A stretch of 64,000 nt of DNA. Source: Candidatus Daviesbacteria bacterium (lineage in GTDB: Bacteria > Patescibacteriota > Microgenomatia > Daviesbacterales > UBA10151). The stretch spans positions 602,763-666,762 of the forward strand of contig JACPDA010000004.1 of assembly GCA_016184225.1 (NCBI GenBank), in the 5' to 3' direction. Position 1 is the stretch's first letter. The number at the start of each line of letters is the position of its first letter. Positions 1 through 64,000 of this stretch are shown here, piece after piece. The notes under the pieces are model-generated. The model had not been told where the DNA came from, ran no database searches, and saw nothing but the letters and a program-made list of their open reading frames with translations. The position numbers and the translations under genes were made by a program.

Positions 1-33
1 GTGAAAGTATCCGAGCCTAAAAACGGAGAAAAA

Positions 34-972
34 ATGCAAACTCTCCGCCATGGCAAAATTACCTGGGTAGATGTTAGAGACCCCAGCCGGCGGGAAATTA
101 GCCGGTTAGCTGAGCAGTTTCCCTTCCATCCTCTGCACCTTGAAGACTGTGTTTCCAAAGGCCAGTTTCCCAAAATCGAGCAAAACGATGAGGATAAATA
201 CCTATTTTTCTTATTCCGCCTGCCGCGTTTCCACCCGCGGGAAGGCACAATCACTATCAGTCAAATTTGTTTCTTTTTAGGGCAAAATTACCTTGTTACC
301 ATCCACGAAGATACCAGCGATACAATTGCCGGTATATTTACGGATTGCAGAGAAAATGTAGAACAGTGCAAGGCGTACATCAATAGATCTTCATCCCACC
401 TTTTATATACAATAATTGAAAAACTGACAGACGACCTTTCTCCGATTTTGCAAAATATCTTACAGGAAGTGGACGAAACAGAGGATATTGTCTTTGACGA
501 TAAAGTTTCCGGGGTTTTTAAAGTAGGCCAGCTCAGGCGGAAAATTGTCAGTTTAAGGAGAATAATAGGGCCTTTAAGAATACTTCTTGAGGATATAGAA
601 GACAGGATTAATAAATTCAGCCGCAGTAATTTAACGGTTTATTTCGTGGATATCACCCACCGGATTGATAAGGCCTGGGAAACATTGGAGGAAGCCAGGG
701 AAACGGTTGACATTTATAAAGATGCCGACTTTATAGCCAGTACGGAAAAAACAAACCGGATTTTGGCTGTTCTGACTTTAATTTTTACCCTGTCAATCCC
801 CGCTACGGTTCTCGGGACATTTTATGGGATGAATGTCTTTCTCCCGGGTGGTTTAGAAGCAGGACCTTTGACTTTTTGGGGAAAATACACAACCCTAATT
901 TTGATTCTTATTGTTGCAGCCATACCTGCCCTTTTAATGGTATGGTTTTTTAGAAGAAAAGGTTGGTTTTGA
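34..972 (+). CDS. corA: CorA-family Mg2+/Co2+ transporter
   Basis: YGMNV (GMN) signature followed by two C-terminal hydrophobic helices. ATG at 34 has GGAG 6 nt upstream. Frame is open from position 1, so the start is uncertain. Confidence 0.7.
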   Translation: MQTLRHGKITWVDVRDPSRREISRLAEQFPFHPLHLEDCVSKGQFPKIEQNDEDKYLFFLFRLPRFHPREGTITISQICFFLGQNYLVTIHEDTSDTIAGIFTDCRENVEQCKAYINRSSSHLLYTIIEKLTDDLSPILQNILQEVDETEDIVFDDKVSGVFKVGQLRRKIVSLRRIIGPLRILLEDIEDRINKFSRSNLTVYFVDITHRIDKAWETLEEARETVDIYKDADFIASTEKTNRILAVLTLIFTLSIPATVLGTFYGMNVFLPGGLEAGPLTFWGKYTTLILILIVAAIPALLMVWFFRRKGWF

Positions 973-1083
973 GGGTAATTTGGGGGGTTGACCAATCTTT
1001 TTTTTGGTGAGACAATAATCTTGAAATCTCTAAAACCAAACAAAGAGCAGGTTAAGAGGTTTTTTTGATGGGAGACTTCTATC

Positions 1084-1467
1084 ATGGCTAGCAACATTAA
1101 AAGATATGGGCCGTTACTTTTTTTAATCATTCATCCCGCCCTTTTGGCCTCGGTTTTTGCCCTTTGGTTTTTAAGGTTTATTAGTGAGCAACTTGCGCTC
1201 CTTTTAATTGGAGCAGTTTCCTTAGAGGCAATTTATATTGCCTCTTTTATTTGGGTGAAATTAACCCGGGCAACCCGTGGTTTAAGAGAGATGGAAAAAG
1301 AGATAGCGGATATGAAGGAAGATGCGGTGGATCTGGCCCGGGTGCAGCGGGAGCTTATTTATGCCGGTCATCAAATTAAGACCCTCCAGATGGACCTGGA
1401 TAGCTTAAAAAGGGGCAATGGTATCAAGCTATCCGGGAACGGCCACCACAGACGCGTTCATATTTAG
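1084..1467 (+). CDS. hypothetical membrane protein with C-terminal coiled coil
   Basis: ORF with two hydrophobic N-terminal segments and a charged, heptad-like C-terminus. No recognised family. Confidence 0.3.
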   Translation: MASNIKRYGPLLFLIIHPALLASVFALWFLRFISEQLALLLIGAVSLEAIYIASFIWVKLTRATRGLREMEKEIADMKEDAVDLARVQRELIYAGHQIKTLQMDLDSLKRGNGIKLSGNGHHRRVHI

Positions 1468-1471
1468 GATT

Positions 1472-1816
1472 TTAGGTTTGAGGGGAAGGTTCCGGAGCCG
1501 GTCTTGTGGAATACCTACTGATGATAGATCGTGCTTCCTGTTCTGCTGGCGTTCCTATTAAACTCTGGTAAAGGCGTGCGACTATGGTTTGTTTTAGAAG
1601 TCTCTTATAATCTAAACTAGCTTCTTTAGTCATTGTAACTTTCTTAAATTCCTGGGTTTTCCAAAAACCTATGCGGACCATTTGTGTGGTTTCTTCTGTC
1701 CAGATTAATGGGGTGCTAATAGGTTTTTGAAGGGCGGCTTCAAGCTGGTTTAAGACGCGCTCCTGTTCTTTGGATTCTTTTCTGTTTAACATAGTGAGGT
1801 CGATTTTCTTGAACAA
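1472..1816 (-). CDS. hypothetical protein
   Basis: 114-aa ORF with no recognisable motif. Confidence 0.25.
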   Translation of the reverse strand: MFKKIDLTMLNRKESKEQERVLNQLEAALQKPISTPLIWTEETTQMVRIGFWKTQEFKKVTMTKEASLDYKRLLKQTIVARLYQSLIGTPAEQEARSIISRYSTRPAPEPSPQT

Positions 1817-1867
1817 ACATTATATCAGTGGATGCAAGAGGGAATTCTCTGAATTATTCCTGTCTGA

Positions 1868-1883
1868 CCCCGATTTAATCGGG
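1868..1883. repeat. CCCCGATTTAATCGGG palindrome, copy 1 (opposite orientation)
   Basis: Intergenic, flanked by CTGAC and ACTGAC. Confidence 0.65.
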
Positions 1884-2013
1884 ACTGACGGTCTAAACTC
1901 AGAATTTGCTTATCTATTTGGGCTAAAAAATGCATAGTAAAGTACAATAACTTCTTTGGACTAGTTTTAACTATGAGACATTGACAAATAGTCCAATTTC
2001 TGGTTTAATATAC

Positions 2014-2787
2014 TCACTTACCCCGTATGTTTACCATACGGGGCTTTTTTATGCTTATTATTCTTAATTGCCTCGGCAATTTTCTGTCTGATTTAAATCT
2101 ATTTGAGAAATTAAGTACAAATGCTTTATCTGCTTTATATGCCATTTCTAACGAAAATCTGTTAGGAAGAAAAATAGCATGAGTTGGGATTTTAAGCATT
2201 GTGACTATTTCCAGAGGATAAATAAGATCAGCATCACCGGTCATAATTACAATCTGATTACAGTTGCCAAGGAAAATATCTTTAACAATATCAACTGATA
2301 AGTGCACATCTACGCCTTTTTCTTTTCCAGAAGTAGGTGAGCGATGACCTCGGTAAAACTCAACCCCTTTAGTATTTCTCACTTCCCGATAAAACAATGC
2401 TTCTGCAGCAATTAGCTTTTTCCTGTCCTCAGTTAATTTTGTTCTGTTTTTCTGATTCATGTAGGAGGCGTAGAAAAAGATACTATCCACTGGAACTGAC
2501 TTTTTGATTTCTTGGATAAGGAAACTAAATGAAAGATGTTTATTCGGCCCAAATAACTCATTCTGTCCTGCAAATAAATTGGTGCCATCAATATAAAGAT
2601 TAGTTTTCTTCTTGGTATTCTTGGATTTTGAATCTTTTTTCTGAATCTGATCTAAGATCATTTTATCTGTGATGTTTAAACCGTGACTTTTGGCAATTGA
2701 TAAAATGGCACCATGCATCTCGTCCTCTGAAACAGGAGTGTAACCTAATTCACTTTTGGGGTCATCAAGGTAATAATAGCTAGACAT
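2014..2787 (-). CDS. NYN-domain (LabA-like) protein
   Basis: N-terminal YIDGTNLF and IVIMTGDADLIYPLE acidic motifs typical of NYN/LabA PIN-like domains. Confidence 0.5.
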   Translation of the reverse strand: MSSYYYLDDPKSELGYTPVSEDEMHGAILSIAKSHGLNITDKMILDQIQKKDSKSKNTKKKTNLYIDGTNLFAGQNELFGPNKHLSFSFLIQEIKKSVPVDSIFFYASYMNQKNRTKLTEDRKKLIAAEALFYREVRNTKGVEFYRGHRSPTSGKEKGVDVHLSVDIVKDIFLGNCNQIVIMTGDADLIYPLEIVTMLKIPTHAIFLPNRFSLEMAYKADKAFVLNFSNRFKSDRKLPRQLRIISIKKPRMVNIRGK

Positions 2788-2827
2788 GAATTTATTCTAG
2801 CACTTATCGGAAGAAAATATGTCTTCT

Positions 2828-3727
2828 TTATTTATATGATGAAAAAATCGATTTAAAGAATCTACTAAAAGGGTTATTGTCAATTTGTGTTTCTTCTTGT
2901 TTAATCCTTTCCTCCGGACTACCAGAATCTAACAGTCCTTTGTTTGGAACTTGTAATTCCACAGACTTTGATGCTGCTTCGGGATCAGTAATCCTGGTGG
3001 CACTAAGTGGAGAGGGACCGACACAAGAAATATCATCTCCTTTGCTAGTACTGCAAGCTTGAACACCAATATTGACATCATCAAAAGCGCTAATTTCTAC
3101 GGATGCTTCCTGATCTTGGGTTAATCTTAGTAATTGAGCATTTCCATTACTATTAAATTGAGAGATCTTGAATAATTTTGTACCAAAGGGTTTATTGGAT
3201 TTTATGTAAATAGTTCTTGTCAACCCACCTTCATATCGTTGATGTGTTATTTGCGGATATACATTGCCCATAGGAGGAAAGGGTATTCCAAGATCGACTA
3301 CTTTTCTAATTAAACTAATAACACTAAGGAGAAGGTTATTGTTATATGAGAGTAGAACTACTTGGGATTTATGTTCTTGTCCACCTGCTAATTGAATATC
3401 AAGTAAAACTTCTCTATTAACAGTGACGTAGGAAGTGACATTTATATACGCAATTCCATTATTATCTGTAATATTTTTTGCAGGCTCAATGGAATCTAAA
3501 GGCTGGGGATCTCCTTGAAAACTAGCATTTACAAAACATTGTTTACAAGGAACTCCTCTATCTGTATTCCCAACAATTTTTATCGTATATGTTTGTCCTG
3601 GATTCAAAGGTCCGTTTGGTTGTAATTCATACGATAATGGTTGCTGTTGTGCATATGTTTGTCCAGAACCTAGGAATAGTGCTATAAACAAAACTATCAA
3701 TACTTGATATAAATTAAGTTTTTTCAT
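2828..3727 (-). CDS. secreted hypothetical protein (signal peptide)
   Basis: N-terminal MKKLNLYQVLIVLFIALFLGSGQTYA signal-like segment. Rest of the protein is beta-rich in composition. Confidence 0.45.
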   Translation of the reverse strand: MKKLNLYQVLIVLFIALFLGSGQTYAQQQPLSYELQPNGPLNPGQTYTIKIVGNTDRGVPCKQCFVNASFQGDPQPLDSIEPAKNITDNNGIAYINVTSYVTVNREVLLDIQLAGGQEHKSQVVLLSYNNNLLLSVISLIRKVVDLGIPFPPMGNVYPQITHQRYEGGLTRTIYIKSNKPFGTKLFKISQFNSNGNAQLLRLTQDQEASVEISAFDDVNIGVQACSTSKGDDISCVGPSPLSATRITDPEAASKSVELQVPNKGLLDSGSPEERIKQEETQIDNNPFSRFFKSIFSSYK

Positions 3728-3772
3728 ACTAGTCTAACTATATACCTACCAATTTTAACAATTGTTAACTTG

Positions 3773-3845
3773 TGATCCGGCTGGGACTCGGACCCAGAAC
3801 CAATGCCTTAAGAGGGCACTGCTCTACCAGTTGAGCTACCGGACC
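3773..3845 (-). tRNA. tRNA-Lys (anticodon CTT)
   Basis: Cloverleaf folded by hand: acceptor GGTCCGG/CCGGATC, D-stem GCTC/GAGC, anticodon stem GTGCC/GGCAT with loop CTCTTAA, T-stem CTGGG/CCCAG with TCCGAGT loop. Confidence 0.85.
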
Positions 3846-3877
3846 GCTGCCTTATATTCTAACAAGTTTAGACACAG

Positions 3878-3906
3878 TTGTCATTTTGAGCTTAAAATGG
3901 TATGAT
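3878..3906 (+). promoter_or_regulatory. putative sigma70-like promoter of typA (TTGTCA-17-TATGAT)
   Basis: TTGTCA at 3878-3883, 17-nt spacer, TATGAT at 3901-3906. Sits about 55 nt upstream of the typA ATG. Confidence 0.35.
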
Positions 3907-3925
3907 ATGCGCATCTGCTTATGGT

Positions 3926-3947
3926 CCCGCCACAGGCGGGATTTTTT
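3926..3947 (+). promoter_or_regulatory. GC hairpin plus U-run in the typA leader (terminator or attenuator-like)
   Basis: CCCGCC-ACA-GGCGGG stem followed by ATTTTTT, about 20 nt downstream of the putative -10 and 15 nt upstream of the ATG. Confidence 0.4.
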
Positions 3948-3961
3948 AATGACAGAATATT

Positions 3962-5743
3962 ATGACAGACATTAGAAATGTAGCAATTATTGCCCACGTT
4001 GACCACGGCAAAACTACTTTGGTAGATGCCCTGCTCCGCCAATCCAAAACCAAGCTGGGAAAACAATTTACTGAAAGTTCTGAACTGATTATGGACTCCA
4101 ATGATTTGGAAAAAGAGCGGGGGATCACTATTTTCTCCAAAAATGCCTCAGTTAACTGGAACGGCACCAAGATTAATATTATTGATACCCCGGGCCATGC
4201 TGATTTTGGCGGGGAAGTGGAACGGGTCTTAAAAATGGCTGACGGCTGTTTGTTACTGATAGATGCCAAGGAAGGCCCGATGCCGCAAACCAGGTTTGTG
4301 TTGAAAAAAGCCCTGGAAATGGGGCACAAAGTGATTGTGGTAATAAACAAAATTGATAAACCTGATGCGAGAATAACGTATGTTATTAATAAAACTTTTG
4401 ATTTATTCATGGAGCTTGGTGCAGATGAAGAAGCTGCTTATTTCCCGACTATATATTCCTCCGGTAAGAATGGTAAAGCAGGGCTGGGTTCTGATCTTTC
4501 CAGGATGGATGATATAGCCCCTGTTTTTGATGCAATTATGGAACACATTCCCGCACCGGAAGCTTTTACAGACCAACCCTTGCAGGTTTTAATCACCAAT
4601 ACAATTTATGACAATTTTAAGGGCAGGATTGCCACCGGCCGGGTGCACAGCGGCACTATAAAAGCCGGGCAGGAAATTGCCCACATCAGCCGGGACGGAG
4701 TAGTCAAAAAGTTCAGGTTGACATCTCTCCTGGGTTTTGAAGGTTTGGAGCGGGTTGATATAAAAGAAGCCCATGCCGGAGACATTATTGCTCTTTCCGG
4801 GATCCCGGATATTACCATCGGTGAAACTATTGCCGATCCGGTTAACCCGATTGCCCTACCAGTTTTGGACATAGAAGAATCCACTGTCAGGATGCGCTTC
4901 GGGGTTAATACTTCCCCTTTTGCCGGATTGGAGGGTGAGTTTAAAACAGCCAGGCAGATCAGGGAAAGGCTCTATAAAGCAGCTGAGGCAGATGTGGCTT
5001 TAAAAGTAGAGGATGGTGCTTCCGGTGATTTGATAGTCAGCGGTAGGGGAGAGTTGCACCTGGCTATTTTAATCGAGAGGCTGCGCCGGGAAGGCTATGA
5101 ATTTGAAGTTGGGAAACCCCAGGTAATTGAGAAAACAGAAAACGGTAAGTTGATGACACCATATGAGAAAGTAGCTATTGAAGTTCCGGAAGAGTTATCC
5201 GGATCAGTAATGCAAAAAATGGGACTTAGACACGGTGAGCTTCTGGATATGCACACTGAAAATGGCATAGTGTTGTTGGAATTTTTAGTGGCCACTAAAG
5301 AGTTTTTTGGCTACAGGAGCCAGTTTGTCACTGATACTAAAGGTTTGGGTATTATCAGTAGTTCCTTTTTTGAATACAGACAAGACTCTGGCCAACGATT
5401 TGAAAGGGCCCAGGGATCCTTGGTGGTGCATGAGTCAGGTAATACAAAGTTATACGCGTTAATTGGCGCTCAAGACAGGGGAACTTTATTTGTCGGTCCG
5501 GGCCTAAATGTTTATAAGGGTCAGGTAATTGGCATGAGTTCCCGGGGAGATGATATCAGTATTAATGTTTGCAAGGAAAAACAACAAACTAATCATCGCT
5601 CAAGCGGAGAAGGTACCTCAGAACACTTTAATGCTCCCAAGATCATGAGCCTGGAAAATGCCATTGAATACATTGATGATACGGAGTTAGTTGAAGTCAC
5701 CCCCAAAAACATCAGGATCAGAAAGATTGATTTAAACCGCTAA
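3962..5743 (+). CDS. typA: ribosome-associated translational GTPase TypA/BipA
   Basis: G1 motif AHVDHGKTT, DTPGHADF, NKIDK, and the characteristic BipA C-terminal domain. 593 aa. Confidence 0.9.
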   Translation: MTDIRNVAIIAHVDHGKTTLVDALLRQSKTKLGKQFTESSELIMDSNDLEKERGITIFSKNASVNWNGTKINIIDTPGHADFGGEVERVLKMADGCLLLIDAKEGPMPQTRFVLKKALEMGHKVIVVINKIDKPDARITYVINKTFDLFMELGADEEAAYFPTIYSSGKNGKAGLGSDLSRMDDIAPVFDAIMEHIPAPEAFTDQPLQVLITNTIYDNFKGRIATGRVHSGTIKAGQEIAHISRDGVVKKFRLTSLLGFEGLERVDIKEAHAGDIIALSGIPDITIGETIADPVNPIALPVLDIEESTVRMRFGVNTSPFAGLEGEFKTARQIRERLYKAAEADVALKVEDGASGDLIVSGRGELHLAILIERLRREGYEFEVGKPQVIEKTENGKLMTPYEKVAIEVPEELSGSVMQKMGLRHGELLDMHTENGIVLLEFLVATKEFFGYRSQFVTDTKGLGIISSSFFEYRQDSGQRFERAQGSLVVHESGNTKLYALIGAQDRGTLFVGPGLNVYKGQVIGMSSRGDDISINVCKEKQQTNHRSSGEGTSEHFNAPKIMSLENAIEYIDDTELVEVTPKNIRIRKIDLNR

Positions 5744-5748
5744 AGAAT

Positions 5749-5973
5749 TCAGTCTTTTTCTACCTCTTCTGCTACTCCTATTTCTCCCGGATGTTCTTCA
5801 TCCTGGTCTTCATATAACCCGGCCTTGTGTGCCGCATCCAGGGTATTATCATCCGATTCCGGGTCTGGCGTAGAACCGCTTATGCTTTGTTCACCGGTTT
5901 TAATATCCTCATCCAGGGCTTCACTGTGCTTCTGGTCATCAGGTATAATTTTGTGTATTTTATTCTTTGTCAT
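5749..5973 (-). CDS. small acidic hypothetical protein
   Basis: 74-aa D/E-rich ORF. No family recognised. Confidence 0.3.
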   Translation of the reverse strand: MTKNKIHKIIPDDQKHSEALDEDIKTGEQSISGSTPDPESDDNTLDAAHKAGLYEDQDEEHPGEIGVAEEVEKD

Positions 5974-6097
5974 AGTTACCGCTACTGGGGTTTGCAGACA
6001 GATTATACCGGTTATACAGGGAAGAAGAAAGAGCCGTAATAAATATCACTGAAAATAAATGACTCTTAGTGTAAAAATAGATCATTAGGGAAAGGGG

Positions 6098-6322
6098 GTG
6101 AGAATTTTGCAAAATATAAAAGGAGCTATTGATCATCTTAAAACACACCAGACATACCCTGCTACCAAGGAAGACCTGGTGAAAGAGTGCAATGAACTAG
6201 CGGATTTCTCGGAAGATGATAAATCATGGTTTATGAAGACTCTTCCGGAGGGAACATATAATTCAGCAGATGATGTGATGGGAGCACTTGGGCTACATCA
6301 AGCTCAAGGTATGGCTATGTAG
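6098..6322 (+). CDS. DUF2795-family small protein
   Basis: YPATKEDLV and LPEGTYNSADDV motifs typical of DUF2795. AAGGGGG Shine-Dalgarno overlaps the GTG start; an alternative TTG lies at 6107. Confidence 0.55.
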   Translation: MRILQNIKGAIDHLKTHQTYPATKEDLVKECNELADFSEDDKSWFMKTLPEGTYNSADDVMGALGLHQAQGMAM

Positions 6323-6342
6323 AGAAGAAGCAAGGGTTCAGG

Positions 6343-6415
6343 CGCCCCTGGAAGGAATTGCACCCTCGACCCTTTCGTCCGAAGCGAAATGCTCTATCTA
6401 CTGAGCTACAGGGGC
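6343..6415 (-). tRNA. tRNA-Arg (anticodon TCG)
   Basis: Acceptor GCCCCTG/CAGGGGC, D-stem GCTC/GAGC, anticodon stem TTTCG/CGAAA with loop CTTCGGA. Confidence 0.85.
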
Positions 6416-7251
6416 ATGAGAGTATATTCTATCACTTTAAGGAGTTGCAGTGCCCCATATAAACCGCTGTCTTGATAAAGTGTAGCTTTGACTATTTCCG
6501 GAGCCTGCGGGAAAATTGTCAAGTATTCTTTAAGATAGAGTTGGACTTTTTCCAAAGGGAGAGATGCGGAAACACTGCCACCTAAGATTACGATGTCCGG
6601 GGACCAGTGAACAATTGTATTATTTAACCCTATTGCCAGATATTTTGAGATTTTATCCCAGATTGCCGGATCAGTTATATCTTCACCTTTTTGGTGATAC
6701 AGCATTGGAAAATATGTACCACTTACATATGCTTCCAGATGCCCCTTGCCGCCGCAATTACAAAGATTACCGTCAGCCACAATTATTTGATGCCCGGGTT
6801 CAAACCCTAGGCTGTTTTTGTCTATTTTTTGATCGACAATTCTGACTCCGCCTACACCAGTACCTATCCCAAGATAGGCTACAATGCTTTTTCCCCTCCC
6901 TGCCCCTTTGGTGGCTTCACCTAGTCCTACTAAGGCAGTGTCATTTTCTAGATGTACCACTACATTATAAGCTTTCTTAAGTTCTGTTTTTAGAGGTTTT
7001 TCAATCCAGTTAGGGAGTTGGGCGCTTGCTACCTGCATGGATTTCTCTTTATCCAAAGGTCCGGGTACACCACCTGCTACACCGGTGATTTTTTCTCCGC
7101 CCGACAACTCATCAGCAGTTTGTTTTAATACCAGGATGCCTTGGTTAAAATCTTGTGGAGTAGGAACGATTTTAGACTTTGTGATAGTTTCTCCGTCGTC
7201 TGAAACCCCTATCCGCATATTTGTCCCGCCGATATCAAACAAAAGAAGCAT
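6406..7251 (-). CDS. ROK-family glucokinase
   Basis: N-terminal LLFDIGGTNMRIG ATPase motif and the CNCGGKGHLE zinc motif of ROK sugar kinases. The stop codon lies inside the 5' end of tRNA-Arg. Confidence 0.75.
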   Translation of the reverse strand: MLLLFDIGGTNMRIGVSDDGETITKSKIVPTPQDFNQGILVLKQTADELSGGEKITGVAGGVPGPLDKEKSMQVASAQLPNWIEKPLKTELKKAYNVVVHLENDTALVGLGEATKGAGRGKSIVAYLGIGTGVGGVRIVDQKIDKNSLGFEPGHQIIVADGNLCNCGGKGHLEAYVSGTYFPMLYHQKGEDITDPAIWDKISKYLAIGLNNTIVHWSPDIVILGGSVSASLPLEKVQLYLKEYLTIFPQAPEIVKATLYQDSGLYGALQLLKVIEYTLMPL

Positions 7252-7360
7252 AATACCAGTTTACACACACTTTAGTTTTTTGTATAGTGCAGGCTTTCAC
7301 TATTTGACCCCAGGGTAGTAAAAGATGTATTATAAGCAACAATAGCTGCCTCAAGAATCA

Positions 7361-8605
7361 ATGAACAACCCCTTTAAAGTAGCACTTACCAACCTTGAGA
7401 TGGCCGGAAAAGCAGGCGGCATCAAGCAGGAAATAATCAACCTTTTATCTGTCCCCCAACGACAAATAGAAACCAATATTCCCTTAAAGCTTGATTCCGG
7501 AGAAATTAAACTGGTCAGGGGGTATCGGGTCCAATACAATAACTGGCGCGGTCCTTACAAAGGCGGATTAAGATACCACCCCGAGGTAGATTTAGATGAG
7601 GTGAAAGCTTTGGCATTTTGGATGACGATCAAGAATGCGGTGATCAATGTTCCTTTCGGAGGCGCTAAGGGGGGAATTGAAATTGATCCCAAGAAGCTGT
7701 CCCAAAAAGAGCTGGAACGGTTAACCCGAACTTTTGCCAGGAAACTGGCCCCTAATGTCGGCCCCAATGTAGATGTACCTGCCCCTGACGTAAATACCAA
7801 TTCCCAAACTATGGACTGGTTTGCCTCCGAATTCTCAAAAGTGATCGGGAAAAGCACGCCGGCTGTGGTAACGGGAAAATCAATTCCAAACGGAGGCTCG
7901 GAAGGCCGGATCGAGGCAACCGGTTTAGGCGGATTTTTTGTTCTGGAAGAGCTGGTTAAAAAACTGAAGCTAAAAACCCCCCTGAGGGTAGCTGTGCAGG
8001 GTTTTGGAAATGTCGGCTACCATATTGCCAAACTGCTTCAAGAAGCGGGATACAGGGTGGTTGCCTTATCTGATTCAAAAGGCGGCATCTATAATAAAGA
8101 CGGGCAGGGGTTTGACGTCGAGGATGTTAAAAATTATAAAGAAAAGAACGGCTCAATTTCGGAATACAGGCCTTCAAAAAATACAGTCAAAATAGCCAAT
8201 AAAGGAATGCCGCTGCTGCAGGTTGATATTTTTATCCCGGCAGCGCTGGAAAATGTCTTAACAGAAGAAAATGCGCCGCACATTAGTGCAAAGGTTATCC
8301 TGGAGATGGCTAATGGCCCGACAACTGATAAGGCCGACCAAATTCTGGATAAAAGAAAAATTTTGGTAGTACCGGATGTTTTAGCCAATGCCGGAGGAGT
8401 GACTGTCTCTTATTATGAATGGTATCAGAATATGAAAAACCAAATGTGGTCCAAAAAACAAGTTAATGCAAAACTTAAAAAAGCTATGGTCAACTCATTT
8501 GAGGAAATTTGGGAAATCTGCCGGACAAAAAAAATTTCCCTCCGGCTCGCTGCTTACATTTTGGCTTTACAAAGACTGTCCAAGGAAGCAACCCTTCTGT
8601 CCTAA
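7361..8605 (+). CDS. gdhA: Glu/Leu/Phe/Val dehydrogenase (glutamate dehydrogenase)
   Basis: GGAKGG catalytic-region motif and a C-terminal NAD(P)-binding GFGNVG. Confidence 0.85.
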   Translation: MNNPFKVALTNLEMAGKAGGIKQEIINLLSVPQRQIETNIPLKLDSGEIKLVRGYRVQYNNWRGPYKGGLRYHPEVDLDEVKALAFWMTIKNAVINVPFGGAKGGIEIDPKKLSQKELERLTRTFARKLAPNVGPNVDVPAPDVNTNSQTMDWFASEFSKVIGKSTPAVVTGKSIPNGGSEGRIEATGLGGFFVLEELVKKLKLKTPLRVAVQGFGNVGYHIAKLLQEAGYRVVALSDSKGGIYNKDGQGFDVEDVKNYKEKNGSISEYRPSKNTVKIANKGMPLLQVDIFIPAALENVLTEENAPHISAKVILEMANGPTTDKADQILDKRKILVVPDVLANAGGVTVSYYEWYQNMKNQMWSKKQVNAKLKKAMVNSFEEIWEICRTKKISLRLAAYILALQRLSKEATLLS

Positions 8606-8610
8606 ATTCC

Positions 8611-10446
8611 ATGAAGATTGATAAATTAAGCAAATTGGCAAAATTGTTAAGGTATTATATCCTGGTGTCTTCTTCCAGAGCCGGTTCAGGGCATCCGACT
8701 TCATCCTTGTCAGCTGTAGAGTTAATGGGGACACTGCTTTTTGGGGGCTTTTTTAGGTTTGACCTGAAAAACAAAAATAACCCCCTTAATGACCGGTTAA
8801 TCTTTTCCAAAGGCCATGCCTCTCCCCTTTATTATTCCCTTTTCACGGCGGCAGGTGCCATTACCAAAGCAGAACTCATGACTCTCCGGAAATTCGGCAG
8901 CAGATTAGAAGGCCACCCGACCATGGAATTTCCTTACACAGAGGTGCCAACAGGTTCCTTAGGCCAGGGTTTGTCAGCCGGTTTAGGCATGGCTTTGGTC
9001 AGCAAATACCTGGATAAAAGTAATTTCCGGACTTTTGTGCTCTTGGGGGATTCTGAAATGGCAGAAGGGTCTGTCTGGGAAGCTATACAGATAGCTGCTT
9101 TTTACAAGCTGGATAATTTAGTGGCCATCCTGGACGTAAACAGACTGGGACAAAGCCGGGAAACCATGCTCGGCCATGATGTTTCAAGCTACAAAAAAAA
9201 GCTGGAAGCCTTTGATTGGGAAGCAATTGTTATTGACGGCAATGACCTAAAACAGGTGACGGCGGCTTTTGAGAAAGCCTTAAAAGTGAAGGGTAAGCCG
9301 GTAATGATTATTGCCAAAACCTTTAAAGGCAGTGGTATATCATTTTTGGAAAATAAGGAAAACTGGCACGGCAAAGCCCTGGGTGAAAAGGATCTGAGTC
9401 TGGCATTGGGAGAATTGGGCCCGATAAATAAAAAGCTGCGCGGAAAAATTAATTTGCCCCGAAAGGCAGCTCTGAAAAAACAACCTGTCACCTATAACCT
9501 GAAACCTGTAACCTATTCCTTGGGCGAAACCATTGCCACCAGAAAAGCTTATGGTAATGCCCTAATTAGGCTGTTTCCCAAATACCCTGATATGGTAGTC
9601 CTGGACGGGGAAACCAGCAATTCTACTTACTCGGAATTTTTTGCCAAGGCGTATCCTGAGCATTTTTTTGAGATGTTTATTGCCGAACAAAACATGACCG
9701 GGGTGGCTCTTGGCCTGGCCAGGCTGGGTAAAATTCCCTTTATTTCCACTTTTGCCGCCTTTTTTACCAGAGCATATGATCAGATCAGAATGGCCCAATA
9801 TGCTGATACCAATATCAAGTTTTGCGGATCCCATGCCGGAGTATCTATCGGTGAGGACGGTTCCTCCCAAATGGGATTGGAGGATATCGGAATGTTCCGA
9901 TCGCTTTTGGGGAGCGTGGTGTTATACCCTGCTGATGCTGTATCCTGCGAAAAGCTGACTGAGGAAGCTATCAAGCATAAAGGAGTGGTTTATTTGAGAA
10001 CCACCAGGAAAGAAACACCGACTCTTTATAAAGCCAATGAAAAATTCCCCATAGGAGGCAGCAAGGTGGTTCGCAAAAGTAAGTCAGATCAGGTGACAGT
10101 GGTAGGGGCCGGCATTACGCTGCATGAAGCCTTAAAAGCCTATGACCTACTGAAAGCTAAAGGTATCTCCATCCGGGTCATTGATTTGTATTCTGTTGCC
10201 CCACTGGATTTAAAAACTTTAAAGCAGGCTGCTAAGGAAACAATGGCTGTTATTACTGTTGAAGATCATCATGCGGCAGGGGGAATAGGGGAAGCTGTGG
10301 CAGCTGCGCTGTCAGGAACAGGAAAGCCGGTACACATTATGGCAGTTACCAAAATGCCGCATAGCGGCAAGCCGGATGAGCTGCTGGAATATGAAGGTAT
10401 CTCTGCATCAGCTATTTACTCTAAAGTAAAAAAAGTGATAGTGTAA
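8611..10446 (+). CDS. tkt: transketolase
   Basis: Thiamine-diphosphate motifs (SSRAGSGHPTSSLS, GDSEMAEG) and pyrimidine-binding and C-terminal domains. ATG at 8611 follows the gdh stop directly; the longer ORF from 8509 overlaps gdh. Confidence 0.85.
   Translation: MKIDKLSKLAKLLRYYILVSSSRAGSGHPTSSLSAVELMGTLLFGGFFRFDLKNKNNPLNDRLIFSKGHASPLYYSLFTAAGAITKAELMTLRKFGSRLEGHPTMEFPYTEVPTGSLGQGLSAGLGMALVSKYLDKSNFRTFVLLGDSEMAEGSVWEAIQIAAFYKLDNLVAILDVNRLGQSRETMLGHDVSSYKKKLEAFDWEAIVIDGNDLKQVTAAFEKALKVKGKPVMIIAKTFKGSGISFLENKENWHGKALGEKDLSLALGELGPINKKLRGKINLPRKAALKKQPVTYNLKPVTYSLGETIATRKAYGNALIRLFPKYPDMVVLDGETSNSTYSEFFAKAYPEHFFEMFIAEQNMTGVALGLARLGKIPFISTFAAFFTRAYDQIRMAQYADTNIKFCGSHAGVSIGEDGSSQMGLEDIGMFRSLLGSVVLYPADAVSCEKLTEEAIKHKGVVYLRTTRKETPTLYKANEKFPIGGSKVVRKSKSDQVTVVGAGITLHEALKAYDLLKAKGISIRVIDLYSVAPLDLKTLKQAAKETMAVITVEDHHAAGGIGEAVAAALSGTGKPVHIMAVTKMPHSGKPDELLEYEGISASAIYSKVKKVIV
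9484..9518 (+). repeat. 5 tandem heptamers CCTGTAA-like, in frame in tkt
   Basis: cctgtca cctataa cctgaaa cctgtaa cctattc. Encodes the tandem 7-aa repeat QPVTYNL KPVTYSL. Confidence 0.7.
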
Positions 10447-10451
10447 TTTGC

Positions 10452-11321
10452 ATGCGTCCGGCTAACTTAAAAACCAAAATCTTTTTAGACTCCGGGGACG
10501 TCAATGAAACCAAAGAAATTATCAGTGCCTTAGGATTCCTGGACGGTCAGACTACTAATCCTACTTTAATTGCCAAAAATCCTGATGCCCAAAAGCGATT
10601 GGCAGAAGGTAATAAATTCTCAGCTGAGGAGATCATGAGCTTTTATAAATCAGTGGTCAGTGAAGTCTCAAACCTAATTCCGGAAGGCTCAGTTTCCGTT
10701 GAAGTTTATGCTGATAAAACATCTACGGCAGATGATCTGTTTGAGCAGGGTAGGGAAATGTTCCGCTGGATACCTAATGCCCACATTAAATACCCCATCA
10801 CTAAAACCGGGTTGGAAGCTGCCAGCCGTTCAGCAACTGAGGGTATGAGAGTAAACATGACACTGTGTTTTGCTCAGGAGCAGGCAGCTGCGATTTATGC
10901 CGCAACCTATGGGGCTAAAAAGGGCGGGGTGTTTGTATCTCCTTTTGTCGGCCGGCTGGATGATAAAGGCTTAAACGGTATGGATTTGATCAAAAACATT
11001 ACTATAATGTATGGCGCCGGAGATGGACATGCTCAAGTGCTTGCCGCTAGCATACGCAATCTGGATCACTTATTATATTGTCTTCAGCTTAAATGCGATC
11101 TTATTACAGCGCCCTTTAAGGTTTTAAAAGAATGGGCCGAAACAGGCATGAAAATGCCCGGGAATGATTATATTTACCCATCGCATAGTCTTGCACCGAT
11201 TGAATATCAGGAAATAAACCTGGACAAACCCTGGCAGGAATACAATATTACCCATGAAATGACTGATGCCGGAATTGACCGCTTTGCCGCTGATTGGAAT
11301 AGCCTGATTAAAGCTCAATAA
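10452..11321 (+). CDS. tal: transaldolase / fructose-6-phosphate aldolase family
   Basis: IFLDSGD start, Schiff-base lysine region and TIM-barrel pattern of short transaldolases. Confidence 0.75.
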   Translation: MRPANLKTKIFLDSGDVNETKEIISALGFLDGQTTNPTLIAKNPDAQKRLAEGNKFSAEEIMSFYKSVVSEVSNLIPEGSVSVEVYADKTSTADDLFEQGREMFRWIPNAHIKYPITKTGLEAASRSATEGMRVNMTLCFAQEQAAAIYAATYGAKKGGVFVSPFVGRLDDKGLNGMDLIKNITIMYGAGDGHAQVLAASIRNLDHLLYCLQLKCDLITAPFKVLKEWAETGMKMPGNDYIYPSHSLAPIEYQEINLDKPWQEYNITHEMTDAGIDRFAADWNSLIKAQ

Positions 11322-12033
11322 CTAGGTTATCATCTGCAGCTACCGCATCGGGGAATATTTTTTTTGCTTCATTTTCTGCCCACTTTCTTTTTTCCGGATC
11401 GGTATATTTAGATGCATCAAAATGGGTCAGGATCAACTTTTTCACGCCGGCTTCCTTTGCCAAAGTTGCAGCCAGTGGCGGGTCAACATGTCCCCAGTTA
11501 TCTGATACTTCCATATATGAACATTCGTGAATCAATATATCGGCATTTTGAGCAAGCAGCCTGGAATTGTCACAAATTCCGGTATCGCCGGAATAAGCAA
11601 TTACTTTTCCCTCTAATGTTACCCTGAAACCATGGTTTTCGTTATTATGACGCATCTTCAGTATTTCTACAGGAAACCCAACTTCATGCTTTCCTTCTTC
11701 AAGCTCATGGATTGCAATTTTAATATCAGGGTTTGTATAGGGAGCATTCACCAATGTTTCAAGATCCTTTCTTCTTCCTTTAGCTATGTAAATATTAATA
11801 GGTTGAACGAACTTAAATTTTGATAGCATATGCAGTCCTGAAATATGATCTAAATGGAAATGAGATATAAAAAGTGAAATGGGTTTATCTTCTTTAATAA
11901 ATTGATCAATTTTATAAAATCCGTTTCCTGCATCAAAAATCACGTATCCTTCCTGACTGTCAATTAAAATGCAGGGTGTGTTACCGGTGGAAGTTGTATA
12001 CCAGCCATTTGTTCCCAGAAAATAGATTTTCAT
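11308..12033 (-). CDS. MBL-fold metallo-hydrolase
   Basis: HFHLDHISG (HxHxDH) metallo-beta-lactamase motif. Confidence 0.65.
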   Translation of the reverse strand: MKIYFLGTNGWYTTSTGNTPCILIDSQEGYVIFDAGNGFYKIDQFIKEDKPISLFISHFHLDHISGLHMLSKFKFVQPINIYIAKGRRKDLETLVNAPYTNPDIKIAIHELEEGKHEVGFPVEILKMRHNNENHGFRVTLEGKVIAYSGDTGICDNSRLLAQNADILIHECSYMEVSDNWGHVDPPLAATLAKEAGVKKLILTHFDASKYTDPEKRKWAENEAKKIFPDAVAADDNLVIEL

Positions 12034-12085
12034 AGTTTGAAACAGTTACAAAATACCATTTTTTTTATCCTTAGTCTATGGTAGT

Positions 12086-12532
12086 ATGATAAACGTGTCT
12101 GATTCCTCACAGTTTGATAAATCCAAGTTTACTAACCTGCCGTATATAAAAAAAGTAGAAAAACCCTGGGGATATGAATTGCATTGGGTACCGGAAGACA
12201 GGCCTTATATGGGGAAGATTGAACATCTTAATGCCGGGGCCAGGATATCCTTGCAACTACACGATAAAAAGCAGGAAAGCTGGTTTTTAATGAATGGGCA
12301 GGCTAAGGTTATTTGGGAAAATTCAGCAGGGGAATTGATTGAAACAATTATGGAGCCGGGACAAGGTTATAGCTTAGAAATTGGCCAGAAGCATCGGCTG
12401 GCCGGCATTACTGATTGTGATATTATAGAAGTCTCCACTCCGGAGATGGGAACCACAGAAAGGCTGGAAGATGATTACAGCCGGCCTGATGAAACACCGG
12501 AACAGAGAAAAAAAGAACGGGGAGAAAATTAG
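12086..12532 (+). CDS. cupin-domain protein (mannose-6-phosphate isomerase type II C-terminal-like)
   Basis: ISLQLHDKKQESWFLMNG resembles the PMI type II cupin motif ISLQ.HHHR.EHW. Confidence 0.5.
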   Translation: MINVSDSSQFDKSKFTNLPYIKKVEKPWGYELHWVPEDRPYMGKIEHLNAGARISLQLHDKKQESWFLMNGQAKVIWENSAGELIETIMEPGQGYSLEIGQKHRLAGITDCDIIEVSTPEMGTTERLEDDYSRPDETPEQRKKERGEN

Positions 12533-12535
12533 ATT

Positions 12536-13144
12536 ATGTTAAAGCCATATGCTCCGAGACTCCATGAAATGATGAAGGAGGTGCTGATGTATCCCGATGC
12601 TCCCGGCCCGGAAATTCACTACTACATGATCCGTGGCGGTAAGGATAAAACTAATATTACTGTTTGGGAAACGGGCACTGTAGGTGGGGAATATATTAAG
12701 ACCTATGGTCATTATCATGTGGGACAACTTGATGAAACGTATCACCTGGCCGCAGGAGAAGGAATTGTCGTATTGCAAAAAAGAAAACTGGATTCAAACG
12801 GGAATCCGGTTGATGATGAAATAGAATCATTTTATGCTATCCCAGTTAAACCAGGGGATAGTATATTTATTCCTTCCGGCACAGGCCATTTGGTAGTAAA
12901 TACCGGAAAAGCCTGGATGGTGACATATGATGACAGCCCGGTAAACTTTGAAGAGGTTGACCCGGTTTCTTTACCCGGCCATGCTGATTATGAAGCTGTT
13001 AAAAAGATGCATGGTTTTGCATATTATGTGGTAGAAAAAGACGGCAAACCAGAATTGGTTAAAAATGAAAAATATAAAGTAGTCCCGGAGCCGCAGTGGC
13101 TTACCCCCTCCGAATACGCCCAAAAGCTAGGCCTAGGAAGGTAA
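12536..13144 (+). CDS. pgiA: cupin-type phosphoglucose isomerase (archaeal-type cPGI)
   Basis: TYGHYH, ETYHLAAGEG, KPGDSIFIPSGTGHLVVNTG, GHADY and C-terminal KVVPEPQW align with Pyrococcus/Thermococcus cupin PGI (TKGHFH, EPGTVVYVPPYWAHRTVN, GHDY, KVVDNPRW). Confidence 0.7.
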   Translation: MLKPYAPRLHEMMKEVLMYPDAPGPEIHYYMIRGGKDKTNITVWETGTVGGEYIKTYGHYHVGQLDETYHLAAGEGIVVLQKRKLDSNGNPVDDEIESFYAIPVKPGDSIFIPSGTGHLVVNTGKAWMVTYDDSPVNFEEVDPVSLPGHADYEAVKKMHGFAYYVVEKDGKPELVKNEKYKVVPEPQWLTPSEYAQKLGLGR

Positions 13145-13156
13145 AACTGAAGGATT

Positions 13157-13192
13157 ATACCGGATCGCAAAGCTATTCCGATCCCGGATCGG
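13157..13192. terminator. hairpin between convergent pgiA and gmk
   Basis: CCGGATCG followed by an 11-nt loop then CGATCCCGG. No strong U-run on either strand. Confidence 0.3.
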
Positions 13193-13204
13193 GGGATTCT
13201 TAGC

Positions 13205-13786
13205 CTAAACGGAATGACCGGGACGTATGATCTGGATAATTTTGTTAATTGTTTGATTTAACTGCCCAGGTACATTTTTAACCACAAAGTCGTAACTATC
13301 TTTATATTCTTCCCACAGCTTTTGATCTTCCGACATCCTTTTATTGATATCTTCCTGACTGAAACCTCTTTTTCGGAGTCTTTCCAGGACCACTGAGTCA
13401 TCAACAGTCAAGTAGATAACCAACACTCGTGAATCAATTAGTTCCCTAATCTTACCGGCCCTGGATGGGTCTATTTTCCAGATTAGATCCTGATTAGCAT
13501 CCATTAGTTGGGTTTTCTCCGTGCCGTAGAAATTGCCCCCGTATTCTACGTACTCGATAAAATTACCTCTCTCAATTTTTTGTTTAAAATCCTCCCTGGA
13601 GATAAAAAAGTAATCAACCCCGCTTTGTTCACCGTCTCTTGGAGGTCGAGAGGTAGTTGTCACCACCTTTTTAAAACCAGGCAGCAGGGACAGTAGTTTT
13701 GAAATGACAGTATCTTTGCCTGAAGCTGTTTTTCCGGTAAGAATAATGAGCATAGAATAATTAATCACGGGATGTATTTTTATCAA
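13205..13786 (-). CDS. gmk: guanylate kinase
   Basis: P-loop ILTGKTASGKDT, TTRPPRDGE and DYFFIS motifs. The true start is probably the internal M (MLIILTG) at 13753. Confidence 0.75.
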   Translation of the reverse strand: MIKIHPVINYSMLIILTGKTASGKDTVISKLLSLLPGFKKVVTTTSRPPRDGEQSGVDYFFISREDFKQKIERGNFIEYVEYGGNFYGTEKTQLMDANQDLIWKIDPSRAGKIRELIDSRVLVIYLTVDDSVVLERLRKRGFSQEDINKRMSEDQKLWEEYKDSYDFVVKNVPGQLNQTINKIIQIIRPGHSV

Positions 13787-14132
13787 GGGCGATCAGCTTT
13801 TCAAGGGAAAAATTTTTGTAAATGATTTTACGATGTTGGCTTGGAACTGTTAACCCATGGATAATTCCACCCAGCAGTATTCCTTTGGTAACAATATAAT
13901 CTACTATTCCCAATGAAATAAAAAAAGACAATCCCAATATAATAGAAAAGGAGACCCAGTGATGCAAATGTATCACCCTGCCAAATATTTTAAACCGAAG
14001 AACCGGAAAAATTTGGACTCTGCCAGTTTTAATGTTGGGCATCTTCCTCCTGATGCGGGCTGTCGGGTGAGTGGTGACTCTAAGCGTTAAATATCCAAGG
14101 GCCGTGGCCGGTATAAGAGATAGATATTCCAT
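13761..14132 (-). CDS. hypothetical small membrane protein
   Basis: 123-aa ORF with two hydrophobic helices. Overlaps the gmk N-terminal extension, so it may be spurious. Confidence 0.3.
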   Translation of the reverse strand: MEYLSLIPATALGYLTLRVTTHPTARIRRKMPNIKTGRVQIFPVLRFKIFGRVIHLHHWVSFSIILGLSFFISLGIVDYIVTKGILLGGIIHGLTVPSQHRKIIYKNFSLEKLIALDKNTSRD

Positions 14133-14222
14133 ATAATATGAACCTATTTTATTCTATTAGAACCTATCTACAAATGCAAATTACCCTATTTCTAGGCTGG
14201 CTTGTAGTGGTATAATATAAGT

Positions 14223-14459
14223 ATGATTAATCAGGAAACCTTGAATACTTTGCTGATCGTAGGATTTCTAGTTATCACTGTTTGTATTGCCTTCGTCGCT
14301 TATTACCTGGTAAAAACCCTAAAATCTATTATAAATCTTACTGAATCTCTGGCGGAAACCTCCGATAATATAAAAGAAAAATTACAAATGAAGTTTTTGG
14401 CAGCAATTCCTGCCCTTTTGGTAGCCTTAGTTGGTAGATTTATAAAAAGAAGGAGGTGA
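14223..14459 (+). CDS. small membrane protein
   Basis: 78-aa ORF with a single TM helix and a basic C-terminus. Confidence 0.35.
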   Translation: MINQETLNTLLIVGFLVITVCIAFVAYYLVKTLKSIINLTESLAETSDNIKEKLQMKFLAAIPALLVALVGRFIKRRR

Positions 14460-14463
14460 TTTT

Positions 14464-14718
14464 ATGGCTAATGAGAAAAAAGGCTTAAATCCCTTGGCAA
14501 CAGGTGTGGCCGGGGCTATTATTGGAGCGGCGGCTGCCGCTGCGGCAATAGCGCTGTCAGATGAGAAAAACAGAAAAAAAGTTGAAGGTGTTTTAGGAAG
14601 CCTGCAAAAACAAGGAGATAGCGTCTTAAAGGAAATTACTAAAAAGGCAATGGAGCTCAAAGACGCGGTGGGTAAGAATGCCAGGGGAGTTAGAAAATTA
14701 AGCGGCAAAAAGAAGTAA
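14464..14718 (+). CDS. YtxH-like small stress protein (glycine-zipper TM plus coiled coil)
   Basis: GAIIGAAAAAAAIALS glycine-zipper helix followed by a charged helical tail. AGGAGG Shine-Dalgarno upstream. Confidence 0.4.
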   Translation: MANEKKGLNPLATGVAGAIIGAAAAAAAIALSDEKNRKKVEGVLGSLQKQGDSVLKEITKKAMELKDAVGKNARGVRKLSGKKK

Positions 14719-15714
14719 AGTGGCTCGGATTAATTCATCCAGGGATTTGGTTTTCATTAATCTTTCCCGGTTTTCGGATGCGTTGCTGTAGTTGTTGATA
14801 TAACATTTAACAAACTTTTTCATCAGTTCAAAATGTTTGCTGTCACCCCAAGTCTTTTTAAAAAGATTGAGGTGATTAATTAGTAAATCTACTCTTTGTT
14901 GTGGGGTAACCTTTTCAATATCAACAGCGTCGTTAAACAGCCAGATATTGTTAAAGATTCCCCGGCCAATCATCACTCCGTCAATGCCGTATTTTTTACA
15001 CTTATCACTGGCTTCTTTGCGGCTTTTTACATCCCCGTTGCCTATGATTAAGGCTTTGGATTTAAGCTTGTTGCGGATTTCCACTGCTTTGCTGATTTCT
15101 TCCCAATGAGCCGGGACTTTGGACATCTCCCGGGTTGTCCGAAGGTGTAAAATTAAAGCTGAAATAGGAGTTTGGAGCAGGGTAGTTACCCAGTTCTCAG
15201 TGTCCAAACTACCAAAGCCAATCCTGGTTTTAACGCTAACAGGAAGATTATTGGCTCCCCTGATGGTGGCTTCAATAATTTCTGTGGCCAGCTCAGGGTT
15301 TTTAATTAAGGCAGCACAAGCCCCTTTTTTAATGGTATTTCTGTCCGGACAGCCCATATTGATATCAATACCGTCAAATTTCATTTTCTGAAGCATTTGA
15401 GCCACCTGATAGAATTTCTCCGGATCAGTTCCCCAAATTTGGGCTACAATCGGCCGCTCTACTTCTGTAAACTTTAAAGATCGTAAAATTTTCTCGTGAC
15501 CCGAAGAGAGCAGGGCATCAACCGGCACAAATTCGGTGAAGAACACATGAGGTTTACCCCGCCCGCTACGCAAGCCAGCTTGCTGGCGTTGCGGGCAGGC
15601 CACAGACACCACAATTTGTCTAAAGACAGTATCAGTGACTCCTTCCATAGGAGCCAGGATAAAAATAGGTTTTTGTAACTTCCCCCAAAAATTCATTGTT
15701 AAATTATACAGCAA
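14698..15714 (-). CDS. dus: tRNA-dihydrouridine synthase
   Basis: LAPMEGVTDTVFR, the catalytic Cys region (INMGCP) and TIM-barrel Dus pattern. Confidence 0.8.
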   Translation of the reverse strand: MLYNLTMNFWGKLQKPIFILAPMEGVTDTVFRQIVVSVACPQRQQAGLRSGRGKPHVFFTEFVPVDALLSSGHEKILRSLKFTEVERPIVAQIWGTDPEKFYQVAQMLQKMKFDGIDINMGCPDRNTIKKGACAALIKNPELATEIIEATIRGANNLPVSVKTRIGFGSLDTENWVTTLLQTPISALILHLRTTREMSKVPAHWEEISKAVEIRNKLKSKALIIGNGDVKSRKEASDKCKKYGIDGVMIGRGIFNNIWLFNDAVDIEKVTPQQRVDLLINHLNLFKKTWGDSKHFELMKKFVKCYINNYSNASENRERLMKTKSLDELIRATLLLFAA

Positions 15715-15930
15715 CCTATAGCGATTTGCTTTTCTTAAGGAGATGTGTTAGACTAATAGCAGTTGATTTAGAATTTGAGCTATCGGATATTTTTTCTTCA
15801 TTGATTAGATCTTCTTAAGTAGCTCCCTACTAATTTACAAATATTAGTTTTTTCTTTTTCAATTTATTTTATTGTTCTTCTTCATCCTTTTTTTAAATCG
15901 TGATGAAGGAGAACTCATTTTTAAAATTAT

Positions 15931-17205
15931 ATGTACAACGGAAACAGGTATAAAAGACGGACATCAATCCGCAGAAGCGGCTTTAATGGTGGATTCGGAA
16001 GACCCTCTTCAAGAGGTAGATTCAGCAATTCCAGGAGTTTTTCAGGAAGCAGAGGCGGTCAGAGAAGAAGCCAGCCCCGATTAAATCGGAGCCAGCTGGA
16101 AGGTGCAAACATTAATATGTTTATCCGCAAAGCTGCTGAAATTGTTGCAGAAGAATCTCAGGAGGAAATACAAAACTTCGAAGGCTTTAATCTACACGCT
16201 GCATTAAAACAAAATATTTCCGGCCTCGATTACACAAAACCTACTCCTGTCCAATCTCAATCAATAGGACCTATTTTAGAAGGCCGGGACGTTATCGGAC
16301 TAGCCTCTACCGGTACAGGTAAAACAGCGGCTTTTCTAATTCCCCTGATTCAAAAAATCTTCCTGAATAGAAACCAAAAAGCCTTAATTATTGTTCCAAC
16401 CAGGGAGCTGGCTTTACAGATCAATGAAGAATTTCGGGCTTTAAGCCGGAATATGAATCTTTATTCAGCATTTATAATCGGCGGGACAAGTATGTATAGG
16501 CAAATTCAGGATTTAAGGCGGCACCCGCATTTAGTAATTGCTACACCGGGACGTTTAAAAGACCTGATTGAGCGGAAAAACATATATTTGGAAGATTATT
16601 CCCACATTGTCCTGGATGAAGTGGATTTAATGGTAGATATCGGGTTTGTTAATGATGTGAAATTTTTTGTTTCCTTAATGCCGAAGATAAGACAATCCCT
16701 TTTCTTTTCTGCCACAATTTCACCTAGAATCCAGGATATTCTGCGTAGCTTTGTAACCAATCCTGTAACCGTGTCTGTCAAAAAACAAGATACTTCTGAA
16801 AATGTTGACCAAGACGTTATCAGGGTAGCAAGCTCTGATAAAAAAATTGACCAGTTGCATGATCTGCTGATCAAGGACGGTTTTGACAAGGTCTTGATAT
16901 TCGGCAGGACCAAGCATGGAATTGAAAAACTTAATCGGGAGCTGGAATTCCGGGGTTTTAAAGTGGGGGCAATTCACGGCAATAAAAGGCAAAGCCAAAG
17001 GCAGCGGGTGCTGGCGAGTTTTAAACAAAATCAAATACAGGTCCTTTTGGCCACAGATGTGGCTTCCCGGGGTTTAGACATAGATAATGTTACTCATGTT
17101 ATCAACTACGATCTTCCTCAAACTTATGATGATTATATTCACAGAATAGGCAGAACAGGCAGAGCCGGCAAAACAGGCTTTGCGCTAACTTTCGTCAACA
17201 ATTAA
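15931..17205 (+). CDS. DEAD-box ATP-dependent RNA helicase with N-terminal RGG/RS-rich extension
   Basis: Q motif, TGTGKT, PTRELA, DEVD, SAT and HRIGRTGRAG. About 65 aa of Arg/Gly/Ser-rich N-terminal tail. Confidence 0.85.
   Translation: MYNGNRYKRRTSIRRSGFNGGFGRPSSRGRFSNSRSFSGSRGGQRRSQPRLNRSQLEGANINMFIRKAAEIVAEESQEEIQNFEGFNLHAALKQNISGLDYTKPTPVQSQSIGPILEGRDVIGLASTGTGKTAAFLIPLIQKIFLNRNQKALIIVPTRELALQINEEFRALSRNMNLYSAFIIGGTSMYRQIQDLRRHPHLVIATPGRLKDLIERKNIYLEDYSHIVLDEVDLMVDIGFVNDVKFFVSLMPKIRQSLFFSATISPRIQDILRSFVTNPVTVSVKKQDTSENVDQDVIRVASSDKKIDQLHDLLIKDGFDKVLIFGRTKHGIEKLNRELEFRGFKVGAIHGNKRQSQRQRVLASFKQNQIQVLLATDVASRGLDIDNVTHVINYDLPQTYDDYIHRIGRTGRAGKTGFALTFVNN
16075..16089. repeat. CCCCGATTAAATCGG palindrome, copy 2 of 5
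   Basis: Exact family member, in frame in the helicase N-terminal tail (encodes PRLNRS). Confidence 0.7.
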
Positions 17206-17213
17206 CTCTTCGT

Positions 17214-17693
17214 TTGTGTTATACTAAGCCAGTGCAAACCTCCTCCTTCTATGCAAGCGGATTCCTTTATAGCCTTAAAACTCACCAAATTCTCTTATTA
17301 AAACCCCAACAAACAGATAGCGCTGACTCTTTATGGTCCACTCTTGGAGGGGAAAGTGGTGAAGGGGAAGAAGCAGAAGTAACTTTCCAAAGGATTGTAA
17401 GCGAGTTATTGGATGTAAACCTTAAAACAAAAGATATTTATCCGGTCTATGATTATTTTCATGATACAAAGGATAAAATTAATTTTGTATTTTATGCTGA
17501 GGTGAAGAATTCTAAGGTATTTAACAACCATAATGATGATACTTTCTCGTGGGTGGCTTTTCATGAAGTATCTAAGCTCCCATTTACCACCCATTCTAAA
17601 CAGGATGTGATAGTTGGGGAGCGGGTTATCAATGCCAAATGGCGGGATGATGAAGCCAGAAAATTAGAATCCTTTCCTGAAACTACACTTTAA
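17214..17693 (+). CDS. hypothetical protein, possibly a degenerate Nudix fold
   Basis: GGESGEGEEAEVTFQRIVSELL resembles the Nudix box but lacks the REx2EE glutamates. Confidence 0.3.
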   Translation: MCYTKPVQTSSFYASGFLYSLKTHQILLLKPQQTDSADSLWSTLGGESGEGEEAEVTFQRIVSELLDVNLKTKDIYPVYDYFHDTKDKINFVFYAEVKNSKVFNNHNDDTFSWVAFHEVSKLPFTTHSKQDVIVGERVINAKWRDDEARKLESFPETTL

Positions 17694-17894
17694 AAGACCT
17701 AAGCTATGCTAAAATACTTCTGTGATAATTACAAAAGAGGTATTAGAATTTAGCTTCAAAATACGTTGGGGTGGTGTACCGTACGATGTTCGGACTTATT
17801 TTAGCCTCTGTCAACCCAAAGAATTAGAAATATATAGACATGTGTTTGGTTTAATGTAGTAGTATCTAAAATTTGTGTTATATTAGAATCAAAT

Positions 17895-18476
17895 ATGACA
17901 GAAGTAAAAGGAGGTGAGGGAGAAAAACCAAGGACTGATTTACAGGAATCCTTACATGTAACGTATCTGCCTGGATTCTCAACAGTAGGACATGGAACCT
18001 GGCTTGAGACTGCAAAAGAATCTCTTAAAACAGGTGTCCAGGCAAAAGTACCATTTATAGATACCACAGCAATTCCTTTATTTGATACGACAAAACCATA
18101 CGAAGCACAAATTGATGATGTTATTAAGTTACTTTCTGAATGGCCTCATTACAATTTACCGGCTATATCAATTATTATGCTTCCAAACCCGGATCCGGAT
18201 GAACCTGGAGGACACAGATACTTTGATGGATATTTTGAAGAACTACAAGGGGAAGACACGGGATACAATAACAGGTATGTAATTCCAGCTAGATATGTTA
18301 GGGGATACTTTGATGTGCAACAAAAGTTATTTGTAGAAAACCCTGATTTTAATCCGATAAAAAAGTCATACCCTCATCAAGCAAATATACCAATTAAGCC
18401 TAAAGCTCAAAAAGCAAATATTAGAGGATCTGAAGTGATAAGCATGAATCAATCTTCTGATGAAGATGTTTGGTAA
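17895..18476 (+). CDS. hypothetical protein
   Basis: 193-aa ORF with an AGGAGG Shine-Dalgarno. No recognised family. Confidence 0.35.
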   Translation: MTEVKGGEGEKPRTDLQESLHVTYLPGFSTVGHGTWLETAKESLKTGVQAKVPFIDTTAIPLFDTTKPYEAQIDDVIKLLSEWPHYNLPAISIIMLPNPDPDEPGGHRYFDGYFEELQGEDTGYNNRYVIPARYVRGYFDVQQKLFVENPDFNPIKKSYPHQANIPIKPKAQKANIRGSEVISMNQSSDEDVW

Positions 18477-18489
18477 TTTAGTATCCGTT

Positions 18490-18565
18490 TGGGGTGGCTG
18501 AGGGGAGTTGAACCCCCCACATTCTGTTCCACAAACAGACGCTCTACCGCTGAGCTACAGCCACC
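18490..18565 (-). tRNA. tRNA-His (anticodon GTG) with genome-encoded G-1 and CCA
   Basis: Acceptor GTGGCTG/CAGCCAC preceded by an extra 5' G, anticodon stem TCTGT/ACAGA with loop TTGTGGA. CCA is encoded. Confidence 0.85.
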
Positions 18566-18623
18566 ATAGACTCAAAGTCTACCACATACAGCTTTCGCTC
18601 ACAAATACATATTACTTCGTACT

Positions 18624-19298
18624 TTAGCCTTCCACACCGGGTGTGGAATCGTAAACGTCATCCAGTTGGTGATGCTTAAGTATTTCTAGCTCCATTCCAT
18701 AATCCACCTGAGCTATTACGAATTTTTCGTAGTCTTTTGAATTTTTAAATAACCCCAAAACTATATCTGGAACACATATTATTGGTTTTATTAAATATTC
18801 CTGATAAGAAGACCAAGGGTATTTGTCTATACTTTTAATTAGTTTAGAAACTACCGGATTTAGATGGATATACCGGGATACGTGTACTAATTGTTCATCA
18901 TTTTCAATCCTAACGGCCTTAAACCTATTTTGCCATAACGGACCAACCCGGTTATATTTAGTATTGAAATACTTAGAATAACTATTACAAAACTGCTGAA
19001 TAAAACGACTAGCCCCATTATCTTGTAATTGCCTGATCAAGAAGTGAAAATGGTTGGGCATAAGGCAATATCCGATAATTTCAACATATTTCTTGTCGGA
19101 AATTGGTTTTGAAAAATTTAATTTTGCTTTGCTAAAAAAAGAGAACTTGGGCTTCTTGCCGGAAAACTGATAATAGTAAAATGTTTTTCTGAAACGGTCA
19201 TAATCTCTTGGCTGAAGAAAAATATCTCGCTTTTCACTTCCTCTGTTAAAAAGGTGGTAAATCTCTCCTGTTATAATTGGTGATGTTCTTCCGGGCAT
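18624..19298 (-). CDS. tnpA: IS200/RAYT-like Y1 tyrosine transposase
   Basis: YCLMPNHFHFLI HuH motif and the downstream catalytic Tyr region (VSRYIHLNPV). Paralog of the 43244..43915 gene. The true start is probably M53 (MPGRTSPIITGEIYHLFNRG); the longer ORF to 19454 runs through the terminal hairpin. Confidence 0.7.
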   Translation of the reverse strand: MPGRTSPIITGEIYHLFNRGSEKRDIFLQPRDYDRFRKTFYYYQFSGKKPKFSFFSKAKLNFSKPISDKKYVEIIGYCLMPNHFHFLIRQLQDNGASRFIQQFCNSYSKYFNTKYNRVGPLWQNRFKAVRIENDEQLVHVSRYIHLNPVVSKLIKSIDKYPWSSYQEYLIKPIICVPDIVLGLFKNSKDYEKFVIAQVDYGMELEILKHHQLDDVYDSTPGVEG

Positions 19299-19345
19299 AT
19301 CTTCTACTTTAGCTTTCCACACCCGAGGTGTCAACCTATGGCCCT
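18628..19345 (-). mobile_element. IS200-like insertion sequence (about 720 bp, single Y1 transposase, subterminal hairpins)
   Basis: Hairpin TTCCACAC-CGG-GTGTGGAA at 18630-18648 and TTCCACACCCGAGGTGTCAACCT at 19315-19340, in the same orientation, flank tnpA. The size matches IS200. Confidence 0.5.
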
Positions 19346-19346
19346 C

Positions 19347-19368
19347 TAAAAAAGCCCCTTGCGGGGCT
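19347..19368 (-). terminator. rho-independent terminator after the GH5-like gene
   Basis: Minus strand reads AGCCCC-GCAA-GGGGCT followed by TTTTTT. Confidence 0.55.
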
Positions 19369-19512
19369 TCCTTAGAGAACCTGTCAATATCGGTCTTGCG
19401 ACTGATAAAGAAACTTTTTGTCTTACGACTGAAGTTTTTAACAGGTTTAATCACTTTACATCAGCGAATATACTCTGTCAACTGGGACAAAACGGATCAA
19501 AATATAGCAAAA

Positions 19513-21378
19513 TTACTGGGAAAAGGGCAGCAGTTTCCAGAATTCAGCGGGGTGTAGGATAGCTGAAAGCAGATCAGGTTGCAATGTTCCAAAATCCAGA
19601 TCATTAACTCCTGTATAAACTTTTTGGTTTAAGGTTTTAGGTTTATAGAAAGGCTTTTCCAGGGAAAATTCAAAGGGATAATCAGGTAACAGATACCTGG
19701 CTTCTATCTCGCCGGAGATCCCTTGCTTATTTAAAGTAATGCTTTGTGCGCTTTCCCCGCTTACCCCCTTAACCTTCAGAGTGTAAGTACCTGTAAAGTC
19801 CCTCTTCCACCCCAGCGCGCCTATAATTTTTAAGATGACTGGTGATTTCACTTCAGTTGTAAAACGTAGCGGTTTGGATTCAAATTGTTTGCCCCCTATA
19901 AATAAATTTAAGGAGACTTCGTATGTTCCGCTTTCCGGGGCTTTTAATTTCAGGTTAAAAGTATGCTCTCCTCCCGGTTCTATTTTTTTGTCTTTTGGCA
20001 AGCTGACACTATCAATCCCCAGTTCACGGCCGCCTGCAAGGGGAACCAATTTTACCTGTTCTGCATCATTCCAAATGGATTGGCCCGTGTTTTTAAAAGT
20101 TAAGGAAATTATATAGGTTTCTCCCATTACTATAGAACTATATATTTCACCTTTTGTCAGACTTGCCTTTGTTTCCTGGAGCGGTTCTCCGGCCACCTTT
20201 GGCAAATCCATTATTGTTTGATACATGGAATAATACTCCGGATACTGAACACCTAAAATCCTGATATCGGGTAGTTTTTCCTTTTGTTTCTCTCCGGTTA
20301 TTTTCTTAAAAGAGAAATGATCAAAAGGAGCCTCCTGATAGCTTAGTAAGAAAGGGGTGACTGCAACAATTCTGTCAAGATTCCAGGCATTTTCAAAGGC
20401 TTTTTGCAAATTCACAGATACAGTATCAGCATCAGGTAATTTCGGATCGTAGTTAATTCCTTCCGCATGTTTCCAGCCGGTTTCGGTAATAAATATGGGT
20501 AGCTTTTTATTGACCCCAAGATTTTTGAGCTGCTCCATCTCCCAGACATAAGTCCTGACGGTTCCGCGGCCACTGGCATCAGGTGACCCGGCAAATTCCG
20601 GATTAGGATAAGAGTGTGATGTCCAACCGTCCAGCTTTTCGAAAATACCAGGCACGGCTTCCTCCATTAACCTCATAAAAGTGACCTGATCTTCGTACTT
20701 AGGCGCCTTCGGAGGAGCAGAGGCATCAAAACCGCCGTTGAGTACAAAAAAGTCTCTATTTTTGTTTTTTAGCGCTGTAATAGTCCGATCCAGCACTTTT
20801 GCATAATCTTTAGCGTCAACATTATTTCCCCATTCGCTGGCATGATTGGGTTCGTTATAAACAATTACATAACGGTTTTTAGTGGGCCAGATTAAGGCAT
20901 CTAAAAAATCAGCCCAAGCCTCCTCTTCCCCCTCGTAAGGCCTTTTCCAGTAGTTACCTTCCGGTTGGGTAGCTAACCTAACAATGGGGATTAAGTGCCG
21001 GCGGCGCAGGTCATTAAAAAACTCCTGCCATTTATTATGATCTCTGTCCTTACTCTCGACCAAAACTGTAATGTAGCCCCAGTCGCCGTGAGTATTAACG
21101 AGTGAAGCGGCAGGTGAAGATTCGTCGGGAGTAGCCTGGAGGATGTGAATACCGAAGCGGTTGTTCGGGACAGAAAGAGGATCGGTAATGGCATAGGTAG
21201 GGAACAGGGTACAGGGGACAGTGAACAGGAAAAACAAGAGCGCAATAATACTGTAACCTGTAACCTTCAACCTGTAACCTCTCTCTTGACCTTTGGGTTT
21301 ATTTCGGGTAATAATGGATATTATGTTAGAAATAGAGGAACCTATTAATGTTTGGGTCTTTTTTAAAAGTAACCTCAT
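19513..21378 (-). CDS. secreted glycoside hydrolase, GH5-like (beta/alpha)8 with C-terminal Ig-like region
   Basis: N-terminal TM/signal. VIVYNEPNH (NEP acid/base) and FITETGW (nucleophile Glu) motifs typical of GH5-type clan GH-A. Beta-rich C-terminus. Confidence 0.5.
   Translation of the reverse strand: MRLLLKKTQTLIGSSISNIISIITRNKPKGQERGYRLKVTGYSIIALLFFLFTVPCTLFPTYAITDPLSVPNNRFGIHILQATPDESSPAASLVNTHGDWGYITVLVESKDRDHNKWQEFFNDLRRRHLIPIVRLATQPEGNYWKRPYEGEEEAWADFLDALIWPTKNRYVIVYNEPNHASEWGNNVDAKDYAKVLDRTITALKNKNRDFFVLNGGFDASAPPKAPKYEDQVTFMRLMEEAVPGIFEKLDGWTSHSYPNPEFAGSPDASGRGTVRTYVWEMEQLKNLGVNKKLPIFITETGWKHAEGINYDPKLPDADTVSVNLQKAFENAWNLDRIVAVTPFLLSYQEAPFDHFSFKKITGEKQKEKLPDIRILGVQYPEYYSMYQTIMDLPKVAGEPLQETKASLTKGEIYSSIVMGETYIISLTFKNTGQSIWNDAEQVKLVPLAGGRELGIDSVSLPKDKKIEPGGEHTFNLKLKAPESGTYEVSLNLFIGGKQFESKPLRFTTEVKSPVILKIIGALGWKRDFTGTYTLKVKGVSGESAQSITLNKQGISGEIEARYLLPDYPFEFSLEKPFYKPKTLNQKVYTGVNDLDFGTLQPDLLSAILHPAEFWKLLPFSQ
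21251..21285. repeat. CCTGTAA heptamer array (4-5 units), in frame in the GH5-like gene N-terminus
   Basis: ctgtaac ctgtaac cttcaac ctgtaac. Same unit and DNA orientation as the tkt array but read on the opposite coding strand (GYRLKVTGYS). Confidence 0.7.
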
Positions 21379-21560
21379 ACAGCCTTACTCCTTTTTCTGG
21401 CACGGTAGAGAAATTAAAATAGATAAAATCAATTTAGTCCACACTTCCCGAAACGGTTCTTCGCTATTTTACCATTTTTCCGTAATGTCGGGAGGAAACT
21501 TTTACAGATTGAGGCTTGACACTAATAGAATGCGTTGGATACTGGAGGCAGTTGAAGAGG

Positions 21561-21635
21561 GATAGCTATCAGTCATCAGTCTTCAGCTCTCAGACTAAAA
21601 ATAAATCTGACGACTGAAAGCTGACAGCTGACGAC
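21561..21635 (+). repeat. bipartite heptad-repeat element A (TATCAGY x4, A-rich spacer, TGACGAC x4), ending 4 nt before the dinB ATG
   Basis: tatcagt catcagt cttcagc tctcagac + taaaaataaa + tctgacgac tgaaagc tgacagc tgacgac. Shares tcagtcttcagct with the copy inside gatD. Confidence 0.65.
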
Positions 21636-21639
21636 TACT

Positions 21640-23097
21640 ATGCGAAGCATACTACATATTGACTTCAATTCTTATTTTGCTTCTGTTGAACAACAGGCAA
21701 ATCCCCGGCTGCGGGGTAAACCAATTGGTGTTACAGGTGGGGATAGGATGCACAGGACAGTTTTGGGTGCAGCTTCAATAGAAGCCAAAAGGTTTGGTGT
21801 TAAAACCGGGATGCAGATTTGGGAAGCCAGGAAGCTTTGTCCACAAATTATCCTGGTGCCAGGAGATTCGGATAAGTATTTGGAGATAACTAAACGCTTT
21901 TTAAGTATTTTAAAAGACTACAGCCCTGCCCGCATTGCTTCGTCCACCAGTAACGCTTCGCGTAACGATGCGGACTGGCAAAGCGATGCAGGCGGGCCAT
22001 ATTTGGAGGTTTTTTCTATTGATGAATGTTTTTTAGAATTGGTGAATACTTCAGTCGGCAGCCCCGCTCTCTTGCTCGCTAACGCAAGCGTCCTGCGGTC
22101 CGATATGGATCGGACCTCGGATACGCTCGTCTTCGACTCGTCTAGAGCTTGCTGCGTTCGGAGGCAGCCTCCTTCTGCTACAGAGATTGCTTTTGATATT
22201 AAAAGTAGAATCCGGACTGAAATAGGCGAATACATTACCTGTTCTATTGGCATCTCTTACAATAAACTGATGGCCAAACTGGCTGGATCTTTACAAAAGC
22301 CTGATGGTCTGGTAATCATTCCCAACCAGGAAGAGGCGATTAAAGTTTTAGACAAAATAGAACTGGATGAAATTTGCGGCATCGGGCCAAGGATTAAGAA
22401 AAGGTTAAACAACTTAGGAGTATTTAATTTTTACCAGCTAAGGCAAGTTCCTTTAGAAAGCTTACTGGCTGCCTTTAAAAGCTATGGTCAGATCCTTTAT
22501 AACATGGCCAGGGGTATTGACCATTCACCTGTAGTGCCTTTTTACCAAAAAGAAGAAGTAAAAAGTATCGGTCACAGACATACTATAGATCATGATACTG
22601 CCGACCCAAAAGAGATAAAACAAATTCTACTCAAACTGTCTGAGATGGTAGCCAGAAGACTCAGGGCTAAAAGATTGGTTGGCAAAACCATCCATTGCTG
22701 GTATCGGGAAGCATTCTACTCCCGATTCCACCTGGAAGGTGAAAAAATGCAGCTACACCTTCCAGGTGAGTTTAATGGTAACAGCATGCAAATGACTATT
22801 CTCTATACCAATGATGGTTTGGATATCTTTAAAGCTGCCTGGAAAATTTTTCATCAGATCTGGAATACGGAAAAAATTAGGATGGTTGGTATCTCCATCT
22901 CCAACCTTAAACCCCAAACCCCGCAAAATTTAAGTTTTTTGCCTGAAGAGCAAAGAAAAGAGATAATCACCAAAGCTTTGGATAAAATTAATGACAGATA
23001 CGGTGAATTTACCCTGCAACGCGGCATCCTGCTTCAATCTGCTTCCATCAAAAGAAAGCCCAACCCCTTCCTAGCTGACAGAAGATTCAGACTTTAG
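21640..23097 (+). CDS. dinB: DNA polymerase IV (Y-family) with two GC-rich in-frame insertions
   Basis: ILHIDFNSYFASVEQ, FSIDECFLEL, SIGISYNKLMAKLA and C-terminal little-finger motifs. 485 aa, against about 350-400 typical. Confidence 0.8.
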   Translation: MRSILHIDFNSYFASVEQQANPRLRGKPIGVTGGDRMHRTVLGAASIEAKRFGVKTGMQIWEARKLCPQIILVPGDSDKYLEITKRFLSILKDYSPARIASSTSNASRNDADWQSDAGGPYLEVFSIDECFLELVNTSVGSPALLLANASVLRSDMDRTSDTLVFDSSRACCVRRQPPSATEIAFDIKSRIRTEIGEYITCSIGISYNKLMAKLAGSLQKPDGLVIIPNQEEAIKVLDKIELDEICGIGPRIKKRLNNLGVFNFYQLRQVPLESLLAAFKSYGQILYNMARGIDHSPVVPFYQKEEVKSIGHRHTIDHDTADPKEIKQILLKLSEMVARRLRAKRLVGKTIHCWYREAFYSRFHLEGEKMQLHLPGEFNGNSMQMTILYTNDGLDIFKAAWKIFHQIWNTEKIRMVGISISNLKPQTPQNLSFLPEEQRKEIITKALDKINDRYGEFTLQRGILLQSASIKRKPNPFLADRRFRL

Positions 23098-23114
23098 TGT
23101 GATATCATTAAACC

Positions 23115-24065
23115 ATGAGAATTATTGTTACCGGCGGAGCCGGATTTTTAGGTTCACACCTTTGCGACAAGTTAATTGAAAGAGGAGACCAGGTAATTGC
23201 CATAGACAACTTGTTAACCGGCAGTCCAAACAATATAGCCCATTTGCAAAACAGCCCTGACTTCCAGTTTATAGAAGCTGATGCTAACGCAGCTTTGCCC
23301 GAGGATCTGGATTTTGATCAACTTTACCACTTAGCTTCCCCTGCCTCCCCTAATAAAAATAACGCTCAAAGCTATATGGCTTTGCCTTTTGAAACCATGC
23401 AGGTAAATTCCTTTGGAACCTGGAGTCTGTGTGAAGAAGCCCTTGCCCGGGGGGCTAAGTTTCTATTTGCTTCTACCTCTGAAACTTACGGTGACCCCCT
23501 GGAACACCCTCAAAAAGAAAGCTATCGGGGCAATGTTTCTACCACCGGCCCCAGGTCTGTTTATGATGAATCCAAAAGATTCGGCGAAACTATCACTTCT
23601 GCTTTTATCCGCCATCAAAGGTTGGACGGCAAGATGGTCCGGATTTTTAACACCTATGGACCCAGGATGTCTTCTGACGGCAGGGTGGTGATTGAATTTG
23701 TTCGGGCAGCCCTACAAAATAAGCGCTTCCCTGTATTTGGTGACGGCAAACAAACCAGATCTTTCTGCTATGTGTCTGACTTGGTAGACGGGATCATAAC
23801 CGTTATGGATAAGGGTGAGAAAGGTGAGGTATACAACCTGGGAAACCCCAAAGAATTTACAATTTTGGAACTGGCTGAGGTTGTAAAAAAGCTAACAGGG
23901 GCGAATTCGGAAGCTGAATTTGTGGAGAACTTGCCGGAGGATGACCCGGCCCGGCGCTGCCCAGATATTACTAAAGCCAGAGGATTGGGCTGGGAGCCTA
24001 AAATAGGGCTGGAAGAGGGTTTAAAGAAATTAATTGTACATCTGCAAACAATGAAGACACCCTAG
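23115..24065 (+). CDS. NAD-dependent epimerase/dehydratase, UDP-glucuronate decarboxylase (UXS)-like
   Basis: TGGAGFLGSHL Rossmann motif, YDESKR (YxxxK) and extended-SDR layout similar to UXS/ArnA-type decarboxylases. Confidence 0.7.
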   Translation: MRIIVTGGAGFLGSHLCDKLIERGDQVIAIDNLLTGSPNNIAHLQNSPDFQFIEADANAALPEDLDFDQLYHLASPASPNKNNAQSYMALPFETMQVNSFGTWSLCEEALARGAKFLFASTSETYGDPLEHPQKESYRGNVSTTGPRSVYDESKRFGETITSAFIRHQRLDGKMVRIFNTYGPRMSSDGRVVIEFVRAALQNKRFPVFGDGKQTRSFCYVSDLVDGIITVMDKGEKGEVYNLGNPKEFTILELAEVVKKLTGANSEAEFVENLPEDDPARRCPDITKARGLGWEPKIGLEEGLKKLIVHLQTMKTP

Positions 24066-24189
24066 GTGACTGCCTAATCCACCCCCCAGGTGAATTTTGC
24101 TAAATAGATCTCAAATTGATAGAATACTCACAGTTGCACATTGACATCTGAACTGGCAAATAATGTATACTAATTGCATAGGTCTTAAT

Positions 24190-24909
24190 ATGAGAGTTAG
24201 GTTAAATGAAAGAATATTGGCACGGCAACTGAGGGAACAAGGACTCAGTTTTAGTGAAATCATGCAAAAAATTCCAAATCTTTCTAAAGGTACTCTTAAT
24301 GGATGGCTTAAAGGGGTTGAGTTATCTGAAAACCAAAAACAGAGATTATTTGCAAGGATTAAGGATGGAGCCACAAAAGGACGGCTTAAGGGAGCTTTTA
24401 CGAATCATCAAAGGAGGATGGAGATTACTTTTGAGATTATTAATAGTGCTAAGAAGGAAGTTGTAGAAAGAATTATGAATCCCCTTTTTACAATGGGAGT
24501 TATGCTTTATTGGGCAGAGGGGGATAAGTCTCAGGAACGGGTTGGTTTTACAAACGCTGACCCCACTATGATTCAGTTCATAATGAAATGGTTTAGGGAA
24601 GTTTGTGGAACGAGTGAAGAGAAGTTTAGGGTCGCCTTAAGTATTATGACTTTACACGACAAAAACGCATCAGAGAAATTTTGGTCAGAAATTACCGGAA
24701 TACCCTTAAGTAGGTTTAATAAAACACGGATTAAACAAACACTTCTAAGGGGTAAAAGAAACCCCTCTTATATGGGGACGTGTAGAATAGTTATTTCTGA
24801 TAAGAATTTATTCAGGAAGATAATGGGCTGGAAGATGGGAATTATAGAAAACTTTAAAATATTTGCCCCCGTGGCTCAACGGATAGAGCAAGTGAATTCT
24901 AATCACTAG
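24190..24909 (+). CDS. HTH-domain hypothetical protein (possible LAGLIDADG-like motif LYWAEGDKS)
   Basis: ILARQLREQGLSFSEIMQKI helix-turn-helix. The longer ORF starts at 24163 but a TTGACA-17-TGTATACT promoter overlaps that ATG, so M10 at 24190 is more likely. The 3' end runs into tRNA-Arg. Confidence 0.4.
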   Translation: MRVRLNERILARQLREQGLSFSEIMQKIPNLSKGTLNGWLKGVELSENQKQRLFARIKDGATKGRLKGAFTNHQRRMEITFEIINSAKKEVVERIMNPLFTMGVMLYWAEGDKSQERVGFTNADPTMIQFIMKWFREVCGTSEEKFRVALSIMTLHDKNASEKFWSEITGIPLSRFNKTRIKQTLLRGKRNPSYMGTCRIVISDKNLFRKIMGWKMGIIENFKIFAPVAQRIEQVNSNH

Positions 24910-24937
24910 GTTGGGGGTTCGAATCCCTCCGGGGGCG
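24865..24937 (+). tRNA. tRNA-Arg (anticodon TCT)
   Basis: Acceptor GCCCCCG/CGGGGGC, D-stem GCTC/GAGC, anticodon stem AGTGA/TCACT with loop ATTCTAA, T-arm GGGGGTTCGAATCCCTC. Confidence 0.8.
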
Positions 24938-24939
24938 CA
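24923..24939 (+). repeat. 17-bp direct repeat copy 1 (ATCCCTCCGGGGGCGCA, the tRNA-Arg 3' end)
   Basis: Identical 17-mer recurs at 25538-25554. Confidence 0.75.
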
Positions 24940-25047
24940 CTACAAAAGGTTGGACTTGGAAATGAGTAACCACCTAGCGAAGCGGGGTTCGCTCTCCGCC
25001 GTAGGCGGAGCTTACTTGTTAAGATCCTTCCAGGCGCGCAGCGAAAT

Positions 25048-25398
25048 TTGATTCCTATGAAACCTGAGAAAATTATAGATGAAGCATGCATAGGTGATAT
25101 AGAGCAGGGTACCGTACCCTTACCTACCAAGAATTCGAAAAAACCTTTGATTATGGCAGTTGAGTTTGAGGAAACAATTGAAACTCCGGATCAACTATTC
25201 AAAGGCTTTAAGAGACTTCGGTTAACGGAATGGTTTAAAAGGCTAAAATCAAACAAGCAAAGAGTAGTTCCGTTAATGCCGCATAAAAAAAGTACTTTGT
25301 TGGTTATAGGAATTGGTACGGTTTTTGCAATTGGTATGGCGTACAAAGGCTATAGAAATTACAAGGATAAGCATAATCCGCAAAAAAAACTAAAATAA
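25048..25398 (+). CDS. hypothetical protein with C-terminal TM helix
   Basis: 116-aa ORF inside the repeat-bounded islet. Single hydrophobic helix near the C-terminus. Confidence 0.35.
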   Translation: MIPMKPEKIIDEACIGDIEQGTVPLPTKNSKKPLIMAVEFEETIETPDQLFKGFKRLRLTEWFKRLKSNKQRVVPLMPHKKSTLLVIGIGTVFAIGMAYKGYRNYKDKHNPQKKLK

Positions 25399-25485
25399 TC
25401 CCACAAGTTTACCGTCTTTATCAATATCAACCCTTTTCCCTGCAGGAGAAGAGGGAAAAACCCGGTATAGTCCGCATTTCACCCA
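25395..25485 (-). pseudogene. duplicated 3' fragment of fhs (formate-THF ligase)
   Basis: About 90 nt roughly 85% identical to 26262-26350, the last codons of fhs. Frame is disrupted. Confidence 0.5.
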
Positions 25486-25504
25486 TCTAAAGTCCTGATT
25501 ACAT

Positions 25505-25527
25505 GATTACACCCTTGGGGTGTAATC
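25505..25527. repeat. REP-like hairpin GATTACACCC-TTG-GGGTGTAATC
   Basis: Same family as 31978-32000 and 35808-35834. Confidence 0.7.
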
Positions 25528-25537
25528 CTAGCATTTG

Positions 25538-25554
25538 ATCCCTCCGGGGGCGCA
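25538..25554 (+). repeat. 17-bp direct repeat copy 2 (ATCCCTCCGGGGGCGCA)
   Basis: Exact repeat of the tRNA-Arg 3' end, 615 bp downstream. attL/attR-like. Confidence 0.7.
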
Positions 25555-25573
25555 GATTTTGGGTTCTAAGAAA

Positions 25574-25617
25574 GGGTGTCAACCTAATACACCCTCCGGG
25601 TGTAAAGCTGTAAAGCT
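25574..25617. repeat. REP-like element GGGTGTCAACCTAATACACCCTCCGGGTGTAAAGCTGTAAAGCT
   Basis: Near-identical to the right end of the IS200-like element at 43949-43985. Confidence 0.7.
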
Positions 25618-25636
25618 ACATCAGCCGATCTTATAT

Positions 25637-25975
25637 TTACCTGTATTGGGTCCTCCACGGATAAAGCTTGATCCAGGCTGCCAGTATTGTGGCCAGGCCT
25701 ATTATCACTAAAGCCCATAAAGCAGAGGCGAGAGTACTAAAGCCCAGTGCAAAAGGAGCCAGCACCGCCCCCACACCCGCTGCGCCGATTACCCAGTATT
25801 CCCATCTTTCCTTATCTGCCGCAATTCCCTCAAGGATAGAAGCCACGATCAAAACTGCCCCCACAATTAGGCTAGCCCAAAGGGCAGCTGAATTAGTGCT
25901 ATAACCAAACATGTATGGAGAAACTATTGATATTAACCCCAGAAATCCGGTTAATAAATACATACCGTTTTTCAC
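25637..25975 (-). CDS. small membrane protein with internal duplication (SPW-repeat-like)
   Basis: Two similar halves, each with a pair of TM helices (VSPYMFGYS and LAPFALGFS). Confidence 0.4.
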   Translation of the reverse strand: MKNGMYLLTGFLGLISIVSPYMFGYSTNSAALWASLIVGAVLIVASILEGIAADKERWEYWVIGAAGVGAVLAPFALGFSTLASALWALVIIGLATILAAWIKLYPWRTQYR

Positions 25976-26255
25976 CTCCTGCTTGCTTGACTAAACCTTA
26001 ACCCTTTGGCAGGAATTTTTCAGTGAGATGCATTACATTGTAACCAAGATTACTGAAAAGATACCTTTTTAGATATATAAATGAAACTATGAAGAAAGTT
26101 ATTAAAGAATCAATCAGGAATTCCATATTCGGGGCATTATTTACCCTCTGGACAGCTCCTATAGATGACCCAAAAATGGATATATCGCGGGTTAAAAAAC
26201 AGCATAGGATGACCAGTAATTGGTTTCCTAATGATTTAATTATCGGCCACAGACC

Positions 26256-27944
26256 CTAAAAAAGTCCCACAATTTTACCGTTTGAATCAATATCCACCTT
26301 CTCGCCGGCAGGAGAAGAGGGAAGCCCCGGCATAGTCCGCATCTCACCCAAAAGGGGATAGAGAAAGCCTGCACCGGCGGAAAGGCGCACATCCCGGATC
26401 GGAACCGTAAAACCCCTTGGCCTGCCCTTTAGGTTTTTATCATGGGAAAGCGACTCATGGGTCTTGGCCATGCAGATAGGCAAATCAGCATAACCCATTT
26501 CCGTGTACACCCTGATTGCCTTCTCAGCAGCCGGCAGGTAGGTTACCCCATCTGCCCCATAAATCTTTTTGGCGATGGTTTCTATTTTTTCCTTGATCGG
26601 CAGATCCAAGGGATAGAGGAATTTAAAATGGCTGGGCTTTTCGCAGGCTTTTACCACAGCTTTGGCCATTTCAATCCCGCCGCTACCGCCTTTGGCGTGA
26701 ATATCGCTGACACAAGCCGACACGGCGCCTGCTTTAAGGGATACTTCTTTAATAAGTTTGATTTCGGCATCAGTATCAGAAGCAAAGCGGTTGATGGCTA
26801 CCACCACCGGTACCCCGAAATAGCGCATGTTTTCAATCTGCTTTTCCAGGTTTTCCGAACCTTTCTTGACTGCTTTCAGGTTTTCTTTAGTCAGTCCCGG
26901 GTCCAACGGCTTTCCGGCTATCACCTTAAATCTTCCGCTGTGCATTTTCAAGGCCCGGACGGTAGCAACGATTACTACTGCATCAGGAACTAAACCGCTG
27001 GCCCGGCACTTGATATCCATAAACTTTTCCGCCCCTAAATCAGCCCCGAAGCCGCTTTCTGTCACCACAAAATCTGCCAGCTTTAAGGCAATTTTATCTG
27101 CCAGGATCGAGCTGTTGCCGTGGGCAATGTTGGCAAAAGGGCCGCAGTGGACAAAGGCCGGGGTATTTTCCAAAGTCTGCATCAGGTTCGGCTTAATGGC
27201 ATCTTTTAATAGTACAGTCATTGCACCTGCCACTTTTAAATCTTCCGCTGTCACCGGCTGCCCGTCCCTAGTGGTAGCCACTACCATCTTCCCCAGGCGC
27301 TCTCGCAGGTCTTTTAACCCGGAAGTTAAAGCCAGGATAGCCATTACCTCCGATGCCACAGTAATGTCATATCCGGTTTCCCGAAGCATGCCCTCTTTGT
27401 TTAAACCGATGATGATGTGACGAAGGGCCCTGTCAGACACATCTACCACCCTGCGGAAGCTAACCGCCTGCGGGTCAATATTTAGCTTGTTGCCGTGAAA
27501 GATATGGTTGTCAATAAAGGCGGCCAAAAGATTGTGGGCCAGCCCTATGGCATGGATATCGCCTGTTAGGTGCAGGTTAAAGTCCTCCATGGGGACGATC
27601 TGGGAATAACCGCCTCCGGCAGCTCCGCCTTTGATGCCAAAGACCGGGCCTAAAGACGGCTGGCGGATACAAATAATGGCTCTTTTGCCGATTTTTTTCA
27701 AAGCCTGGCCTAAGCCAACTGTGGTAGTGGTCTTGCCTTCTCCCAGCGGGGTGGGGGTGATGGCCGTCACATCAATATATTTGCCGTTTGGCCTCCCTTT
27801 TAACCTTTTTAAAACATCCAGGGAAACTTTTGCTTTGTATTTGCCGTAAACTTCTATTTCCTCATCCAGTAATCCCGCTTCGGCGGCTACGGCGGTAATT
27901 GGTTTGAGCTTACTTGCCTGGGCTATTTTAAGGTCACTTAACAT
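26256..27944 (-). CDS. fhs: formate--tetrahydrofolate ligase
   Basis: [15 protein letters not shown]-loop, [14 protein letters not shown], and full-length collinearity at 562 aa. Confidence 0.9.
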
Positions 27945-27983
27945 AAGGCCTAAGTATATCAGTTCATGGCAACCTCCGCTTGA

Positions 27984-28000
27984 CCCCGATTAAATCGGGG
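27984..28000. repeat. CCCCGATTAAATCGGGG palindrome, copy 3
   Basis: Intergenic, flanked by TGAC and TTGAC. Confidence 0.7.
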
Positions 28001-28037
28001 TTGACATAATAAGCTACCTTTGATAAAGTAGAAAATA

Positions 28038-28751
28038 ATGTCCCAGTCTCTTGTTAGAAAAGCCTCCGCAGTTTTAGTTGGTTTATCAATCCTGGCTACC
28101 GGTATTTCCCCGGCCATCGCCCTGGATTCAACTGCCTCAGCCCCGATTAAATCGGGACCGGCAGTCAGGCCTGTCCTTAAAAAAGAAGCCACACAAAAAA
28201 TAGAGACCCGCCGGGAAGACGTGGAAGCTAAAGTAGCAGCAGCCAGGGACAAAATAGCCTCTCGGGCAGCCGCCTTAAAGACCAGGCTGCAGGCTTTCAA
28301 GGATCAGAAAAAAGCCCAAATAACGGAAAGGGTCAATACCAATCTAAACAATATCAACCAAAGCCAGACAACTAAGATGCAAAAACACCTGGATAAAATG
28401 TCTGAGATTCTAAATAAGCTGGAAGCCAGGGTAAACCAAAATAAGCCGGATATAAAAGACCCGGCTAAAGCAGAGGAGGCAATAGCTTCTGCCAGGGCCA
28501 CCATTGCTACAGCTTCTGCTGCCGTCTCCGCCCAAGCCTTAAAGGATTACACCATCTCAGTCAGCTCGGAGAGCAGGGTCAGGCTGGATGCCAAGCTGCA
28601 AAGGGATAAGATGCACACAGACCTTCGGACCGTCAGGAAAGCTGTTATAGATGCAAAGCAGGCAGTGGCAAATGCAATAAGGGTTGCCAAATCAGGTAAA
28701 GTTGAGATTCCTGGAATAGGGAAGGAGGGAACCGAAAGTGGACAACAGTAA
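28038..28751 (+). CDS. secreted coiled-coil protein
   Basis: Signal-like N-terminus (AVLVGLSILATGISPAIA) followed by a long helical, K/A/E-rich region. Contains palindrome copy 4 at 28141-28156. Confidence 0.4.
   Translation: MSQSLVRKASAVLVGLSILATGISPAIALDSTASAPIKSGPAVRPVLKKEATQKIETRREDVEAKVAAARDKIASRAAALKTRLQAFKDQKKAQITERVNTNLNNINQSQTTKMQKHLDKMSEILNKLEARVNQNKPDIKDPAKAEEAIASARATIATASAAVSAQALKDYTISVSSESRVRLDAKLQRDKMHTDLRTVRKAVIDAKQAVANAIRVAKSGKVEIPGIGKEGTESGQQ
28141..28156. repeat. CCCCGATTAAATCGGG palindrome, copy 4
   Basis: Inside the 28038..28751 CDS, in a different reading frame (encodes APIKSG). Confidence 0.65.
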
Positions 28752-29073
28752 CCCGGCGCCACAGACTCCTACAGCAAATACGCCCCCAGAGCCATCAATA
28801 CCAACACCTATCGTACCGGAAGAATCCAACAATATGGTTGTGTGGCTGGTAGTAGGGTTGGTGGGAATAATTGTCATTGTCGGGGTTATATATTTTCTCC
28901 TAAGCAGTCGCCAGGCAGCTATAAATACGTCAAAAACTGAACAGCCGGTAGTCCAGGTTAGCCCGGAGCCGCCTGATACAGTTGATGCTCTGGAAAGAGA
29001 CCTAAATGCCTTAGAAGTATCAGATTCAGACAGTGATTTTACTTCAATAGATCAAGACCTGGAACAGCTTTAG
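28738..29073 (+). CDS. Pro-rich single-TM hypothetical protein
   Basis: Pro/Thr-rich N-terminus, one TM helix, acidic C-terminus. Confidence 0.3.
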   Translation: MDNSNPAPQTPTANTPPEPSIPTPIVPEESNNMVVWLVVGLVGIIVIVGVIYFLLSSRQAAINTSKTEQPVVQVSPEPPDTVDALERDLNALEVSDSDSDFTSIDQDLEQL

Positions 29074-29115
29074 GAGCTGACCCGGTGATATTACTTTACA
29101 TACTACAAAGCTGTG

Positions 29116-29187
29116 AGCGGGATAGGGGACTCGAACCCCTGACATCCTGCTTGGAAAGCAGACGTTCTACCACTGAACTAATCCCGC
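29116..29187 (-). tRNA. tRNA-Gly (anticodon TCC)
   Basis: Acceptor GCGGGAT/ATCCCGC, D-stem GTTC/GAAC, anticodon stem TCTGC/GCAGG with loop TTTCCAA. Confidence 0.85.
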
Positions 29188-29212
29188 TAGATAATGGGAT
29201 TATATCAGAATA

Positions 29213-29953
29213 TCAGAGGATTTCGTAACTGAGGGTTACTACAACTTTGATCTCTGAGGAGCCGGGCTCTATTGAAGTATCCGGCTTTTCACCACCTCCG
29301 GGGGCAGCCATGGCCCGAAGCAGTATAGGCTCTGGCCCGCCGCCAAAGTTTTCCGAATAGTTTACCAACCTACCCAGTCTAAACCCGGCAATTTTAGCAG
29401 CATTTTCAGCCTTTTTTTTGGCTGTCTCTACGGCCTTTTGCCTGGCTTCATTTTCAACTTTAGCCTTATCATCTACATCAAAACTGATACTGCCAACCAG
29501 ATTAGCCCCATTGGCAGTAGCCTCATCAATAACCTGGTTTACCAGGTCAATTTTGCGGACTTTGATTGAGAGGTTAGTAGAAGCAGAGTAACCGGTAATC
29601 CGCTGTGTCGGCCCCTGAAAATCATAATTGGGATTGATTTGGTAATTTTGTGTCTGGATATCCTTTTGCTCTACACCAAGCTTTTTAATGGCTTCTGCCA
29701 CCTTATTTATGGCAGCATTAATTTGATCCTGGGCAGCCTTAACTGTAGATCCCTGGGCTTGGATGCCAACATTCAAAGTAGCTATATCCGGTTTTGCAGC
29801 CACAAACCCTTCACCGGTTACATTAAAAGTATCGGTTTTGGTAGTGGTAACACTAGTTACAGAAAAAGGTATCGGCCCTGCTATTTTTGTGTAAGCAAAC
29901 AATAAAAAGAAGAAAATAAGTATTGGAGCAGCTACTGTGGCAATTGTTCTCAT
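29213..29953 (-). CDS. SIMPL/DUF541-family periplasmic protein
   Basis: N-terminal TM/signal, then the TGEGFVAAKPDIATLNVGIQAQG pattern typical of SIMPL (26-kDa periplasmic immunogenic protein) domains. Confidence 0.5.
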   Translation of the reverse strand: MRTIATVAAPILIFFFLLFAYTKIAGPIPFSVTSVTTTKTDTFNVTGEGFVAAKPDIATLNVGIQAQGSTVKAAQDQINAAINKVAEAIKKLGVEQKDIQTQNYQINPNYDFQGPTQRITGYSASTNLSIKVRKIDLVNQVIDEATANGANLVGSISFDVDDKAKVENEARQKAVETAKKKAENAAKIAGFRLGRLVNYSENFGGGPEPILLRAMAAPGGGEKPDTSIEPGSSEIKVVVTLSYEIL

Positions 29954-29972
29954 ATTGTTATTGTATATGCAT

Positions 29973-30012
29973 CCCCCAAAAAGTACAACCAGGCTTCTAA
30001 CCTGGCTGTACT
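29973..30012 (-). terminator. rho-independent terminator after the 30035..30676 gene
   Basis: Minus strand: 12-bp stem AGTACAGCCAGG/CCTGGTTGTACT with a 6-nt loop, followed by TTTTTGGGGG. Confidence 0.55.
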
Positions 30013-30034
30013 TTAACCTTTTCCGTCTAATTTC

Positions 30035-30676
30035 CTAAATCAGACTCTGGAAGAAGGTTATGATTTGATCAAGCAAGCCGCTCAGGGAAGCCCCTGACAC
30101 GCTTACCTCACCTTCATCTTCTACTTCAAGCCCGTCTGCTTTTATCTCCCGAGCTAGCAGGGCTCCGTCATCAGCGACGATCCCCTCAACCTTAATCATC
30201 TCTCCCACCTCAATAGTCCCTTCCTGCTCAAAATTGGCTACCAGGTCAGGATTAATGGTGATAGTTTGACCGCCAATAGTTACGCTCCCGCCGGTAAAGG
30301 TGGAAACTGTCCCGGTGATTTCAAAGGTGTTGCCTTCGATTTCAAAGTTGGGAAGAAGTTCTTCTTCCTCGCCAGCCCTGACTTCAATCCGGACGCGCTC
30401 TCCATCCCGCGACTCAATGCGGAACCTGCTGACATCCTCAGGTAAACTTAAGGAGTTAACCAAGTTCATGGCATCCTCTATGGTTACTCCCTCGCCTCTT
30501 AATTCTACCCTGACGCGGTTTTCGCCGGGTTCGTCATCACCGGTCCTTACCTCCACTCTGACCCGGTCGTCCCCGTCTCCGCCTGACCCACTGCTTCCCC
30601 CCTTAGCCAGGGCGATTCCAGCAGAAGTGGTCAAGACTAATAGAACCGCTACCAAAACTGTAAATACTTTGTTCAT
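30035..30676 (-). CDS. secreted repeat protein
   Basis: Signal peptide, then repeated RVRVEVR/RIEVRAGEEE segments. Confidence 0.4.
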   Translation of the reverse strand: MNKVFTVLVAVLLVLTTSAGIALAKGGSSGSGGDGDDRVRVEVRTGDDEPGENRVRVELRGEGVTIEDAMNLVNSLSLPEDVSRFRIESRDGERVRIEVRAGEEEELLPNFEIEGNTFEITGTVSTFTGGSVTIGGQTITINPDLVANFEQEGTIEVGEMIKVEGIVADDGALLAREIKADGLEVEDEGEVSVSGASLSGLLDQIITFFQSLI

Positions 30677-30800
30677 TTCTTCTCACCTCCTTCTATAACT
30701 CCAGTACAAAATATACAACGGAAAAAGGGGGAAGTTGTTACAAATTCTTATTTAGGACGTATCATATATGGAAGAGTTATAAAGAGTTATAATATGTGGT

Positions 30801-31340
30801 GTGTCCGACGACTTAGAACAAGTAATAAAAAAAGCAAAAGGAGGGGATAAAGATGCCTTTGGAAAGCTTTATGAACAGTTTCGGAAACGGATTTTCCGTT
30901 ATATTTATTACCTTACTTATGATAGGGATCTGGGAGAGGACCTTACCCAGCTTACTTTTCTCAAAGCCTGGGTGGCCTTACCTAAATTTTCATCCCAGAA
31001 GGGGACACTGCAAGCATATCTTTATTCAATTGCCAGGAATCTGGTTATTGATTACAAAAGGCGCAGAAAGGAGGTCTCTTTGGAAAACATAGCCGAGCCT
31101 GCCTATACTACTAACTTTGAAGATAACTTGATTAGGGAGGAAAATGTAAAAATGGTCCAAACTTTGCTTGCCGGACTGGACGGGGAAGAAAAACAATTGG
31201 TAATTTTTCGTTATTTTGAAGAACTTCACTTTGGTGAAATTGCTCATATTTTACACAAGAAGGAAGGTGCAATCAGGGTCAGGCTACACCGGATTTTGCA
31301 AAAGCTTAAAGAAAGGGTAAAGGATAAATATGGATATTGA
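30801..31340 (+). CDS. ECF (sigma-70 family) RNA polymerase sigma factor
   Basis: Region 2 (FRKRIFRYIYYLT, DLTQLTFLKAW) and region 4 HTH (ELHFGEIAHIL). GTG start. Confidence 0.75.
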   Translation: MSDDLEQVIKKAKGGDKDAFGKLYEQFRKRIFRYIYYLTYDRDLGEDLTQLTFLKAWVALPKFSSQKGTLQAYLYSIARNLVIDYKRRRKEVSLENIAEPAYTTNFEDNLIREENVKMVQTLLAGLDGEEKQLVIFRYFEELHFGEIAHILHKKEGAIRVRLHRILQKLKERVKDKYGY

Positions 31341-31953
31341 AAAAAAATTAAAAGATTTTAAAAGGATTTATCAGGCTACTGAGCCGTCAGGACACTTTTT
31401 AGAACACGGATGGCAGGATCTGCAGGATAAAAAGAGGCAGCTGGAGCTAATTGGGGCAAAGCGGAGCCTTTTTTACCTCCGGCCTTTTGCCACGGCTACT
31501 TTAATGGTGTTTATTCTGGCAGGAGTGTTGGGCGGGGTGGTCCGGGCTTCACAAAACTCGCTGCCAGGAGAGGTGCTTTACCCGGTCAAAAGGATTTCGG
31601 AGGAGGTTGCATCAACAGTTTCAGGTAATAAACTAATCAAGGTGGAGGGCCGAGCCAATGATATTGTGGAGCTTAGTAGGAAAGGGAGAAATTCAAAAAG
31701 GATCCAAAAAGCAGTTGGGGAATATAAAACAGCGGTTGCTGAAGCAAGCCGCTCGGGTAAAAACATCCAGAAAATCGAGAAGACGTTAGAAGACCAGGAA
31801 AAAGAGTTTGAAAGTGTTAAAAAAGGACCCCAGGAAGAAGAAATTAATGAGGCAATAGAAATCAGCAGATCCGGGCGGGATGAGCAGAGGCAAGATGAAG
31901 AGGATAAAGTTGAGGAAGAGGACCGTTCAGGATCAGATTCAGGAGAAAAATAA
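31330..31953 (+). CDS. membrane-anchored DUF5667-like protein, putative anti-sigma partner
   Basis: Overlaps the sigma gene by 11 nt. One TM helix, then SLPGEVLYPVKR followed by a charged helical tail. Confidence 0.4.
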   Translation: MDIEKKLKDFKRIYQATEPSGHFLEHGWQDLQDKKRQLELIGAKRSLFYLRPFATATLMVFILAGVLGGVVRASQNSLPGEVLYPVKRISEEVASTVSGNKLIKVEGRANDIVELSRKGRNSKRIQKAVGEYKTAVAEASRSGKNIQKIEKTLEDQEKEFESVKKGPQEEEINEAIEISRSGRDEQRQDEEDKVEEEDRSGSDSGEK

Positions 31954-31977
31954 TGTCGAACAGGAGCGATAACCTCC

Positions 31978-32000
31978 GATTACACCCCAGGGGTGTAATC
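31978..32000. repeat. REP-like hairpin GATTACACCC-CAG-GGGTGTAATC
   Basis: Same family as 25505-25527, about 12 nt from the tRNA-Pro 3' end. Confidence 0.7.
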
Positions 32001-32011
32001 AAGACTTTATG

Positions 32012-32083
32012 TCGGGGACCAGGGAATTGAACCCTGTGCTTCTCGCTCCCAAAGCGAGCGTTCTACCGATGAACTAGTCCCCG
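32012..32083 (-). tRNA. tRNA-Pro (anticodon TGG)
   Basis: Acceptor CGGGGAC/GTCCCCG, D-stem GTTC/GAAC, anticodon stem CTCGC/GCGAG with loop TTTGGGA. Confidence 0.85.
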
Positions 32084-32088
32084 TAAAG

Positions 32089-32170
32089 TGCTGGTGAAGG
32101 GAGTCGAACCCTTATGCCTTTTGGGCACTCGCTCTTAAGGCGAGCGTGTATGCCATTCCACCACACCAGC
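32089..32170 (-). tRNA. tRNA-Leu (anticodon TAA)
   Basis: Type II tRNA: acceptor GCTGGTG/CACCAGC, anticodon stem CTCGC/GCGAG with loop CTTAAGA, long variable arm TGCCCAAAAGGCAT. Confidence 0.8.
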
Positions 32171-32282
32171 ATCCAAGCTATTGTATCAAAAAAGTATTGA
32201 TACTTCGAGTACCCTCAGTATCAATGGTGAGTCAAATCGAACCATTGACATTTTAAATAAGGTGGATTATTCTGACAATCTC

Positions 32283-32951
32283 ATGTCAAACACAAAGAAA
32301 AAAATATTCTTTTTAGCACTTTTCTCTATAATCGGTTTTTTAAGCCTTCAGATCCCTTTTAATAAAATAGCCGGTTCAAATGTATCTTTTACCCTGTTTG
32401 ATTTCTTTGGCCCCATTGCAGGAGCTTTCTTGGGGCCAGTCTTCGGAATAGCTTCGGTGTTGGGAGTAGAACTGATTAATTTATGGATCAAAAATGCGCC
32501 GCTTACCACCGGCTCTATAATCAGGTTATTCCCAACCCTGTTTGCAGTGTTGTATTTTGCTCTGGCTTCCAAAAAAACATTTCAGGGCAGGTGGATACTG
32601 GCAGTTCCCATTCTCTGTATCCTGGCATTTATAGCTCACCCGATCGGCAGGCAGGTTTTCTATTATGCACTAATGTTTTGGACTATTCCGGTATTCGCAT
32701 ATCTTAAAAAGGATAACCTTTTTATAAGGGGGTTAGGGGCAACTTTTACGGCCCATGCTGTTGGCGGAGCAGCCTGGATTTGGGCATTTAATCTGCCTGC
32801 AGCAATCTGGACTGGACTTATCCCGACAGTGATAGCCGAAAGACTACTATTCGCAACAGGCATAGCCGCATCTTACATTGTACTCAAGCATACTCTTGAC
32901 TTACTGACTTCTAAAAAGATCCTGCCGAAGCTGGATTTCATTTCTTCTTGA
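32283..32951 (+). CDS. polytopic membrane protein (ECF S-component-like?)
   Basis: Six predicted TM helices. ATG at 32283; the longer ORF starts at 32181, next to the tRNA. Confidence 0.4.
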   Translation: MSNTKKKIFFLALFSIIGFLSLQIPFNKIAGSNVSFTLFDFFGPIAGAFLGPVFGIASVLGVELINLWIKNAPLTTGSIIRLFPTLFAVLYFALASKKTFQGRWILAVPILCILAFIAHPIGRQVFYYALMFWTIPVFAYLKKDNLFIRGLGATFTAHAVGGAAWIWAFNLPAAIWTGLIPTVIAERLLFATGIAASYIVLKHTLDLLTSKKILPKLDFISS

Positions 32952-33592
32952 TGCTTTATCCAAATCTTAAATTCCCAAAACGAACAGACAGGCCCTTTTT
33001 TTACACTAATTTTGTTTCCACTGTTGACGGTAAGGTTCAAGTTTTAGAAAACACTATGGATTACTGGCCAATAGGGAGCAAGACCGATTACAAGGTCATG
33101 CTGGAGCTACGGGCATACGCCGATTGCCTTATCCATGGTAAAAATTTAGCTAAGGAATTTGGTGAAATTACCCTAAATAGCTTAAATAAAAATTCTTTTA
33201 AAAAGATGCGGCAGAAGCTAGGAAAGGATCCCATCCTGCCATACTTTATCTTATCCGGCAAGCCTGAAACATTAGAAAAGTCCCTAGGTGCCAAGCTAAT
33301 CCACCTCCCAGGTGGGAATCTGCAAGAATTGGTCAAACTTCTCCAGGAAAAAAAGTACAAACATATTTTAGTAGAAGGGGGACCAACACTACTGGGCTCC
33401 TTCTTAAAAGAAAACCTCATTGATGAAATATTTTTAACAATTGCCCCAAAAATATTTGGCAGCACTAGGGGAATAACATTAACCCTGGTTGAAGGCTATT
33501 TATTCCCCAAAAATGCCACTAAAAACCTAAGCCTTCTATCAATAAAAAAGCTCAGTTCCGAAATTTACTTACGTTACAAAGTAAGAAAGTAA
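32948..33592 (+). CDS. RibD C-terminal / dihydrofolate-reductase-family protein
   Basis: FFYTNFVSTVDGKV, ILVEGGPTLLGSFL and DEIFLTIAPKIFG pattern of the DHFR-like reductase domain. Confidence 0.55.
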   Translation: MMLYPNLKFPKRTDRPFFYTNFVSTVDGKVQVLENTMDYWPIGSKTDYKVMLELRAYADCLIHGKNLAKEFGEITLNSLNKNSFKKMRQKLGKDPILPYFILSGKPETLEKSLGAKLIHLPGGNLQELVKLLQEKKYKHILVEGGPTLLGSFLKENLIDEIFLTIAPKIFGSTRGITLTLVEGYLFPKNATKNLSLLSIKKLSSEIYLRYKVRK

Positions 33593-33616
33593 TTTAATAT
33601 ACGGAAAAATTTTTTC

Positions 33617-33877
33617 TTAGCGGTCTTCTCGAGGACGAGCAATGTTGACAACGATCTTTCGACCTTCAACATCTGTTCCATTTAAGTTTTTGACTGCATT
33701 TTGAGCTTCTTCATCAGAAGACATCTCAACAAAACCAAAACCTCTGGATCTTCCTGTTTCTCGATCTTTAACCACTTGTGCGCTGACAACAGTACCTGCT
33801 TGAGCAAAAAGCTGAGCAAGTCCGGCATCATCAATAGCCCAAGGTAAAGAACCTACGAACAATTTTCTGTTATTCAA
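33617..33877 (-). CDS. RRM-type RNA-binding protein
   Basis: RNP-2 LFVGSL and RNP-1 RGFGFVEM motifs. 86 aa. Confidence 0.75.
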   Translation of the reverse strand: MNNRKLFVGSLPWAIDDAGLAQLFAQAGTVVSAQVVKDRETGRSRGFGFVEMSSDEEAQNAVKNLNGTDVEGRKIVVNIARPREDR

Positions 33878-34080
33878 AAAAATTCACCTCCTTCTTTTAA
33901 GATTTCTGTGGAGGTGAATTACGATAAATTCGCTAAATACACTCTACTCACCCCTAAATTATCCCATATCAATTACAAAATAGCAAATACCCCAAAATAA
34001 TCGCGCAAGAATTACGCAATAAATCGCGCAAGCTACCTTTTGCAAAGCAAAAGGCAAGGTTCCGAGCGAAGCGAGGGTTC

Positions 34081-35139
34081 TTATCGCGCAAGGGAGTAAT
34101 ACGAACTGGGGCCTTTGCCTTTTAATTTAAGCAGTCCCTTATCCGATAAATTCTTTAGCTTTAACTGGGCAGTCCTTTTGGCTACCTTTAAGATATCTGC
34201 CACATCATCTGAGGTAATCCTGCCGGTCGTGGTTAAAAAATCCATAATTTGGATTTCATCCCGGTCCAAAAAGATCTGCTCGCTTTTCCTGCTGACTTTG
34301 CCAAATCCTATTGATTGGATCTGCTCCAGCACCTTTCTGGCTTCCACCAAAAACCCTGTGGTGAAATATTCCAACCAGCTGGTAAAATCCATATCTTCCT
34401 GGTAAGTTTTTCCCTGGGCCCTGTTTTCCGCATTGTAATAAGACATTCTATCCTGATTGTAATAGTTCTCCAGCACCAGAATTTTCCGAAAATCCCAACC
34501 GTCACGGTAAAGCTGAAACTGGGTCAGCAGTCTGGCCACCCGGCCGTTGCCGTCTGTAAAAGGGTGGATGGTGACAAACTGCAGGTGCAGGATCCCGGCC
34601 CTGATAATAGGGTGGACATTGATTTTTTTTGAAGCTTTAAGCCAGGCTATTAAATCCTCCGCCATTTTTTTAATTTCAGAAGCAGGCGGGGCTTTAAACC
34701 TTAACATTTCCCGACCATCTCCTAAATCATCCAGGACATAAACATCGGCAGGCCTAAACCGACCCACCTTCTCTTGTTCTATCAACCCGTCAATAACAGC
34801 TTTATGTAATTTTAGAATCTCAATCAACGTTATATCACCTTTTGTCTTTGCCATGCTGCCAATCAGCTTCAGGGCTTTATAATAATTTTCCACCTCCAGA
34901 ATATCCTTTTGGGTAGCCCTGACAGCTTTTCCCTCTAAGACCTTCCCTACCTCAAATTCGGCTAATTTATTCCCTTCAATAGAAGTAGAGGTGTGGGCCA
35001 TCCGGAGAATGGCCTGGCGTCGAAGCTGCGCTTCGTTCAAAGGCAAAACGCGTGATCTTTCAACCGCGGCTTTTATCTCGGCAATCTCAGCAATCCGGGA
35101 AAGAATGGTAGATGTAATGTTATATCGGGGTTCCAACAT
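34081..35139 (-). CDS. Fic-family protein (AMPylator-type) with N-terminal inhibitory motif and C-terminal wHTH
   Basis: HPFTDGNGRVARLL Fic motif. TSTSIEGN, an (S/T)xxxE(G/N) inhibitory-helix-like motif, lies N-terminal to it. Confidence 0.8.
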   Translation of the reverse strand: MLEPRYNITSTILSRIAEIAEIKAAVERSRVLPLNEAQLRRQAILRMAHTSTSIEGNKLAEFEVGKVLEGKAVRATQKDILEVENYYKALKLIGSMAKTKGDITLIEILKLHKAVIDGLIEQEKVGRFRPADVYVLDDLGDGREMLRFKAPPASEIKKMAEDLIAWLKASKKINVHPIIRAGILHLQFVTIHPFTDGNGRVARLLTQFQLYRDGWDFRKILVLENYYNQDRMSYYNAENRAQGKTYQEDMDFTSWLEYFTTGFLVEARKVLEQIQSIGFGKVSRKSEQIFLDRDEIQIMDFLTTTGRITSDDVADILKVAKRTAQLKLKNLSDKGLLKLKGKGPSSYYSLAR

Positions 35140-35246
35140 AATCTAAATTATACCACAAAATCACGCAATAATCGCGCATACTATCGCGCACCCATTCGAC
35201 TCGCTTCGCTCGCTCAGGGTAAATTAACCTATGGTAAAATCATAAA

Positions 35247-36935
35247 ATGTGGGTAAAAATACTCCTTTTATTTTTTGTTTTTTCTTTCCTTTTCCGGACT
35301 GATGATTCATTTAACCAGGACCTAGGCAGGCATCTTAAACTGGGGGAAATTATCCTCCAAACTAAAAATATTCCCCTGACTAACCTTTTCTCCTATACCT
35401 ATCCGGATTACCCATTTATTAACAGCCACTGGTTATTTGAAGTTCTAGTTTATCTGGGCCGGCAGACAATTGGCCTACCGGCACTACTTTTTTTAAAAGT
35501 AGCCATTATTTTACTGGCTGTCTGGCTGGTTTTAAAAACTATACCCAAAAACCAATATTTGCTTTTACCTGTGGGTTTTCTTTTTCTGCATACCTTAAGG
35601 GAGCGGCCGGACCTTAGACCGGAAGTCCTAAGTTTTCTCTTTACCGGGCTGACTGTTTATATTTTAAGTAAATTTGATCAGGCAAAAAGCAAGCTAATCT
35701 TTTTTTTGCCGGTTATCCAACTCGTCTGGGTCAATAGCCATATCTATTTTATGTTAGGCTTGTTTCTACAGGCTATTTATCTGATCCACCTGGGGTACCA
35801 ATACTCACGATTACACCCCAAGGGTGTAAAGCTGAAAATGCTGGGGATAATTTTCTTATTATCGGTTACAGCCAGTTTAATCAATCCCAGCGGCCTCAAA
35901 GGCTTCCTAAACCCCCTGACTTTTAATCAAAACTACGGCTATACCATTGTGGAAAACCAGACCATGTTTCTTTTGGAAAGCATTAACTTCCGGGACCCTA
36001 ATTTTTTGTTTGTCAAGATTGCCATAGCCATTATTTTACTTTCAGTTTTTGTAGCCCTATTCAAGAAAGGATTAACAATAAAGAATCTGGGTCTGGCCGG
36101 TCTAGGCATGGCGTTGGCTTTAATGAATGTCAGGAGCTTTCCTTATTTGGCTTTAATCTCACTTCCGCCGGTGCTGGAAAATTTTGGAACTTTCCGTTCC
36201 GCCGGCCTGCCTAAAATGCTGATTTGGGTGACAGTACCGCTGCTGCTTTTGGAAAGCTTTTTTTACCTAAACGGGGATTATTATAAATATACCGGCAGCG
36301 CGACCAGGCCGCTGCTTCAATTTGAAGAAAATGGTAAAGGCGCCCTGGATTTTGTTTTAAGAAATAATTTGCCCCAGCCGATTTTTAATAATTTTGACAT
36401 CGGCAGTTACATTACCTACCGGGGGTGGCCTGCCTCGCCGCAAGGCGGGCCAAAATACCGGATCTTTGTGGACGGCAGGCCAGGGGAGTACCCTAAGGAA
36501 TTTTTTCAGCAAATTTATATCCCTGCCCAATATGAGCCGCAGAAATTTGCCGAACTTGACCAAAAATTCGGATTTAAAACCATTATTTTTTCGATAACCG
36601 ACCAGACCCCCTGGGGACAGGCATTTTTGGCCTCAATAGTTAAAAACCCTCAGTGGAAAACAGTGTACCTGGATCACTTTATAATAGTGCTTATAAAAAG
36701 TGAGCTAGCCCTGCAGGACGAGGCCCGGGAGCCTATTAACCTGGCCAAGTTGAATCCGGCTGATTATAACCTTGACTTTTACCTACAATATCTCAGGTTA
36801 TCATTGTTTCTAGCCCAGGTGGGCTATCCGGAAGCAGCCCAAAAATTTGCCAGGGCCGGGTTGCTACTTTTCCCCCAAAGCCCGCTTGGAAATGCCCTGT
36901 TCGGAATTGAAGTCAGGAATAATTACTTCTGGTGA
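35247..36935 (+). CDS. large polytopic membrane protein (GT-C-like glycosyltransferase?)
   Basis: At least 10 TM helices and a C-terminal TPR-like soluble domain. Contains an in-frame REP-like hairpin at 35808-35834. Confidence 0.35.
   Translation: MWVKILLLFFVFSFLFRTDDSFNQDLGRHLKLGEIILQTKNIPLTNLFSYTYPDYPFINSHWLFEVLVYLGRQTIGLPALLFLKVAIILLAVWLVLKTIPKNQYLLLPVGFLFLHTLRERPDLRPEVLSFLFTGLTVYILSKFDQAKSKLIFFLPVIQLVWVNSHIYFMLGLFLQAIYLIHLGYQYSRLHPKGVKLKMLGIIFLLSVTASLINPSGLKGFLNPLTFNQNYGYTIVENQTMFLLESINFRDPNFLFVKIAIAIILLSVFVALFKKGLTIKNLGLAGLGMALALMNVRSFPYLALISLPPVLENFGTFRSAGLPKMLIWVTVPLLLLESFFYLNGDYYKYTGSATRPLLQFEENGKGALDFVLRNNLPQPIFNNFDIGSYITYRGWPASPQGGPKYRIFVDGRPGEYPKEFFQQIYIPAQYEPQKFAELDQKFGFKTIIFSITDQTPWGQAFLASIVKNPQWKTVYLDHFIIVLIKSELALQDEAREPINLAKLNPADYNLDFYLQYLRLSLFLAQVGYPEAAQKFARAGLLLFPQSPLGNALFGIEVRNNYFW
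35808..35834. repeat. REP-like hairpin CGATTACACCCCAAGGGTGTAAAGCTG inside a CDS
   Basis: Family member in frame, encoding SRLHPKGVKL. Confidence 0.65.
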
Positions 36936-36940
36936 TATTC

Positions 36941-36992
36941 CCTACGGTGTGTGGGTATCCCACACCAGGGGTGGGTTAGGTTGACACCGTAC
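36941..36992. repeat. REP-like element in reverse orientation between convergent genes
   Basis: GTGTGGGTATCCCACAC hairpin plus GGTGGGTTAGGTTGACACC, the reverse complement of GGTGTCAACCTAA. Confidence 0.6.
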
Positions 36993-36995
36993 TTC

Positions 36996-37913
36996 TCAAA
37001 CTAGAGCTTTCCTGGATTTTAGGAAGAAATAACCTACCACTATGGACGTTACTACCGGGGAAACCCAGAAGGGAACCTCCCAGCCAAAGCTATCCAAAAG
37101 CATAATGGCCCCCAGGAAAAAGATGGAATACATGGCGCCGTTTTTAAGAAAGATATAACGCTTGATCCTATCTATACTTGAAACAGTTAACTGCCTAACA
37201 ACCAACGCGCCTATACCGTTCCCCAACAAAATTAAGGGCACAGACAGGGTAAAAGCAAAAGCCCCCACCACCCCGTCTACGGAAAAGGTGGCATCGATTA
37301 CTTCCAGGTACAAAATCTTGCTCATGTCAGATAGGCTGGAACCCCCTTTGTGAAGCATCTGTTCCTCAGCCTGCCTGGCATTTTCCTTAAACCCGTGGGT
37401 GATAAAAAAGGCAGTTGAACCAACCACTGCTCCAAAAGCCATCAACGGGTCTTTTTGTATCGCCAGCCAAACAATGACTGCCAAAATTATGGAAATCACC
37501 GCATAAAACCAGACACCCTGCCGCTGGAAAAAACGCTCACCCCGCAGGCCAAAATTTTTCGGTTCCAAAAACAGCCAGTGGAAAAATAAAAAGACTAAAA
37601 AAATGCCTCCTCCGGACAGCAGGATATGCTTGGAGCTTTCAATCGCCTCTGCCACAGCCGGATCAGAACTTAAGGCGGCTGTAAAAGAACCAATCGGCCC
37701 TAAGCCTGGATTAACCCCCCAAACTATGGCCCAAGGTAGCGCTCCCCGAAGCAGGAAAACCGCAATCAACAGTCCCCAGAGCAAAAACCACCTTCTGGCC
37801 CGCCGGGACATGGTCGAAAGGACTTCGGCATTAATAACCGCATTATCAATAGAAGAGACTGTTTCAAAAAGGATTAAGCCTGAAACTATTATTAGGATTG
37901 ATAAAATATCCAT
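36996..37913 (-). CDS. TerC/DUF475-family integral membrane protein
   Basis: FETVSSIDNAVINAEVL motif and multi-TM layout. Confidence 0.5.
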   Translation of the reverse strand: MDILSILIIVSGLILFETVSSIDNAVINAEVLSTMSRRARRWFLLWGLLIAVFLLRGALPWAIVWGVNPGLGPIGSFTAALSSDPAVAEAIESSKHILLSGGGIFLVFLFFHWLFLEPKNFGLRGERFFQRQGVWFYAVISIILAVIVWLAIQKDPLMAFGAVVGSTAFFITHGFKENARQAEEQMLHKGGSSLSDMSKILYLEVIDATFSVDGVVGAFAFTLSVPLILLGNGIGALVVRQLTVSSIDRIKRYIFLKNGAMYSIFFLGAIMLLDSFGWEVPFWVSPVVTSIVVGYFFLKSRKALV

Positions 37914-37956
37914 ATTTAATTAAAATACATTAGTACAATTTAAGCTACAACACAAC

Positions 37957-39243
37957 ATGTCCAAAATCGTAACCCAAAAATTATCAGGTAAGTTACTCGT
38001 CCTGGTAATAGTTTTTGCCATCGGTTTAGGTCTTGGCCGGGAATATTCCACTAGAAATTCCGCTATACAACAAACTGAAAAAGATACCCCCAAAGTTTTT
38101 GTCTCGGAAATCTATGACAAAATTAAGGAGAATTATTGGAACAATATCTCGGACGGCGAGCTGCTGGACCTTTTTAAAATATCCATGGATAAAAATGGAG
38201 GCAATGTTGCTGTGGCAAAATTTGAAAATAAGGATAAATTCCTGGCAGCTGTGGATAAAATAACAGCAGGCATGAACGAGGAGCAAAAAAATAGATTCAT
38301 TATCACTGTTGCCGGTTCTGTTATAAGCTCTTTGGCTCCTGCCGGAAGATCCGGGTTATATACCCAAAAACAAGAAGAGCAGCTTAAAAATACCGTTTCG
38401 AACATTAATCCGGAGAAGGATTTATACAAGGATCTGGGACTTGCCAAAGGAGCCTCCGGCGCTGCTGTTGCCGAAGCTTATCAAAAGAAAGCGGCGGAAC
38501 TGTCCTTAGATAAATCACCTGAGGCAAAAGAAAAACTTAAAACGATCACTTATGCAAAAGATACGCTAACCCAAAAGGATACCAAGGAGAGATATGATAC
38601 AAACCAGGTTGAGCCTACCCTTTTTAACAAAGTTATAGCACCCGGGATTTTGTATGTCCAGTTTAAGAAATTCTCTCCCACCTCTTTAGATGAATTCCAA
38701 AAGGCCTTCGAGTCCTACAAGGATAATCCGGGTTTAAATGCTTTAATTTTTGACCTGAGGGGTAATATCGGCGGCGCCATAGATGCCACAGCATACTTTT
38801 TGGGTTTTTTCTTAGGTAAGGGTCAATATGCCTTTGATTTCTACCACAAGGGGGAATACCTACCGTTTAAAACAGCCACTGACAAGCTACCCAGCCTGAC
38901 CAAATATAAACAAGTGGTGGTATTGGTAGACCAGAATTCCCAATCCTCTGCCGAGATGATGGCGGCTGCCTTAAAAAAATACCATGTAGGTGTAGTTGTG
39001 GGTGTTCCCACTAAAGGCTGGGGGACAGTGGAACGGGTTTTTCCCCTTGTAACCCAAATCAGTAAGAAGGAAAAATATTCCATATTTTTGGTCCATTCCA
39101 TAACTTTGCGGGATGATAACTTACCCATTGAAGGCAGGGGAGTGGATCCGGATGTTAAAATTACAGACTCAAATTGGACTACTCAACTACTCTTGTATTT
39201 CAATAACCCAACTTTAGTCGAAACCGTCAAATCAGTACTGTAA
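37957..39243 (+). CDS. S41-family C-terminal processing peptidase-like protein with an internal degenerate J-domain-like segment
   Basis: VVLVDQNSQSSAEMMAAALKK..GVPTKGWG matches the S41 Ser/Lys catalytic block. DLYKDLGLAKGAS..AYQKKAAELSLDKSPEAKEKL..YD resembles a J-domain without HPD. Confidence 0.55.
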   Translation: MSKIVTQKLSGKLLVLVIVFAIGLGLGREYSTRNSAIQQTEKDTPKVFVSEIYDKIKENYWNNISDGELLDLFKISMDKNGGNVAVAKFENKDKFLAAVDKITAGMNEEQKNRFIITVAGSVISSLAPAGRSGLYTQKQEEQLKNTVSNINPEKDLYKDLGLAKGASGAAVAEAYQKKAAELSLDKSPEAKEKLKTITYAKDTLTQKDTKERYDTNQVEPTLFNKVIAPGILYVQFKKFSPTSLDEFQKAFESYKDNPGLNALIFDLRGNIGGAIDATAYFLGFFLGKGQYAFDFYHKGEYLPFKTATDKLPSLTKYKQVVVLVDQNSQSSAEMMAAALKKYHVGVVVGVPTKGWGTVERVFPLVTQISKKEKYSIFLVHSITLRDDNLPIEGRGVDPDVKITDSNWTTQLLLYFNNPTLVETVKSVL

Positions 39244-39264
39244 AAAGGGGTATAATTAGCACCT

Positions 39265-40413
39265 ATGTCTCTAAAGTTAGCCGGTGTTATCCTAGGAATT
39301 ATTGTTTTAATCGGGGCAGCGCTTACCCTTTCCGGCAGGTTTAATCCTCAAAATCCCTCTGAAAACGGGACGGTTTGCACACAGGATGTCGAGCTTTGCC
39401 CGGATGGATCATATGTCGGAAGAGTTCCCCCTGATTGTAAATTTGCACAGTGCCCCAAAGAAAACAATTCTGCCCGCTTTTCCGTAGTAGCGGAAAATCT
39501 GGAAATTCCCTGGGCTTTGGCTTTCCTGCCGGACGACAGGATGCTGGTGACTGAAAGACCGGGCAGGGTCCGAATGGTTGACCAAAATGGAAACATTACA
39601 CTAATTGCAACCATTACCTCTGTAAAACACATCGGTGAGGGTGGGCTTTTGGGAATAGCTGTTCATCCGGATTTTGAGAAAAATAGATTTATCTACCTTT
39701 ACTATACATTTTCCGGCAGCGGAGATAACAGTTTAAACAGAGTGGCGAGGTATAAAATGGAAAACGATCAGTTGGTTCGGGAGCAGATTATTGTCAACAA
39801 CATTCCCGGTGCTTCAAACCATAACGGAGGCAGAATAAAATTCGGGCCGGACAGACTGTTGTATATTACTACCGGAGATGCAGGGAACCCTTCCCAGGCT
39901 CAGGATAAAAATTCTTTGGCAGGGAAAATTTTAAGGGTCACGCATGAAGGGAAGGTGGAGGTTTACTCATACGGGCATAGAAACCCTCAGGGTTTGGCTT
40001 GGGATAGTTCTGGCAGACTTTGGGCCACTGAGCATGGGCCGTCGACTAAAGATGAACTTAATGCAATTGAGATAGGAAAAAATTATGGCTGGCCAACTAT
40101 TCAGGGAGATGAAAAAAGAGATGGTTTAGAAACTCCGGTGATAAATTCCGGCTCCGGTACCTGGGCTCCGGCAGGGGCAGCGTTTTTGAATGGAAAAATC
40201 TATTTTGGGGCCTTAAGGGGTGAGGTACTTTTTCAATATGACATCTCCACGGGAACTCTGAAAGAACAATTTAAAGGACAGTTTGGAAGAATTCGTGACG
40301 TAGTTTTGGGCCCGGATAATTTCCTCTATATTACCACCAGCAACCGTGACGGCAGGGGAGCGGTTCAGGCGGGAGACGATAAAATCATCAGAATCGATCC
40401 TCAAAAAATATGA
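39265..40413 (+). CDS. PQQ-dependent sugar dehydrogenase (soluble glucose/sorbosone dehydrogenase family)
   Basis: PWALAFLPDDRMLVTERPGRV, LLGIAVHPDF and repeated beta-propeller blades typical of GSDH. Confidence 0.55.
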   Translation: MSLKLAGVILGIIVLIGAALTLSGRFNPQNPSENGTVCTQDVELCPDGSYVGRVPPDCKFAQCPKENNSARFSVVAENLEIPWALAFLPDDRMLVTERPGRVRMVDQNGNITLIATITSVKHIGEGGLLGIAVHPDFEKNRFIYLYYTFSGSGDNSLNRVARYKMENDQLVREQIIVNNIPGASNHNGGRIKFGPDRLLYITTGDAGNPSQAQDKNSLAGKILRVTHEGKVEVYSYGHRNPQGLAWDSSGRLWATEHGPSTKDELNAIEIGKNYGWPTIQGDEKRDGLETPVINSGSGTWAPAGAAFLNGKIYFGALRGEVLFQYDISTGTLKEQFKGQFGRIRDVVLGPDNFLYITTSNRDGRGAVQAGDDKIIRIDPQKI

Positions 40414-41453
40414 CTTTCAGCAAAAAGCTAATCATTGGTTCAGTGATATTTTTAGCTTTAGTGGTTTTGGGGATAGTGTTTGTCAGAACTTCTGGTAATA
40501 GCCCCTCTCTGGCAAACCCTGGGAATGTTGATAAATCGCCACAGCAAACGGAAACTCATCCCCTGCAAATTGCTGAGATGAGGAAAAAGGAATATCCGGG
40601 CAGTGAAATCACTATTGAAAAGGAGCTTGGATTCGGGAGTAACTACAAACAATACCTTGCATCGTATAGATCCGAGGGTTTAAAAGTTTATGCGCTTTTG
40701 ACTGTACCCCAGGAGGACCTGCCGAGTGGCGGGTGGCCGGTGATTATATTTAACCATGGTTATATCCCCCCGGCGCAGTATTCAACAACAGGGCGGTACA
40801 ATGCGTACACCGATGCTTTTTCCCGAAACGGTTATATTGTTTTTAAGCCGGACTACCGTGGGCATGGGGATTCGGAAGGCAATCCCGAAGGGGCATATTA
40901 TTCAACTGCTTACACCACAGATGTACTAAATGCAGTTGCCTCTGTCAAAAAATACCCCAGTGTAAATCCGGACAAGATCGGCATGTGGGGACACTCAATG
41001 GGAGGAAGTATCACTTTGCGTTCGATGGTAGTGACCAAGGATATTAAAGCCGGGGTGATTTGGGCCGGGGTGGTAGCATCATACGAGGATATGATAAAAA
41101 ACTGGAGAAGAGCCAGACCATTTATGCTATCCGAAAGCGAACGGGCTTTCAGAAGGCCTGGCAGGCAGGCGCTAATTGATACGTACGGAGACCCTGACAA
41201 AAATCCGCAATTTTGGCAGTCAATTTCACCGATTGCTTTTGTTAAAGATATTTCCGGACCCTTACAACTTCACCACGGGACTTCGGATCAGGAGGTGCCA
41301 TTACTTTTTAGTGAAAGGTTAAATGAGGCTGTGAAAGCTGCAGGGCAAAGTGTGGAGTTTTTTACTTACGAAGGTGATGACCATAACCTGTCCGGAAATT
41401 TATCTTTAGCCTTAAACCGCTCAGTGGAATTTTTTGATAAATATCTCAAATAG
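40410..41453 (+). CDS. alpha/beta hydrolase (S9/dienelactone hydrolase-like)
   Basis: GHSMGG nucleophile elbow, with Asp/His downstream. Confidence 0.55.
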   Translation: MTFSKKLIIGSVIFLALVVLGIVFVRTSGNSPSLANPGNVDKSPQQTETHPLQIAEMRKKEYPGSEITIEKELGFGSNYKQYLASYRSEGLKVYALLTVPQEDLPSGGWPVIIFNHGYIPPAQYSTTGRYNAYTDAFSRNGYIVFKPDYRGHGDSEGNPEGAYYSTAYTTDVLNAVASVKKYPSVNPDKIGMWGHSMGGSITLRSMVVTKDIKAGVIWAGVVASYEDMIKNWRRARPFMLSESERAFRRPGRQALIDTYGDPDKNPQFWQSISPIAFVKDISGPLQLHHGTSDQEVPLLFSERLNEAVKAAGQSVEFFTYEGDDHNLSGNLSLALNRSVEFFDKYLK

Positions 41454-41491
41454 GAATAGCTAATTTATACTATCCGTAGTATATTATTTCC

Positions 41492-43156
41492 GTGAGAAAG
41501 ACTACATTAATCCTAGGCTTAATTATTTTAATTTCCGCTTTTCTTCGCTTTTATCAGATTGACAAAAATCCCCGGGCCATGTACGGAGACAGCTTAACCG
41601 GAGTTTATGATGCATATTCAATCCTAAAAACCGGCCATGACCAAAAAGGAAATTTCCTGCCTCTGGTTTTTTCGCTGGGTGGAGGCAGGCCAGGGGGTTA
41701 TATCTATGCCAGCGCCCCTTTCGTGGCCATATTTGGCCCCAATGCCCTGGCATCCCGAATGGTTTCAGTGTTATCCGGCATAGGCATAGTCATTCTGCTT
41801 TACCTACTGGGCAAGAAGCTGCTTTCCGAAAAGGCTGGCCTGGCCATAGCTGGAGTAGCTGCCATAAACCCCTGGGAGCTTAGTTTAAGCAGGGGGCCAT
41901 TTGAAAGTCATTTTGCTTTATTTTTAACCTTACTGGGAGTATATTCCTTTTCCCGGGGTTTCAAAAACAATTTTTGGTTTATCCTGTTCGGTCTGTCTTT
42001 TGGACTGGCTTCCCAAACATATTCAACATACCGGCTGACAATCCCGTTACTGACTGCCTTATTGTTATTTTTTTATCTTCCCACATCCGATGTGGGAACA
42101 CGTTTTAAGGTTATGAATTACCTGAAAAAACCTGTCCTTTTTGTCTCTATAATTTTTATACTGGTTTCTACGCTTTTAAGCGTTTACTCAACAGTCAGCC
42201 GGGGGAGCGAGGACAGGTTCGGTATTATTAATATCTTCCAGAACCAGGATATCCGCACTGCCATTTCCCAAAAAATAAGGAATGAAAGATCGCTTGACAG
42301 TCTGCCCCCGGCTATTTCAAACCCTCTCCATACCCCTCATCTGGAACTGGCTGGTATTGTGGCTCTAAATTACATTCAAAATTTCCTGCCGGACTTTCTG
42401 TTTTTGCATGGAGACGGCCAGGTCAGACACAACCCGGCTGAGATGGGAGGATTTTTCTGGGTAGATATCCTCTTTTTAATCATCGGGTTGGTTTACCTAT
42501 ATAAATCAGATAAAAAATTGTTGGCATATCTTTTCGGATGGATTCTTATTGCCCCCAGTGCTACCGGCCTGGTGGGCGGGCCGCACGCTTTAAGAAGCTC
42601 ACTGCTTCTGCCTCCGCTTTTGATCTTAACAGGCATCGGCCTCTCTAGATTATTAAGTATTAAAAACAAGTTCTCCCCGGTAATCATTGCATTACTGGCT
42701 ACTTTATTTTTAATCCAGTTTGTTTATCTTGTGGACAGGTTTTACTTTGTGGCCCCCCAAAAAAATGCCCGCTTTTGGTCTTATCCGGCAAAAGAGGCAG
42801 TAACTTTAGCTTTAAAAAACCAGCAAAAATTTGATTACATAATCTTATCCAATGACATAGATAATATGGAGTTTGCATATCCGGCTTATGCAAAATTGGA
42901 CCCGATCCTGGTCATCAGGCAAAACCAACATCCTGCCACATTAGGGGAGTTTAAATTCTTTAAGTATGATAATGTTTATATCGGCTCACTCCCTAATACC
43001 CGGGTAGCAGAGTTTATTAAGAATCTGCCGGGTTCGGTTTTGTATATCGGCTCTGACAAAGAACAGCAATTTTTAGAAAATTACAGTCTCATCAGGGGTT
43101 TTGATACCTTACCGGATTTGGTAGTTACGGCCACCAAGGTCGAGCCGGAACTATAG
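41492..43156 (+). CDS. GT39/GT83-like membrane glycosyltransferase (ArnT/PMT family)
   Basis: N-terminal YGDSLTGVYDAYS loop motif and polytopic layout. Confidence 0.5.
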   Translation: MRKTTLILGLIILISAFLRFYQIDKNPRAMYGDSLTGVYDAYSILKTGHDQKGNFLPLVFSLGGGRPGGYIYASAPFVAIFGPNALASRMVSVLSGIGIVILLYLLGKKLLSEKAGLAIAGVAAINPWELSLSRGPFESHFALFLTLLGVYSFSRGFKNNFWFILFGLSFGLASQTYSTYRLTIPLLTALLLFFYLPTSDVGTRFKVMNYLKKPVLFVSIIFILVSTLLSVYSTVSRGSEDRFGIINIFQNQDIRTAISQKIRNERSLDSLPPAISNPLHTPHLELAGIVALNYIQNFLPDFLFLHGDGQVRHNPAEMGGFFWVDILFLIIGLVYLYKSDKKLLAYLFGWILIAPSATGLVGGPHALRSSLLLPPLLILTGIGLSRLLSIKNKFSPVIIALLATLFLIQFVYLVDRFYFVAPQKNARFWSYPAKEAVTLALKNQQKFDYIILSNDIDNMEFAYPAYAKLDPILVIRQNQHPATLGEFKFFKYDNVYIGSLPNTRVAEFIKNLPGSVLYIGSDKEQQFLENYSLIRGFDTLPDLVVTATKVEPEL

Positions 43157-43186
43157 TAGAATTCTTATCCCGTGAAGTCTTAATTT

Positions 43187-43995
43187 AGGTTTACACCCGG
43201 AGGGTGGTATAGCTTTACACCTGTTCTTTCATTCATTAAAATATCATTCAAAAGTTAGATGCTTGATAGCTTCCAACTGTTTCCCATAGTCTATTTGATT
43301 ATTAACAAATTCCTGATAGGCTTTTATTGTTTTGAACATGCTCAAAATTAAATCTGTCTGCGATATTTCCAGGTTGGATAAAGATAAATATTCCGGATAG
43401 GATGACCACTGATAACTCTCCAGCTTATCATCCGGTATCACACCGGAAGCCACCGGGTTTAGGTGGATGTACCTGGAGACATGAACCAGCTGCTCATCAC
43501 TTTCAATATGAACCGCCTTAAAAACACCCTCAAATAAGGGCCCTGTTCTTTCATATTTGGTATTAAAATATTTAGTATAAGCGTTTGTAATATTGGAGAT
43601 AAAAGAGGAGATCCCTTTATCTGTGTTTTGTTTAAGCATAAAATGGAAATGGTTGGGCATCAGGCAGTAACTTAGGATATCTACCGCTCTTTCACTCTTA
43701 TAAAGAGCAGCCAGTAACTTCTCTCTGATCTCTTCAGGTTGCTGGATAACCTGGGAAAACCTGACCGGGATATCCTTGTGCCTATAGAATTTGACCAGCT
43801 TCTGCATCCTTTCAAATTCTCTTTTTTCCGTAAATGTAGTCCTTCTTTCTATTCCTCTATTAAATATATGATAGATCTCGCCCTCTCGAAACACCAACTT
43901 TCTAAGTGTGGCCATAAATATATCTTAAACATAATAGAGAAAGGGTGTCAACCTAAAACACCCGGAGGGTGTATGGGTGGGTGTATGGGTAATAG
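43187..43995 (-). mobile_element. IS200-like insertion sequence (about 810 bp) with subterminal hairpins
   Basis: TTTACACCCGGAGGGTGGTA at 43191-43210 and GGGTGTCAACCTAAAACACCCGGAGGGTGTATGG at 43949-43982 flank a single Y1 transposase gene in the same orientation. Confidence 0.55.
43244..43915 (-). CDS. tnpA: IS200/RAYT-like Y1 tyrosine transposase
   Basis: YCLMPNHFHFML HuH motif and the downstream catalytic Tyr region (VSRYIHLNPV). Strong similarity to the 18624..19298 paralog. Confidence 0.75.
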   Translation of the reverse strand: MATLRKLVFREGEIYHIFNRGIERRTTFTEKREFERMQKLVKFYRHKDIPVRFSQVIQQPEEIREKLLAALYKSERAVDILSYCLMPNHFHFMLKQNTDKGISSFISNITNAYTKYFNTKYERTGPLFEGVFKAVHIESDEQLVHVSRYIHLNPVASGVIPDDKLESYQWSSYPEYLSLSNLEISQTDLILSMFKTIKAYQEFVNNQIDYGKQLEAIKHLTFE

Positions 43996-44089
43996 TAATA
44001 ATTCAGAAAACAGCATTTACAATTCAGGCTTTTTAGCTAAAATTAATAAGGACTGGAAAAAGGGGGAAGTCTATGATAAGTTAGGATGC

Positions 44090-44293
44090 ATGAAACGAGC
44101 TGTTTACCTCGGATTTTTAATTCTTTTATTTCCCAAACCGGCACATGCTTATCTTGATCCCGGAACTGGCAGCTATCTTCTGCAGATTTTAGCGGCCGGC
44201 CTGCTATCCTCTCTTTTTTTCTTTAGGAACAGGGGGAGAAGACTAAAAAACTTAATTCTAAAAATATTCGGAAAGGACAAAAAGGAATCTTGA
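44090..44293 (+). CDS. small membrane protein (AYLDPGTGSYLLQ motif)
   Basis: In-frame ATG at 44090 lies downstream of the IS. The longer ORF from 43739 overlaps tnpA antisense and is probably spurious. Confidence 0.35.
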   Translation: MKRAVYLGFLILLFPKPAHAYLDPGTGSYLLQILAAGLLSSLFFFRNRGRRLKNLILKIFGKDKKES

Positions 44294-45666
44294 CAAAGCC
44301 TCTTGACTCATCTTTCCGTGACCCCAGCGGATATATTTTTACCCAAGGTGAGACTATCTTCCGCCAAATTAACAAAAGCTACCAACAAAATTATGACCTG
44401 CTGATGAAATCCGGCCTCTACGGCAAGCTTGTTTCTCTGGGTTACCTGATAGAACACCGGGAAATACGTTCACCGGAAAATTCCCCGCCGGCATACAAAA
44501 TTATCCAACCTCAAAAAATCCCTTTTATCTCTTATCCATATGAGTGGTGTTTCAGTATGCTGAAAGATGCAGCAGTTCTTACTTTGACTATTCAGAAACT
44601 GGCTATGGAATATGGTTTAAGCTTAAAAGATGCCAGCGCATTTAATATCCAATTTTTGAAGGGAAAACCAATACTCATTGACACGCTGTCTTTTGAAAAA
44701 TATGCAGAAGGAAAACCCTGGATAGCTTACAGGCAATTTGTAGAGCATTTTCTAGGGCCTTTAGCTTTAATGTCTATGAAGGATATCCGGCTAAGCCGGC
44801 TGACCTCTTTATTTATTGACGGCATTCCGGTTGATTTGGCTTCCCGTTTATTACCGTTCCGTTCCAAGCTCAAACTTTCGTTATTGCTGCACATCCATGC
44901 CCACTCAACCGGGCAAAAAAAATTCTCCGAAAGAAAAATAACCGGGCAGGAGTTAAAAAGTTTTTCCAGAAGGTCTTTTCTGGGACTGATTGATAATCTG
45001 GAAAGCGGGGTAGCGGGATTATCCTGGAACCCCAAAGGCACCCAGTGGGCCGGCTATTACAAAGAAAACGGCCACAATTATACAGACTCCACCTTTAAGC
45101 AAAAAGCGGAGGTTATCAGAAAATTTGTCAAACTGACTGCGCCTAAAACTGTCTGGGATATGGGGGCAAATACCGGCTACTTTAGCAGGGTGGCAGGAGA
45201 GACCGGGGCCTTGGTAATAGCTTTGGATGCAGATTACGGCGCCCTGGAAAAAAATTACCTGGAAACAGTTAAAAATAATGAGAAAAATATCCTGCCTTTG
45301 TTTTTGGATCTTACAAATCCGACCCCTGCCATAGGCTGGGCAAATACTGAGCGGCTGTCGATTCTAAACAGGGGACCGGCTGATCTGATTTTAGCTTTAG
45401 CGCTGCTGCACCATCTGGCAATTTCCAAAAATATTCCCTTGAAAAACATCGCTTCACTGTTTTCTCAACTCACTAACCACTTGGTAATAGAATTCGTGCC
45501 CAAAGAAGATTCCCAGGTGAAAAGGCTGCTGTTAAACAGGGAGGATATTTTTCCGGATTATAATAAAGACGGGTTTGAAAAAGCATTTAAGGATTTTTTC
45601 CAAATCAAAAAAGCCATACCGCTGCGCCAGAGCCAAAGGATAATTTACCTAATGGAGAAGAGATAG
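44290..45666 (+). CDS. protein with C-terminal class I SAM-dependent methyltransferase domain
   Basis: VWDMGANTGYFS (motif I) and LDADYGAL. N-terminal 230 aa unassigned. TTG start overlapping the previous stop. Confidence 0.45.
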   Translation: MTKPLDSSFRDPSGYIFTQGETIFRQINKSYQQNYDLLMKSGLYGKLVSLGYLIEHREIRSPENSPPAYKIIQPQKIPFISYPYEWCFSMLKDAAVLTLTIQKLAMEYGLSLKDASAFNIQFLKGKPILIDTLSFEKYAEGKPWIAYRQFVEHFLGPLALMSMKDIRLSRLTSLFIDGIPVDLASRLLPFRSKLKLSLLLHIHAHSTGQKKFSERKITGQELKSFSRRSFLGLIDNLESGVAGLSWNPKGTQWAGYYKENGHNYTDSTFKQKAEVIRKFVKLTAPKTVWDMGANTGYFSRVAGETGALVIALDADYGALEKNYLETVKNNEKNILPLFLDLTNPTPAIGWANTERLSILNRGPADLILALALLHHLAISKNIPLKNIASLFSQLTNHLVIEFVPKEDSQVKRLLLNREDIFPDYNKDGFEKAFKDFFQIKKAIPLRQSQRIIYLMEKR

Positions 45667-47223
45667 GTGAAAAAATATATATATTTGCACCCCTTTTTGT
45701 TTGCCGTCTATCCGGCCCTGTTTTTATATGCCCAAAACCAAAACCTCTTTCGGGAGAATGTCTTAGCCCTTCCTCTATTGCTGTCTTTGACTCTTACCGG
45801 AATCATCTATTCCTTAAGTCTTTTGATTCTCAAAGAAAAAAACATATCAGCTTTGATTTGCTTAGCTTTCATTTTTATTTTCTTCTCTTACAGCAGGATC
45901 AAGGAGTTTTTTAAGGAAATCCAACACCCTGACCAGGTTATCATTGCCGGTATTTTCCTGTTTTTAATAATCCTTATCTACTTCCTCCTCCGGTACAAAA
46001 ACCTATTAAAAACAATAAATAAAGCTCTGAGCTTCTTTTCCCTGATCCTTTTGAGCCTGGCTATCATCAGTATTGCCTCTTTTGAAGTTAAGTCAGGACG
46101 GATACTTTTAAGCCTGGGTAGTACGGGCAATAATCCGGAGACCTCACAATCCGCGCGCCGGACTCCTGATATCTATTACTTTGTCCTGGATCGGTATGCC
46201 GGTGAGAAAACTCTGAAACAGTATGGATTTGATAACAGTAGTTTTTATGAGTTTCTAGCGCGCAGTGGTTTCTATATAGCAACAGATTCTACCTCAAATT
46301 ATCCTAAAACTTTTCTCTCACTCGGCTCAACGCTGAATATGGAATACTTAAACTACCTGACGGAGAAAACCAACGGCGGCGGCACCTCGGATGAATCATT
46401 TGTCACGCCGCTGGTAGCGAATAATAAAATTATCAAGTTTTTAAAGAAAAAAGGCTATTCCTATATCCATGTCGGCTCAGGCTGGGATCCGACCCGGTCA
46501 AATAAAAACGCCGAAGTCAATTTTGTAATGACCGGCGGCAGGTACCTGTTTAAGGATGAATTTTTAAGCGGCTTTCTGCAGACTACCTTAGCTGCCCCGA
46601 TACTGAAAAAAATCTACCCTGACCCTACCGCTGTTTCACAAAACCCTAAAAATAACGACCACCGGAGCAGGGTTTTATACGAGTTTGAAGCGCTTAATCA
46701 AATTCCGGAAATACCAGGGCCAAAATTTGTTTTCGCCCATATCCTGGCACCCCATGACCCTTATGTTTTAGGGGAGTATTGCGAGGGCCTGTCTGAAAAA
46801 GTGGTCGCCAAAAGAGGATGGATTGAGAATTACCTAAACCAGCTGCGGTGCACTAATCAAAAAACTATGGCAGCCATTGAAAAAATTTTGGCCCATTCCA
46901 GGTCAAAACCCGTTATTATTATCCAAGCTGATGAGGGCCCAATGCCTATGAAATACCCTGTTCCGTTTGACCTGGCCTGGAAGAAAGCAAGCGATGACAC
47001 ATTAAGAGAAAAATTCCCCATACTTAATGCCTACCTGCTACCCGGCCTTAAGGATAACCCGGTATATCCGTCTATCACTCCTGTAAATTCCTTTAGGATA
47101 GTATTTAATGCTTACTTTGATACCAGCTACCTCTTACTGCCGGATAAAAATTATGTTTTTGAGGATAAGGATAGCTATTATAAATTTATTGATGTCACGG
47201 AAAGATTAAAGACCAGTCAATGA
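45667..47223 (+). CDS. membrane-anchored alkaline-phosphatase-superfamily (LtaS/sulfatase-like) protein
   Basis: Four to five N-terminal TM helices followed by a large extracytoplasmic domain. Assignment is weak. Confidence 0.3.
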   Translation: MKKYIYLHPFLFAVYPALFLYAQNQNLFRENVLALPLLLSLTLTGIIYSLSLLILKEKNISALICLAFIFIFFSYSRIKEFFKEIQHPDQVIIAGIFLFLIILIYFLLRYKNLLKTINKALSFFSLILLSLAIISIASFEVKSGRILLSLGSTGNNPETSQSARRTPDIYYFVLDRYAGEKTLKQYGFDNSSFYEFLARSGFYIATDSTSNYPKTFLSLGSTLNMEYLNYLTEKTNGGGTSDESFVTPLVANNKIIKFLKKKGYSYIHVGSGWDPTRSNKNAEVNFVMTGGRYLFKDEFLSGFLQTTLAAPILKKIYPDPTAVSQNPKNNDHRSRVLYEFEALNQIPEIPGPKFVFAHILAPHDPYVLGEYCEGLSEKVVAKRGWIENYLNQLRCTNQKTMAAIEKILAHSRSKPVIIIQADEGPMPMKYPVPFDLAWKKASDDTLREKFPILNAYLLPGLKDNPVYPSITPVNSFRIVFNAYFDTSYLLLPDKNYVFEDKDSYYKFIDVTERLKTSQ

Positions 47224-48140
47224 TAACCAGGCTCCAGAGAAGACAAAGAAGAAGGTTTACCCGCTTGGTGTTGCTAGTTTTAGGAATAGCTGCTGTTTCC
47301 TATTTGGCCTTTAACTTTTTTTCCGGAAGCGATAGCAAAAATCCTGTAAAACAAGGTATTTTTTCCGGGCAATCAAAAAATCTTTCCTTAAAAGACACTG
47401 TTAAAAATTCCTTAAAGGAAACTAAAGGTACTTACAGTGTGGTTATTTTAAATCTAAAAACCGGGGAGTCCTACTCTTACAATGAACATCAGAGTTTTGA
47501 AGCAGGCAGCCTGTATAAACTTTGGGTGATGGCAACAGTCTATAGACAGATCCAGGAAGGAAAAATATCGGGTGATGAAACTTTGACCGGAGACATAGCT
47601 TCCTTAAATAAAAAATTTAACATTGCCTCAGATTCAGCAGAGTTTACGCAGGGAGAAATTTCTTTGACAGTAAAAAGCGCCTTAAACCAGATGATCACCA
47701 TTTCCCACAATTATGCTGCCTTAATGCTGACTGAAAGGATAAAATTATCTTCGGTGGCAGCTTTCTTAAAGAAAAACGGGTTTGGGGAGTCTGCGGTAGG
47801 AACCGGCGGCGACTCCCCTAAATCCACGGCCTCTGATATCGGCCTTTTTTATGAAAAGCTCTACAAAGGGGAACTGGCCGGCGAGCAGTACACCTTGGAG
47901 ATGATTGAACTACTAAAAAACCAGCAGCTGGATGAAGGCTTACCAAAATATTTGCCCGCCGGTATAAAGGTGGCAAACAAAACAGGGGATATTGGCTGGT
48001 TTAAACATGACGGCGGAATAGTTTTTTCGGAAAGAGGGGATTATATACTGGTGGTAATGTCGGAAAGCAATTCCCCGGGCGGAGCCCAGGAGAAAATAGC
48101 TGAAATTTCAAAAGCAGTATATGAATATTTTAATAAATGA
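47220..48140 (+). CDS. class A beta-lactamase-like serine hydrolase
   Basis: SLYK (SxxK), ISHN (SxN) and NKTGD (KTG) motifs at the expected spacing. Confidence 0.5.
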   Translation: MITRLQRRQRRRFTRLVLLVLGIAAVSYLAFNFFSGSDSKNPVKQGIFSGQSKNLSLKDTVKNSLKETKGTYSVVILNLKTGESYSYNEHQSFEAGSLYKLWVMATVYRQIQEGKISGDETLTGDIASLNKKFNIASDSAEFTQGEISLTVKSALNQMITISHNYAALMLTERIKLSSVAAFLKKNGFGESAVGTGGDSPKSTASDIGLFYEKLYKGELAGEQYTLEMIELLKNQQLDEGLPKYLPAGIKVANKTGDIGWFKHDGGIVFSERGDYILVVMSESNSPGGAQEKIAEISKAVYEYFNK

Positions 48141-48182
48141 GGCTTGACTAATAAATGGCTATAAGTTAAAAACGATCATACA

Positions 48183-48716
48183 GTGGTTGAAAAAGTAATT
48201 TACATCAATGATAATTGTCATACGGGCCAACTGCGTGATGCCTCTCATGAATTATTACAGAAAATTTCGTATATTGTAGGCAACTGTAAGGATAATCTTC
48301 AACAGATAGATCCTTCGCTTTCTTCTTTAGTTCCCCCTTTAAAAATAAAGACCGCCCTCTCTTCTGTCAGCTTATCCCCTAGGACTAAGGATTCCTGGAA
48401 TAAGTATGAGAATTGGGTCGTAAAATTAATGGTCTTGGCAGGCGTCATGAGTTATCCACATCGGGCAAATGTAAGAATTCATGAAGTCCTGCAACCAATA
48501 CCATTTCCCCAGACATTTACGGAGGCAGTAGCTTTTTTGGATGAAAACCAATTCAGGGTAAGAGGCTTACTATCTGATGGATTACGAAGATTAGATAGTC
48601 TTAGATGGACTGCTTATGCTTACACCGAAAGCAGGGTCTTAAGAGAAGTTCTATTTGATGGGGTCTGCCTTGCCCCACCTGACAAGAGATTTCTGGTACT
48701 CAGAGAAGCTAAGTAG
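48183..48716 (+). CDS. hypothetical protein
   Basis: 177-aa ORF with no recognised family. Confidence 0.3.
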   Translation: MVEKVIYINDNCHTGQLRDASHELLQKISYIVGNCKDNLQQIDPSLSSLVPPLKIKTALSSVSLSPRTKDSWNKYENWVVKLMVLAGVMSYPHRANVRIHEVLQPIPFPQTFTEAVAFLDENQFRVRGLLSDGLRRLDSLRWTAYAYTESRVLREVLFDGVCLAPPDKRFLVLREAK

Positions 48717-48735
48717 GGGACGCCTGGGGAAGAAA

Positions 48736-49557
48736 TTACTTAGGATCTTCTTCTAATATTTTATTCTCATAAAGGGAATCTGCTATTTGCTCCGAAAGAA
48801 AAATTATCCCGTTTGGGGAAGGGTGGATAAAGTCGTCTTTGGAAAGGTAAAGCACTTGTCCGTCACCATCTTCAGTCAGGGACTCCTCATAAGCATTAAC
48901 CAGGGGGATATTGTGACTTTTGGCATAATCTATATGATTTTTAATATAAGAAATCCTCTCGCCGACCCAGCGGGCTCTATCCTGATCCGATAAATCCAGG
49001 ACCCCTTTGCCAAAAACAAATTTGTTAGGGGCAATGGTAGCTAAAAAAACTATTTTTGAGCGGGGGTTTTCTTTTTTGATTAAACCCACCACCCGATCCA
49101 GTGTTTCAGTTTGTTTTTTTAAACCCTGCTCCAGGGGTAACTGCGACAGGGGATTGTTCCCAAAAGATTCCAGGATTAAAACTTCAAAAGCTATATCTAA
49201 GATTGGCCGAAATTCCCGGTGGTAAAAAGTTTTTTCCGTCAGCCTTTTTTCCACTGATAAAATATTGGTGGAGCCAAATCCATAGTTTAATACCTCAAAA
49301 GTTTTCCCAGGATAATATTTTTTTAAATTTGCCCTTAGTTCATCACTGTTACCTAACCGCTCGGTCATGGAATCACCAACTAAAACAATAGTAAAATCTT
49401 CCGGGTATTTGACTTTTGTCCTGGTGCCTTCTTTGATGCTGACCGGGGCTTTCTTTTCAACTTTCTTCTCAAGGTTTTTGAAAATCAGTTGGGTCAACAC
49501 GAAGAATGGAATTAAGATAACTAATACCAATACCAACGGGACAAAAAATTTCTTCAT
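48736..49557 (-). CDS. SGNH/GDSL-family hydrolase
   Basis: N-terminal TM then IVLVGDSMTERLG (GDS block I). Confidence 0.5.
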   Translation of the reverse strand: MKKFFVPLVLVLVILIPFFVLTQLIFKNLEKKVEKKAPVSIKEGTRTKVKYPEDFTIVLVGDSMTERLGNSDELRANLKKYYPGKTFEVLNYGFGSTNILSVEKRLTEKTFYHREFRPILDIAFEVLILESFGNNPLSQLPLEQGLKKQTETLDRVVGLIKKENPRSKIVFLATIAPNKFVFGKGVLDLSDQDRARWVGERISYIKNHIDYAKSHNIPLVNAYEESLTEDGDGQVLYLSKDDFIHPSPNGIIFLSEQIADSLYENKILEEDPK

Positions 49558-50006
49558 ACAGCTATGCCAGTATACCAGAAGCCAACCTGGAGATATATCT
49601 TCGGGTTAAGCTGCGGTTATTGAACTGAGTCGAATGGCTCTGCTCAATACATTCAGAACCTATGAATGGACTTATCCCTACCAACCGCTAGATTACAGCT
49701 TCAAATATATGCAGCTTGAGACCTTAACAGCAAAATACAAAGAAAGGCTCAATAATCATGAATTACACCAGGACTTACGCACTTCGTGCCTGAGTGTCAT
49801 TCTGGCTTGTCCAGAATCTGAAGCTAATTTTGAAAACACTGCGTATGTCCTGTTACACCACTAACTTAATGCAGGGTATTTTATGCAGGATATAAGCGGT
49901 CGTATTTTTTAAATTCCCTTCTTACTATCTTCTTTTTGCTACTGCTTTGTCAATTTTTGCGCTTCTTCTTGAAGTTATGGTTATTTTATGAATATACTAA
50001 GTAGCA

Positions 50007-50480
50007 GTGAAAAAACTTTCAAAATTCTTGATTTCAACAATTGGCTGTGAACTGGTAGGGATAGCTGCTACACCTTTTACTATTTCTGCCATTCCAACCT
50101 GGTATCAAACTCTTCAGAAACCTTCATTTTCCCCTCCTAACTGGATCTTTGGGCCTGCCTGGACCATCCTGTATTTTTTAATGGGAGTAGCAGCTTATCT
50201 TGTCTGGATAAAAGGCCTAGAGAAAAGGGGAGTCAAAACAGCTCTTCAGTTTTTCCTGGCCCAGCTGGTATTTAATTTTTTCTGGTCAGTACTGTTTTTT
50301 GGGCTTCATTCTCCAATACTGGGACTAATAGACATACTGATCCTTTGGATCCTGATTTTAATTACCATTATTAAATTCCATAAAATCTCTAAAACTGCCT
50401 CATATCTTTTAATCCCTTATCTTCTCTGGGTCACCTTTGCCACCATCCTTAACTTATCCATAGTCTTACTTAACCCCTAA
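50007..50480 (+). CDS. tspO: TspO/MBR tryptophan-rich sensory protein
   Basis: WYQTLQKPSFSPPNWIFGPAWTILY and five TM helices. Confidence 0.7.
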   Translation: MKKLSKFLISTIGCELVGIAATPFTISAIPTWYQTLQKPSFSPPNWIFGPAWTILYFLMGVAAYLVWIKGLEKRGVKTALQFFLAQLVFNFFWSVLFFGLHSPILGLIDILILWILILITIIKFHKISKTASYLLIPYLLWVTFATILNLSIVLLNP

Positions 50481-50600
50481 ATCCCAGCCTTAATTGTCAT
50501 GGCGCCGTGACAAATTAAAAAATGTATAAGTTTTTCTAATTTCATCAGTAAAATGCTTTAGAAGGTAAAAAATGAAGCAATTTACTGATTTACATACAGG

Positions 50601-50939
50601 TTAAAGTTTTTTTAATAAATCCAATTTACCAATTATCAAAGCTTCTTTTTTAGCTTTTGTCCATTTCTTTAGCTGAAATTCTCTTCTCATAGCTTCAATC
50701 CTTGTTGGGTACTCTTCAGAATAAACAAGATTGAATGATTCAAAGTACTTGATATATTTTGCAGATTTAGTGGTTTTATTTTTATGCTCGATTAGTCTTT
50801 TTTCTAGATTATTTGTTTGTCCAATGTAAAGAGTGTTTGAAGAGGTTCTAAGGATATAAACTGCGTATTTTCCCTTCGATTCACTTCGTGGTTCGATTTC
50901 TCTCACCACTCGTTCACTCAGGGCCTTCGACCTAATCAT
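50601..50939 (-). CDS. GIY-YIG nuclease-family protein
   Basis: YAVYILRTSSNTLYIGQTNNLEKRLIEH contains the GIY..YIG..R..H motif. Confidence 0.7.
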   Translation of the reverse strand: MIRSKALSERVVREIEPRSESKGKYAVYILRTSSNTLYIGQTNNLEKRLIEHKNKTTKSAKYIKYFESFNLVYSEEYPTRIEAMRREFQLKKWTKAKKEALIIGKLDLLKKL

Positions 50940-51010
50940 AATCTAAGTATATTATAGTTATGATGGCCATGGCCCTGAGCGAGGTCAATTTATTGAACTT
51001 AGTCGAAGGG

Positions 51011-51083
51011 CTGCCGGGCTAGGATTCGAACCTAGAAATCATCTGTTCCAAAGACAGAGGTCCTACCATTAGACGACCCGGCA
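51011..51083 (-). tRNA. tRNA-Gln (anticodon TTG)
   Basis: Acceptor TGCCGGG/CCCGGCA, anticodon stem TCTGT/ACAGA with loop CTTTGGA, T-stem CTAGG/CCTAG. Confidence 0.8.
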
Positions 51084-51184
51084 ATTTTAGTTTGGATTAG
51101 TTACGTTATACGCTTCGCTGTCTAGCGTCACGAATCATCCATCACGATCTTATGATCAAATATTTAGATTTTCAAGATATCCTG

Positions 51185-51433
51185 TTATACAGGATACACT
51201 TCTGTACCCGGTTTGGTGGGTTTATCGACCTTTAAGCCAAACGAATCTCCTTTTTTGACAGCATCCACACTCTGGTGTTCCACTTGCAGGCTTTCCACCT
51301 TTTGAACGAACTCGCCGTCGCCTCTTTTAAATTTTACCTCCTGGCCCACCTTTATTCCACCGGACTTCAGATCCACAATAGCCACTCCTAACTTATCATA
51401 GAAATGTACAACTTTACCTATCGGTTTATCCAA
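51185..51433 (-). CDS. small hypothetical protein (beta-barrel-like)
   Basis: 82-aa ORF. Confidence 0.35.
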   Translation of the reverse strand: MDKPIGKVVHFYDKLGVAIVDLKSGGIKVGQEVKFKRGDGEFVQKVESLQVEHQSVDAVKKGDSFGLKVDKPTKPGTEVYPV

Positions 51434-51543
51434 AAATAATCACCCCCAATCAGGACTACCAGCTTATTATACCTTATTGACACTTTTCTTATTTTATGCC
51501 AACAATGGTAGTAGAGTTTTTCTCAAAAGGGGGTGATTAACAC

Positions 51544-51735
51544 ATGGATACAAAAGCTTTAGTAGGATGGATCGTGGTGATTGGTGCAATCAATTGGGGA
51601 TTAGTAGGGCTCTTGAATTTGAATGTTGTAGAGATGATCTTAGGGGCAGGTTCACTGCTTACCAAAGTGGTTTACATAATAGTAGGTCTGGCTGGAGTTT
51701 GGTCGGCTTACATGATGCTTGGAGGAAAAAAGTAA
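51544..51735 (+). CDS. DUF378-family small membrane protein
   Basis: IGAINWGLVGL motif and two TM helices. AAGGGGGTG Shine-Dalgarno 8 nt upstream. Confidence 0.6.
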   Translation: MDTKALVGWIVVIGAINWGLVGLLNLNVVEMILGAGSLLTKVVYIIVGLAGVWSAYMMLGGKK

Positions 51736-51760
51736 TTTCCTTCAAACTGGTAATTATTTT

Positions 51761-51792
51761 AAAATCCGGTCGCAAAACGGCCGGATTTTTTT
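51761..51792 (+). terminator. rho-independent (bidirectional) terminator
   Basis: AAAATCCGGTCG-CAAAA-CGGCCGGATTTTTTT. Confidence 0.65.
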
Positions 51793-51828
51793 GGCATAGA
51801 TAATGTGGTAAAATTTGACTTGTTTTAT

Positions 51829-51901
51829 GCCGCAGTTGCCAACGTGGTCAAGGCGCCTGTCTGAAGAACAGGTTATCTCAGTCCGATTCTGGGCTGCGGC
51901 A
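51829..51901 (+). tRNA. tRNA-Phe (anticodon GAA), atypical 3-bp D-stem
   Basis: Acceptor GCCGCAG/CTGCGGC (perfect), anticodon stem CCTGT/ACAGG with loop CTGAAGA, T-stem CTCAG/CTGGG. Length 73 nt. Confidence 0.6.
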
Positions 51902-51929
51902 CCCGAAGTAGTTTACGAAAACTTCGCTC

Positions 51930-52006
<77 letters not shown>

Positions 52007-52007
52007 T

Positions 52008-52211
52008 CTATTTTCTAAAGAAGTTTAGAATCAGGGTCAGGATTACTGAAGCAATAATGGCTGAAGTAAAGGGAATATAGATCTTGATACCCGGCCTGTC
52101 AATATAAATATCTCCCGGAATCCTGGGAAGACGAGGCATAAAATTAAAAAGAATCCCCAGAATTAAAAATACCACCCCCAGAAGTGAAAATATTTTTCCG
52201 ATGTTTTCCAT
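52008..52211 (-). CDS. DUF2905-family small membrane protein
   Basis: LPRIPGDIYIDRPGIKIYIPFTSAI motif. Immediately downstream of glmS. Confidence 0.5.
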   Translation of the reverse strand: MENIGKIFSLLGVVFLILGILFNFMPRLPRIPGDIYIDRPGIKIYIPFTSAIIASVILTLILNFFRK

Positions 52212-54053
52212 TTATTTTACCGTCACGCTTTTGGCAATGTTTCTGGGTTTGTCCACATTATGGCCTAACTCCACAGCCATGTAATAGGCCAGAAGCTGCA
52301 AGGGGATAATATTCATGATGGCAGAGGTTTCCCCTGTATCCGGCACCGGAATATAATGGTCAAAGCTGGCATGAGGCTTTGAAGAAATACCAATCACTGT
52401 TGCTCCCCTGGCTTTAACCTGGTTAACAGCATTAATTACATCATCCTTGGCCACATCTTCTGAGAGAACTACCACCACCGGAACCCCTTTTTCCATTAAG
52501 GTAATGGCATAATGTTTCAGGTCTCCGGCCGGAATACCGTGGGCATGGATATACGCCCCCTCAATTATTTTAACCATCCCTTCCTTAACAATATTAAGGT
52601 TTTGGTATTTACCCAGCAGAAAAATATGCTGCTTTTTAGCTAACTCTTTAGCCAGCTTCTTGAGCAAATCGTGATTTCTGCCTGAATTTAAATATTGATC
52701 TATTACCTCAGCTAGTTTTTTTAAATTGACTTTACCCTCTTCACTTTTTCCACTTATCACTTTGGCTAACAAATACCCCCAGGCAATTTGAGAAGTAAAA
52801 ACTTTGGTAGACATGACACAAATTTCCGGCCCGGCGTGTGAAGCAAAAGGATAATCAGAAATCCTACCCATGGTAGAGCCCGGCATATTCACATAAGAGG
52901 CAATTTTTAAGTCCTTTTTCCTGGCAATTTCCAAAACTTCCAACACATCTGCAGTTTCCCCGGACTGGGAAGGAGCAATCATCAGATCATCCTTAGTCAA
53001 AAGTTCATAATACTCATAAATATCTGCCCCAATCACACTTTCTGCCTTAATTTTACCAAATACCCGGAGGTAAAAAGCAATCTGGGATGCGGCAATGCCG
53101 GCTGTACCTGAGCCGATTGTATAAACATTTTCAGCTTTTTTAAGTTGCTTAACAAAATCTTCGTATAATTTGTAATCCTGATTTACCACCTGGCTGACCA
53201 CATAAGGGCTCTCAAAGATTTCTTTCAGCATAAAGTGGTCATAGCCTTCCTTATCCACCTTGCTGCTTTTAAGATTAATCCTTTCGGAACGGCAGAGTAA
53301 GGGTTTGTTGGATCTAATGTCCACCAGGTCAAGCTTGCCATTGTAACTTACCATTTGTCCGTTATCTAAAACAACCACCTTTTTAACGTATGGGGCAAAA
53401 GACAAAGTGTCGGAAGAAAGAAAAACTTCCCCGTCGTTTATTCCGATTACCAAAGGGGATCCGTTCCTGGCAGCCATAATTTGGCCGTCCTTAGCCAAAA
53501 CAATAATGGTATTTCTGCCTTCCAACTCCAAAAAAGCTGCCCTAATAGCCTCTTTCAACCTCTCACCACCTGGAAGGCGGGCTTTGTTCCGTAGGACGTT
53601 CTCTCCTTCCAGGTGAACTAATTTCTCTTCTATTAATCTGACAATGACTTCCGTATCTGTTTCCGACTCAAATTTATAGCCTTTTTTCAGCAAGTCTTTT
53701 TTAAGCTCCTGGTAGTTTTCTACAATACCGTTTTGAGCCAGGGCAAAACTTTTATCAGTAGAAAAGTGGGGATGGGCATTGATTTCGGAGATGCCGCCGT
53801 GAGTAGCCCAGCGGGTGTGACCGATACCAGTTGAAGAGTGATGAGTGTTAAGTGAGAAGTGGGAAGTCAAATCACCTATAGCACCAATACGCTTTTCTAA
53901 TTTTATCCCAGACTTTGCACTTTGCCCTTTGCACTCTTCACTTATTATGGCAATACCCCAGGAATCATAACCCCGGTATTCCAGCCTTTTTAAGCCTTCC
54001 AGGATCACTTCAGGGGCATTTTTCGGGCCGGAGTAACCAAAGATGCCGCACAT
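52212..54053 (-). CDS. glmS: glutamine--fructose-6-phosphate aminotransferase
   Basis: MCGIFGY N-terminal nucleophile, two SIS domains, C-terminal VTVK-like tail. 613 aa. Confidence 0.9.
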   Translation of the reverse strand: MCGIFGYSGPKNAPEVILEGLKRLEYRGYDSWGIAIISEECKGQSAKSGIKLEKRIGAIGDLTSHFSLNTHHSSTGIGHTRWATHGGISEINAHPHFSTDKSFALAQNGIVENYQELKKDLLKKGYKFESETDTEVIVRLIEEKLVHLEGENVLRNKARLPGGERLKEAIRAAFLELEGRNTIIVLAKDGQIMAARNGSPLVIGINDGEVFLSSDTLSFAPYVKKVVVLDNGQMVSYNGKLDLVDIRSNKPLLCRSERINLKSSKVDKEGYDHFMLKEIFESPYVVSQVVNQDYKLYEDFVKQLKKAENVYTIGSGTAGIAASQIAFYLRVFGKIKAESVIGADIYEYYELLTKDDLMIAPSQSGETADVLEVLEIARKKDLKIASYVNMPGSTMGRISDYPFASHAGPEICVMSTKVFTSQIAWGYLLAKVISGKSEEGKVNLKKLAEVIDQYLNSGRNHDLLKKLAKELAKKQHIFLLGKYQNLNIVKEGMVKIIEGAYIHAHGIPAGDLKHYAITLMEKGVPVVVVLSEDVAKDDVINAVNQVKARGATVIGISSKPHASFDHYIPVPDTGETSAIMNIIPLQLLAYYMAVELGHNVDKPRNIAKSVTVK

Positions 54054-54062
54054 ATTAAAGGA

Positions 54063-54908
54063 TTATATCATGGGTGAAGCCAATAAGTTTGCTCCATCTG
54101 TAGGACCCCACCTACTCCTAATCTTCATCAGATTACCTCCCTTACAAAGCTCATAAGTCCTATAACCTAGTTCCTCTAGTAAGGATAGACAATCCTCAGT
54201 TTTCTGACCATCTTTTCTTCCGAAATTACCCGCCTCAAAAATAACCTCTACTTTATGACGTTTTAAAGTCTGAACTGATCCGGCAAGAATTGCCCGTTCG
54301 GAATTTTCCGCATCAATCTTAACTATATTGGGAACAATTCCTGTCTCAGATACAAACTGATCCAGTGTAGTCGTCTGGACTTGGACTTGCCGACTCCTAG
54401 GAGACCTATGCCAACGGGGATTTCCCAAAGTATTTATATCTGAATGTTTCCAACCAAAATCTCGCATTTGGACAACCCCGACAGAATCTGACAATGCTAT
54501 CTGCTGCGGCTCAGTATTCCAGCGCCGGCTATTCACCTCCAGGATTTGAAATGTAGCCGGGCTAGGTTCGAAAGAAATAACTCTTCCCTTATCACCGACT
54601 GCCTCTTTCAAAAAGGCAGTTTTTATCCCGAAGTGGGCACCGACATCAAAAGCCACCATACCCGGAGCAACAGTCTGATAAATATAATCCGTAATCTCCG
54701 GATCAAAATCTCCTTTTAAATAAGCCCAAGCTGCCACCGGAGACGGTAGAACCATTCTAGCCTGATAGCCATTATTAAGCACTATCTCTTTTTCAACAGG
54801 TAGGTTCAGGACGTAACGCAAAAGAATTTCTGCAACCTTTACAGGTTGTCTGGTCATTTCTTCCCACAAAACTTGTCTAAATCTAACTATTGGTTCAACT
54901 TCCGACAT
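54063..54908 (-). CDS. FkbM-family methyltransferase
   Basis: FDVGAHFG SAM-binding motif and FkbM-like layout. Confidence 0.5.
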   Translation of the reverse strand: MSEVEPIVRFRQVLWEEMTRQPVKVAEILLRYVLNLPVEKEIVLNNGYQARMVLPSPVAAWAYLKGDFDPEITDYIYQTVAPGMVAFDVGAHFGIKTAFLKEAVGDKGRVISFEPSPATFQILEVNSRRWNTEPQQIALSDSVGVVQMRDFGWKHSDINTLGNPRWHRSPRSRQVQVQTTTLDQFVSETGIVPNIVKIDAENSERAILAGSVQTLKRHKVEVIFEAGNFGRKDGQKTEDCLSLLEELGYRTYELCKGGNLMKIRSRWGPTDGANLLASPMI

Positions 54909-54970
54909 TTAGCCCTTTCCAATAGATATATTATACCTTATAGTCTTATCAAAGAGCAAGTCATTCTTTA

Positions 54971-55046
54971 TGGTGGGCAGTGAGGGATTCGGACCCCCGA
55001 CATCTACAGTGTAAATGTAGCGCTCTACCAACTGAGCTAACTGCCC
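54971..55046 (-). tRNA. tRNA-Val (anticodon TAC), CCA encoded
   Basis: Acceptor GGGCAGT/ACTGCCC, D-stem GCTC/GAGC, anticodon stem CTACA/TGTAG with loop TTTACAC. Confidence 0.85.
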
Positions 55047-55229
55047 GCTTGCTAATTATATACTCTCTTTGCTCTCATAGCGAGAACTTCCAACCCCTGG
55101 TGTTGAATAGCTTCCAACCTCAGGATTTTCCAATAGGACATACTCTTACTCCTACTCCAAAAAACAGCCGATCATAATCTTCAGATTCAGTTTGCTCAGT
55201 TTCCGACTAAGTGGTAAAATTGAGCCGCG

Positions 55230-56681
55230 ATGGAGAATGAACCATCTGTCATCCGTCCCAATAAAATTAATTGGCCGGACCACGTCACACCCCAACATCT
55301 ATTAAGAATGGTGGAACTCTGCAATCTCAAAAACACCCGGGTGGTGGTGGCCGACGAGATCGAAACGGAAGGGTTGGTTTTACGAGGTGCAATTGAACAA
55401 AGATTTGGCAGCCAAGATTATCAGTTGCCGATGGTTAATGCCTATGCGCGGATTGGACAAGAGATCCGTCATGCCGATGATGGTTTGAGGGTTTGGCAAA
55501 GAGAACTGGGACGGGGAAATTTTATTCCTATCAATACCACAAGACAAAGATATCTCCGTTTACTCCTCAATGATCCTAAAGGTTTTGAATTTTTAAAGAG
55601 ATCCATTCTGGAAAAAAGTGATAACGGAGAACTTTCGCTTTCCGAAATTGAAGGTTTTGCCGCCGGCGCCCGCAGGTACTGTCAATTTTATGAGGTTTTA
55701 ATTGCTGCCGGGGTTAAGCCAAAGGAGTTAGAAGAAAGAAGATTTTACCCGCAAATAGCCGGCGGGGCAAGGCCGCTTTTGCATCGCCGTGAGGATATCC
55801 CGAAGGAAGGAGAATATACCGTAGTTGAAGAAATCGTTAAAGACGGAATTTTGGTAGACGAACGTGGTTATTATCATGTTTTTTGGGGTAAAAGTCATTA
55901 TTATTTTCAAGATTTTCAAGCGGTTCTTTACAATCATGATCGGGTAATTGAGAATTTGCAGGGCACCTTAATCACAGTTCAAAATGACGTCCACAGGGTT
56001 TTGGAAATTGAGGGTGAAATTCCTCAGGTGATTCGCTTTGCTCACCGCCTTTCTTTCATTTCGGCCGGCTTGCGTAACGTCAGTTTACATTCTCCGCAAA
56101 CCCGCCGACAGCTTTTAGGAGAATTAAGTCAACTTAAAGACGAGATTGGTCAGGTACGAAATGAGCTTAAAAAGCAAGGCAGGGATAAAATTTTGGCAGC
56201 ACTTGCGTCTGCAAAACCGGAAGCGGCCAGACAACAAGTTCAGCAATCAGCCAGGGATTTTCTGGAGAGAGCCTCTGATGCCGCCGCCAAACTTGAGGGA
56301 GCGGTTCAGAGAGAAGAAATACTTCTTAGAAAGCGGAATAGATGGGAAGAAAGGATTGAAGATAGTTTTCGAATTTTGGGAAACTATTTATGGCAACTTG
56401 AAGAAAGGAAACATCCGACACCCCGGTGGCTTAATAGTTTGAGCTTACAAACTGCCGCCGGGCCGAAAAATATTTTGGCGGACCTGCAGGGGATTCCCGG
56501 TCAACCCTATAAAGGCCGAATGGAACAGCCGGAAATCAGACGTTTAGCGGAAATCCCTGATGTAATTGCAAGAAATGATTTTTTATCCGCTAAAAGAATC
56601 TTAAACGAGGCAATTTTAATGTTGAGCCGCGTTGTAAAAGAAAAAGCCGAAAGAGAGCGCGCGGCAGAAAATACCTCTTAA
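55230..56681 (+). CDS. hypothetical 483-aa protein, compositionally GC-richer than its surroundings
   Basis: Long ORF with no recognisable motif and a coiled-coil-like C-terminal third. Lies next to tRNA-Val. Confidence 0.4.
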   Translation: MENEPSVIRPNKINWPDHVTPQHLLRMVELCNLKNTRVVVADEIETEGLVLRGAIEQRFGSQDYQLPMVNAYARIGQEIRHADDGLRVWQRELGRGNFIPINTTRQRYLRLLLNDPKGFEFLKRSILEKSDNGELSLSEIEGFAAGARRYCQFYEVLIAAGVKPKELEERRFYPQIAGGARPLLHRREDIPKEGEYTVVEEIVKDGILVDERGYYHVFWGKSHYYFQDFQAVLYNHDRVIENLQGTLITVQNDVHRVLEIEGEIPQVIRFAHRLSFISAGLRNVSLHSPQTRRQLLGELSQLKDEIGQVRNELKKQGRDKILAALASAKPEAARQQVQQSARDFLERASDAAAKLEGAVQREEILLRKRNRWEERIEDSFRILGNYLWQLEERKHPTPRWLNSLSLQTAAGPKNILADLQGIPGQPYKGRMEQPEIRRLAEIPDVIARNDFLSAKRILNEAILMLSRVVKEKAERERAAENTS

Positions 56682-56735
56682 TTAGACAGTAATCCTTCTT
56701 GACTTCCAACTTAAAGTATTCTAAATTTAGAGAAT

Positions 56736-56996
56736 ATGGCAAGTAACAGGGAACGGTTAGTTGTTACACCGGGACAGGAACCACAATGTGAGGGATGCCC
56801 GCACAAGCTTAAAGATAGATCTAAAAACGATGGTTATTCTTGTAAAAAAGTCCTTATAACACCATTTGGAGCTGTGCTCTTCAGTCCAAAAATGACTGAG
56901 GATGCCAGCGGCTCACTTGTCTGTAACGGCTACAGACCAAGCTTATCAACACTCATAAATAATTGGGTTGGTAGGGCCTCGAGCCGACTAACCTAG
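56736..56996 (+). CDS. small Cys-containing hypothetical protein
   Basis: 86-aa ORF containing CEGCPHK..C..C. Confidence 0.3.
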   Translation: MASNRERLVVTPGQEPQCEGCPHKLKDRSKNDGYSCKKVLITPFGAVLFSPKMTEDASGSLVCNGYRPSLSTLINNWVGRASSRLT

Positions 56997-57782
56997 CATT
57001 TTTGCCATTAGCTTTACTGTTGATTTGTCTCCAGCAAGGACATCATATTTACGATTATGATCTAAAGCTAAATTTTGTATTCCATTACCCATGCTACTGA
57101 TTACTAATCCTCCAGCCCCGCTTATCAAAGCGTAGATTGCGCCTACCTCTTCACTTTTTATAGCAATTCCACCCATAGCAGCAGCTGAATTTCCCAAAAC
57201 ATAAATCAAAGAAGATACGAGCGCACCTTGATTTTTCACAAAAAGACGGCTCCCGACAGATCTATATTTTTCATACCCTTTAGCATATGTCTCTAAATAT
57301 ACTGGAGTTTTTTGGTCCAGCTCCCAGTTGTTTCTAAGTTGTACTTTGTTGCCATTTTCATCAGTTGTTTGTCCATTGTCAAAAAGATAGAGCCTATTGG
57401 TTGTATATTCTATTGCGCCCGCCGCAACAACATCTTTAAGCCGCGGTTTGGAGCCATGGTAAAATGCAATAAGAGAGCCAAAGGGAAGAAGCCCCTGTCC
57501 AAGTATATAATTATCACTCCCGTCCAGCGGGTCAAAAGTAACCAAGAAGTCGGGTTTTGGATGCGGTTTAACTATTCCAATTTCTTCAGAGTAAACCCAG
57601 ACAGGCAGCTTATTTCTCCTGATATATTCTAAAAAAGCTATTTCAATCTTTACATCCATTTCTATGGTGCGATCCCCTTTGGTATTTGTTGTACCTGTTT
57701 CATTAACCAGAAATGGATTTTTTCTCACGGTTTGGCGTCCAATATTGAGCATTTGAGCTGTATGTTGTGTTAGTTCATGCAT
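56988..57782 (-). CDS. inositol monophosphatase / FBPase-family protein
   Basis: YSEEIG and FDPLDGSDNY metal-binding motifs. Confidence 0.55.
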   Translation of the reverse strand: MHELTQHTAQMLNIGRQTVRKNPFLVNETGTTNTKGDRTIEMDVKIEIAFLEYIRRNKLPVWVYSEEIGIVKPHPKPDFLVTFDPLDGSDNYILGQGLLPFGSLIAFYHGSKPRLKDVVAAGAIEYTTNRLYLFDNGQTTDENGNKVQLRNNWELDQKTPVYLETYAKGYEKYRSVGSRLFVKNQGALVSSLIYVLGNSAAAMGGIAIKSEEVGAIYALISGAGGLVISSMGNGIQNLALDHNRKYDVLAGDKSTVKLMAKMLG

Positions 57783-57794
57783 GCAGTAATTATA

Positions 57795-58580
57795 CTAGGT
57801 TTTGCCTGTACCGCCGAGACTTTGTCCGTAAGAGCCTGCTTTTAAGGCTGCAATACCGCCCTGTTCATTTTCCAAAGTTCTTTTGTATCCTTCTGAACCG
57901 TGATATCTACTTAAAACTTGTTCCCATTGGGCAGTTCGGCCTTTCCTTCTGGCAATATCACCGATCACATCTTCCGCAGCCAGGAAGTTTACTTGTATTA
58001 TAGCGAACCGATCAGTCTCGCTAATAATTTTTTCGTAAAATGCTCGACAGCGGGGTAATCGGATTTCCAGACCAACGAAGGTTGCACTTGTACAGCCAAA
58101 CTGCAAGGCTGTTTCCAGTCCGTTACGAATATCATCCTCGGTAACTCTGCTTTGTTCTATAAGAACTTGCGGTGATTTTACTTGTGACTGCAGCCTGTCA
58201 TTAAAAACCTGCTGCATCACTCTTCCCTCTGAAATTATCGGGTCAGCCGCAGCTTTCTCCAAATATCCTGCCCTGCCTCCGCAATGAACTATTACTTTTG
58301 GTGTTTCACCTCTTGCTTCCAGTTGTTTATACACCTCAGCTGTGGCAGCAGTGGTAAGCATACCTCCACCTACGATGGCACTTTCTGTATCAGAACCAAC
58401 AGGTTCTCTCCTGGCTGTCCTGATAAACCTGCGGAAACCATTTGTGCTTTCTCCTAACTCTTCAACCGTTTGAAGGAGCCTTGTAAGATACCATTTACCG
58501 TTTGCCCCCTGTTCAATGCTGTGACCGAATTGAATCAGGCACTGGGTGGGCGGAATTCTTAAACTTTCGATATGCGCCAT
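57795..58580 (-). CDS. hypothetical protein (DUF218/YdcF-like?)
   Basis: VIVHCGGRAGYL segment. Weak assignment. Confidence 0.3.
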   Translation of the reverse strand: MAHIESLRIPPTQCLIQFGHSIEQGANGKWYLTRLLQTVEELGESTNGFRRFIRTARREPVGSDTESAIVGGGMLTTAATAEVYKQLEARGETPKVIVHCGGRAGYLEKAAADPIISEGRVMQQVFNDRLQSQVKSPQVLIEQSRVTEDDIRNGLETALQFGCTSATFVGLEIRLPRCRAFYEKIISETDRFAIIQVNFLAAEDVIGDIARRKGRTAQWEQVLSRYHGSEGYKRTLENEQGGIAALKAGSYGQSLGGTGKT

Positions 58581-58638
58581 TTCGGCTCAGCATTATACAA
58601 AATATTGTACAGATAGGCAAATCAGTCCTGTTGCAAAG

Positions 58639-58721
58639 TGCGGACGAGAGGAGTTGAACCTCCACACCATTTCTGGCACAGCCACCTCAAGGCTGCGTGT
58701 CTACCATTCCACCACGTCCGC
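58639..58721 (-). tRNA. tRNA-Leu (anticodon GAG)
   Basis: Type II: acceptor GCGGACG/CGTCCGC, anticodon stem CAGCC/GGCTG with loop TTGAGGT, long variable arm. Confidence 0.8.
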
Positions 58722-58723
58722 AT

Positions 58724-58809
58724 TGGTGCCGAAGAGAGGAGTTGAACCTCCACCCCATTGCTGGGACAGCGCTCTGAACGCTGCGTGTCTACCATTCCAC
58801 CACTTCGGC
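58724..58809 (-). tRNA. tRNA-Leu (anticodon CAG), CCA encoded
   Basis: Type II: acceptor GCCGAAG/CTTCGGC, anticodon stem CAGCG/CGCTG with loop TTCAGAG. 2 nt from the neighbouring tRNA-Leu. Confidence 0.8.
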
Positions 58810-58870
58810 TAAAGAACATGCATATTTTAACACCAATTCTCTTTTGCAGGTAGTGTATAATATCCACTAA

Positions 58871-59890
58871 ATGGCAAACGGCAGGAAATATCCATACCAA
58901 CAAAAAATAGTCACCTTTGGTGGCGGAACCGGCCATTTTTCTCTACTCCGCGGCTTAGTTGAGTTAAACCAACCAGAACTGATCAGTGCTATTGTCGGCA
59001 CCTGGGATTCTGGCGGTTCTTCCGGAAGGCTTCGGACAGAACTGGGAGTGTTACCTCCCGGAGATATCAGGCAATGCCTGCTGGCTCTAATGGAGGACCC
59101 AAAACAGCGCCAAGTGGCCCAGAAACTTTTCGACGATAGGCTGGCGGATATTGACGGCCCACTCAAAGGACACAGCCTGGGCAATTTAATCTCAGCCAGA
59201 CTGGAACATATTTATAAAGGCGCAGACAGAGGAGTGGAGGCGGAACGCTTACTTTTTAGGATCAGGGCCAGGGTTTTACCTGTGAGCATATCAGAACTTA
59301 ATCTGATGGCTAAACTGGAAGGCGGGGAAGAGCTGGAAGGTGAAACAAATATCGATCTCCGAGGTGAAAAGAAAGGTTATAATTCTAAAAAGAAAATCAC
59401 CAGAATTTATTTTGAAACAAATGCCGACCCTAATCCGGAAGTCATCCAAGCGGCAGTGACGGCCGAAAAAATAGTTTTCTCCATGGGCGATTTATACACG
59501 AGCGTCCTGCCACATCTTTTGGTAGCAGGAGTGAAAGAGGCAATTGAGGGGTCAAAAGCAAAAGTGATCTTGATCCTAAATTTGATGACCAAAATGGGGG
59601 AAACTGATAATTTTAAAGCTTCTGATTATTTAAAAAGCTTCTCATATTATTTGGGAGACAAAAACAGGATAGATGTGATGATCGCTAATTCCAACGGGCT
59701 GGACAGCGAAATTTTAAAAGTCTATAAAAAGGATAAGCAACAACCGGTAGAAGTAGACCATGCTGAATGTAAAAAAATTGCCCCGGGTATAAAGATCATT
59801 GAAAAACCGCTGGCTGTTTACCATATCCGGGAGCACCTCTTCCGCCATGATCCAGAAGAGCTGGCAAAAACCATCTTGGAACTAAGTTAG
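58871..59890 (+). CDS. YvcK/CofD-family (gluconeogenesis factor, UPF0052) protein
   Basis: IVTFGGGTGHFSLLRGL N-terminal motif and CofD-like fold pattern. Confidence 0.65.
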   Translation: MANGRKYPYQQKIVTFGGGTGHFSLLRGLVELNQPELISAIVGTWDSGGSSGRLRTELGVLPPGDIRQCLLALMEDPKQRQVAQKLFDDRLADIDGPLKGHSLGNLISARLEHIYKGADRGVEAERLLFRIRARVLPVSISELNLMAKLEGGEELEGETNIDLRGEKKGYNSKKKITRIYFETNADPNPEVIQAAVTAEKIVFSMGDLYTSVLPHLLVAGVKEAIEGSKAKVILILNLMTKMGETDNFKASDYLKSFSYYLGDKNRIDVMIANSNGLDSEILKVYKKDKQQPVEVDHAECKKIAPGIKIIEKPLAVYHIREHLFRHDPEELAKTILELS

Positions 59891-59979
59891 CCTCAAACCG
59901 GTTGACTACGTTCAGTTTACATGAACGTAGTTGACAAATTCCGTTTTTTAGTGGTACTGTCATTGCAGAAAAAAAGCAG

Positions 59980-60570
59980 ATGGACACTGTCAATAAACAA
60001 GCCAGTATATGGTTTGTGGCTGCCTGGTTTGCAACAGCCACAACTACCCTAATATTTTCCCTTACCCTCAGCTTTTATCTAGCCAACCCAAAACTCTTAC
60101 AGCCCACTGTCCAAAGCTTTAAGCTATATGCAGCCTTACCTCAAACCGAAAGTTTAATCTCAGATGAAATAAGCCATGCTGACGGAAGGGCTAAAATAAT
60201 TGAGAATTTTTTTAAAACCTACAAGTCTCCCCTTAGCGCTCAAAGCGAAACTTTTATCCTGGTTGCAGACAAATATGAACTGGATTATAGACTGCTTCCC
60301 GCTATTGCTATGCAGGAATCAAACGGAGGCAAAAAGGTGATAAAAAATTCCTACAACCCTTTCGGATATGGAATTTATGGAGAAATGGTTGTTAAATTTA
60401 GTTCATGGGAAGGTGCGATTGAACGGGTAGGCAAGGCTTTAAGGGAAGATTATCTAAATAAGGGTCTAAAAAATCCCACCCAAATGATGGCCAAATACAC
60501 TCCTCCTTCTCTTTCCAAAGGCGGAGCCTGGGCCAAAGGTGTAAACACCTTCATGGAAGAACTGCGCTAG
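59980..60570 (+). CDS. lysozyme-like/SLT-domain protein
   Basis: LLPAIAMQESNGG motif and a signal/TM N-terminus. Tandem paralog follows. Confidence 0.4.
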   Translation: MDTVNKQASIWFVAAWFATATTTLIFSLTLSFYLANPKLLQPTVQSFKLYAALPQTESLISDEISHADGRAKIIENFFKTYKSPLSAQSETFILVADKYELDYRLLPAIAMQESNGGKKVIKNSYNPFGYGIYGEMVVKFSSWEGAIERVGKALREDYLNKGLKNPTQMMAKYTPPSLSKGGAWAKGVNTFMEELR

Positions 60571-60571
60571 T

Positions 60572-61267
60572 TTGACATCGCCTCCTATTTCTGCTATACT
60601 ATCGGGCTTAAGGCCTGTACCCTCTGGTACAGGTTTTTTTATGAAAAAGAAAATTACAATTTTTCTTTTGGTAATCTTGCTGCTAAATTTTCCATCTTTT
60701 TCCCTTACGGAGAAAACCCAAGCAGAAGAGTTGGTAGTGGAAAATTCCCAGTTTAACCTGGTTGAAGCGAAAAAGTTAGACCGCAGGGCAGAAATACTTT
60801 CCAGTTATCTTGCTAAATTTGATTCACCTTTGCAATACCATGCTCAGGATTTTATTGATGCTGCAGAAACTTATCAACTGGACTGGAAAATGCTGCCGGC
60901 AATTGCCGGAGTAGAATCCACCTTTGGAAAACAAATCCCCGGCGGGTATAATGGTTGGGGTTGGGGTGTTTATGGAACCCAGGCTATTTATTTTACCTCC
61001 TGGAGAGATGCCATATTTACCATATCCAAAGGACTGAGGGAAGGCTATTTGGACAAGGGCTTAAATGACCCATATTCCATGAACAGGGTTTATGCCGCTT
61101 CCCCTCATTGGGGAGGAAAGGTAAGCTATTTCATGCAGGATTTGGAAAATTTTGCTGACAAATTTGAACTGAATAAGCAACAAACTACTTCCGTAGGTAA
61201 GGCTCCCAGTATAGCTGCTATTTCAGGCCAGCCCCGATTAGATCGGGGCCAGTTAGCCTTAAGATAA
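60572..61267 (+). CDS. lysozyme-like/SLT-domain protein (paralog)
   Basis: MLPAIAGVESTFG motif. The C-terminal tail contains palindrome copy 5. Confidence 0.4.
   Translation: MTSPPISAILSGLRPVPSGTGFFMKKKITIFLLVILLLNFPSFSLTEKTQAEELVVENSQFNLVEAKKLDRRAEILSSYLAKFDSPLQYHAQDFIDAAETYQLDWKMLPAIAGVESTFGKQIPGGYNGWGWGVYGTQAIYFTSWRDAIFTISKGLREGYLDKGLNDPYSMNRVYAASPHWGGKVSYFMQDLENFADKFELNKQQTTSVGKAPSIAAISGQPRLDRGQLALR
61232..61248. repeat. CCCCGATTAGATCGGGG palindrome, copy 5 (one variant base)
   Basis: In frame in the C-terminal tail (QPRLDRGQ). Flanks CAGCCCCGATTA.ATCGG.GCCAG match copy 2. Confidence 0.65.
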
Positions 61268-61269
61268 GA

Positions 61270-62595
61270 ATGGGGTATAATTTCTCCATGCGTTTACTCT
61301 TTGCAATTCTGTTAGGCAAGTTGATTACCTATCTGACAAGGATTCTCAAAATCGGTGGTGGTTCTGCTGCGCCCGGTTTATATGCCTTAAAAATATACCC
61401 TTCCCTGGTTGAAAAGTTAAGCAAACGTATCCCCAAAAGTGTGGTCATCACCGGCACCAATGGTAAAACCACCACTGCCAAAATGCTGGCCCATTTTGCT
61501 ACAGCTTCCGGATTAAAAGTAATAAGAAACCACACCGGTTCAAACTTGGAAAGGGGAATAGCCTCTACATTGATCCACGGTGTGAGCCTATCCCACCCCT
61601 GGGGTGGGATGAATAGACACCTCGGGATTTGGGAGTTGGATGAAGCGGCTTTTAATGCGGTTGCGCCTAAGCTAAGCCCGGATGTGATTGTCTTTTTGAA
61701 TGTCTTCCGGGACCAGCTGGACCGCTACGGGGAGATCAATACTGTTCTCAAGAACTGGCAGGAAACACTAAAAAAGATCCCTTCCGGCACCAAAGTTTTA
61801 GTAAATGGTGACGATGCTAATATTTTGAGACTGGCCACTAGTTTTAGAGGTAAAGTCCAAAAATTTGGGGTTAAGGATTATAAGATTGTAGGGGAGGGCA
61901 TTGTCCACAAAAAAGAACAAGAAAACCTCGATTTCGAAGCTAAAGATGTCAAATTAGATGGCTTGAACAGTTCCAGTTTTATTCTCCAAACTACCAACTA
62001 CCAACTACCAACTACCTTACCATTACCAGGCATTTACCACATTTATGATTCTCTGGCAGCCTTTGCCTGCGCATTTAATCTGGGGTTACCAGTCAACCAA
62101 TTCACTAATTCTCTGATTCACTATACACCTGCTTTCGGCAGAGTAGAAAAATTAGGCTTTGGGTATATTTTCCTGATCAAAAACCCGGCCGGAGCTACCC
62201 AGGTTTTTGAAACTATAGCCCCCAACTTAAAACCCACTGATACTCTGCTTTTGGCTTTAAATGACAACATAGCAGATGGAACCGACGTATCCTGGATCTG
62301 GGATGCGAATTTTGAAGTACTTCAAAATTCGTCCCGAGCGAAGTCGAGGGACCTCAAATTATATGTTTCAGGCTCAAGAGCCTATGAACTGGCTGCCAGG
62401 CTCAAATATGCCGGTTTTGATCCTAAAAATATTACCGTGGACCCGAACCTTAAAAATGCTTTCAGACAGGCTAGAAGGAATCTAAAAGGGCAGTTATTCA
62501 TCCTGCCTACCTATACAGCTATGCTGGAATTGCAGTCTATTTTAGCCAAATCTGGTATTAAGAAACATTATTGGGAGGAGGAAGATAGAGTCTAG
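61270..62595 (+). CDS. murT: lipid II isoglutaminyl synthase subunit MurT (Mur-ligase-like)
   Basis: VVITGTNGKTTT Mur-ligase P-loop and C-terminal DUF1727-like domain. Immediately followed by gatD. Confidence 0.8.
   Translation: MGYNFSMRLLFAILLGKLITYLTRILKIGGGSAAPGLYALKIYPSLVEKLSKRIPKSVVITGTNGKTTTAKMLAHFATASGLKVIRNHTGSNLERGIASTLIHGVSLSHPWGGMNRHLGIWELDEAAFNAVAPKLSPDVIVFLNVFRDQLDRYGEINTVLKNWQETLKKIPSGTKVLVNGDDANILRLATSFRGKVQKFGVKDYKIVGEGIVHKKEQENLDFEAKDVKLDGLNSSSFILQTTNYQLPTTLPLPGIYHIYDSLAAFACAFNLGLPVNQFTNSLIHYTPAFGRVEKLGFGYIFLIKNPAGATQVFETIAPNLKPTDTLLLALNDNIADGTDVSWIWDANFEVLQNSSRAKSRDLKLYVSGSRAYELAARLKYAGFDPKNITVDPNLKNAFRQARRNLKGQLFILPTYTAMLELQSILAKSGIKKHYWEEEDRV
61991..62018 (+). repeat. CTACCAA heptamer array (3 exact units plus degenerate units), in frame in murT
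   Basis: ctaccaa ctaccaa ctaccaa ctacctt, encoding TTNYQLPTTLP. Confidence 0.65.
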
Positions 62596-62660
62596 TCGCT
62601 AGAATCTAGAGTCTGGAAATTCAAAATCTAGACTCTTGACTCTCGACTCTAGTCACTAAC
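62587..62660 (+). repeat. bipartite heptad-repeat element B (AGAGTCT x4, A-rich spacer, AGACTCT x4), ending at the gatD ATG
   Basis: agagtct agtcgct agaatct agagtct + ggaaattcaaaat + ctagact cttgact ctcgact ctagtca ctaac ATG. The two arms are reverse complements. Confidence 0.65.
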
Positions 62661-63446
62661 ATGAAGCTGACCATTGGCTATCTATATGGGGATTTGATGA
62701 ATATCTACGGAGACACCGGCAATATTATTGCCCTGAAGAAACGGGCCGAGTGGCGGGGAATAGAAGTTGAAATTAAAAATATCTCTATCGGAGATAAGTT
62801 GAAAAAGGGTGAGGTGGATATTTTCTTTTTTGGAGGAGGACAGGACCAAGCTCAGGAGTTGGTATCAGCAGACTTACTTAAATCCGGTAAAGGAAAACTC
62901 ATCAAACAAGAAGTTGAAAGGGGAATGCCGCTGCTGGCTATTTGTGGAGGTTATCAGCTATTGGGCGATTACTACAGACCACATAAGGGACCTAAACTGC
63001 CCGGAATTAGCATGTTTCCGGCCTATACTTTAGCAAGTTTCGACAGGATGATCGGCAATATTGTTATTCAGTCTTCAGCTATCAGCTATCAGCTATCAGA
63101 CAGAAAACAAAAAAAGTCTGACGACCGACGACTGACGACTGACGACTTTCTTGTCGGTTTTGAAAACCATTCCGGAAAAACATACCTTAAAAAGGGTGCA
63201 AATCCTTTAGGTTTGGTTTCCAAGGGCTGGGGGAATAATGGCAAGGACAAAACAGAAGGCTGCATCTATAAAAATGCCATTGGCTGCTATATGCACGGCT
63301 CACTTTTACCCAAAAACCCTAAGCTGGCAGACTGGCTTCTTAAAAAAGCTTTAGAAACAAAATATGGTAAGGAAATTTTACTGGAGCCTTTGGATGATAC
63401 CTTAGAACTCCAAGCTCACGGAGTAGCTGTCAAAAAATTTGGTTAG
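62661..63446 (+). CDS. gatD: glutamine amidotransferase GatD (CobB/CobQ-like, partner of MurT) with about 26-aa insertion
   Basis: YGDLMNIYGDTGN start, catalytic Cys in AICGGYQLLG and His in MHGSLL. The insertion SSAISYQLSDRKQKKSDDRRLTTDDF is encoded by heptad element C. Confidence 0.8.
   Translation: MKLTIGYLYGDLMNIYGDTGNIIALKKRAEWRGIEVEIKNISIGDKLKKGEVDIFFFGGGQDQAQELVSADLLKSGKGKLIKQEVERGMPLLAICGGYQLLGDYYRPHKGPKLPGISMFPAYTLASFDRMIGNIVIQSSAISYQLSDRKQKKSDDRRLTTDDFLVGFENHSGKTYLKKGANPLGLVSKGWGNNGKDKTEGCIYKNAIGCYMHGSLLPKNPKLADWLLKKALETKYGKEILLEPLDDTLELQAHGVAVKKFG
63069..63146 (+). repeat. bipartite heptad-repeat element C (CAGCTAT x4, A-rich spacer, TGACGAC x4), in frame inside gatD
   Basis: cagtcttcagctatcagctatcagctatcagac + agaaaacaaaaaaa + gtctgacgaccgacgactgacgactgacgac. 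Shares tcagtcttcagct with element A. Confidence 0.65.
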
Positions 63447-63469
63447 TTTACCCTGAATTTTTCGAAGGG

Positions 63470-63550
63470 TGCCGGGAAGAGGATTTGAACCTCCATGCCT
63501 TGCGGCACGGCGTCCTAAACGCCGCGTGTATACCATTTCACCATCCCGGC
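63470..63550 (-). tRNA. tRNA-Leu (anticodon TAG)
   Basis: Type II: acceptor GCCGGGA/TCCCGGC, anticodon stem CGGCG/CGCCG with loop TTTAGGA, variable arm TGCCGCAAGGCAT. Confidence 0.8.
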
Positions 63551-63575
63551 CTGTAAGAGTATTTTACCAGTTGAT

Positions 63576-63899
63576 TTGACTTATATCCATAAAGTAGTAG
63601 AATATGCTCGCCTAAATATGAGCAGTCCACAAGACCCAATAACTATACAAAAGGAAATTGTTTCTAACTCCAGTCGCCCATTTTCAGGCGGATATCCAGC
63701 AGAACAAGAACATAATTCTGTTGTGAAGGGGGGAACCTTAACTTTCAATACTCCCAGCCTGTCATCTGTAGCTGCTGCTGATCCATTAACAGGGGCACGA
63801 CGCACTCTACAAAAAGAGGCTGATCAAGCAAGAGTTCCAGGCACTCCAAGCCAGGACGAACTATTTTCCCAGGCTACAGGTAAACCTCTGCAAAAATAG
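63576..63899 (+). CDS. hypothetical protein
   Basis: 107-aa ORF with no recognised family. Confidence 0.3.
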   Translation: MTYIHKVVEYARLNMSSPQDPITIQKEIVSNSSRPFSGGYPAEQEHNSVVKGGTLTFNTPSLSSVAAADPLTGARRTLQKEADQARVPGTPSQDELFSQATGKPLQK

Positions 63900-64000
63900 C
63901 TTAAAAGGTGTAAAATTAGCTGTATGAACACCCGAAAAATTTTAGGAGGCATGGGTTTCCTTGATGAGGGAGAATTTGAAAAAGAAACTTCGTCAGCTAT

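Follow-up and report, generated by a model that had tools for sequence, protein, structure and literature searches.

Two-armed heptamer repeats in coding and intergenic DNA of a Candidatus Daviesbacteria genome segment

REP and REPIN sequences, short dispersed repeats that form hairpins, are moved by RAYT (Y1) transposases. Repeats with a heptanucleotide unit have been on record since 1990 and have mostly been treated as intergenic curiosities. The STRR heptamers of heterocystous cyanobacteria, which Mazel and colleagues reportedly described in that year, are said to be mainly intergenic and to have CCCCAGT, TTGGTCA and CAACAGT as the units of STRR1 to STRR3. Direct repeats of TAACTGA are found in Beggiatoaceae, cyanobacteria and Bacteroidetes (MacGregor 2015, PMC4679880), and GGGAATC and GGGGAYT heptamers in Xanthomonas and Nostoc (Rehm et al. 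2015, PMC4692102). Heptanucleotides are reported to be the most abundant class of long simple sequence repeats (SSRs) in many bacteria, for which polymerase slippage is the rationale given (Mrazek et al. 2007, as cited in PMC4679880 and PMC4692102). A different kind of repeat, the Rickettsia palindromic elements (RPEs), is translated in frame within unrelated housekeeping genes, apparently in a fold-compatible manner (Ogata et al. 2000, as cited in PMC10969869). Our literature search found no report of heptamer repeats in CPR/Patescibacteria.

Heptamer arrays of the window

The DNA analysed here (the window) is a stretch of 64,000 nt from Candidatus Daviesbacteria (CPR), positions 602,763 to 666,762 of contig JACPDA010000004.1. 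The host is described as a tiny uncultured bacterium with a reduced CPR genome. TRF gave 11 period-7 rows with a score of at least 30, against 1.32 expected from 60 dinucleotide shuffles; at a score of at least 40 there were seven, and none in the 60 shuffles. A lag scan, separate from TRF, identified 12 regions at lag 7 and 0 to 2 at each other lag among 4-12. The units include CCTGTAA, AGGGNAC, TCAGNNN, CTGAYRR, AACTACC, TAGAGTC and ACTTTGC. Head-to-tail 7-nt units, at least three in a row and above chance, place the arrays among heptanucleotide tandem repeats of the long SSR or STRR-like kind, as do their dispersal (12 regions in 64 kb) and their several unit families. The features discussed below are the following.

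9474-9521, plus strand: in the tkt linker, a remnant of an A-rich 'loop' (AAAAAACAA) and then five units of a CCTGTAA-type array (9484-9518), translated as QPVTYNLKPVTYS
21196-21234, minus strand: left arm (in plus-strand sense) of an AGGGNAC/CCTGTAA composite, encoding FLFTVPCTLFPTY, the signal-peptide core of a GH5-like protein
21246-21290, minus strand: right arm, (CTGTAAC)x4 with the terminus CCTCTCTCTTG, encoding RGYRLKVTGYS in the GH5-like N-terminus
21564-21636, plus strand: intergenic TCAG-type composite hairpin, (AGCTATC AGTCATC AGTCTTC AGCTCTC AGAC)-TAAAAATAAA-(TCTGACGACTGAAAGCTGACAGCTGACGACT)
22895-22922, plus strand: weak period-7 signal in the C-terminal portion of a dinB-like gene, seen in the lag scan alone
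53831-53947, minus strand: inverted heptamer arrays in glmS, with arms at 53831-53871 and 53908-53947 flanking the conserved KRIGAIGDL codons
61989-62016, plus strand: murT array, AACTACC x4 and perfect, encoding TTNYQLPTT, a beta-hairpin directly before LPLPGIYHIY
62586-62657, plus strand: murT-gatD junction hairpin, (TAGAGTC TAGTCGC TAGAATC TAGAGTC TGG)-AAATTCAAAAT-(CTAGACT CTTGACT CTCGACT CTAGTCA CT)
63069-63149, plus strand: in-frame TCAG-type composite in gatD, (TCAGCTA)x3.6-CAGAAAACAAAAAAAG-(TCTGACG ACCGACG ACTGACG ACTGACG ACT), translated as SSAISYQLSDRKQKKSDDRRLTTDDF

The arrays of the window are arms of composite elements with a common plan, a heptamer array, an A-rich loop and the inverted array. 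Several sequence families exist, three of them being the main ones: AGGGNAC/CCTGTAA, TCAGNNN/CTGAYRR and xAGTTxx/AACTACC. Most composites measure ~60-85 bp, have an A/T-rich loop and can fold into a hairpin; copies within the window are alike at ~75% only. Termini of the form TAGC...GCTA bordered by T/A were noted on elements, without a consistent target-site duplication, and the search for a near-identical multi-copy set or a transposase associated with the heptamer elements also found none. The Rfam search returned tRNAs only, the heptamer hairpins matching no family.

A preliminary description had reported three arrays, in tkt, the GH5-like gene and murT. All are present where it placed them, with correct coordinates, units and translations, except that the array located in murT had been read as ctaccaa x3 instead of AACTACC x4 at 61989-62016. 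The transketolase and MurT assignments are clear; the 'GH5-like' label comes from a sub-threshold hit to Pfam Cellulase (E 2.4e-4). Related features absent from that description are the partner arm at 21196-21234, the composites at 21564-21636, 62586-62657 and 63069-63149, and the glmS pair (53831-53947).

Copies at unrelated loci and in related genomes

Copies with a conserved order of variant units recur at unrelated sites, in either orientation and across species, inside genes as well as in non-coding DNA. The composite (AGGGNAC)n-loop-(CCTGTAA)n-CCTCTCTT lies reversed in the N-terminus of the GH5-like gene and forward as the GatD insert of another Daviesbacterium (L206); when window positions 21196-21290 are compared with that insert, both arms align, as do the loop and the terminus. 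The segment 21251-21278 (CTGTAAC CTGTAAC CTTCAAC CTGTAAC) is translated from the minus strand as GYRLKVTGYS. Many GH5-like homologs have the same peptide pair as the window, and others an xAGTTxx/xAACTAC pair at that place. The tkt segment, with the units CCTGTCA CCTATAA CCTGAAA CCTGTAA CCTATTC at 9484-9518, aligns to the loop and right arm of L206 with a score of 53 (null 14.4 +/- 3.0; 1 in 3000 random windows scored as high). In two relatives at 79-84% identity (L207 and L208) the same tkt peptide is encoded by matching heptamer DNA, and not by the non-repetitive DNA that would have spoken against a DNA-level element. For the TCAG type, the sequence TAGCYATCAGTCTTCAGCTNTCAGAC...TCTGAYGACTGA...CTA is common to two elements of the window, the gatD insert and the one upstream from dinB, to the murT-gatD junction elements of L003 and L016, and to low-GC metagenome copies. 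The AACTACC unit of murT is present in the GH5-like N-terminus of L213 and builds the right arm of the L212 GatD insert.

One loop of GatD is clearly a hot spot for insertion. In the window, its insert comprises 78 nt (63072-63149) in place of the ancestral 15 nt encoding SMFGK. Among 120 Daviesbacteria homologs, 50 (42%) carry an insert and 70 the empty SMFGK state, which resembles the outgroups. The inserts belong to at least six sequence families whose peptides are mutually unrelated, and mapping them on an NJ tree requires at least 24 gains or losses. AF2 gave pLDDT values below 50 at residues 141-160 of the window GatD, the tip of a hairpin, and ~87 overall, so that the insert is predicted to be disordered; PDB GatD alignments pass over it.

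The murT array takes the place of a beta-hairpin and leaves the protein as long as all its orthologs, Streptococcus included; 10 of the 17 Daviesbacteria MurT genes have period-7 arrays with differing units at those codons. Peptides predicted from arrays include SSAISYQLSDRK and QTTNYQLPTT. In glmS, the arm at 53908-53947 (N-terminal in the protein) adds seven residues compared with E. coli GlmS, while the second arm leaves length unchanged; simple insertion therefore does not account for this arm or for the murT array. In tkt the array sits in a linker that is variable across all homologs, with a length inside the normal range. Lineage-specific insertion, as envisaged in the preliminary description, is thus not supported for tkt, and the murT array is not an insertion. 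The rule given there for insert length, always a multiple of 21 nt, fails as well: the arrays measure 35, 35 and 28 nt by the coordinates it gave, and net GatD inserts range from +1 to +26 amino acids with multiples of 7 not favoured.

Two composites of the window lie directly before start codons. The one at 21564-21636 stops 3 nt short of the dinB-like ATG (21640), with a GGAGG ribosome-binding site (RBS) upstream, and in L213 a hairpin of this kind likewise adjoins the dinB ATG. The murT-gatD junction hairpin is placed between the RBS GGGAGGAGGA (62573-62582) and the gatD ATG (62661), the murT stop codon being inside its first unit. In L003 and L016 the same junction holds a TCAG-type element. 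The order RBS, hairpin, ATG is thus found in front of dinB in the window and in L213, and in front of gatD in the window, in L003 and in L016, and folds were predicted for these elements at both genes. Most relatives have adjacent stop and start codons at the murT-gatD junction, without an element.

Independent assemblies carry the elements and break inside them. Logan contigs from five samples all terminate at 21614, within the element upstream from dinB, and Logan contig ends also fall at 62656 in the junction hairpin and at 63099 within the gatD insert. TCAG-type and CCTGT-type arrays, inverted pairs included, were found in metagenome and viral contigs with a GC content of 0.29-0.69; the viral-contig scan for the TCAG type gave three matches only, none of them composite. 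An apparent 5-8x excess in related Daviesbacteria loci is mostly due to ascertainment, as the murT-gatD hot spots were the very regions from which these loci had been chosen, and a family-wide excess was rejected. Elsewhere in the relatives the density is 0.35 arrays per 10 kb versus 0.20 in outgroups; the genome-wide excess is therefore shown for the 64-kb window alone.

Origin and maintenance of the arrays

The arrays are probably the arms of small non-autonomous heptamer repeat elements that are copied at the DNA level, remodelled locally and tolerated at harmless sites. The preliminary description had likewise argued for a DNA-level element rather than selection on the peptide, and this is supported by the composite read both ways in the GH5-like gene and L206 GatD and by the presence of the families in non-coding DNA as well. 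The elements are probably translated without being selected as protein: the coding inserts stay in frame and free of stop codons, the mutated unit in tkt, L206 gatD and window gatD is the very one whose consensus would place TAA or TGA in frame (unit 3 of tkt is CCTGAAA precisely where the consensus unit gives TAA), the pLDDT is below 50 in the GatD insert, and the two orientations give unrelated peptides.

Copying of the element on the DNA level would be followed by remodelling in place through 7-nt slipped-strand or template-switch events. Such remodelling would explain why arrays are uniform within an orthologous site and yet have a different unit in each species. Only harmless copies may persist when the genome is compact. 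One such site would be the gap between RBS and ATG, from which the hairpin can be looped out. For a copy that is in frame and stop-free, protein linkers, surface loops and N-terminal regions would be others. Passive translation there would yield low-complexity peptides with a 7-residue period. The same favoured heptamers could also have been generated convergently by mutational bias.

A bolder and tentative version is that hairpins made of heptamer arrays form a class apart, not described so far, of very small, horizontally moving elements with their own copying mechanism. Horizontal movement is proposed here because AGGGNAC/CCTGTAA and TCAG/CTGA composites span contigs of widely different GC content, viral contigs among them. 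Copying might then proceed by 7-nt template switching of a replicative or Y-family polymerase, or by a single-strand transposase. If so, essential genes of CPR bacteria are repeatedly rewritten in loops, signal peptides and translation-initiation regions.

Ordinary SSRs might instead have arisen separately at every site, through slippage during replication that favours 7-nt steps, without copying between loci. The abundance of heptanucleotides in bacteria reported by Mrazek et al. 2007 (as cited in PMC4679880 and PMC4692102) fits this explanation, and so do the murT arrays, which preserve protein length, adjoin the conserved INLPLPG codons and have units resembling the flank, and the differing yet internally uniform units of different species at one site. 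We consider it unlikely, since unrelated loci and different species share not only the succession of variant units but also the loop and termini outside the repeat (such as CCTGTAACCTCTCTT and TAGCTATCAG...GACGACTAYT), single 7-nt growth steps would break the frame of essential genes, and a single GatD loop holds six or more unrelated families.

The hairpins could also be regulatory, acting before start codons as translational control elements or as sites for RNA-binding proteins, with the coding copies as by-products. Elements are flush with the dinB ATG in two species and with the gatD ATG in at least three, and the TAACTGA repeats of Beggiatoaceae, which mostly end ~1 nt before start codons, have been proposed as translational regulators (PMC4679880). 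A regulatory role for the hairpins here is nevertheless improbable: one junction hosts different families, most relatives do without an element there, and Rfam offers no match. Folds of the sense-strand RNA are modest (z -1.0 to -3.3), the antisense ones being stronger (z -5.1 and -5.5). Among metagenome hits, start-codon adjacency was seen in 12 of 25 versus 29% in the control, which is not significant in this crude test (hairpin plus ORF caller).

Phase variation at contingency loci, where gain or loss of a 7-nt unit shifts the frame and turns a gene on or off, would suit a unit length indivisible by 3 and arrays inside open reading frames, and breaks of assemblies inside elements could result from copy-number heterogeneity. 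It is very improbable, given that the hosts are essential housekeeping enzymes (Tkt, GlmS, MurT, GatD), that the arrays comprise just 3-5 units and are for the most part imperfect, that orthologs present in-frame states alone, and that no length variants were seen in 90%-identity clusters. Hardly any weight is left for selection of 7-residue peptide repeats in beta-hairpins or linkers: the murT and GatD sites are beta-hairpins and ab initio predictions gave beta-sheets for LSVISYQ repeats (MacGregor, PMC4679880), but the period is 7 nt and not 21 nt, with perfect DNA-level repetition in murT and gatD, identical DNA is translated from either strand and is present in non-coding regions too, and the peptide families of one loop are unrelated, the insert being predicted as disordered.

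Comparison with described repeats

The nearest of the described repeats are cyanobacterial STRRs, TAACTGA repeats and the in-frame RPEs. What sets the present elements apart from the usual view of heptanucleotide repeats is the structure of two-armed elements that are recognisable across loci and species and translated within essential enzymes, so that DNA-level repeats reshape housekeeping proteins. The series of empty and filled GatD loops opens the way to study how repeats arise and spread and how proteins tolerate in-frame selfish DNA. Hairpins between RBS and start codon offer a system for asking whether such elements are neutral or regulatory. In practice, the elements break short-read assemblies and inflate the apparent divergence of proteins in CPR genomes.

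The likeness to REP/REPIN lies in dispersed hairpin repeats and in two Y1/RAYT-like genes within the window (NCBIfam 69 bits, below the cutoff of 80). RAYT was rejected as the mobiliser: these genes are flanked by a GC-rich palindrome, ACACCCGGAGGGTGT, and not by heptamer hairpins. With STRR sequences the elements share tandem heptamers, several dispersed families per genome and no known function. Assignment to STRR sensu Mazel 1990 is rejected, the host being Candidatus Daviesbacteria and the units differing from those of STRR1 to STRR3. A cyanobacterial source, at first suggested by the likeness to Nostocales STRRs, was discarded since every protein hit was to Daviesbacteria. GGGAATC and GGGGAYT repeats resemble the present ones in a preference for ~4 units, occasional inverted pairs capable of forming stem-loops, and differences in length and sequence at one locus between close relatives (PMC4692102).

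The RPE likeness, by description and not by sequence, is that palindromic families lie in frame within unrelated housekeeping genes; here tkt, gatD and the GH5-like gene hold members of the same families in frame, and the GatD site is empty in 70 of 120 homologs. RPEs differ in being ~100-150 bp long, in not being built of heptamers and in their conserved peptide (in the account given in PMC10969869), whereas here a single loop is struck repeatedly by different families.

TAACTGA repeats have nearly the same units. Their reverse complement, TCAGTTA, compares with TCAGCTA and TCAGTCT here (partner CTGAYRR); the exact unit is absent, and TCAGCTA, TCAGTCT and CTGACGA differ from it by one or two transitions. 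Both have 2-6 units per array, and many arrays finish a few nucleotides before a start codon. The forward orientation of TAACTGA stops all frames, and copies in open reading frames are consequently reversed, giving LSVISYQ there and SSAISYQLS here. Both the placement near starts and the stop-free orientation are found in our elements: the arm at 21605-21636 ends 3 nt before the ATG, the L003 and L016 elements end in CTATTATG, and gatD reads SSAISYQLS. The differences are that inverted pairs with an A-rich loop prevail here, as opposed to 1 inverted in 170 sets for TAACTGA (PMC4679880), that several other unit families coexist in a CPR host, and that the recurrent hot spots lie in the middle of essential enzymes whereas TAACTGA copies are mainly at protein ends.

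Period-7 arrays and the composite elements that contain them

The 7-nt periodicity is a genuine feature of the window. TRF returned 11 rows of period 7, where 60 dinucleotide shuffles lead one to expect 1.32; seven of these rows (none in the shuffles) have a score of at least 40. An independent lag scan found 12 lag-7 regions versus 0-2 at each other lag from 4 to 12. Re-reading of the sequence bore out the positions, units and translations given in the preliminary description for the arrays in the transketolase gene (tkt), a GH5-like gene and murT, save that the murT array, correctly located, has four perfect AACTACC units rather than three. Transketolase (8509/8611-10446) and MurT (61270-62595) were confirmed by Pfam; the GH5-like label reflects a Cellulase match under threshold. 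A further TRF repeat, of 88 nt (58639-58809, -), corresponds to two tandem tRNA genes of ~83 nt that are 87% identical.

The three arrays are single arms of larger composites organized as a heptamer array, an A-rich loop and an inverted array. The elements of the window are the following:

9474-9521, single arm in tkt
21196-21290 (sequence given for +), AGGGNAC/CCTGTAA composite in the GH5-like gene
21564-21636, TCAG-type element (TCAGNNN/CTGAYRR) before a dinB-like gene, its end 3 nt 5' of the ATG
53831-53871 and 53908-53947, inverted array pair in glmS
61989-62016, single arm in murT
62586-62657, TAGAGTC/GACTCTA element between the ribosome-binding site (murT end) and the gatD ATG
63069-63149, TCAG-type element within gatD, in frame

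On the + strand the composite at 21196-21290 reads (AGGGAAC AGGGTAC AGGGGAC AGTGAAC AGG)-AAAAACAAGAGCGCAATAATA-(CTGTAAC CTGTAAC CTTCAAC CTGTAAC)CTCTCTCTTG. Translated in the opposite direction within the GH5-like gene, it gives RGYRLKVTGYS-IIALLF-FLFTVPCTLFPTY, and the element therefore codes for the signal-peptide region. The real start codon of this ORF is uncertain: a 30-aa extension (MRLLLKKTQTLIGSSISNIISIITRNKPK; 21283-21378, -) ahead of the heptamer-encoded signal peptide is kept in many homologs while others begin right at the signal peptide.

Copies at unrelated loci and insertion hot spots

The GatD insert of another Daviesbacterium (locus L206, protein P0314), (AGGGTAC)x3-AAACACCAT-(CCTGTAA CCTATCA CCTGTCA CCTGTAA)CCTCTCTT, aligns to window 21196-21290 over two arms, loop and terminus. 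The tkt segment aligns to the loop and right arm of the same insert, including the CCTAT variant of the second unit, with a score of 53 (null 14.4 +/- 3.0). One of 3000 random windows reached this score (maximum 56), and it most likely overlaps the GH5 element itself. In the L212 GatD insert (SSEFIVYSKKTTNYELPTTNY) the murT unit AACTACC makes up the right arm, and it does so too in the GH5-like N-terminus of L213, at the site occupied in the window by the CCTGTAA pair. The TCAG-type element in gatD aligns to the one preceding dinB, and both align to the murT-gatD junction elements at loci L003 and L016 as well as to metagenome copies of low GC that share the termini TAGCYATCAG...GAYGACTAYT. 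Judged by sequence similarity, all three arrays are members of dispersed families with homologous copies at unrelated loci. The proposal that they arose at the DNA level is therefore backed more strongly than was possible in the preliminary description.

The gatD array is a clear insertion. Of 120 Daviesbacteria homologs, 70 have a short loop (MIGNIVIE-SMFGK-LVGFENHSG), close to outgroup loops and identical or almost identical to them in length. In the remaining 50 the loop is longer by +1 to +26 aa, with inserts that fall into at least six peptide families; this range is at odds with the earlier rule that each insert is a multiple of 21 nt. Presence or absence changed at least 24 times on an NJ tree built with the insert masked. 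Weak resolution of this tree makes that count rough, and the tally of distinct families is the solid one. Alignments to GatD in the PDB pass over the insert, which AF2 predicts as a beta-hairpin tip (pLDDT <50) on a confident core (mean 87, pTM 0.88).

The arrays in murT and tkt had also been proposed as lineage-specific insertions, which the orthologs do not support. The murT segment shows no length change: it is identical in length in 16 other Daviesbacteria, with one exception, and within 2 residues of the Streptococcus hairpin. Period-7 identity over the common 42 nt is at least 0.69 in 10 of 17 Daviesbacteria (0.2-0.4 in outgroups), with species-specific units (AACTACC, CAATTAC, GTCAACT, ATCATAA, AATTGAA, CTATTAA and others). 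Arrays that are uniform per species, divergent across species and fixed in length suggest ongoing homogenisation, possibly via conversion-like template switching over 7 nt, or via three-unit gains offset by equal losses. The tkt array sits in an inter-domain linker that varies in every homolog, its length in the window being inside the normal range, and its second copy (KPVTY) falls on a widely conserved xP[VI]xY motif. Relatives at 84% and 79% identity (loci L207 and L208) have the same peptide and the same heptamer DNA, partly decayed; farther homologs carry other heptamer-like linker peptides, e.g., STNYQLLTTNY (P0031) and SNFKFQN (P0017). Relative to E. coli GlmS, the glmS arm at 53908-53947 adds 7 aa and the arm at 53831-53871 leaves the length unchanged.

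A second variable murT loop (62328-62352), after WIWDANFE, has eight residues (NSSRAKSR) encoded by TTCGTCCCGAGCGAAGTCGAGGGAC and may be another small intragenic element. The same-site segments of L003, L007-L012 and L014 are almost identical in DNA between MurT proteins only 56-76% identical; L001, L002 and L013 have heptamer arrays (AAGTTAA/GAGTTCA) there instead. Loci L006 (17975-18292) and L009 (16890-17208) share an orthologous ORF with two heptamer arrays ~240 nt apart, of AACAGGC type and ACTACCA/AAACTCA type, which may be a further hot-spot gene.

Translation and start-codon context

A perfect CCTGTAA or ACTGACG array gives an in-frame TAA or TGA every third unit. The stop-giving unit is altered in tkt (CCTGAAA), L206 gatD (CCTGTCA) and window gatD (ACCGACG); the GH5 copy retains TAA on the untranslated strand. 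This is the pattern to expect if DNA repeats are read by ribosomes and screened for nothing but an open frame.

The order ribosome-binding site, hairpin, 0-5 nt and ATG is found at dinB (window, L213) and at gatD (window, L003, L016); in most relatives the murT stop adjoins the gatD start. The hairpin might loop out, keeping the spacing between ribosome-binding site and ATG. For the sense strand the predicted folding is modest (z -1.0 to -3.2, dG -25 to -32 kcal/mol). The antisense (minus) strand of the TCAG-type elements (63060-63155 and 21555-21640) folds far better (z -5.1 and -5.5; dG -37.6 and -34.4 kcal/mol) because transitions systematically separate the left arm (TCAGCTA) from the right (CTGACGA). 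Start-codon adjacency among metagenome matches was not significant in a crude test. The dinB-like gene (21640-23097, +) encodes a Pol IV (DinB)-like protein of 485 aa (405 aa in the L213 ortholog) whose IMS domain match is split in two stretches (7-99 and about 179 onward), implying an ~80-aa insertion.

Distribution, mobilisation and relation to known repeats

At least 120 matches to TCAGTCTTCAGCTNTCAG were found in metagenome contigs. Nearly all those listed are extended TCAG arrays, many with inverted CTGA partners, in contigs of GC 0.37-0.66; some are terminator-like. The CCTGTAA-type pattern has 51 matches in viral contigs (GC 0.29-0.69), and in about 12 of them the array is partnered by (AGGTGAC/AGGGAAC)n and has a terminus resembling CCCTCT. 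TCAGNNN/NNNCTGA and ACAGGNN/NNCCTGT hairpins occur in metagenome (L081-L200) and viral (L218-L268) contigs, across GC 0.29-0.69. The families are therefore not CPR-specific, a distribution that fits horizontal spread or shared mutational bias. In L087 and L089 a heptamer hairpin is followed by a T run, as in intrinsic terminators, and about 10 perfect CCTGTAA units occur in L244. An apparent 5-8x array excess in related Daviesbacteria loci is largely ascertainment; outside murT-gatD the density is 0.35 per 10 kb versus 0.20 in outgroups. Logan contigs from several SRR121134xx samples stop within heptamer elements (21614, 62656, 63099), which suggests either repetition (repeated 31-mers) or population copy-number heterogeneity.

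The window also contains two transposase genes and a palindrome family:

18624-19454 (-) and 43244-43915 (-), RAYT-like Y1 transposase genes
43193-43207, 43958-43972, 25509-25523, 25589-25603, 31982-31996 and 35813-35827, ACACCCGGAGGGTGT palindromes

The Y1 genes are paralogous (47% identical; best NCBIfam match REP-associated tyrosine transposase, 69 bits versus a cutoff of 80). The second lies between two copies of the palindrome ACACCCGGAGGGTGT. With 14 matches versus 0.79 expected, this palindrome is enriched in the window. Such a combination in a CPR genome resembles a REP/RAYT system. The Y1 genes were not assigned as heptamer mobiliser, as they go with this different palindrome.

We regard it as fairly probable that the elements are DNA repeats of a heptamer-hairpin kind, either selfish or neutral. 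Such repeats would be copied between loci, reshaped through slippage by 7 nt or through template switches, and translated passively wherever tolerated. The preliminary description holds as an observation and, in part, as an interpretation, its DNA-level reading being kept and its 21-nt rule and murT insertion given up.

Identity with cyanobacterial STRRs was rejected because the closest protein matches are from Candidatus Daviesbacteria (CPR/Patescibacteria); the GH5-like protein and GatD each have a 100% identical counterpart in a single Daviesbacteria MAG. Among the papers searched, none ties heptamer repeats to CPR. Their occurrence in a CPR lineage appears to be new, as do the architecture of two arms and recognisable termini, the several heptamer families side by side and the recurrence at hot spots within essential CPR enzymes. 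Related kinds are the G-rich heptamers of Xanthomonas and Nostoc and the cyanobacterial STRRs (PMC4692102). Rickettsia palindromic elements offer a parallel to the in-frame behaviour (PMC10969869). Of the repeats described so far, the TAACTGA repeats come closest: their unit is near-identical to the TCAG type found here, and they end at start codons and, inside ORFs, encode LSVISYQ (PMC4679880).

Follow-up and report, generated by a model that had tools for sequence, protein, structure and literature searches.

The window, meaning the whole 64,000-nt stretch of Candidatus Daviesbacteria DNA analysed here, carries dinB and the neighbouring genes murT and gatD, and three small elements (A, B and C) are associated with them (Table 1). 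Each element, of roughly 73-80 nt, consists of an arm of tandem heptamers, an A-rich loop and a roughly complementary heptamer arm. In all three, the two arms are inverted repeats of each other from end to end, though imperfect ones, comparable to the terminal inverted repeats of MITEs. There are mostly four units to an arm, with 76-100% unit identity, and only the AACTACC array in murT is perfect. The first-pass annotation had proposed the same architecture at three loci, and all three copies were found where it placed them, but the window also holds two further copies (D and E) and single arrays.

Table 1 Features of the window discussed in the text, in order of position
Feature	Position	Strand	Description
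Single array	9482-9516	+	AACCTGT-type, about 5 units, in transketolase gene (tkt); translated PVTYNLKPVTYSL
Copy D	21199-21280	-	AGGGAAC-type arm, 21-nt A-rich spacer, CTGTAAC-type arm
Small ORF	21293-21565	+	Upstream of dinB (ORF listing); conserved in L236 and L237
SD-like GAAGAGGGA	21554-21562		In last codons of the small ORF
Copy A	21564-21636	+	F1-family heptamer-array hairpin, between small-ORF stop and dinB ATG
Copy A left arm	21566-21593		4 x NNNTCAG: CTATCAG TCATCAG TCTTCAG CTCTCAG
Copy A loop	21594-21606		A-rich
Copy A right arm	21607-21634		4 x CTGANNN: CTGACGA CTGAAAG CTGACAG CTGACGA
dinB	21640-23097	+	Y-family DNA polymerase; Pfam IMS, IMS_C, IMS_HHH_1
Copy E	53826-53942	-	NNNAAGT x5 and ACTTTGC x4, mutually complementary; in frame in GlmS
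Single array	61986-62016	+	AACTACC x4, exact; murT site 1; translated QTTNYQLPTT
Shine-Dalgarno GGGAGGAGG	62573-62581	+	In last murT codons, 5 nt upstream of copy B
Copy B	62587-62657	+	F2-family heptamer-array hairpin, murT/gatD junction
Copy B left arm	62587-62614		AGAGTCT-type: AGAGTCT AGTCGCT AGAATCT AGAGTCT
Copy B loop	62615-62627		
Copy B right arm	62628-62655		AGACTCT-type: CTAGACT CTTGACT CTCGACT CTAGTCA
gatD	62661-63446	+	Lipid II isoglutaminyl synthase glutaminase subunit; Pfam GATase_3
Copy C	63068-63147	+	F1-family hairpin, translated in frame within gatD
Copy C left arm	63068-63102		TCAGTCT, TCAGCTA x3, TCAGACA
Copy C loop	63103-63117		
Copy C right arm	63118-63145		CTGACGA CCGACGA CTGACGA CTGACGA

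By their units, A and C belong to one sequence family, F1, with a (TCAGCTA)n left arm and a (CTGACGA)n right arm, and B to a second, F2 (AGAGTCT/AGACTCT). The 13-mer TCAGTCTTCAGCT and the TGACGAC unit reported earlier as common to A and C are both real, and a search of the window with the pattern TCAGNNNTCAGNNNTCAG gave nine matches against 0.17 expected, every one within these two copies. For copy B, the different units noted earlier were confirmed, but the supposed perfect reverse-complement arms were complementary at the level of the unit consensus only, the actual arms forming about 23 Watson-Crick pairs with interior loops. The elements had also been described as unrecognised, yet one or two transitions separate the F1 units from TAACTGA, a published heptamer repeat. 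Since the F1 left arm is the reverse of TAGCTGA and is paired with (CTGACGA)n, F1 is an inverted pair of TAACTGA-like arrays. Period-7 tandem arrays numbered 9-10 in the window; at each of the other periods between 4 and 12 there were 0-2, and shuffled sequence gave about 0-0.2. The three-element architecture is far beyond chance. At the Rfam 15 gathering threshold the window contained 14 tRNAs only, and A, B and C matched no curated RNA family.

Copy A does not lie in a divergent promoter region but between the stop of the conserved small ORF, which matched no Pfam family, and the start of dinB. The TAG of the small ORF (21563-21565) overlaps the first bases of the element, and the right arm is followed by CT, then by ACT and the dinB ATG, 3 nt past the end of the copy. 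Copy B is arranged similarly, with the murT TAG (62593-62595) falling within the 5' arm, and with CT, AAC and the gatD ATG after the right arm, again 3 nt past the 3' end. As noted earlier, A and B end 0-4 nt before an ATG, with no Shine-Dalgarno (SD) sequence between; the SD is found just 5' of the stem. At empty orthologous murT/gatD junctions the SD motif is 4-6 nt from the gatD ATG (GGGAGGAAGnATGA). The dinB junction was occupied in two of the three genomes compared, being empty in L236 (GGAGGAAGGATAA-AAA-ATG) and filled in L237 by a different 52-nt TTTTCAG/AACTGAN hairpin. DinB is 485 aa long here versus about 400 aa in orthologues, and alignment with the latter located further in-frame inserts at about 21925-21999 (a non-heptamer palindrome), 22036-22189 and 22714-22791.

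The murT/gatD junction proved highly variable among relatives. The F2 family was also found there in L005 and L068, and F1 elements in L004, L018 and L022; other loci carry other hairpins or single arrays, and roughly a third to a half of the orthologous junctions are empty, with a tight stop/start overlap kept. These represent at least three F1, three F2 and at least eight single-array occupations that are independent of one another. F1 is present in L018 and absent from L020, two genomes of 90.5% identity, and the array upstream of murT, which adjoins a TATAAT box, differs by 9 nt between the same two. Local seeding was evident in (TGAAAAT)n arrays derived from the ATGAAAATTGTC start of gatD, and the units at murT site 2 all start with a conserved GAAAA. 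Within murT, arrays replace 28-39 nt with the length unchanged, and the site-1 segment is 60 nt, equal to that of array-free outgroups. Exact TCAGTTA arrays were found only in murT of L014. In murT of L239, a GC-rich palindrome is nested within an AACTACG array.

Copy C is translated within GatD, as first reported, but it is not the pure 26-aa insertion then described. Codons 63069-63149 encode 27 aa (QSSAISYQLSDRKQKKSDDRRLTTDDF) in place of six ancestral residues, ESMFGK, a net gain of 21, and GatD is 261 aa here compared with a 240-aa orthologue baseline. Solved GatD structures have six residues at the insert site. The (TCAGCTA)n arm reads SSAISYQLSD, and the peptides SSAISYQLSDRK and SDDRRLTTDDF are predicted products of copy C. 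The second right-arm unit is CCGACGA, not CTGACGA, which removes an in-frame TGA. It had been allowed that the insert might be an ancestral protein segment without heptad periodicity; the orthologue alignment gives ESMFGK as ancestral, and the heptamers of copy C are real. The ancestral IVIESMFGKLV is retained in 45 of 57 loci, including Roizmanbacteria, and unrelated arrays replace the ancestral segment in at least ten lineages scattered over the tree. The gatD F1 element is identical, with no change in unit number, in L238 and L239, strains about 92% identical; 21-nt palindromes show clean in-frame presence or absence between strains at the same identity. Comparison of the window with L003 around copy C gave no clear signal of local recombination, flank identity being ordinary (about 75-86%). 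An AlphaFold2 model of GatD from a 32-sequence alignment was poor (mean pLDDT 60.7, residues 96-210 below 50).

The search of relatives suggested by the first-pass annotation was carried out on about 1 Mb of related loci and revealed 141 heptamer arrays, period 7 being in excess in Daviesbacteria loci as it is in the window, with array hairpins recurring, while the non-CPR outgroups had no heptamer arrays. Heptamer arrays are thus a lineage-wide feature of Candidatus Daviesbacteria, a CPR lineage. Of these arrays, 123 (87%) lie inside ORFs, which is about the coding density, and the frame is never broken. Consensus units of the in-ORF arrays contain a cyclic stop in 57 of 123 cases on the sense strand versus 87 of 123 on the antisense strand, and in-frame stops are removed by unit variants such as CCGACGA in copy C or AAGTTTA at every third unit. 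Units are diverse, with 93 of them among the 141 arrays. A genome-specific heptamer template was considered and rejected, as unit similarity within and between loci did not differ by permutation (p = 0.32). TAACTGA-like units were not enriched among all arrays (six had no more than one mismatch, where 5.6 were expected), and only the F1 family is TAACTGA-like.

Other arrays of the window share this behaviour. Copy D is translated in frame near the N-terminus of a GH5-like ORF (19513-21378), and the arrays of copy E replace the GlmS loops on either side of the conserved strand IKLEKRIGAIGDL. At the orthologous glmS sites of L022, L040 and L044 the arrays are built of other units. For the four glmS elements the repeat registers leave the alignment ambiguous, so that RNAalifold gave no useful information, and their arm covariation is described only qualitatively. 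The family of A and C recurs at other sites in other genomes, and in L004, L018, L022 and L065 the right arm lies close before a start codon, as in A. F1-type TCAG hairpins with nearly the same units were also found in unrelated contigs of high GC content, including one that is Acidobacteriota-like. Of the metagenome matches to the F1 left arm, some three quarters were due to chance, and these were filtered by a period-7 score; a scan of viral contigs for the same arm returned chance 15-mer matches only and no arrays.

Folding of the three copies as RNA gave hairpins, as had been anticipated, but in each the mRNA strand was weaker than the antisense strand. Sense and antisense energies were -28.5 and -36.9 kcal/mol for A (antisense z -3.9), -26.4 and -29.9 for B (z -3.4), and -20.9 and -37.6 for C (z -5.1). 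A dedicated structured sense RNA is therefore not favoured. In copies D and E, within the GH5-like ORF and glmS, the better-folding strand flips with gene strand, all eight in-ORF pairs from related loci likewise fold better on the antisense strand, and the palindrome within dinB reaches -47.3 kcal/mol on the antisense strand (z -4.8). Arm mismatches on the sense strand comprise 64 A.C versus 27 G.U, and the sense strand of the arrays is A-rich and G-poor (A 40%, G 12.6%). A, B and C were also considered as intrinsic terminators, a reading rejected for want of a T-run after the hairpin on either strand. A T-run does follow some metagenomic relatives (L083, L088).

Taken together, A, B and C are small palindromic repeats with heptamer-array arms, part of an array population that pervades Candidatus Daviesbacteria genomes. 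They probably survive as tolerated products at the DNA level, selfish or neutral, instead of serving as adaptive switches, and are best read as a variant of phenomena already known from heptamer repeats and from palindromes inserted in frame. They may have originated by repeat amplification plus inverted copying or insertion, and we infer that the likeness of the units would be kept by out-of-register strand pairing and correction, a form of concerted evolution. Such an element would persist only where it does no harm. Two kinds of such site are seen here. One is the 0-4 nt stop-to-ATG spacer of translationally coupled genes (small ORF/dinB and murT/gatD), where the upstream stop is located at the foot of the 5' arm and the 3' arm ends 3 nt short of the ATG. 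With the SD immediately 5' of the stem, an mRNA hairpin forming here would loop the insert out and restore the proximity of SD and stop to the AUG. The other is an in-frame position in a permissive protein loop (GatD, GlmS, MurT and Tkt), where all three heptamer frames are translated and units are edited wherever an in-frame stop would arise. Unrelated small palindromes fill the same permissive sites, and occur intergenically too, which is to be expected if tolerance, not function, decides the survival of an element.

Several observations sit less comfortably with tolerated, neutral repeats. The same junctions were colonised repeatedly and independently, always with the 3' end about 3 nt from the ATG, and this could reflect a selected translation role. 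The F1-type hairpins of unrelated high-GC contigs appear, from their units, hard to explain by a purely local origin, and they hint that the elements spread horizontally or that some sequence-specific mechanism is at work. The better antisense pairing can be accommodated by a neutral model only through strand-biased composition and stop avoidance, and simple slippage cannot accomplish the length-preserving array replacement in murT, an essential gene. Length-preserving array turnover and antisense-biased pairing thus remain puzzles for the tolerated-repeat reading.

It is possible, if unlikely, that the arrays and hairpins before start codons are selected cis-regulators of translation. They may provide sites for an RNA-binding protein or a ribosomal component, as proposed for the TAACTGA repeats, or hairpins that adjust how tightly dinB and gatD are coupled in translation or how stable their mRNA is, and the in-frame copy C would then be a by-product. 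In a fixed arrangement, about 3 nt separate the forward-type arm from the ATG and no SD intervenes, as in TAACTGA repeats; the murT/gatD, dinB and rplT junctions (the last filled twice) were filled repeatedly and independently; and metagenomic F1-like hairpins also adjoin start codons (L083, L100, L134, L178 and L187). Such a role is, however, difficult to reconcile with the third to a half of orthologous junctions that are empty, with sequence families that vary between genomes at one junction, and with the 87% of arrays that are intra-ORF. In addition, no candidate binding protein was found, and the hairpin of the sense strand is the weaker one.

A doubtful but far-reaching proposal is that an active, sequence-templated process may rewrite short stretches of essential genes in place, in Daviesbacteria and perhaps in many other bacteria. 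This process may turn coding stretches of 28-40 nt into tandem heptamers, with the length unchanged and the units kept identical, and by inverted copying may produce hairpins optimised on the template (antisense) strand. It may also swap whole cassettes between strains that share about 92% identity. The hairpins with a TCAG/CTGA core carried by CPR, Acidobacteriota-like, Beggiatoaceae and cyanobacterial genomes may be the footprint of one conserved enzyme or repair pathway, and not of slippage plus drift. If an active mechanism does lie behind the length-preserving turnover and the antisense-biased pairing, coding DNA would be subject to a new type of mutational process.

Mobilisation of F1 and F2 as units of a classical non-autonomous transposon (MITE or REP/REPIN-like) appears improbable. 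The transposase, for instance a Y1 HUH enzyme that acts on hairpins in single-stranded form, would be encoded at another place in the genome or by a donor. An architecture of about 75 nt with near-identical arms at different loci and genomes would fit this, as would presence or absence of elements between close genomes and of the 21-nt palindromes, in frame, between strains about 92% identical. On the other hand, a target-site duplication of fixed length is absent, the flanks being GAT/ACT for A, GAT/AAC for B, ATT/ATT in L004, L018 and L022, and TAT/AAT in L005. Loops and unit numbers differ among copies, many arrays were seeded from local sequence and replace it at constant length, the broad vocabulary includes no genome-specific set of units, and no transposase was noticed adjoining any copy among the window ORFs, which are annotated in part. 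The MITE-like alternative raised in the first-pass annotation agrees with a dispersed, hairpin-forming and recurring family; against it stand the lack of a target-site duplication and of a transposase beside the copies, the closeness of the units to the published TAACTGA repeat, and a hairpin that is weaker on the sense strand. A dispersed MITE-like hairpin element nevertheless comes closer to the evidence than a contingency locus.

More improbable still is a function on the other strand, whereby the hairpin would act as single-stranded template-strand DNA or as antisense RNA, for instance as a barrier to replication or transcription or by directing the processing or termination of antisense transcripts. 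Antisense folding was better in every case tested, the non-heptamer dinB palindrome showed the same bias, and sense-strand mismatches are mainly A.C. This asymmetry follows, however, from the A-rich, G-poor composition of the sense strand together with the T-to-C changes that remove its stops, and each family offers only one or two independent positions because its units evolve in concert. Furthermore, no U-run follows the antisense hairpins, and no antisense promoter was in evidence. Hardly credible is the contingency-locus reading first offered, in which one-unit slippage would switch gatD or alter the start context of dinB or gatD: seven is not a multiple of three, and the murT-upstream array does differ by 9 nt beside a TATAAT box, but the arrays have only four, imperfect units and not a long, near-perfect, slippage-prone tract, the reading fails on the absence of frame-shifted alleles (0/69 GatD and 0/66 MurT orthologous matches, all single-frame), the gatD F1 element is unchanged between strains about 92% identical, length differences between close relatives are multiples of three (9 and 21 nt, the former being the sole array change), unit changes sit precisely at the positions where the repeat would place a stop in frame, and the hosts (dinB, murT, gatD, glmS and tkt) are housekeeping genes unrelated to surface structures, restriction-modification or host interaction.

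Genomes of CPR/Patescibacteria are regarded as streamlined, yet this ultrasmall genome of about 0.8 Mb tolerates dozens of arrays as well as small palindromes, in essential enzymes (MurT, GatD, GlmS, DinB and transketolase) and in the few nucleotides that couple the translation of adjacent genes. Lineage-specific "low-complexity inserts" in CPR proteins may accordingly be repeats at the DNA level and not protein innovations. The finding ties the TAACTGA puzzle of giant sulfur bacteria and cyanobacteria, and the bacterial excess of heptanucleotides, to a system with thousands of sequenced relatives, in which each site can be followed for gain and loss, for unit turnover and for covariation of the arms.

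Among the nearest known parallels are the TAACTGA direct repeats of marine Beggiatoaceae, cyanobacteria and some Bacteroidetes, whose distribution across phyla is unexplained (MacGregor 2015, PMC4679880). These occur in tandem sets of 2-6 units; in forward orientation they end a few nucleotides before start codons with no SD between and, since the units carry stops, end upstream ORFs (PMC4679880). Reverse units translate as LSVISYQ and the single-base variant TAGCTGA as SAISYQL (Table 3, PMC4679880), and intragenic copies occasionally occur in housekeeping proteins (PMC4679880). Related heptamers are rarely repeated, and one indirect repeat only was reported in BOGUAY (PMC4679880). The elements described here share the CTGA core, with four CTGANNN units 5 nt (CT plus ACT) before the ATG in copy A, and the GatD insert contains SAISYQL exactly. 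In contrast, TCAGCTA, the reverse of TAGCTGA, has one mismatch to the published unit and CTGACGA differs from it by two transitions, neither being TAACTGA itself; the arrays are inverted pairs forming a hairpin, an SD lies just upstream of that hairpin, the host is a CPR bacterium, and most arrays of the lineage use unrelated units inside ORFs.

As summarised in PMC4679880 and PMC4692102, heptamers are the favoured unit length of long simple sequence repeats (LSSR), with a modal copy number of about four (Mrazek et al. 2007), 70-75 array pairs of the Xanthomonas GGGAATC repeats are convergent and able to form stem-loops, and at a given locus related species can carry different units. About 90% of those arrays are intergenic, and the units of Xanthomonas and Nostoc, rich in G, form G-quadruplexes (PMC4679880 and PMC4692102). 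Within these accounts, the Daviesbacteria arrays agree in unit length, copy number, convergent pairing and unit change between relatives, but differ in being 87% intragenic and in frame, and in an A-rich, G-poor sense strand. The part of the heptamer-repeat literature covered gives no description of length-preserving replacement of coding segments, and it places cyanobacterial STRR arrays inside the RNase P RNA gene. The STRR units of heterocystous cyanobacteria, CCCCAGT, TTGGTCA or CAACAGT, differ from those found here; with another host and other units, the Daviesbacteria arrays share with them only a CAGT/TCAG core.

The small dispersed repeats (SDR) of Nostoc punctiforme are reportedly hairpin-forming mobile repeats of 21-27 nt, and are said to be nested in tandem heptameric repeats and able to lie inside genes. 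If so, the palindrome nested in the L239 murT array and the 21-nt palindromes gained or lost between strains would be comparable, although phylum and sequences differ, and the loops here are A-rich and non-conserved with no conserved SDR core. Rickettsia palindromic elements (RPE) lie in frame in unrelated housekeeping genes of a reduced genome and are translated compatibly with function. They are about 100-150 bp long, with conserved family sequences and a conserved peptide but no heptamer periodicity. The in-frame translated palindromes of Daviesbacteria resemble them in behaviour only, as sequences and host differ and the peptides vary with the unit. In genes 38 and 25 of phage T4, the ribosome-binding site is split and the SD and AUG are bridged by an mRNA hairpin. 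Copies A and B have no sequence relationship with these sites, but their SD, hairpin and AUG follow the same geometry, and the mechanism may be analogous.

The three heptamer-array hairpins described in the first-pass annotation (copy A before dinB, copy B between murT and gatD, copy C inside gatD) were confirmed, and an arm of four heptamers, a loop and a second such arm can be read from the sequence. The arms of copy B had been called perfect reverse complements, which they are only at the level of the unit consensus. The loops measure 13 nt (A, A-rich; B) and 15 nt (C); the dinB ATG (21640) lies 3 nt past the closing CT of copy A, the gatD ATG (62661) is placed likewise after copy B, and gatD reads through copy C in frame. 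Copies A and C form one family, F1 (TCAGCTA/CTGACGA units), and copy B belongs to another, F2 (AGAGTCT/AGACTCT). The window holds 9-10 period-7 arrays, compared with 0-2 at any of the remaining periods between 4 and 12 and close to none in shuffled sequence; TCAGN3TCAGN3TCAG matches 9 times against 0.17 expected, in A and C only. A known RNA family or terminator was rejected as the identity of A-C, with no matching Rfam family and no terminator tail seen in the sequence.

Array hairpins and other small elements in the window (fold energies in kcal/mol)
Feature	Position	Location	Left arm	Right arm	Sense dG	Antisense dG	Antisense z
Copy A	21564-21636	before dinB	CTATCAG TCATCAG TCTTCAG CTCTCAG	CTGACGA CTGAAAG CTGACAG CTGACGA	-28.5	-36.9	-3.9
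Copy B	62587-62657	murT|gatD	AGAGTCT AGTCGCT AGAATCT AGAGTCT	CTAGACT CTTGACT CTCGACT CTAGTCA	-26.4	-29.9	-3.4
Copy C	63068-63147	in gatD	TCAGTCT, TCAGCTA x3, TCAGACA	CTGACGA CCGACGA CTGACGA CTGACGA	-20.9	-37.6	-5.1
Bipartite, as A-C	21199-21280	in GH5-like ORF					
Bipartite, as A-C	53826-53942	in glmS					
Single array	9482-9516	in tkt					
Single array	61986-62016	in murT					
DinB insert site (palindrome)	21925-21999	in dinB					
DinB insert site	22036-22189	in dinB					
DinB insert site	22714-22791	in dinB					
Second palindrome family	61576-61623	murT site 0, in frame					
Sibling	36943-36991	between convergent genes					
Related copy	18623-18655						
Related copy	~42080						
Short element	62329-62355	murT site 2					
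Sibling	~34064						

On balance, these hairpins are probably tolerated DNA-level repeats. The pattern recurs in Daviesbacteria loci, mostly with unrelated units, and in metagenomes. Among 69 murT-gatD loci (~1 Mb in all), those of Daviesbacteria carry 1-7 period-7 arrays per 20 kb; arrays also occur in the sole Roizmanbacteria locus and the sole locus labelled Saccharibacteria, and none were found in Chloroflexia, Collinsella or the other outgroups of this set. The 141 arrays comprise 93 canonical units, most Daviesbacteria arrays using units unrelated to F1 or the published TAACTGA repeat, and showed neither a genome-specific unit vocabulary nor an overall enrichment of TAACTGA.

Alignment of orthologues indicates that the GatD insert is not ancestral. 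Baseline GatD (240 aa) has IVIESMFGKLV, which 45 of 57 loci retain, the Roizmanbacteria outgroup among them; solved structures show six residues at the insert site, and in 12 of the 57 the six codons are replaced. Copy C, first described as an insertion, is in frame and translated but is therefore not a pure insertion. Bipartite hairpins occupy this site with TCAGCTN/CTGACGA units in the window and L003, with a variant in L016, and with unrelated units in L004 (ATCG/CGAT core), L006 (GAATTC core) and L041 (ATGA/TCAT); L029, L035 and L037 have single arrays. The replaced states are scattered on the murT+gatD tree, where uninserted L008 and L023 are sister to the window and uninserted L028 is sister to L003. 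Since the ancestral codons are lost, inserted states cannot revert; they must either have arisen independently or have been imported as alleles.

In its ancestral form the murT|gatD junction reads GGGAGGAAGnATGA: the last murT codons contain the Shine-Dalgarno (SD), and stop and start codons overlap. It holds F2 in the window, L005 and L068, F1 in L004, L018 and L022, and a single array or another palindrome in 10 or more further loci. At the dinB junction, L236 has a conserved small ORF with the ending GGAGGAAGGATAA, then AAA and the ATG, and L237 has a 52-nt TTTTCAG/AACTGAN hairpin where the window has copy A. All filled junctions share one layout: the SD precedes the stem by 2-6 nt, the 5' arm has the upstream stop codon at its base (for F1 this is the TAG within TAGCTATCAG), and the ATG comes 3 nt past the 3' arm. 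This constant distance to the ATG, and the fact that these junctions have been colonised repeatedly, favour the main rival explanation, namely that the elements are under selection for a part in initiating translation, as has been suggested for TAACTGA repeats; we nevertheless regard it as rather unlikely. The reading as tolerated repeats is supported because unrelated small palindromes share the permissive sites of the arrays and also occur intergenically. Separately, elements also recur at the junction preceding rplT (MARVKRG), which has an AACGATT array in L035 (16158-16191) and a one-armed F1-like array (AGCTATCTGTCTGAAAGCTGAAGACTGATGACTGACTACT-ACT-ATG) in L065 (6560-6610). In L236 (1433-1530), the first ~30 nt of dinB (ATGAGAACTATTCTGCATGTTGACTTCAAT) form two diverged copies around a ~36-nt insert (TAGATCGCCGCAGGCGAGCGCAAG...), the annotated gene starting at the second copy.

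Gain and loss were evident between close relatives. F1 is present at murT|gatD in L018 and absent from L020 (90.5% identical). L238 and L239 (91.6% identical) share an identical F1 in gatD; at murT site 2 they carry wholly different cassettes of nearly equal length (AACAATT-type vs AACTACG units), each with its own central GC-rich palindrome, and they differ by two clean in-frame 21-nt indels of CTGCCGGCAGG-type palindromes, in murT and gatD. A MITE-like element had been suggested, and a recurring element with F1 presence/absence was indeed found, but a transposase-driven MITE is quite improbable. Local seeding was also seen: (TGAAAAT)n at the gatD start is amplified ATGAAAATTGTC, the start codon becoming TTG, and murT site-2 units all start with the conserved GAAAA of FEK codons. 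The CTGCCGGCAGG-type motif has no match in the window; it is present in L026, L035, L036 and L041 and in metagenome contigs L093, L134 and L163, which carry F1 hairpins too. L018 (8518-8551) and L020 (8590-8630) have an ACTAGTG array just upstream of murT, with a difference of 9 nt between them, equal to one unit plus 2; it adjoins a TATAAT box and could change promoter or 5' UTR spacing.

The arrays add no length in murT: site 1 measures exactly 60 nt in 23 of the 26 loci that carry an array there, as it does in array-free outgroups. Supposedly array-free Daviesbacteria keep degenerate heptamers there (lag-7 identity 0.34), and across genomes the units link into a network in which neighbours are one or two substitutions apart (AACTACC, AACTATT, AACGATT, AACCATT, AACAGTT). 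Our inference is that the array is old and that its units stay similar through out-of-register pairing and correction at unchanged length, rather than through stepwise 7-nt slippage, because slippage would pass through lethal frameshifts.

Folding as RNA gave long interrupted hairpins in all elements, but the better fold was always antisense to the gene. The plus strand folds better for the glmS and GH5-like elements (minus-strand genes), and antisense is likewise better in all 8 in-ORF pairs from related loci, in the intergenic copies there and in the in-frame 75-nt non-heptamer palindrome of dinB (dG -47.3 kcal/mol, z -4.8). Sense strands of 17 hairpins have 64 A.C against 27 G.U oppositions; concerted evolution of the units leaves each family with just one or two independent positions. 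An antisense or template-strand function, which this uniform bias might suggest, is very unlikely, as the simplest cause is an A-rich (40%), G-poor (12.6%) sense strand with T-to-C stop-removing changes, whereby sense pairs become A.C and antisense pairs G.U.

Most good arrays (123/141) fall within ORFs of 90 aa or more. Such arrays are, to judge from sequence, translated, because all GatD (69/69) and MurT (66/66) matches are single in-frame HSPs. Translation of a tandem heptamer passes through all three frames, and unit deviations fall exactly at would-be in-frame stops (CCGACGA in copy C; AAGTTTA as every third unit in AAGTTAA arrays); consensus units contain a cyclic stop in 57/123 sense vs 87/123 antisense cases. 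Phase variation, the earlier contingency-locus idea, is extremely unlikely given these single frames and the identical F1 of L238 and L239.

The second palindrome family reads GGTGTG..TATCCCACCCC-TGG-GGTGGGAT..ACACC (dG ~-28 kcal/mol, both strands); murT site 0 in other Daviesbacteria holds unrelated hairpins or heptamer arrays. The short element is TCCCGAGCGAAGTCGAGGGA with a GCGAAG mini-hairpin motif. At murT site 2, L008, L015, L019, L023, L035, L037 and L039 have longer GTCATTGCGAGGAGCGAAGCGAC...CTCGCAATGAC palindromes translated as SLRGAKRRGNL/APRNDV, a type found in both MurT and DinB orthologues. Three variable sites of in-frame insertion account for the length of DinB (485 aa vs ~400 aa in orthologues); the ~75-nt palindrome is in only this genome among 16 aligned sequences. 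The window also has 14 tRNA genes in 64 kb, among them two tandem tRNA-Leu genes at 58638-58809 (TRF calls an 88-nt repeat), and a cumulative GC skew peaking near 24-32 kb.

If the hairpins are tolerated repeats, misaligned strand pairing would originate and homogenise the arrays, hairpins would arise from inverted copies or insertions of arrays, and selection would filter afterwards. In a ~90% coding genome, arrays might then stay visible in permissive protein loops, in frame and stop-free, and in coupled-gene spacers, where an mRNA hairpin could loop the insert out and keep SD and upstream stop beside the AUG. An analogous geometry is presumably that of the split ribosome-binding sites in genes 38 and 25 of phage T4. 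An active templated "heptamerisation" or hairpin-making pathway common to several phyla seems doubtful.

The TAACTGA heptamer repeat, known from marine Beggiatoaceae, cyanobacteria and some Bacteroidetes, is the published system that comes nearest in both sequence and position. Its sets of 2-6 units are mostly "forward", a few nucleotides from start codons without an SD; every frame of the forward units contains a stop, and the peptide encoded in reverse is LSVISYQ, the single-base variant TAGCTGA giving SAISYQL in reverse (Table 3 of PMC4679880). The left arm of copy C is TAGCTGA reversed, the GatD peptide SSAISYQLSD matching that SAISYQL, and the F1 right arm CTGACGA is CTGATAA of the TAACTGA repeat with two transitions; F1 is therefore, on sequence comparison, an inverted pair of TAACTGA-like arrays with the forward-type arm adjoining the ATG. 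Scanning metagenomes for the left arm of F1 yielded ~30 true TCAG-heptamer hairpins (contig GC 37-65%), several adjoining start codons and two terminator-like; the enolase of one high-GC carrier, L088, is closest to Acidobacteriota. L088 (7942-8010, GC 0.65) and L083, high-GC contigs unrelated to CPR, have near-perfect TCAGCTT/AAGCTGA hairpins followed by a T-run. A general heptanucleotide-repeat excess in bacteria, as summarised in PMC4679880, is a related phenomenon. Xanthomonas GGGAATC arrays, often convergent pairs, are also relatives, as are Rickettsia palindromic elements by in-frame position. Cyanobacterial STRR and SDR elements we take to be known relatives too. Heptamer repeats, repeats adjoining start codons and in-frame palindromes are each already known separately; new here are array hairpins combining these features in a CPR lineage, arrays predominantly within essential genes, the exact stop-hairpin-ATG placement, length-preserving array turnover and antisense-biased pairing.

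Follow-up and report, generated by a model that had tools for sequence, protein, structure and literature searches.

Genes and inserted segments at the dinB locus

The window, i.e., the whole 64-kb stretch of DNA that was analysed, comes from an ultrasmall CPR bacterium of the Daviesbacteria. It contains a dinB gene with three segments that most of its orthologs lack in this form, and a number of related hairpin elements lie in and around other genes (Table 1). The identity of the host gene is clear. Its product matches the Pfam families IMS (120 bits), IMS_C (79 bits), and IMS_HHH_1 (39 bits), its best match among solved structures is PDB 7yll (E 1.5e-52), and it has the composition of a Y-family Pol IV, namely an IMS palm/finger with the catalytic acids, a thumb, and a C-terminal little finger. 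The catalytic residues D8, D128, and E129 are intact and, in alignments, invariant across 114 orthologs. When the AlphaFold2 model (mean pLDDT 76.6) was searched with Foldseek, DinB, Dpo4, Pol kappa, and Rev1 were returned. Homology to solved structures is lost over residues 97-180, the catalytic FSIDE strand excepted. The pLDDT falls below 50 at residues 99-117, 140-173, and 365-377, all of which are coil between confident elements; elsewhere it does so only in two short stretches, 311-314 and 459-461, and in the C-terminal tail. In the predicted model, the three insert positions would fit the protein fold as surface loops.

Table 1. Coordinates of dinB, its inserted segments, and related features in the window
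Feature	Position	Strand	Remarks
Shorter relative of insert 1, ~44 nt	15556..15599	-	GGCCTGCCCGCAACGC...GCGTAGCGGGCGGGG; in frame in Dus; peptide ACPQRQQAGLRSGRG
RAYT-like Y1 (HUH) transposase gene 1	18624..19454	-	Likely start ATG 19287
Heptad-repeat hairpin	21564..21636		(CAGTCWT)n ... (CTGACGA)n; intergenic; inverted repeats I1-I4; z -3.6
dinB (DNA polymerase IV, Y family)	21640..23097	+	Host of the inserts; 485 aa
Insert 1, GC-rich nested palindrome	21925..21996		Ends CCTGCCCGCATTGCTTCG...CAAAGCGATGCAGGCGGG; 24 codons, aa 96-119
Insert 2, GC-rich segment	22068..22178		37 codons; site 2, hypervariable loop after the catalytic strand
Site-3 element, in-frame insert of about 54 nt	22714..22768	-	Little-finger domain, aa ~359-376, FYSRFHLEGEKMQLHLPGE
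RAYT-like Y1 transposase gene 2	43244..43915	-	Found by tblastn; Pfam Y1_Tnp 40 bits

The original prediction, made from the letters of the DNA, was that dinB carries two GC-rich in-frame insertions. These are real: GC content is 0.625 in insert 1 and 0.595 in insert 2 versus 0.404 in the gene outside the inserts, and both segments are absent from canonical DinB and from most orthologs. No ortholog was found to share the same segments with ordinary composition. The sizes then given, about 25 and 42 residues, have to be corrected to 24 and 37 codons on comparison with the insert-free ortholog L004. The inventory was also incomplete, as the third in-frame hairpin, at site 3, had been missed, and the heptad-repeat element that had been placed at the dinB ATG exists but ends 3 nt before it.

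The inserts are not an assembly artefact, because an independent Logan assembly of SRR12113432 is identical to window positions 21585-23424 with 0 mismatches. The Logan contig ends within the heptad-repeat hairpin upstream of dinB. All three inserts (72, 111, and ~54 nt) are free of stop codons, and relative to insert-free orthologs each of them appears as an exact addition.

Insert 1 and its relatives outside dinB

Compared with the insert-free ortholog L004/P0013, insert 1 is exactly 72 extra nucleotides, which encode the peptide PARIASSTSNASRNDADWQSDAGG. It is placed between codon S95 and the following codon for P, and the empty site in L004 (ACAGC/CCATAT, in the uninterrupted ACAGCCCATAT) corresponds to the filled site ACAGC-element-CCATAT in dinB of the window. 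The junction can be placed only to within 2 nt (CC), and beyond this ambiguity no target-site duplication was found against L004. The insert is missing from 119 of 119 other close homologs (120 compared, including the window gene). Its GC content lies in the top 0.39% of same-length windows in the 64 kb. Windows of 60 nt with at least 58% GC are common elsewhere in the 64 kb, and composition alone is unexceptional. The original prediction described both segments as consecutive hairpins; for insert 1 this does not hold, since it is a single nested hairpin over all 72 nt, with an MFE of -37.3 kcal/mol (z -4.3; 0 of 200 shuffles equally stable), and the most stable 80-nt window of the entire 64 kb falls on it.

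The two-arm pattern of insert 1 led to five metagenome loci, L085-L089, which represent three independent contexts besides dinB (L085, L087, and L088 are one orthologous locus). Counting dinB, the 72/73-nt palindrome is present in four independent genomic contexts, in very different organisms and mostly in intergenic DNA; for example, L086 is a relative of a Lentisphaerae MAG (59.5% GC), and L089 is a contig of 41% GC. Full-length identity between insert 1 and the palindromes of these loci is about 90%, and compensatory changes are found at four inner-stem pairs. On this comparison, insert 1 is a member of a family of nested palindromes, 72/73 nt in length, that is dispersed and crosses phyla.

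In L089, the palindrome interrupts a 23-nt duplicate of the tRNA-Gln 5' end, the intact copy of which lies 330 nt downstream, and the filled site (GGGATCG-element-TCTAATGG) shows no target-site duplication when compared with the intact tRNA-Gln. Judged from the filled and empty sites, insert 1 integrates flush, without target-site duplication. In this one of the four contexts, the palindrome is also located 15 nt upstream of a 79-aa single-domain GIY-YIG gene (Pfam 59 bits). A GIY-YIG gene of the window (50619-50873) is flanked by a hairpin of a different kind. A search for RAYT-like genes around the copies of the insert-1 family in metagenomes gave none.

A shorter relative lies in frame in the Dus gene of the window (Pfam 179 bits for the host gene). 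It is a weak match to covariance model R1 (19.5 bits), supported by the pattern census and by its fold, and similar copies of 36 nt occur elsewhere in the gene in two dinB orthologs, L002 and L012.

Searches of the 64-kb window and 44 related loci by covariance model or BLAST gave no second full copy of either insert. Over the same window and loci, covariance model R1 of the insert-1 family recovered, apart from its seed copies, only a few short relatives with weak matches; BLASTN-short of both inserts against the window gave nothing longer than 12 nt; and pattern scans of IMG/VR for both inserts gave 0 matches. The six-frame concatenated peptides of both inserts, searched against 5.8 billion proteins, matched only the gene itself, and the in-frame insert-1 peptide, searched with HMMER against 1.84 billion representatives, matched only one unrelated low-complexity protein. 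Because these peptide searches returned no more than that, the copy number of both inserts in the host genome may be low.

Insert 2 and the hypervariable loop at site 2

Insert 2 amounts to 111 extra nucleotides relative to L004, which is insert-free here, and its GC content is in the top 0.29% of same-length windows in the 64 kb. All the palindromes listed in the original prediction are present, i.e., the two ends of insert 1 and, in insert 2, the hairpins CTTGC-TCGCTAAC-GCAAG (22071-22088), GGTCCGAT-ATGG-ATCGGACC (22097-22116, a perfect 8-bp stem), and GGAGGC-A-GCCTCC (22160-22172). The segment as a whole is only slightly more stable than expected by chance (z -1.5 on the + strand and -2.9 on the - strand). 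Its edges carry an imperfect direct repeat, GGCAGCCCCGCTCT (22057-22070) and GGCAGCCTCCTTCT (22163-22176), with 11 of 14 positions matching.

The only relative of insert 2 is found in L001, at the same dinB site. The two inserts are 74% identical over 128 nt, and the core CTTGCTCGCYAACGCAAGCGTCCTGCGG agrees at 27 of 28 positions, whereas the third codon positions of the two dinB genes are only 46% identical. The copies differ by a 1-nt and a 10-nt indel, and the stretch between these is read in different frames (LLLANASVLR in the window versus SLARQRKRPA in L001). Because the L001 copy is partly read in another frame, it is the DNA of insert 2 that is conserved and not its peptide; the DNA is conserved far above the neutral expectation, the reading frame not. 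A similar disparity is seen between L002 and L007, whose inserts are 87-88% identical and third positions 47%.

No copy of insert 2 outside the dinB site was found in the window, the 44 loci, or the protein and IMG/VR searches. The GGGGTCCTGCCAGC...GCTGTCACCCC family (L002, L007, L021, and L022) was considered as a possible home for it, and alignment showed no convincing homology. Site 2 itself has at least 15 extra residues in 41 of 114 orthologs, in the form of hairpin elements unrelated to insert 2. A mobile nature of insert 2 is suggested by analogy, by its composition, and by the conservation of DNA over frame.

Site 3, other insert positions, and RAYT-like genes

The site-3 element has perfect 13-bp arms (22729-22741 and 22756-22768; z -4.7) and is a member, in reverse orientation relative to dinB, of a short GGTGT..CACC hairpin family with at least 8 copies in the window; its architecture matches that of the copies at 33287 and 43210. 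Site-3 inserts of orthologs also match other window loci in BLAST. At least 8 extra residues are present at this site in 84 of 114 orthologs (fewer than 8 in the other 30), and at least 15 in 44. About 10 further dinB positions hold an insert in one to five orthologs each, in the form of small GC-rich hairpin peptides.

In 25 intact Daviesbacteria loci found by tblastn, all site-2 and site-3 inserts are in frame, stop-free, and multiples of 3. Their mean fold z is -2.26 at site 2 and -2.76 at site 3, whereas control segments taken from these genes give 0.05 +/- 0.97. On an NJ tree, the element families at site 2 need 43 changes, against 42.5 with shuffled labels, an apparent turnover that may be inflated by poor tree resolution.

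Two RAYT-like Y1 genes are present in the window, 47% identical to each other. Gene 1 matches Pfam Y1_Tnp with 46.3 bits (cutoff 23) and the NCBIfam model of REP-associated tyrosine transposases, NF047646, with 69.4 bits, which is under the cutoff of 80. Short hairpins with the GGTGTCAACCTA tag lie on either side of gene 1 (18623-18655 and 19308-19339), and gene 2 is flanked by inverted copies of the short hairpin family of site 3 (43186-43221 and 43938-43974). The 12-mer GGTGTCAACCTA has 4 exact copies in the 64-kb window versus 0.008 expected, and 14 versus 3.3 with up to 2 mismatches. The site-3 hairpin thus shares its short repeat family with the flanks of both RAYT-like Y1 genes, and gene 1 is a candidate mobiliser of this family. 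The GC-rich families of inserts 1 and 2 are not represented in these flanks, which therefore tie no mobiliser to them.

Element classes of dinB also occur in frame in the MurT, GatD-like, RibD_C, and Dus genes of the window. For example, a lag-7 scan and translation revealed a second heptad-repeat copy in frame within the GatD-like gene (63064-63150). Against Rfam (E up to 10), the region 21500-22850 gave only two chance miRNA-like matches, on the heptad hairpin. No GTCATT...AATGAC elements were found in the window, nor were the peptide signatures VIARSE.., VIPAKAGIQ.., and ..LAMT, which we take to be signatures of such repeats.

Origin of the inserts

We consider it likely that the GC-rich segments and the third hairpin are copies of small, non-autonomous palindromic repeats that landed inside dinB. 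The original suggestion of an inserted palindromic DNA element that keeps the frame is borne out for insert 1, whose family is found at unrelated sites with exact boundaries in two comparisons; for insert 2, it agrees with a loop that is filled by unrelated hairpins in orthologs and with the L001 copy, which keeps the DNA but not the frame. Such elements would insert more or less anywhere, and the copies that survive would be those that are a multiple of 3 nt, stop-free, and in a structurally permissive surface loop of a gene on which the cell still depends. Of the three sites, one would be the loop preceding the catalytic strand, one the variable loop that follows this strand, and one the loop of a little-finger beta-hairpin. 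The extra 24, 37, and 18 codons would be translated as disordered loops, tolerated rather than useful. The GC-rich palindromes would rarely break genes, because five or six of six reading frames are open in the insert-1 family. Gain, loss, and replacement at two hotspot loops would be fast. Because there is no target duplication, movement would probably proceed via a single-stranded hairpin intermediate, either by the "peel and paste" of Y1/HUH enzymes or by a related route driven by a nuclease.

The hairpins could instead be selected as cis-acting structures, acting either in the mRNA, where they pace or limit the error-prone polymerase, or as ssDNA nuclease sites that modulate recombination or transformation near dinB. 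Compensatory pairs in the insert-1 family, the repeated occupation of two dinB loops, and the single-domain GIY-YIG gene that adjoins one insert-1-family copy all speak for selection of this kind. So do the family-B elements that relatives carry in this same loop of dinB and that agree with 23-24 of 28 positions of the NTS consensus; in Neisseria, NTS repeats act as recognition sites for SsnA (PMC11893778). The conservation of element DNA far above the third-codon-position identity of the host is a further point in favour, but recent insertion or constraint from the transposition machinery explains it equally well. Moreover, the same families sit at unrelated intergenic and genic sites, the same loop holds unrelated elements or none across orthologs without phylogenetic signal, insert 1 is confined to one lineage, and the published SRM search sequence is unmatched in the window. 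We therefore regard a selected cis-acting role as improbable.

Ordinary lineage-specific loop expansion by slippage or duplication, with the segments evolving as coding sequence and hairpins and GC content being incidental, is very unlikely. Site 2 is variable in Y-family polymerases generally, and in human Pol kappa this position is occupied by a long disordered insertion; insert 2, with no known copy elsewhere and a weak global fold, would also suit such an origin. Insert 1, however, is about 90% identical to intergenic palindromes of unrelated genomes, by which loop expansion is largely refuted there. Homologous copies of insert 2 keep the DNA rather than the reading frame, hairpin z of the inserts across the 25 loci is shifted by more than 2 SD from the controls, and insert GC is 20 points above that of the gene.

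Hardly any credence can be given to the idea that the segments are intervening sequences, removed by RNA splicing, translational bypassing, or as a mini-intein to leave a canonical mature DinB. CPR bacteria are known for insertions in their rRNA genes, which could serve as a precedent, and the dinB segments are compact, strongly structured, and sharply bounded at conserved residues. Yet the site-2 and site-3 inserts of the 25 intact loci are multiples of 3 and stop-free, which argues against removal before translation, as that would need neither. Group I and II introns are much longer than 72 or 111 nt, the Rfam scan (E up to 10) gave, beyond the two chance matches, none to a curated intron or RNA family, and the inserted peptides, judged by length, are shorter than expected of inteins. 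Intron or intein identity was rejected for reasons of size, frame statistics, and Rfam.

That the palindromes were not imported but formed anew where they stand, through quasipalindrome formation when replication or repair switches templates, is just as implausible, as insert-free orthologs lack both arms of every insert, so that neither arm served as a local template, and as insert 1 matches a pre-existing family elsewhere, which refutes it for the whole of insert 1. A 10-nt change relative to L001 at the centre of insert 2, which creates the perfect 8-bp palindrome, is of a type that template switching yields; such an origin is conceivable for small internal corrections only.

Comparison with known repeat systems

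The landed-repeat explanation finds its closest behavioural parallel in the Rickettsia palindromic elements (RPE), which, according to the MITE review PMC10969869, are palindromic repeats described in 2000 and found in frame in unrelated housekeeping genes. The likeness, drawn from descriptions of RPEs, consists of in-frame palindromes that are absent from orthologs, occupy positions compatible with the fold, and form several families per genome; the dinB elements work like RPEs, which is not to say that they are RPEs. They are in frame within an open ORF, at predicted loop positions, and missing from orthologs, and for insert 1 and the site-3 family there are copies at several unrelated loci. 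They differ from RPEs in being shorter (72 and 111 nt, with small ones of 36-55 nt, versus ~100-150 nt), in being GC-rich in an AT-rich CPR host, in the crossing of phyla by the insert-1 family, and in the repeated recolonisation of two loops of one gene by different families. In addition, RPEs are described with a conserved encoded peptide, whereas the dinB elements have none, as the frame discordance of insert 2 illustrates.

REP/REPIN-RAYT systems are similar in that they involve dispersed short imperfect palindromes without target duplication (PMC3116915, PMC3337134, PMC3733652). In the window, a Y1 gene flanked by a dispersed repeat family is found for the site-3 family only, the repeats being inverted around the gene at 43244-43915 and the site-3 hairpin of dinB being one of that family. 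REPs, however, are extragenic by definition (PMC3116915, PMC3337134, PMC3733652), whereas the dinB elements are in frame inside genes, and inserts 1 and 2 do not flank the RAYT-like genes and lack a GTAG or CGTC head. Gene 1 scores below the cutoff of the NCBIfam model (69 vs 80 bits), and two diverged copies of the transposase gene are present in 64 kb.

NTS/SRM repeats, reported by Chenal et al. in 2025, are hairpins of 20-50 nt with an oriented flank that occur in many phyla, often beside a small GIY-YIG gene (PMC11893778). Elements in relatives resemble them: L006, L009, L010, and L025 (dinB loop) and L007 (site 3) match the 28-nt consensus at 23-24 positions, i.e., with 4-5 mismatches, and mostly fail the strict SRM search sequence. 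The copy of the insert-1 family lying 15 nt upstream of a single-domain GIY-YIG gene may be a further likeness to the NTS/Ssn system, in which the ssDNA nucleases (Ssn family) are single-domain GIY-YIG proteins of the cd10448 type (PMC11893778). Unlike NTS, inserts 1 and 2 do not match the NTS consensus, and the SRM sequence HGTCWYN(0-2)YYVSBRHN(0-5)WNVSBRGN(0-2)RNCYNB (PMC11893778) has 0 matches in the 64-kb window, both inserts included. NTS repeats are also described around genes rather than translated within them (PMC11893778).

Classical MITEs, such as Correia, ERIC, and the in-frame ORF fusions of Anabaena, share with the dinB elements their small size, non-autonomous nature, repetition, and inverted-repeat ends, as well as occasional in-frame intragenic copies (PMC10969869). 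Unlike a MITE, which has terminal inverted repeats around a core, the entire dinB element is a hairpin, and two well-defined insertion events left no target-site duplication. An autonomous IS related to the elements was not found either. Insert 1 lacks such a duplication, and insert 2 has the imperfect 14-nt direct repeat at its edges.

In the literature searched, CPR bacteria are not reported to have palindromic repeats in frame, REP/RAYT systems, or any of the consensus sequences named here. The Ssn/NTS paper (PMC11893778) was the sole relevant lead.

Significance for CPR bacteria

Selfish in-frame palindromes have been known from Rickettsia since 2000, and the dinB case is an extension of this principle rather than a new one. 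It provides clean filled-versus-empty sites for a cross-phylum palindrome family that inserts without target duplication, and the mobilising enzyme, whether Y1/RAYT-like or GIY-YIG/Ssn-like, is now open to experimental search. A more speculative idea, to which we assign a rather low probability, is that the 72-nt palindrome is the cognate ssDNA hairpin of a small nuclease (Ssn-like GIY-YIG or Y1), which spreads across phyla without target duplication and recolonises loops of CPR housekeeping genes such as dinB. If this were true, nuclease sites, and hence control of recombination or transformation, would be placed inside coding sequence, and a major, so far undescribed source of protein-length variation in reduced CPR genomes would have been found.

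Proteins of CPR/Patescibacteria are often longer than their homologs or oddly interrupted, usually without explanation. Here, three length differences in one conserved enzyme are traced to identifiable hairpin repeat families, which cautions those who annotate genomes or predict structures that loops of this kind are repeat DNA, not functional domains, and offers a concrete mechanism for protein-length variation in CPR genomes.

Two exact additions in dinB

The host genome belongs to Candidatus Daviesbacteria (CPR/Patescibacteria), and its dinB ORF at 21640-23097 encodes a Y-family DNA polymerase IV (Pfam IMS, IMS_HHH_1 and IMS_C) of 485 aa, identical to NCBI protein HYU45_03475 (769,731-bp contig). 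The best solved relative is 7yll (E 1.5e-52). Similarity to structures is broken at residues 97-180, except for the catalytic FSIDE strand, and the catalytic residues D8, D128 and E129 are invariant in 114 orthologs. The original prediction placed GC-rich, palindromic in-frame insertions in this region. Aligning the 120 nearest homologs, which are 384-485 aa long and 62-74% identical, and comparing the DNA with that of an insert-free ortholog, L004, confirmed two exact additions: insert 1, of 72 nt (21925-21996, 24 codons), and insert 2, of 111 nt (22068-22178, 37 codons). At 62.5% GC, insert 1 ranks in the top 0.4% of windows of its length, and insert 2, at 59.5%, in the top 0.3%; dinB outside the inserts has 40.4%. 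Since 60-nt GC-rich stretches are frequent across the window, the weight rests on GC content and alignment gaps combined. An independent Logan assembly (run SRR12113432) is identical to the window over 21585-23424.

Insert 1 and its palindrome family

Insert 1 is a single nested hairpin with arms CCTGCCCGCATTGCTTCG and CAAAGCGATGCAGGCGGG (MFE -37.3 kcal/mol, z -4.3); none of 200 shuffles folded as well, and of all 80-nt windows in the 64 kb, the one with the most stable fold is found here. It is missing from all 119 other homologs aligned. In one metagenome scan, a degenerate two-arm pattern recovered five loci, L085-L089, whose palindromes of 72-73 nt are about 90% identical to insert 1 along their full length. 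The outer arms were set by the search pattern and hence have no evidential value; in these palindromes, as in insert 1, the two arms show the same four transition asymmetries, and compensatory changes are seen in the inner stems.

The five loci amount to three independent contexts. The first is an orthologous AT-rich locus (34% GC) shared by L085, L087 and L088, in which the element is intergenic. In the second, L086 (59.5% GC), a neighbouring protein groups with one from a Lentisphaerae MAG. The third, L089, is a 105-kb contig (41% GC) in which the palindrome interrupts a 23-nt duplicate of the tRNA-Gln 5' end, with the intact tRNA-Gln 330 nt downstream; here the filled site has gained exactly 72 nt over the empty one, with no target-site duplication. 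The same is seen at the dinB junction, ACAGC-element-CCATAT as against the unbroken ACAGCCCATAT in L004 (2-nt ambiguity), and for want of a target duplication a classical MITE reading was rejected.

Five or six of the six reading frames are open in this family. Short relatives of 36-44 nt, starting with GGCCTGCCCGCAACGC, are found in L015, at other positions in the dinB orthologs L002 and L012, and in the window near the N-terminus of the tRNA-dihydrouridine synthase (Dus), where the palindrome is likely an insertion relative to Dus homologs. No further full-length insert 1 was found in the window, 44 related loci or IMG/VR, and searches of two very large sets of proteins found no other copy of it in translated form.

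Site 2 and the probable turnover of its elements

Insert 2 sits in the loop that follows the catalytic strand (site 2). This site is a hotspot, with at least 15 extra residues in 41 of 114 orthologs, the inserts being drawn from several unrelated hairpin families. The three short palindromes predicted within insert 2 are all present, and the insert as a whole folds only slightly better than shuffled sequence (z -1.5 and -2.9). Its sole relative is the same-site insert of L001 (protein P0020), to which it is 74% identical across 128 nt, with 27 of 28 nt matching in the core; third codon positions of the two dinB genes are only 46% identical, near saturation. Indels of 1 nt and 10 nt shift the frame of the stretch between them (LLLANASVLR in one copy, SLARQRKRPA in the other). 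The DNA is thus conserved while the frame is not, so that DNA, not peptide, is inherited or constrained. The same contrast holds for L002 and L007: identity is 87-88% between their inserts but 47% at third codon positions. As no copy of insert 2 was found outside dinB, only by inference is it a mobile repeat.

On an NJ tree of core columns, which may be poorly resolved, the site-2 element families need 43 changes, compared with 42.5 under shuffled labels, suggesting that these elements turn over fast. In L006, a tandem pair of different elements occupies site 2 (6340-6458), one NTS-like and the other half of a GTCATTGCGAG-type element. Among non-Daviesbacteria dinB loci, L032 (Patescibacteria group bacterium) carries a palindromic, low-complexity insert (..NWNLKFVSNLGFSASDF..) at site 2 and a further one close to residue 35; a long insert lies in the thumb of the GC-rich L044.

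Site 3 and a short repeat family with RAYT-like genes

The second hotspot, site 3, is the beta-hairpin loop of the little finger, with at least 15 extra residues in 44 of 114 orthologs. In the window it holds a perfect 13-bp stem (arms 22729-22741 and 22756-22768, z -4.7), in frame. BLAST matches site-3 inserts of relatives to other window loci, and the matched copies carry a 12-mer tag, GGTGTCAACCTA, which occurs in the window in 4 exact copies (0.008 expected) and 14 with at most two mismatches (3.3 expected). This short family consists of the tag followed by a CACC...GGTG hairpin (see table), and the site-3 hairpin of the window is a member of it.

Tagged hairpins also flank both of two RAYT-like genes (RAYT, REP-associated Y1 tyrosine transposase); those of the gene at 43244-43915 are inverted, the classical REP/RAYT layout. 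Gene 1 scores 69 bits against the NCBIfam REP-associated tyrosine transposase, under the cutoff of 80. Together, the two genes and their cognate hairpins make up a system of the REP/RAYT type; for CPR bacteria, no published description of one was found in the literature searched. They are tied to the short family only and not to the GC-rich families; inserts 1 and 2 were rejected as RAYT-flanking repeats.

A heptad-repeat hairpin at 21564-21636 (z -3.6), immediately before the dinB ATG, is of the same family as the copy in a GatD-like gene.

Repeats and candidate mobiliser genes in the window
Feature	Position	Strand	Description
Dus copy	15556-15599	-	44-nt GC-rich palindrome related to insert-1 ends; in frame, peptide ACPQRQQAGLRSGRG; Dus ORF 14698-15714
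RAYT-like gene 1	18624-19454	-	Y1 (HUH) transposase; Pfam Y1_Tnp 46 bits
RAYT-like gene 2	43244-43915	-	Y1 (HUH) transposase; Y1_Tnp 40 bits; 47% identical to gene 1
Short-family copies	18623-18655, 19308-19339, 24056-24096, 25499-25613, 36943-36991, 43186-43221, 43938-43974		GGTGTCAACCTA + CACC..GGTG
Short-family copy, RibD_C protein	33282-33314		GGTGTCAACCTA + CACC..GGTG; in frame, peptide SLGAKLIHLPGG
Short-family copy, MurT	61576-61621		GGTGTCAACCTA + CACC..GGTG; in frame, peptide HGVSLSHPWGGMNRHL
GGTTACA heptads	about 21200-21290		N-terminus of 621-aa ORF 19513-21378 (-)
Heptad-like inverted repeat	53832-53940		
CAACTAC x4	61980-62019		in frame in MurT
Heptad hairpin	63064-63150		in frame in GatD-like amidotransferase, peptide VIQSSAISYQLSDRKQKKSDDRRLTTDDF
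Single-domain GIY-YIG gene	50619-50873	-	Pfam 62.6 bits; directly downstream of tRNA 51011-51083 (-)

Reading frame and protein structure

In 25 Daviesbacteria dinB loci, mean fold z was -2.26 for site-2 inserts and -2.76 for site-3 inserts, against 0.05 +/- 0.97 for control segments taken from those genes. tblastn recovered 25 intact loci, in which every insert has a length divisible by three and lacks stop codons; segments removed before translation would not be expected to show this. The one disrupted gene, in L025, is broken outside its inserts: a frameshift or deletion at about 6160-6200 loses some 17 codons after GVKT (pseudogene or assembly error). L025 also has an in-frame half-element (SEILRRFTPRDDI) at 8770-8810, in an epimerase gene downstream of dinB.

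An AlphaFold2 model built from 114 aligned sequences has a confident core (mean pLDDT 76.6). The inserts lie in loops predicted to be disordered, where residues 99-117, 140-173 and 365-377 are coil with pLDDT below 50; apart from these, confidence is low only at residues 311-314 and 459-461 and in the C-terminal tail. Beyond the two hotspots, small GC-rich hairpin peptides are inserted at about ten positions, each in one to five orthologs. This distribution is as expected from widespread insertion with persistence mainly in permissive loops.

Candidate mobilisers and proposed mechanism

The elements would move via a single-stranded hairpin intermediate. Selection would then act as a survivorship filter, keeping in-frame, stop-free copies in permissive loops, and the added residues would be functionally neutral.

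For the GC-rich families, GIY-YIG/Ssn nucleases are a second candidate class of mobiliser. Single-domain GIY-YIG nucleases (Ssn) have been shown to target NTS/SRM hairpin repeats as ssDNA, and their genes often have these repeats at their flanks (Chenal et al. 2025, PMC11893778). The site-2 elements of L006, L009, L010 and L025 and the site-3 element of L007 match 23-24 of 28 NTS consensus positions, some as inverted doublets; that of L007 (6955-7056) lies at site 3, not site 2. The insert-1-family copy in L089 ends 15 nt upstream of a 79-aa GIY-YIG gene, which lies between the tRNA-Gln duplicate and the intact tRNA-Gln (7682-8096). The arrangement looks as if a GIY-YIG cassette had integrated into the tRNA-Gln gene and the 72-nt palindrome had later split the duplicate. 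The published SRM search sequence had no match in the window, inserts 1 and 2 included; because of this failure of the SRM definition, the two were not filed as SRMs.

A distinct hairpin (50914-50982) precedes the GIY-YIG gene of the window, and small GIY-YIG genes also lie beside tRNAs in the dinB neighbourhoods L007, L017, L021 and L030. The 3' end of a 248-aa ORF without Pfam match (24163-24909, +) overlaps a tRNA gene (24865-24937), and its LYWAEGDK motif is one we take to be reminiscent of LAGLIDADG endonucleases.

Comparison with known elements

The dinB inserts behave like Rickettsia palindromic elements (RPEs), selfish repeats of palindromic DNA that housekeeping genes tolerate in frame (reviewed in PMC10969869). 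Compared with RPEs, however, the elements described here are much smaller and are GC-rich in an AT-rich CPR host. Their peptide is demonstrably unconserved, one family spans phyla, and different families repeatedly colonise the same two loops. Literature searches found no published description of such elements in CPR bacteria. The dinB elements offer clean starting points in the search for the enzyme that mobilises them.
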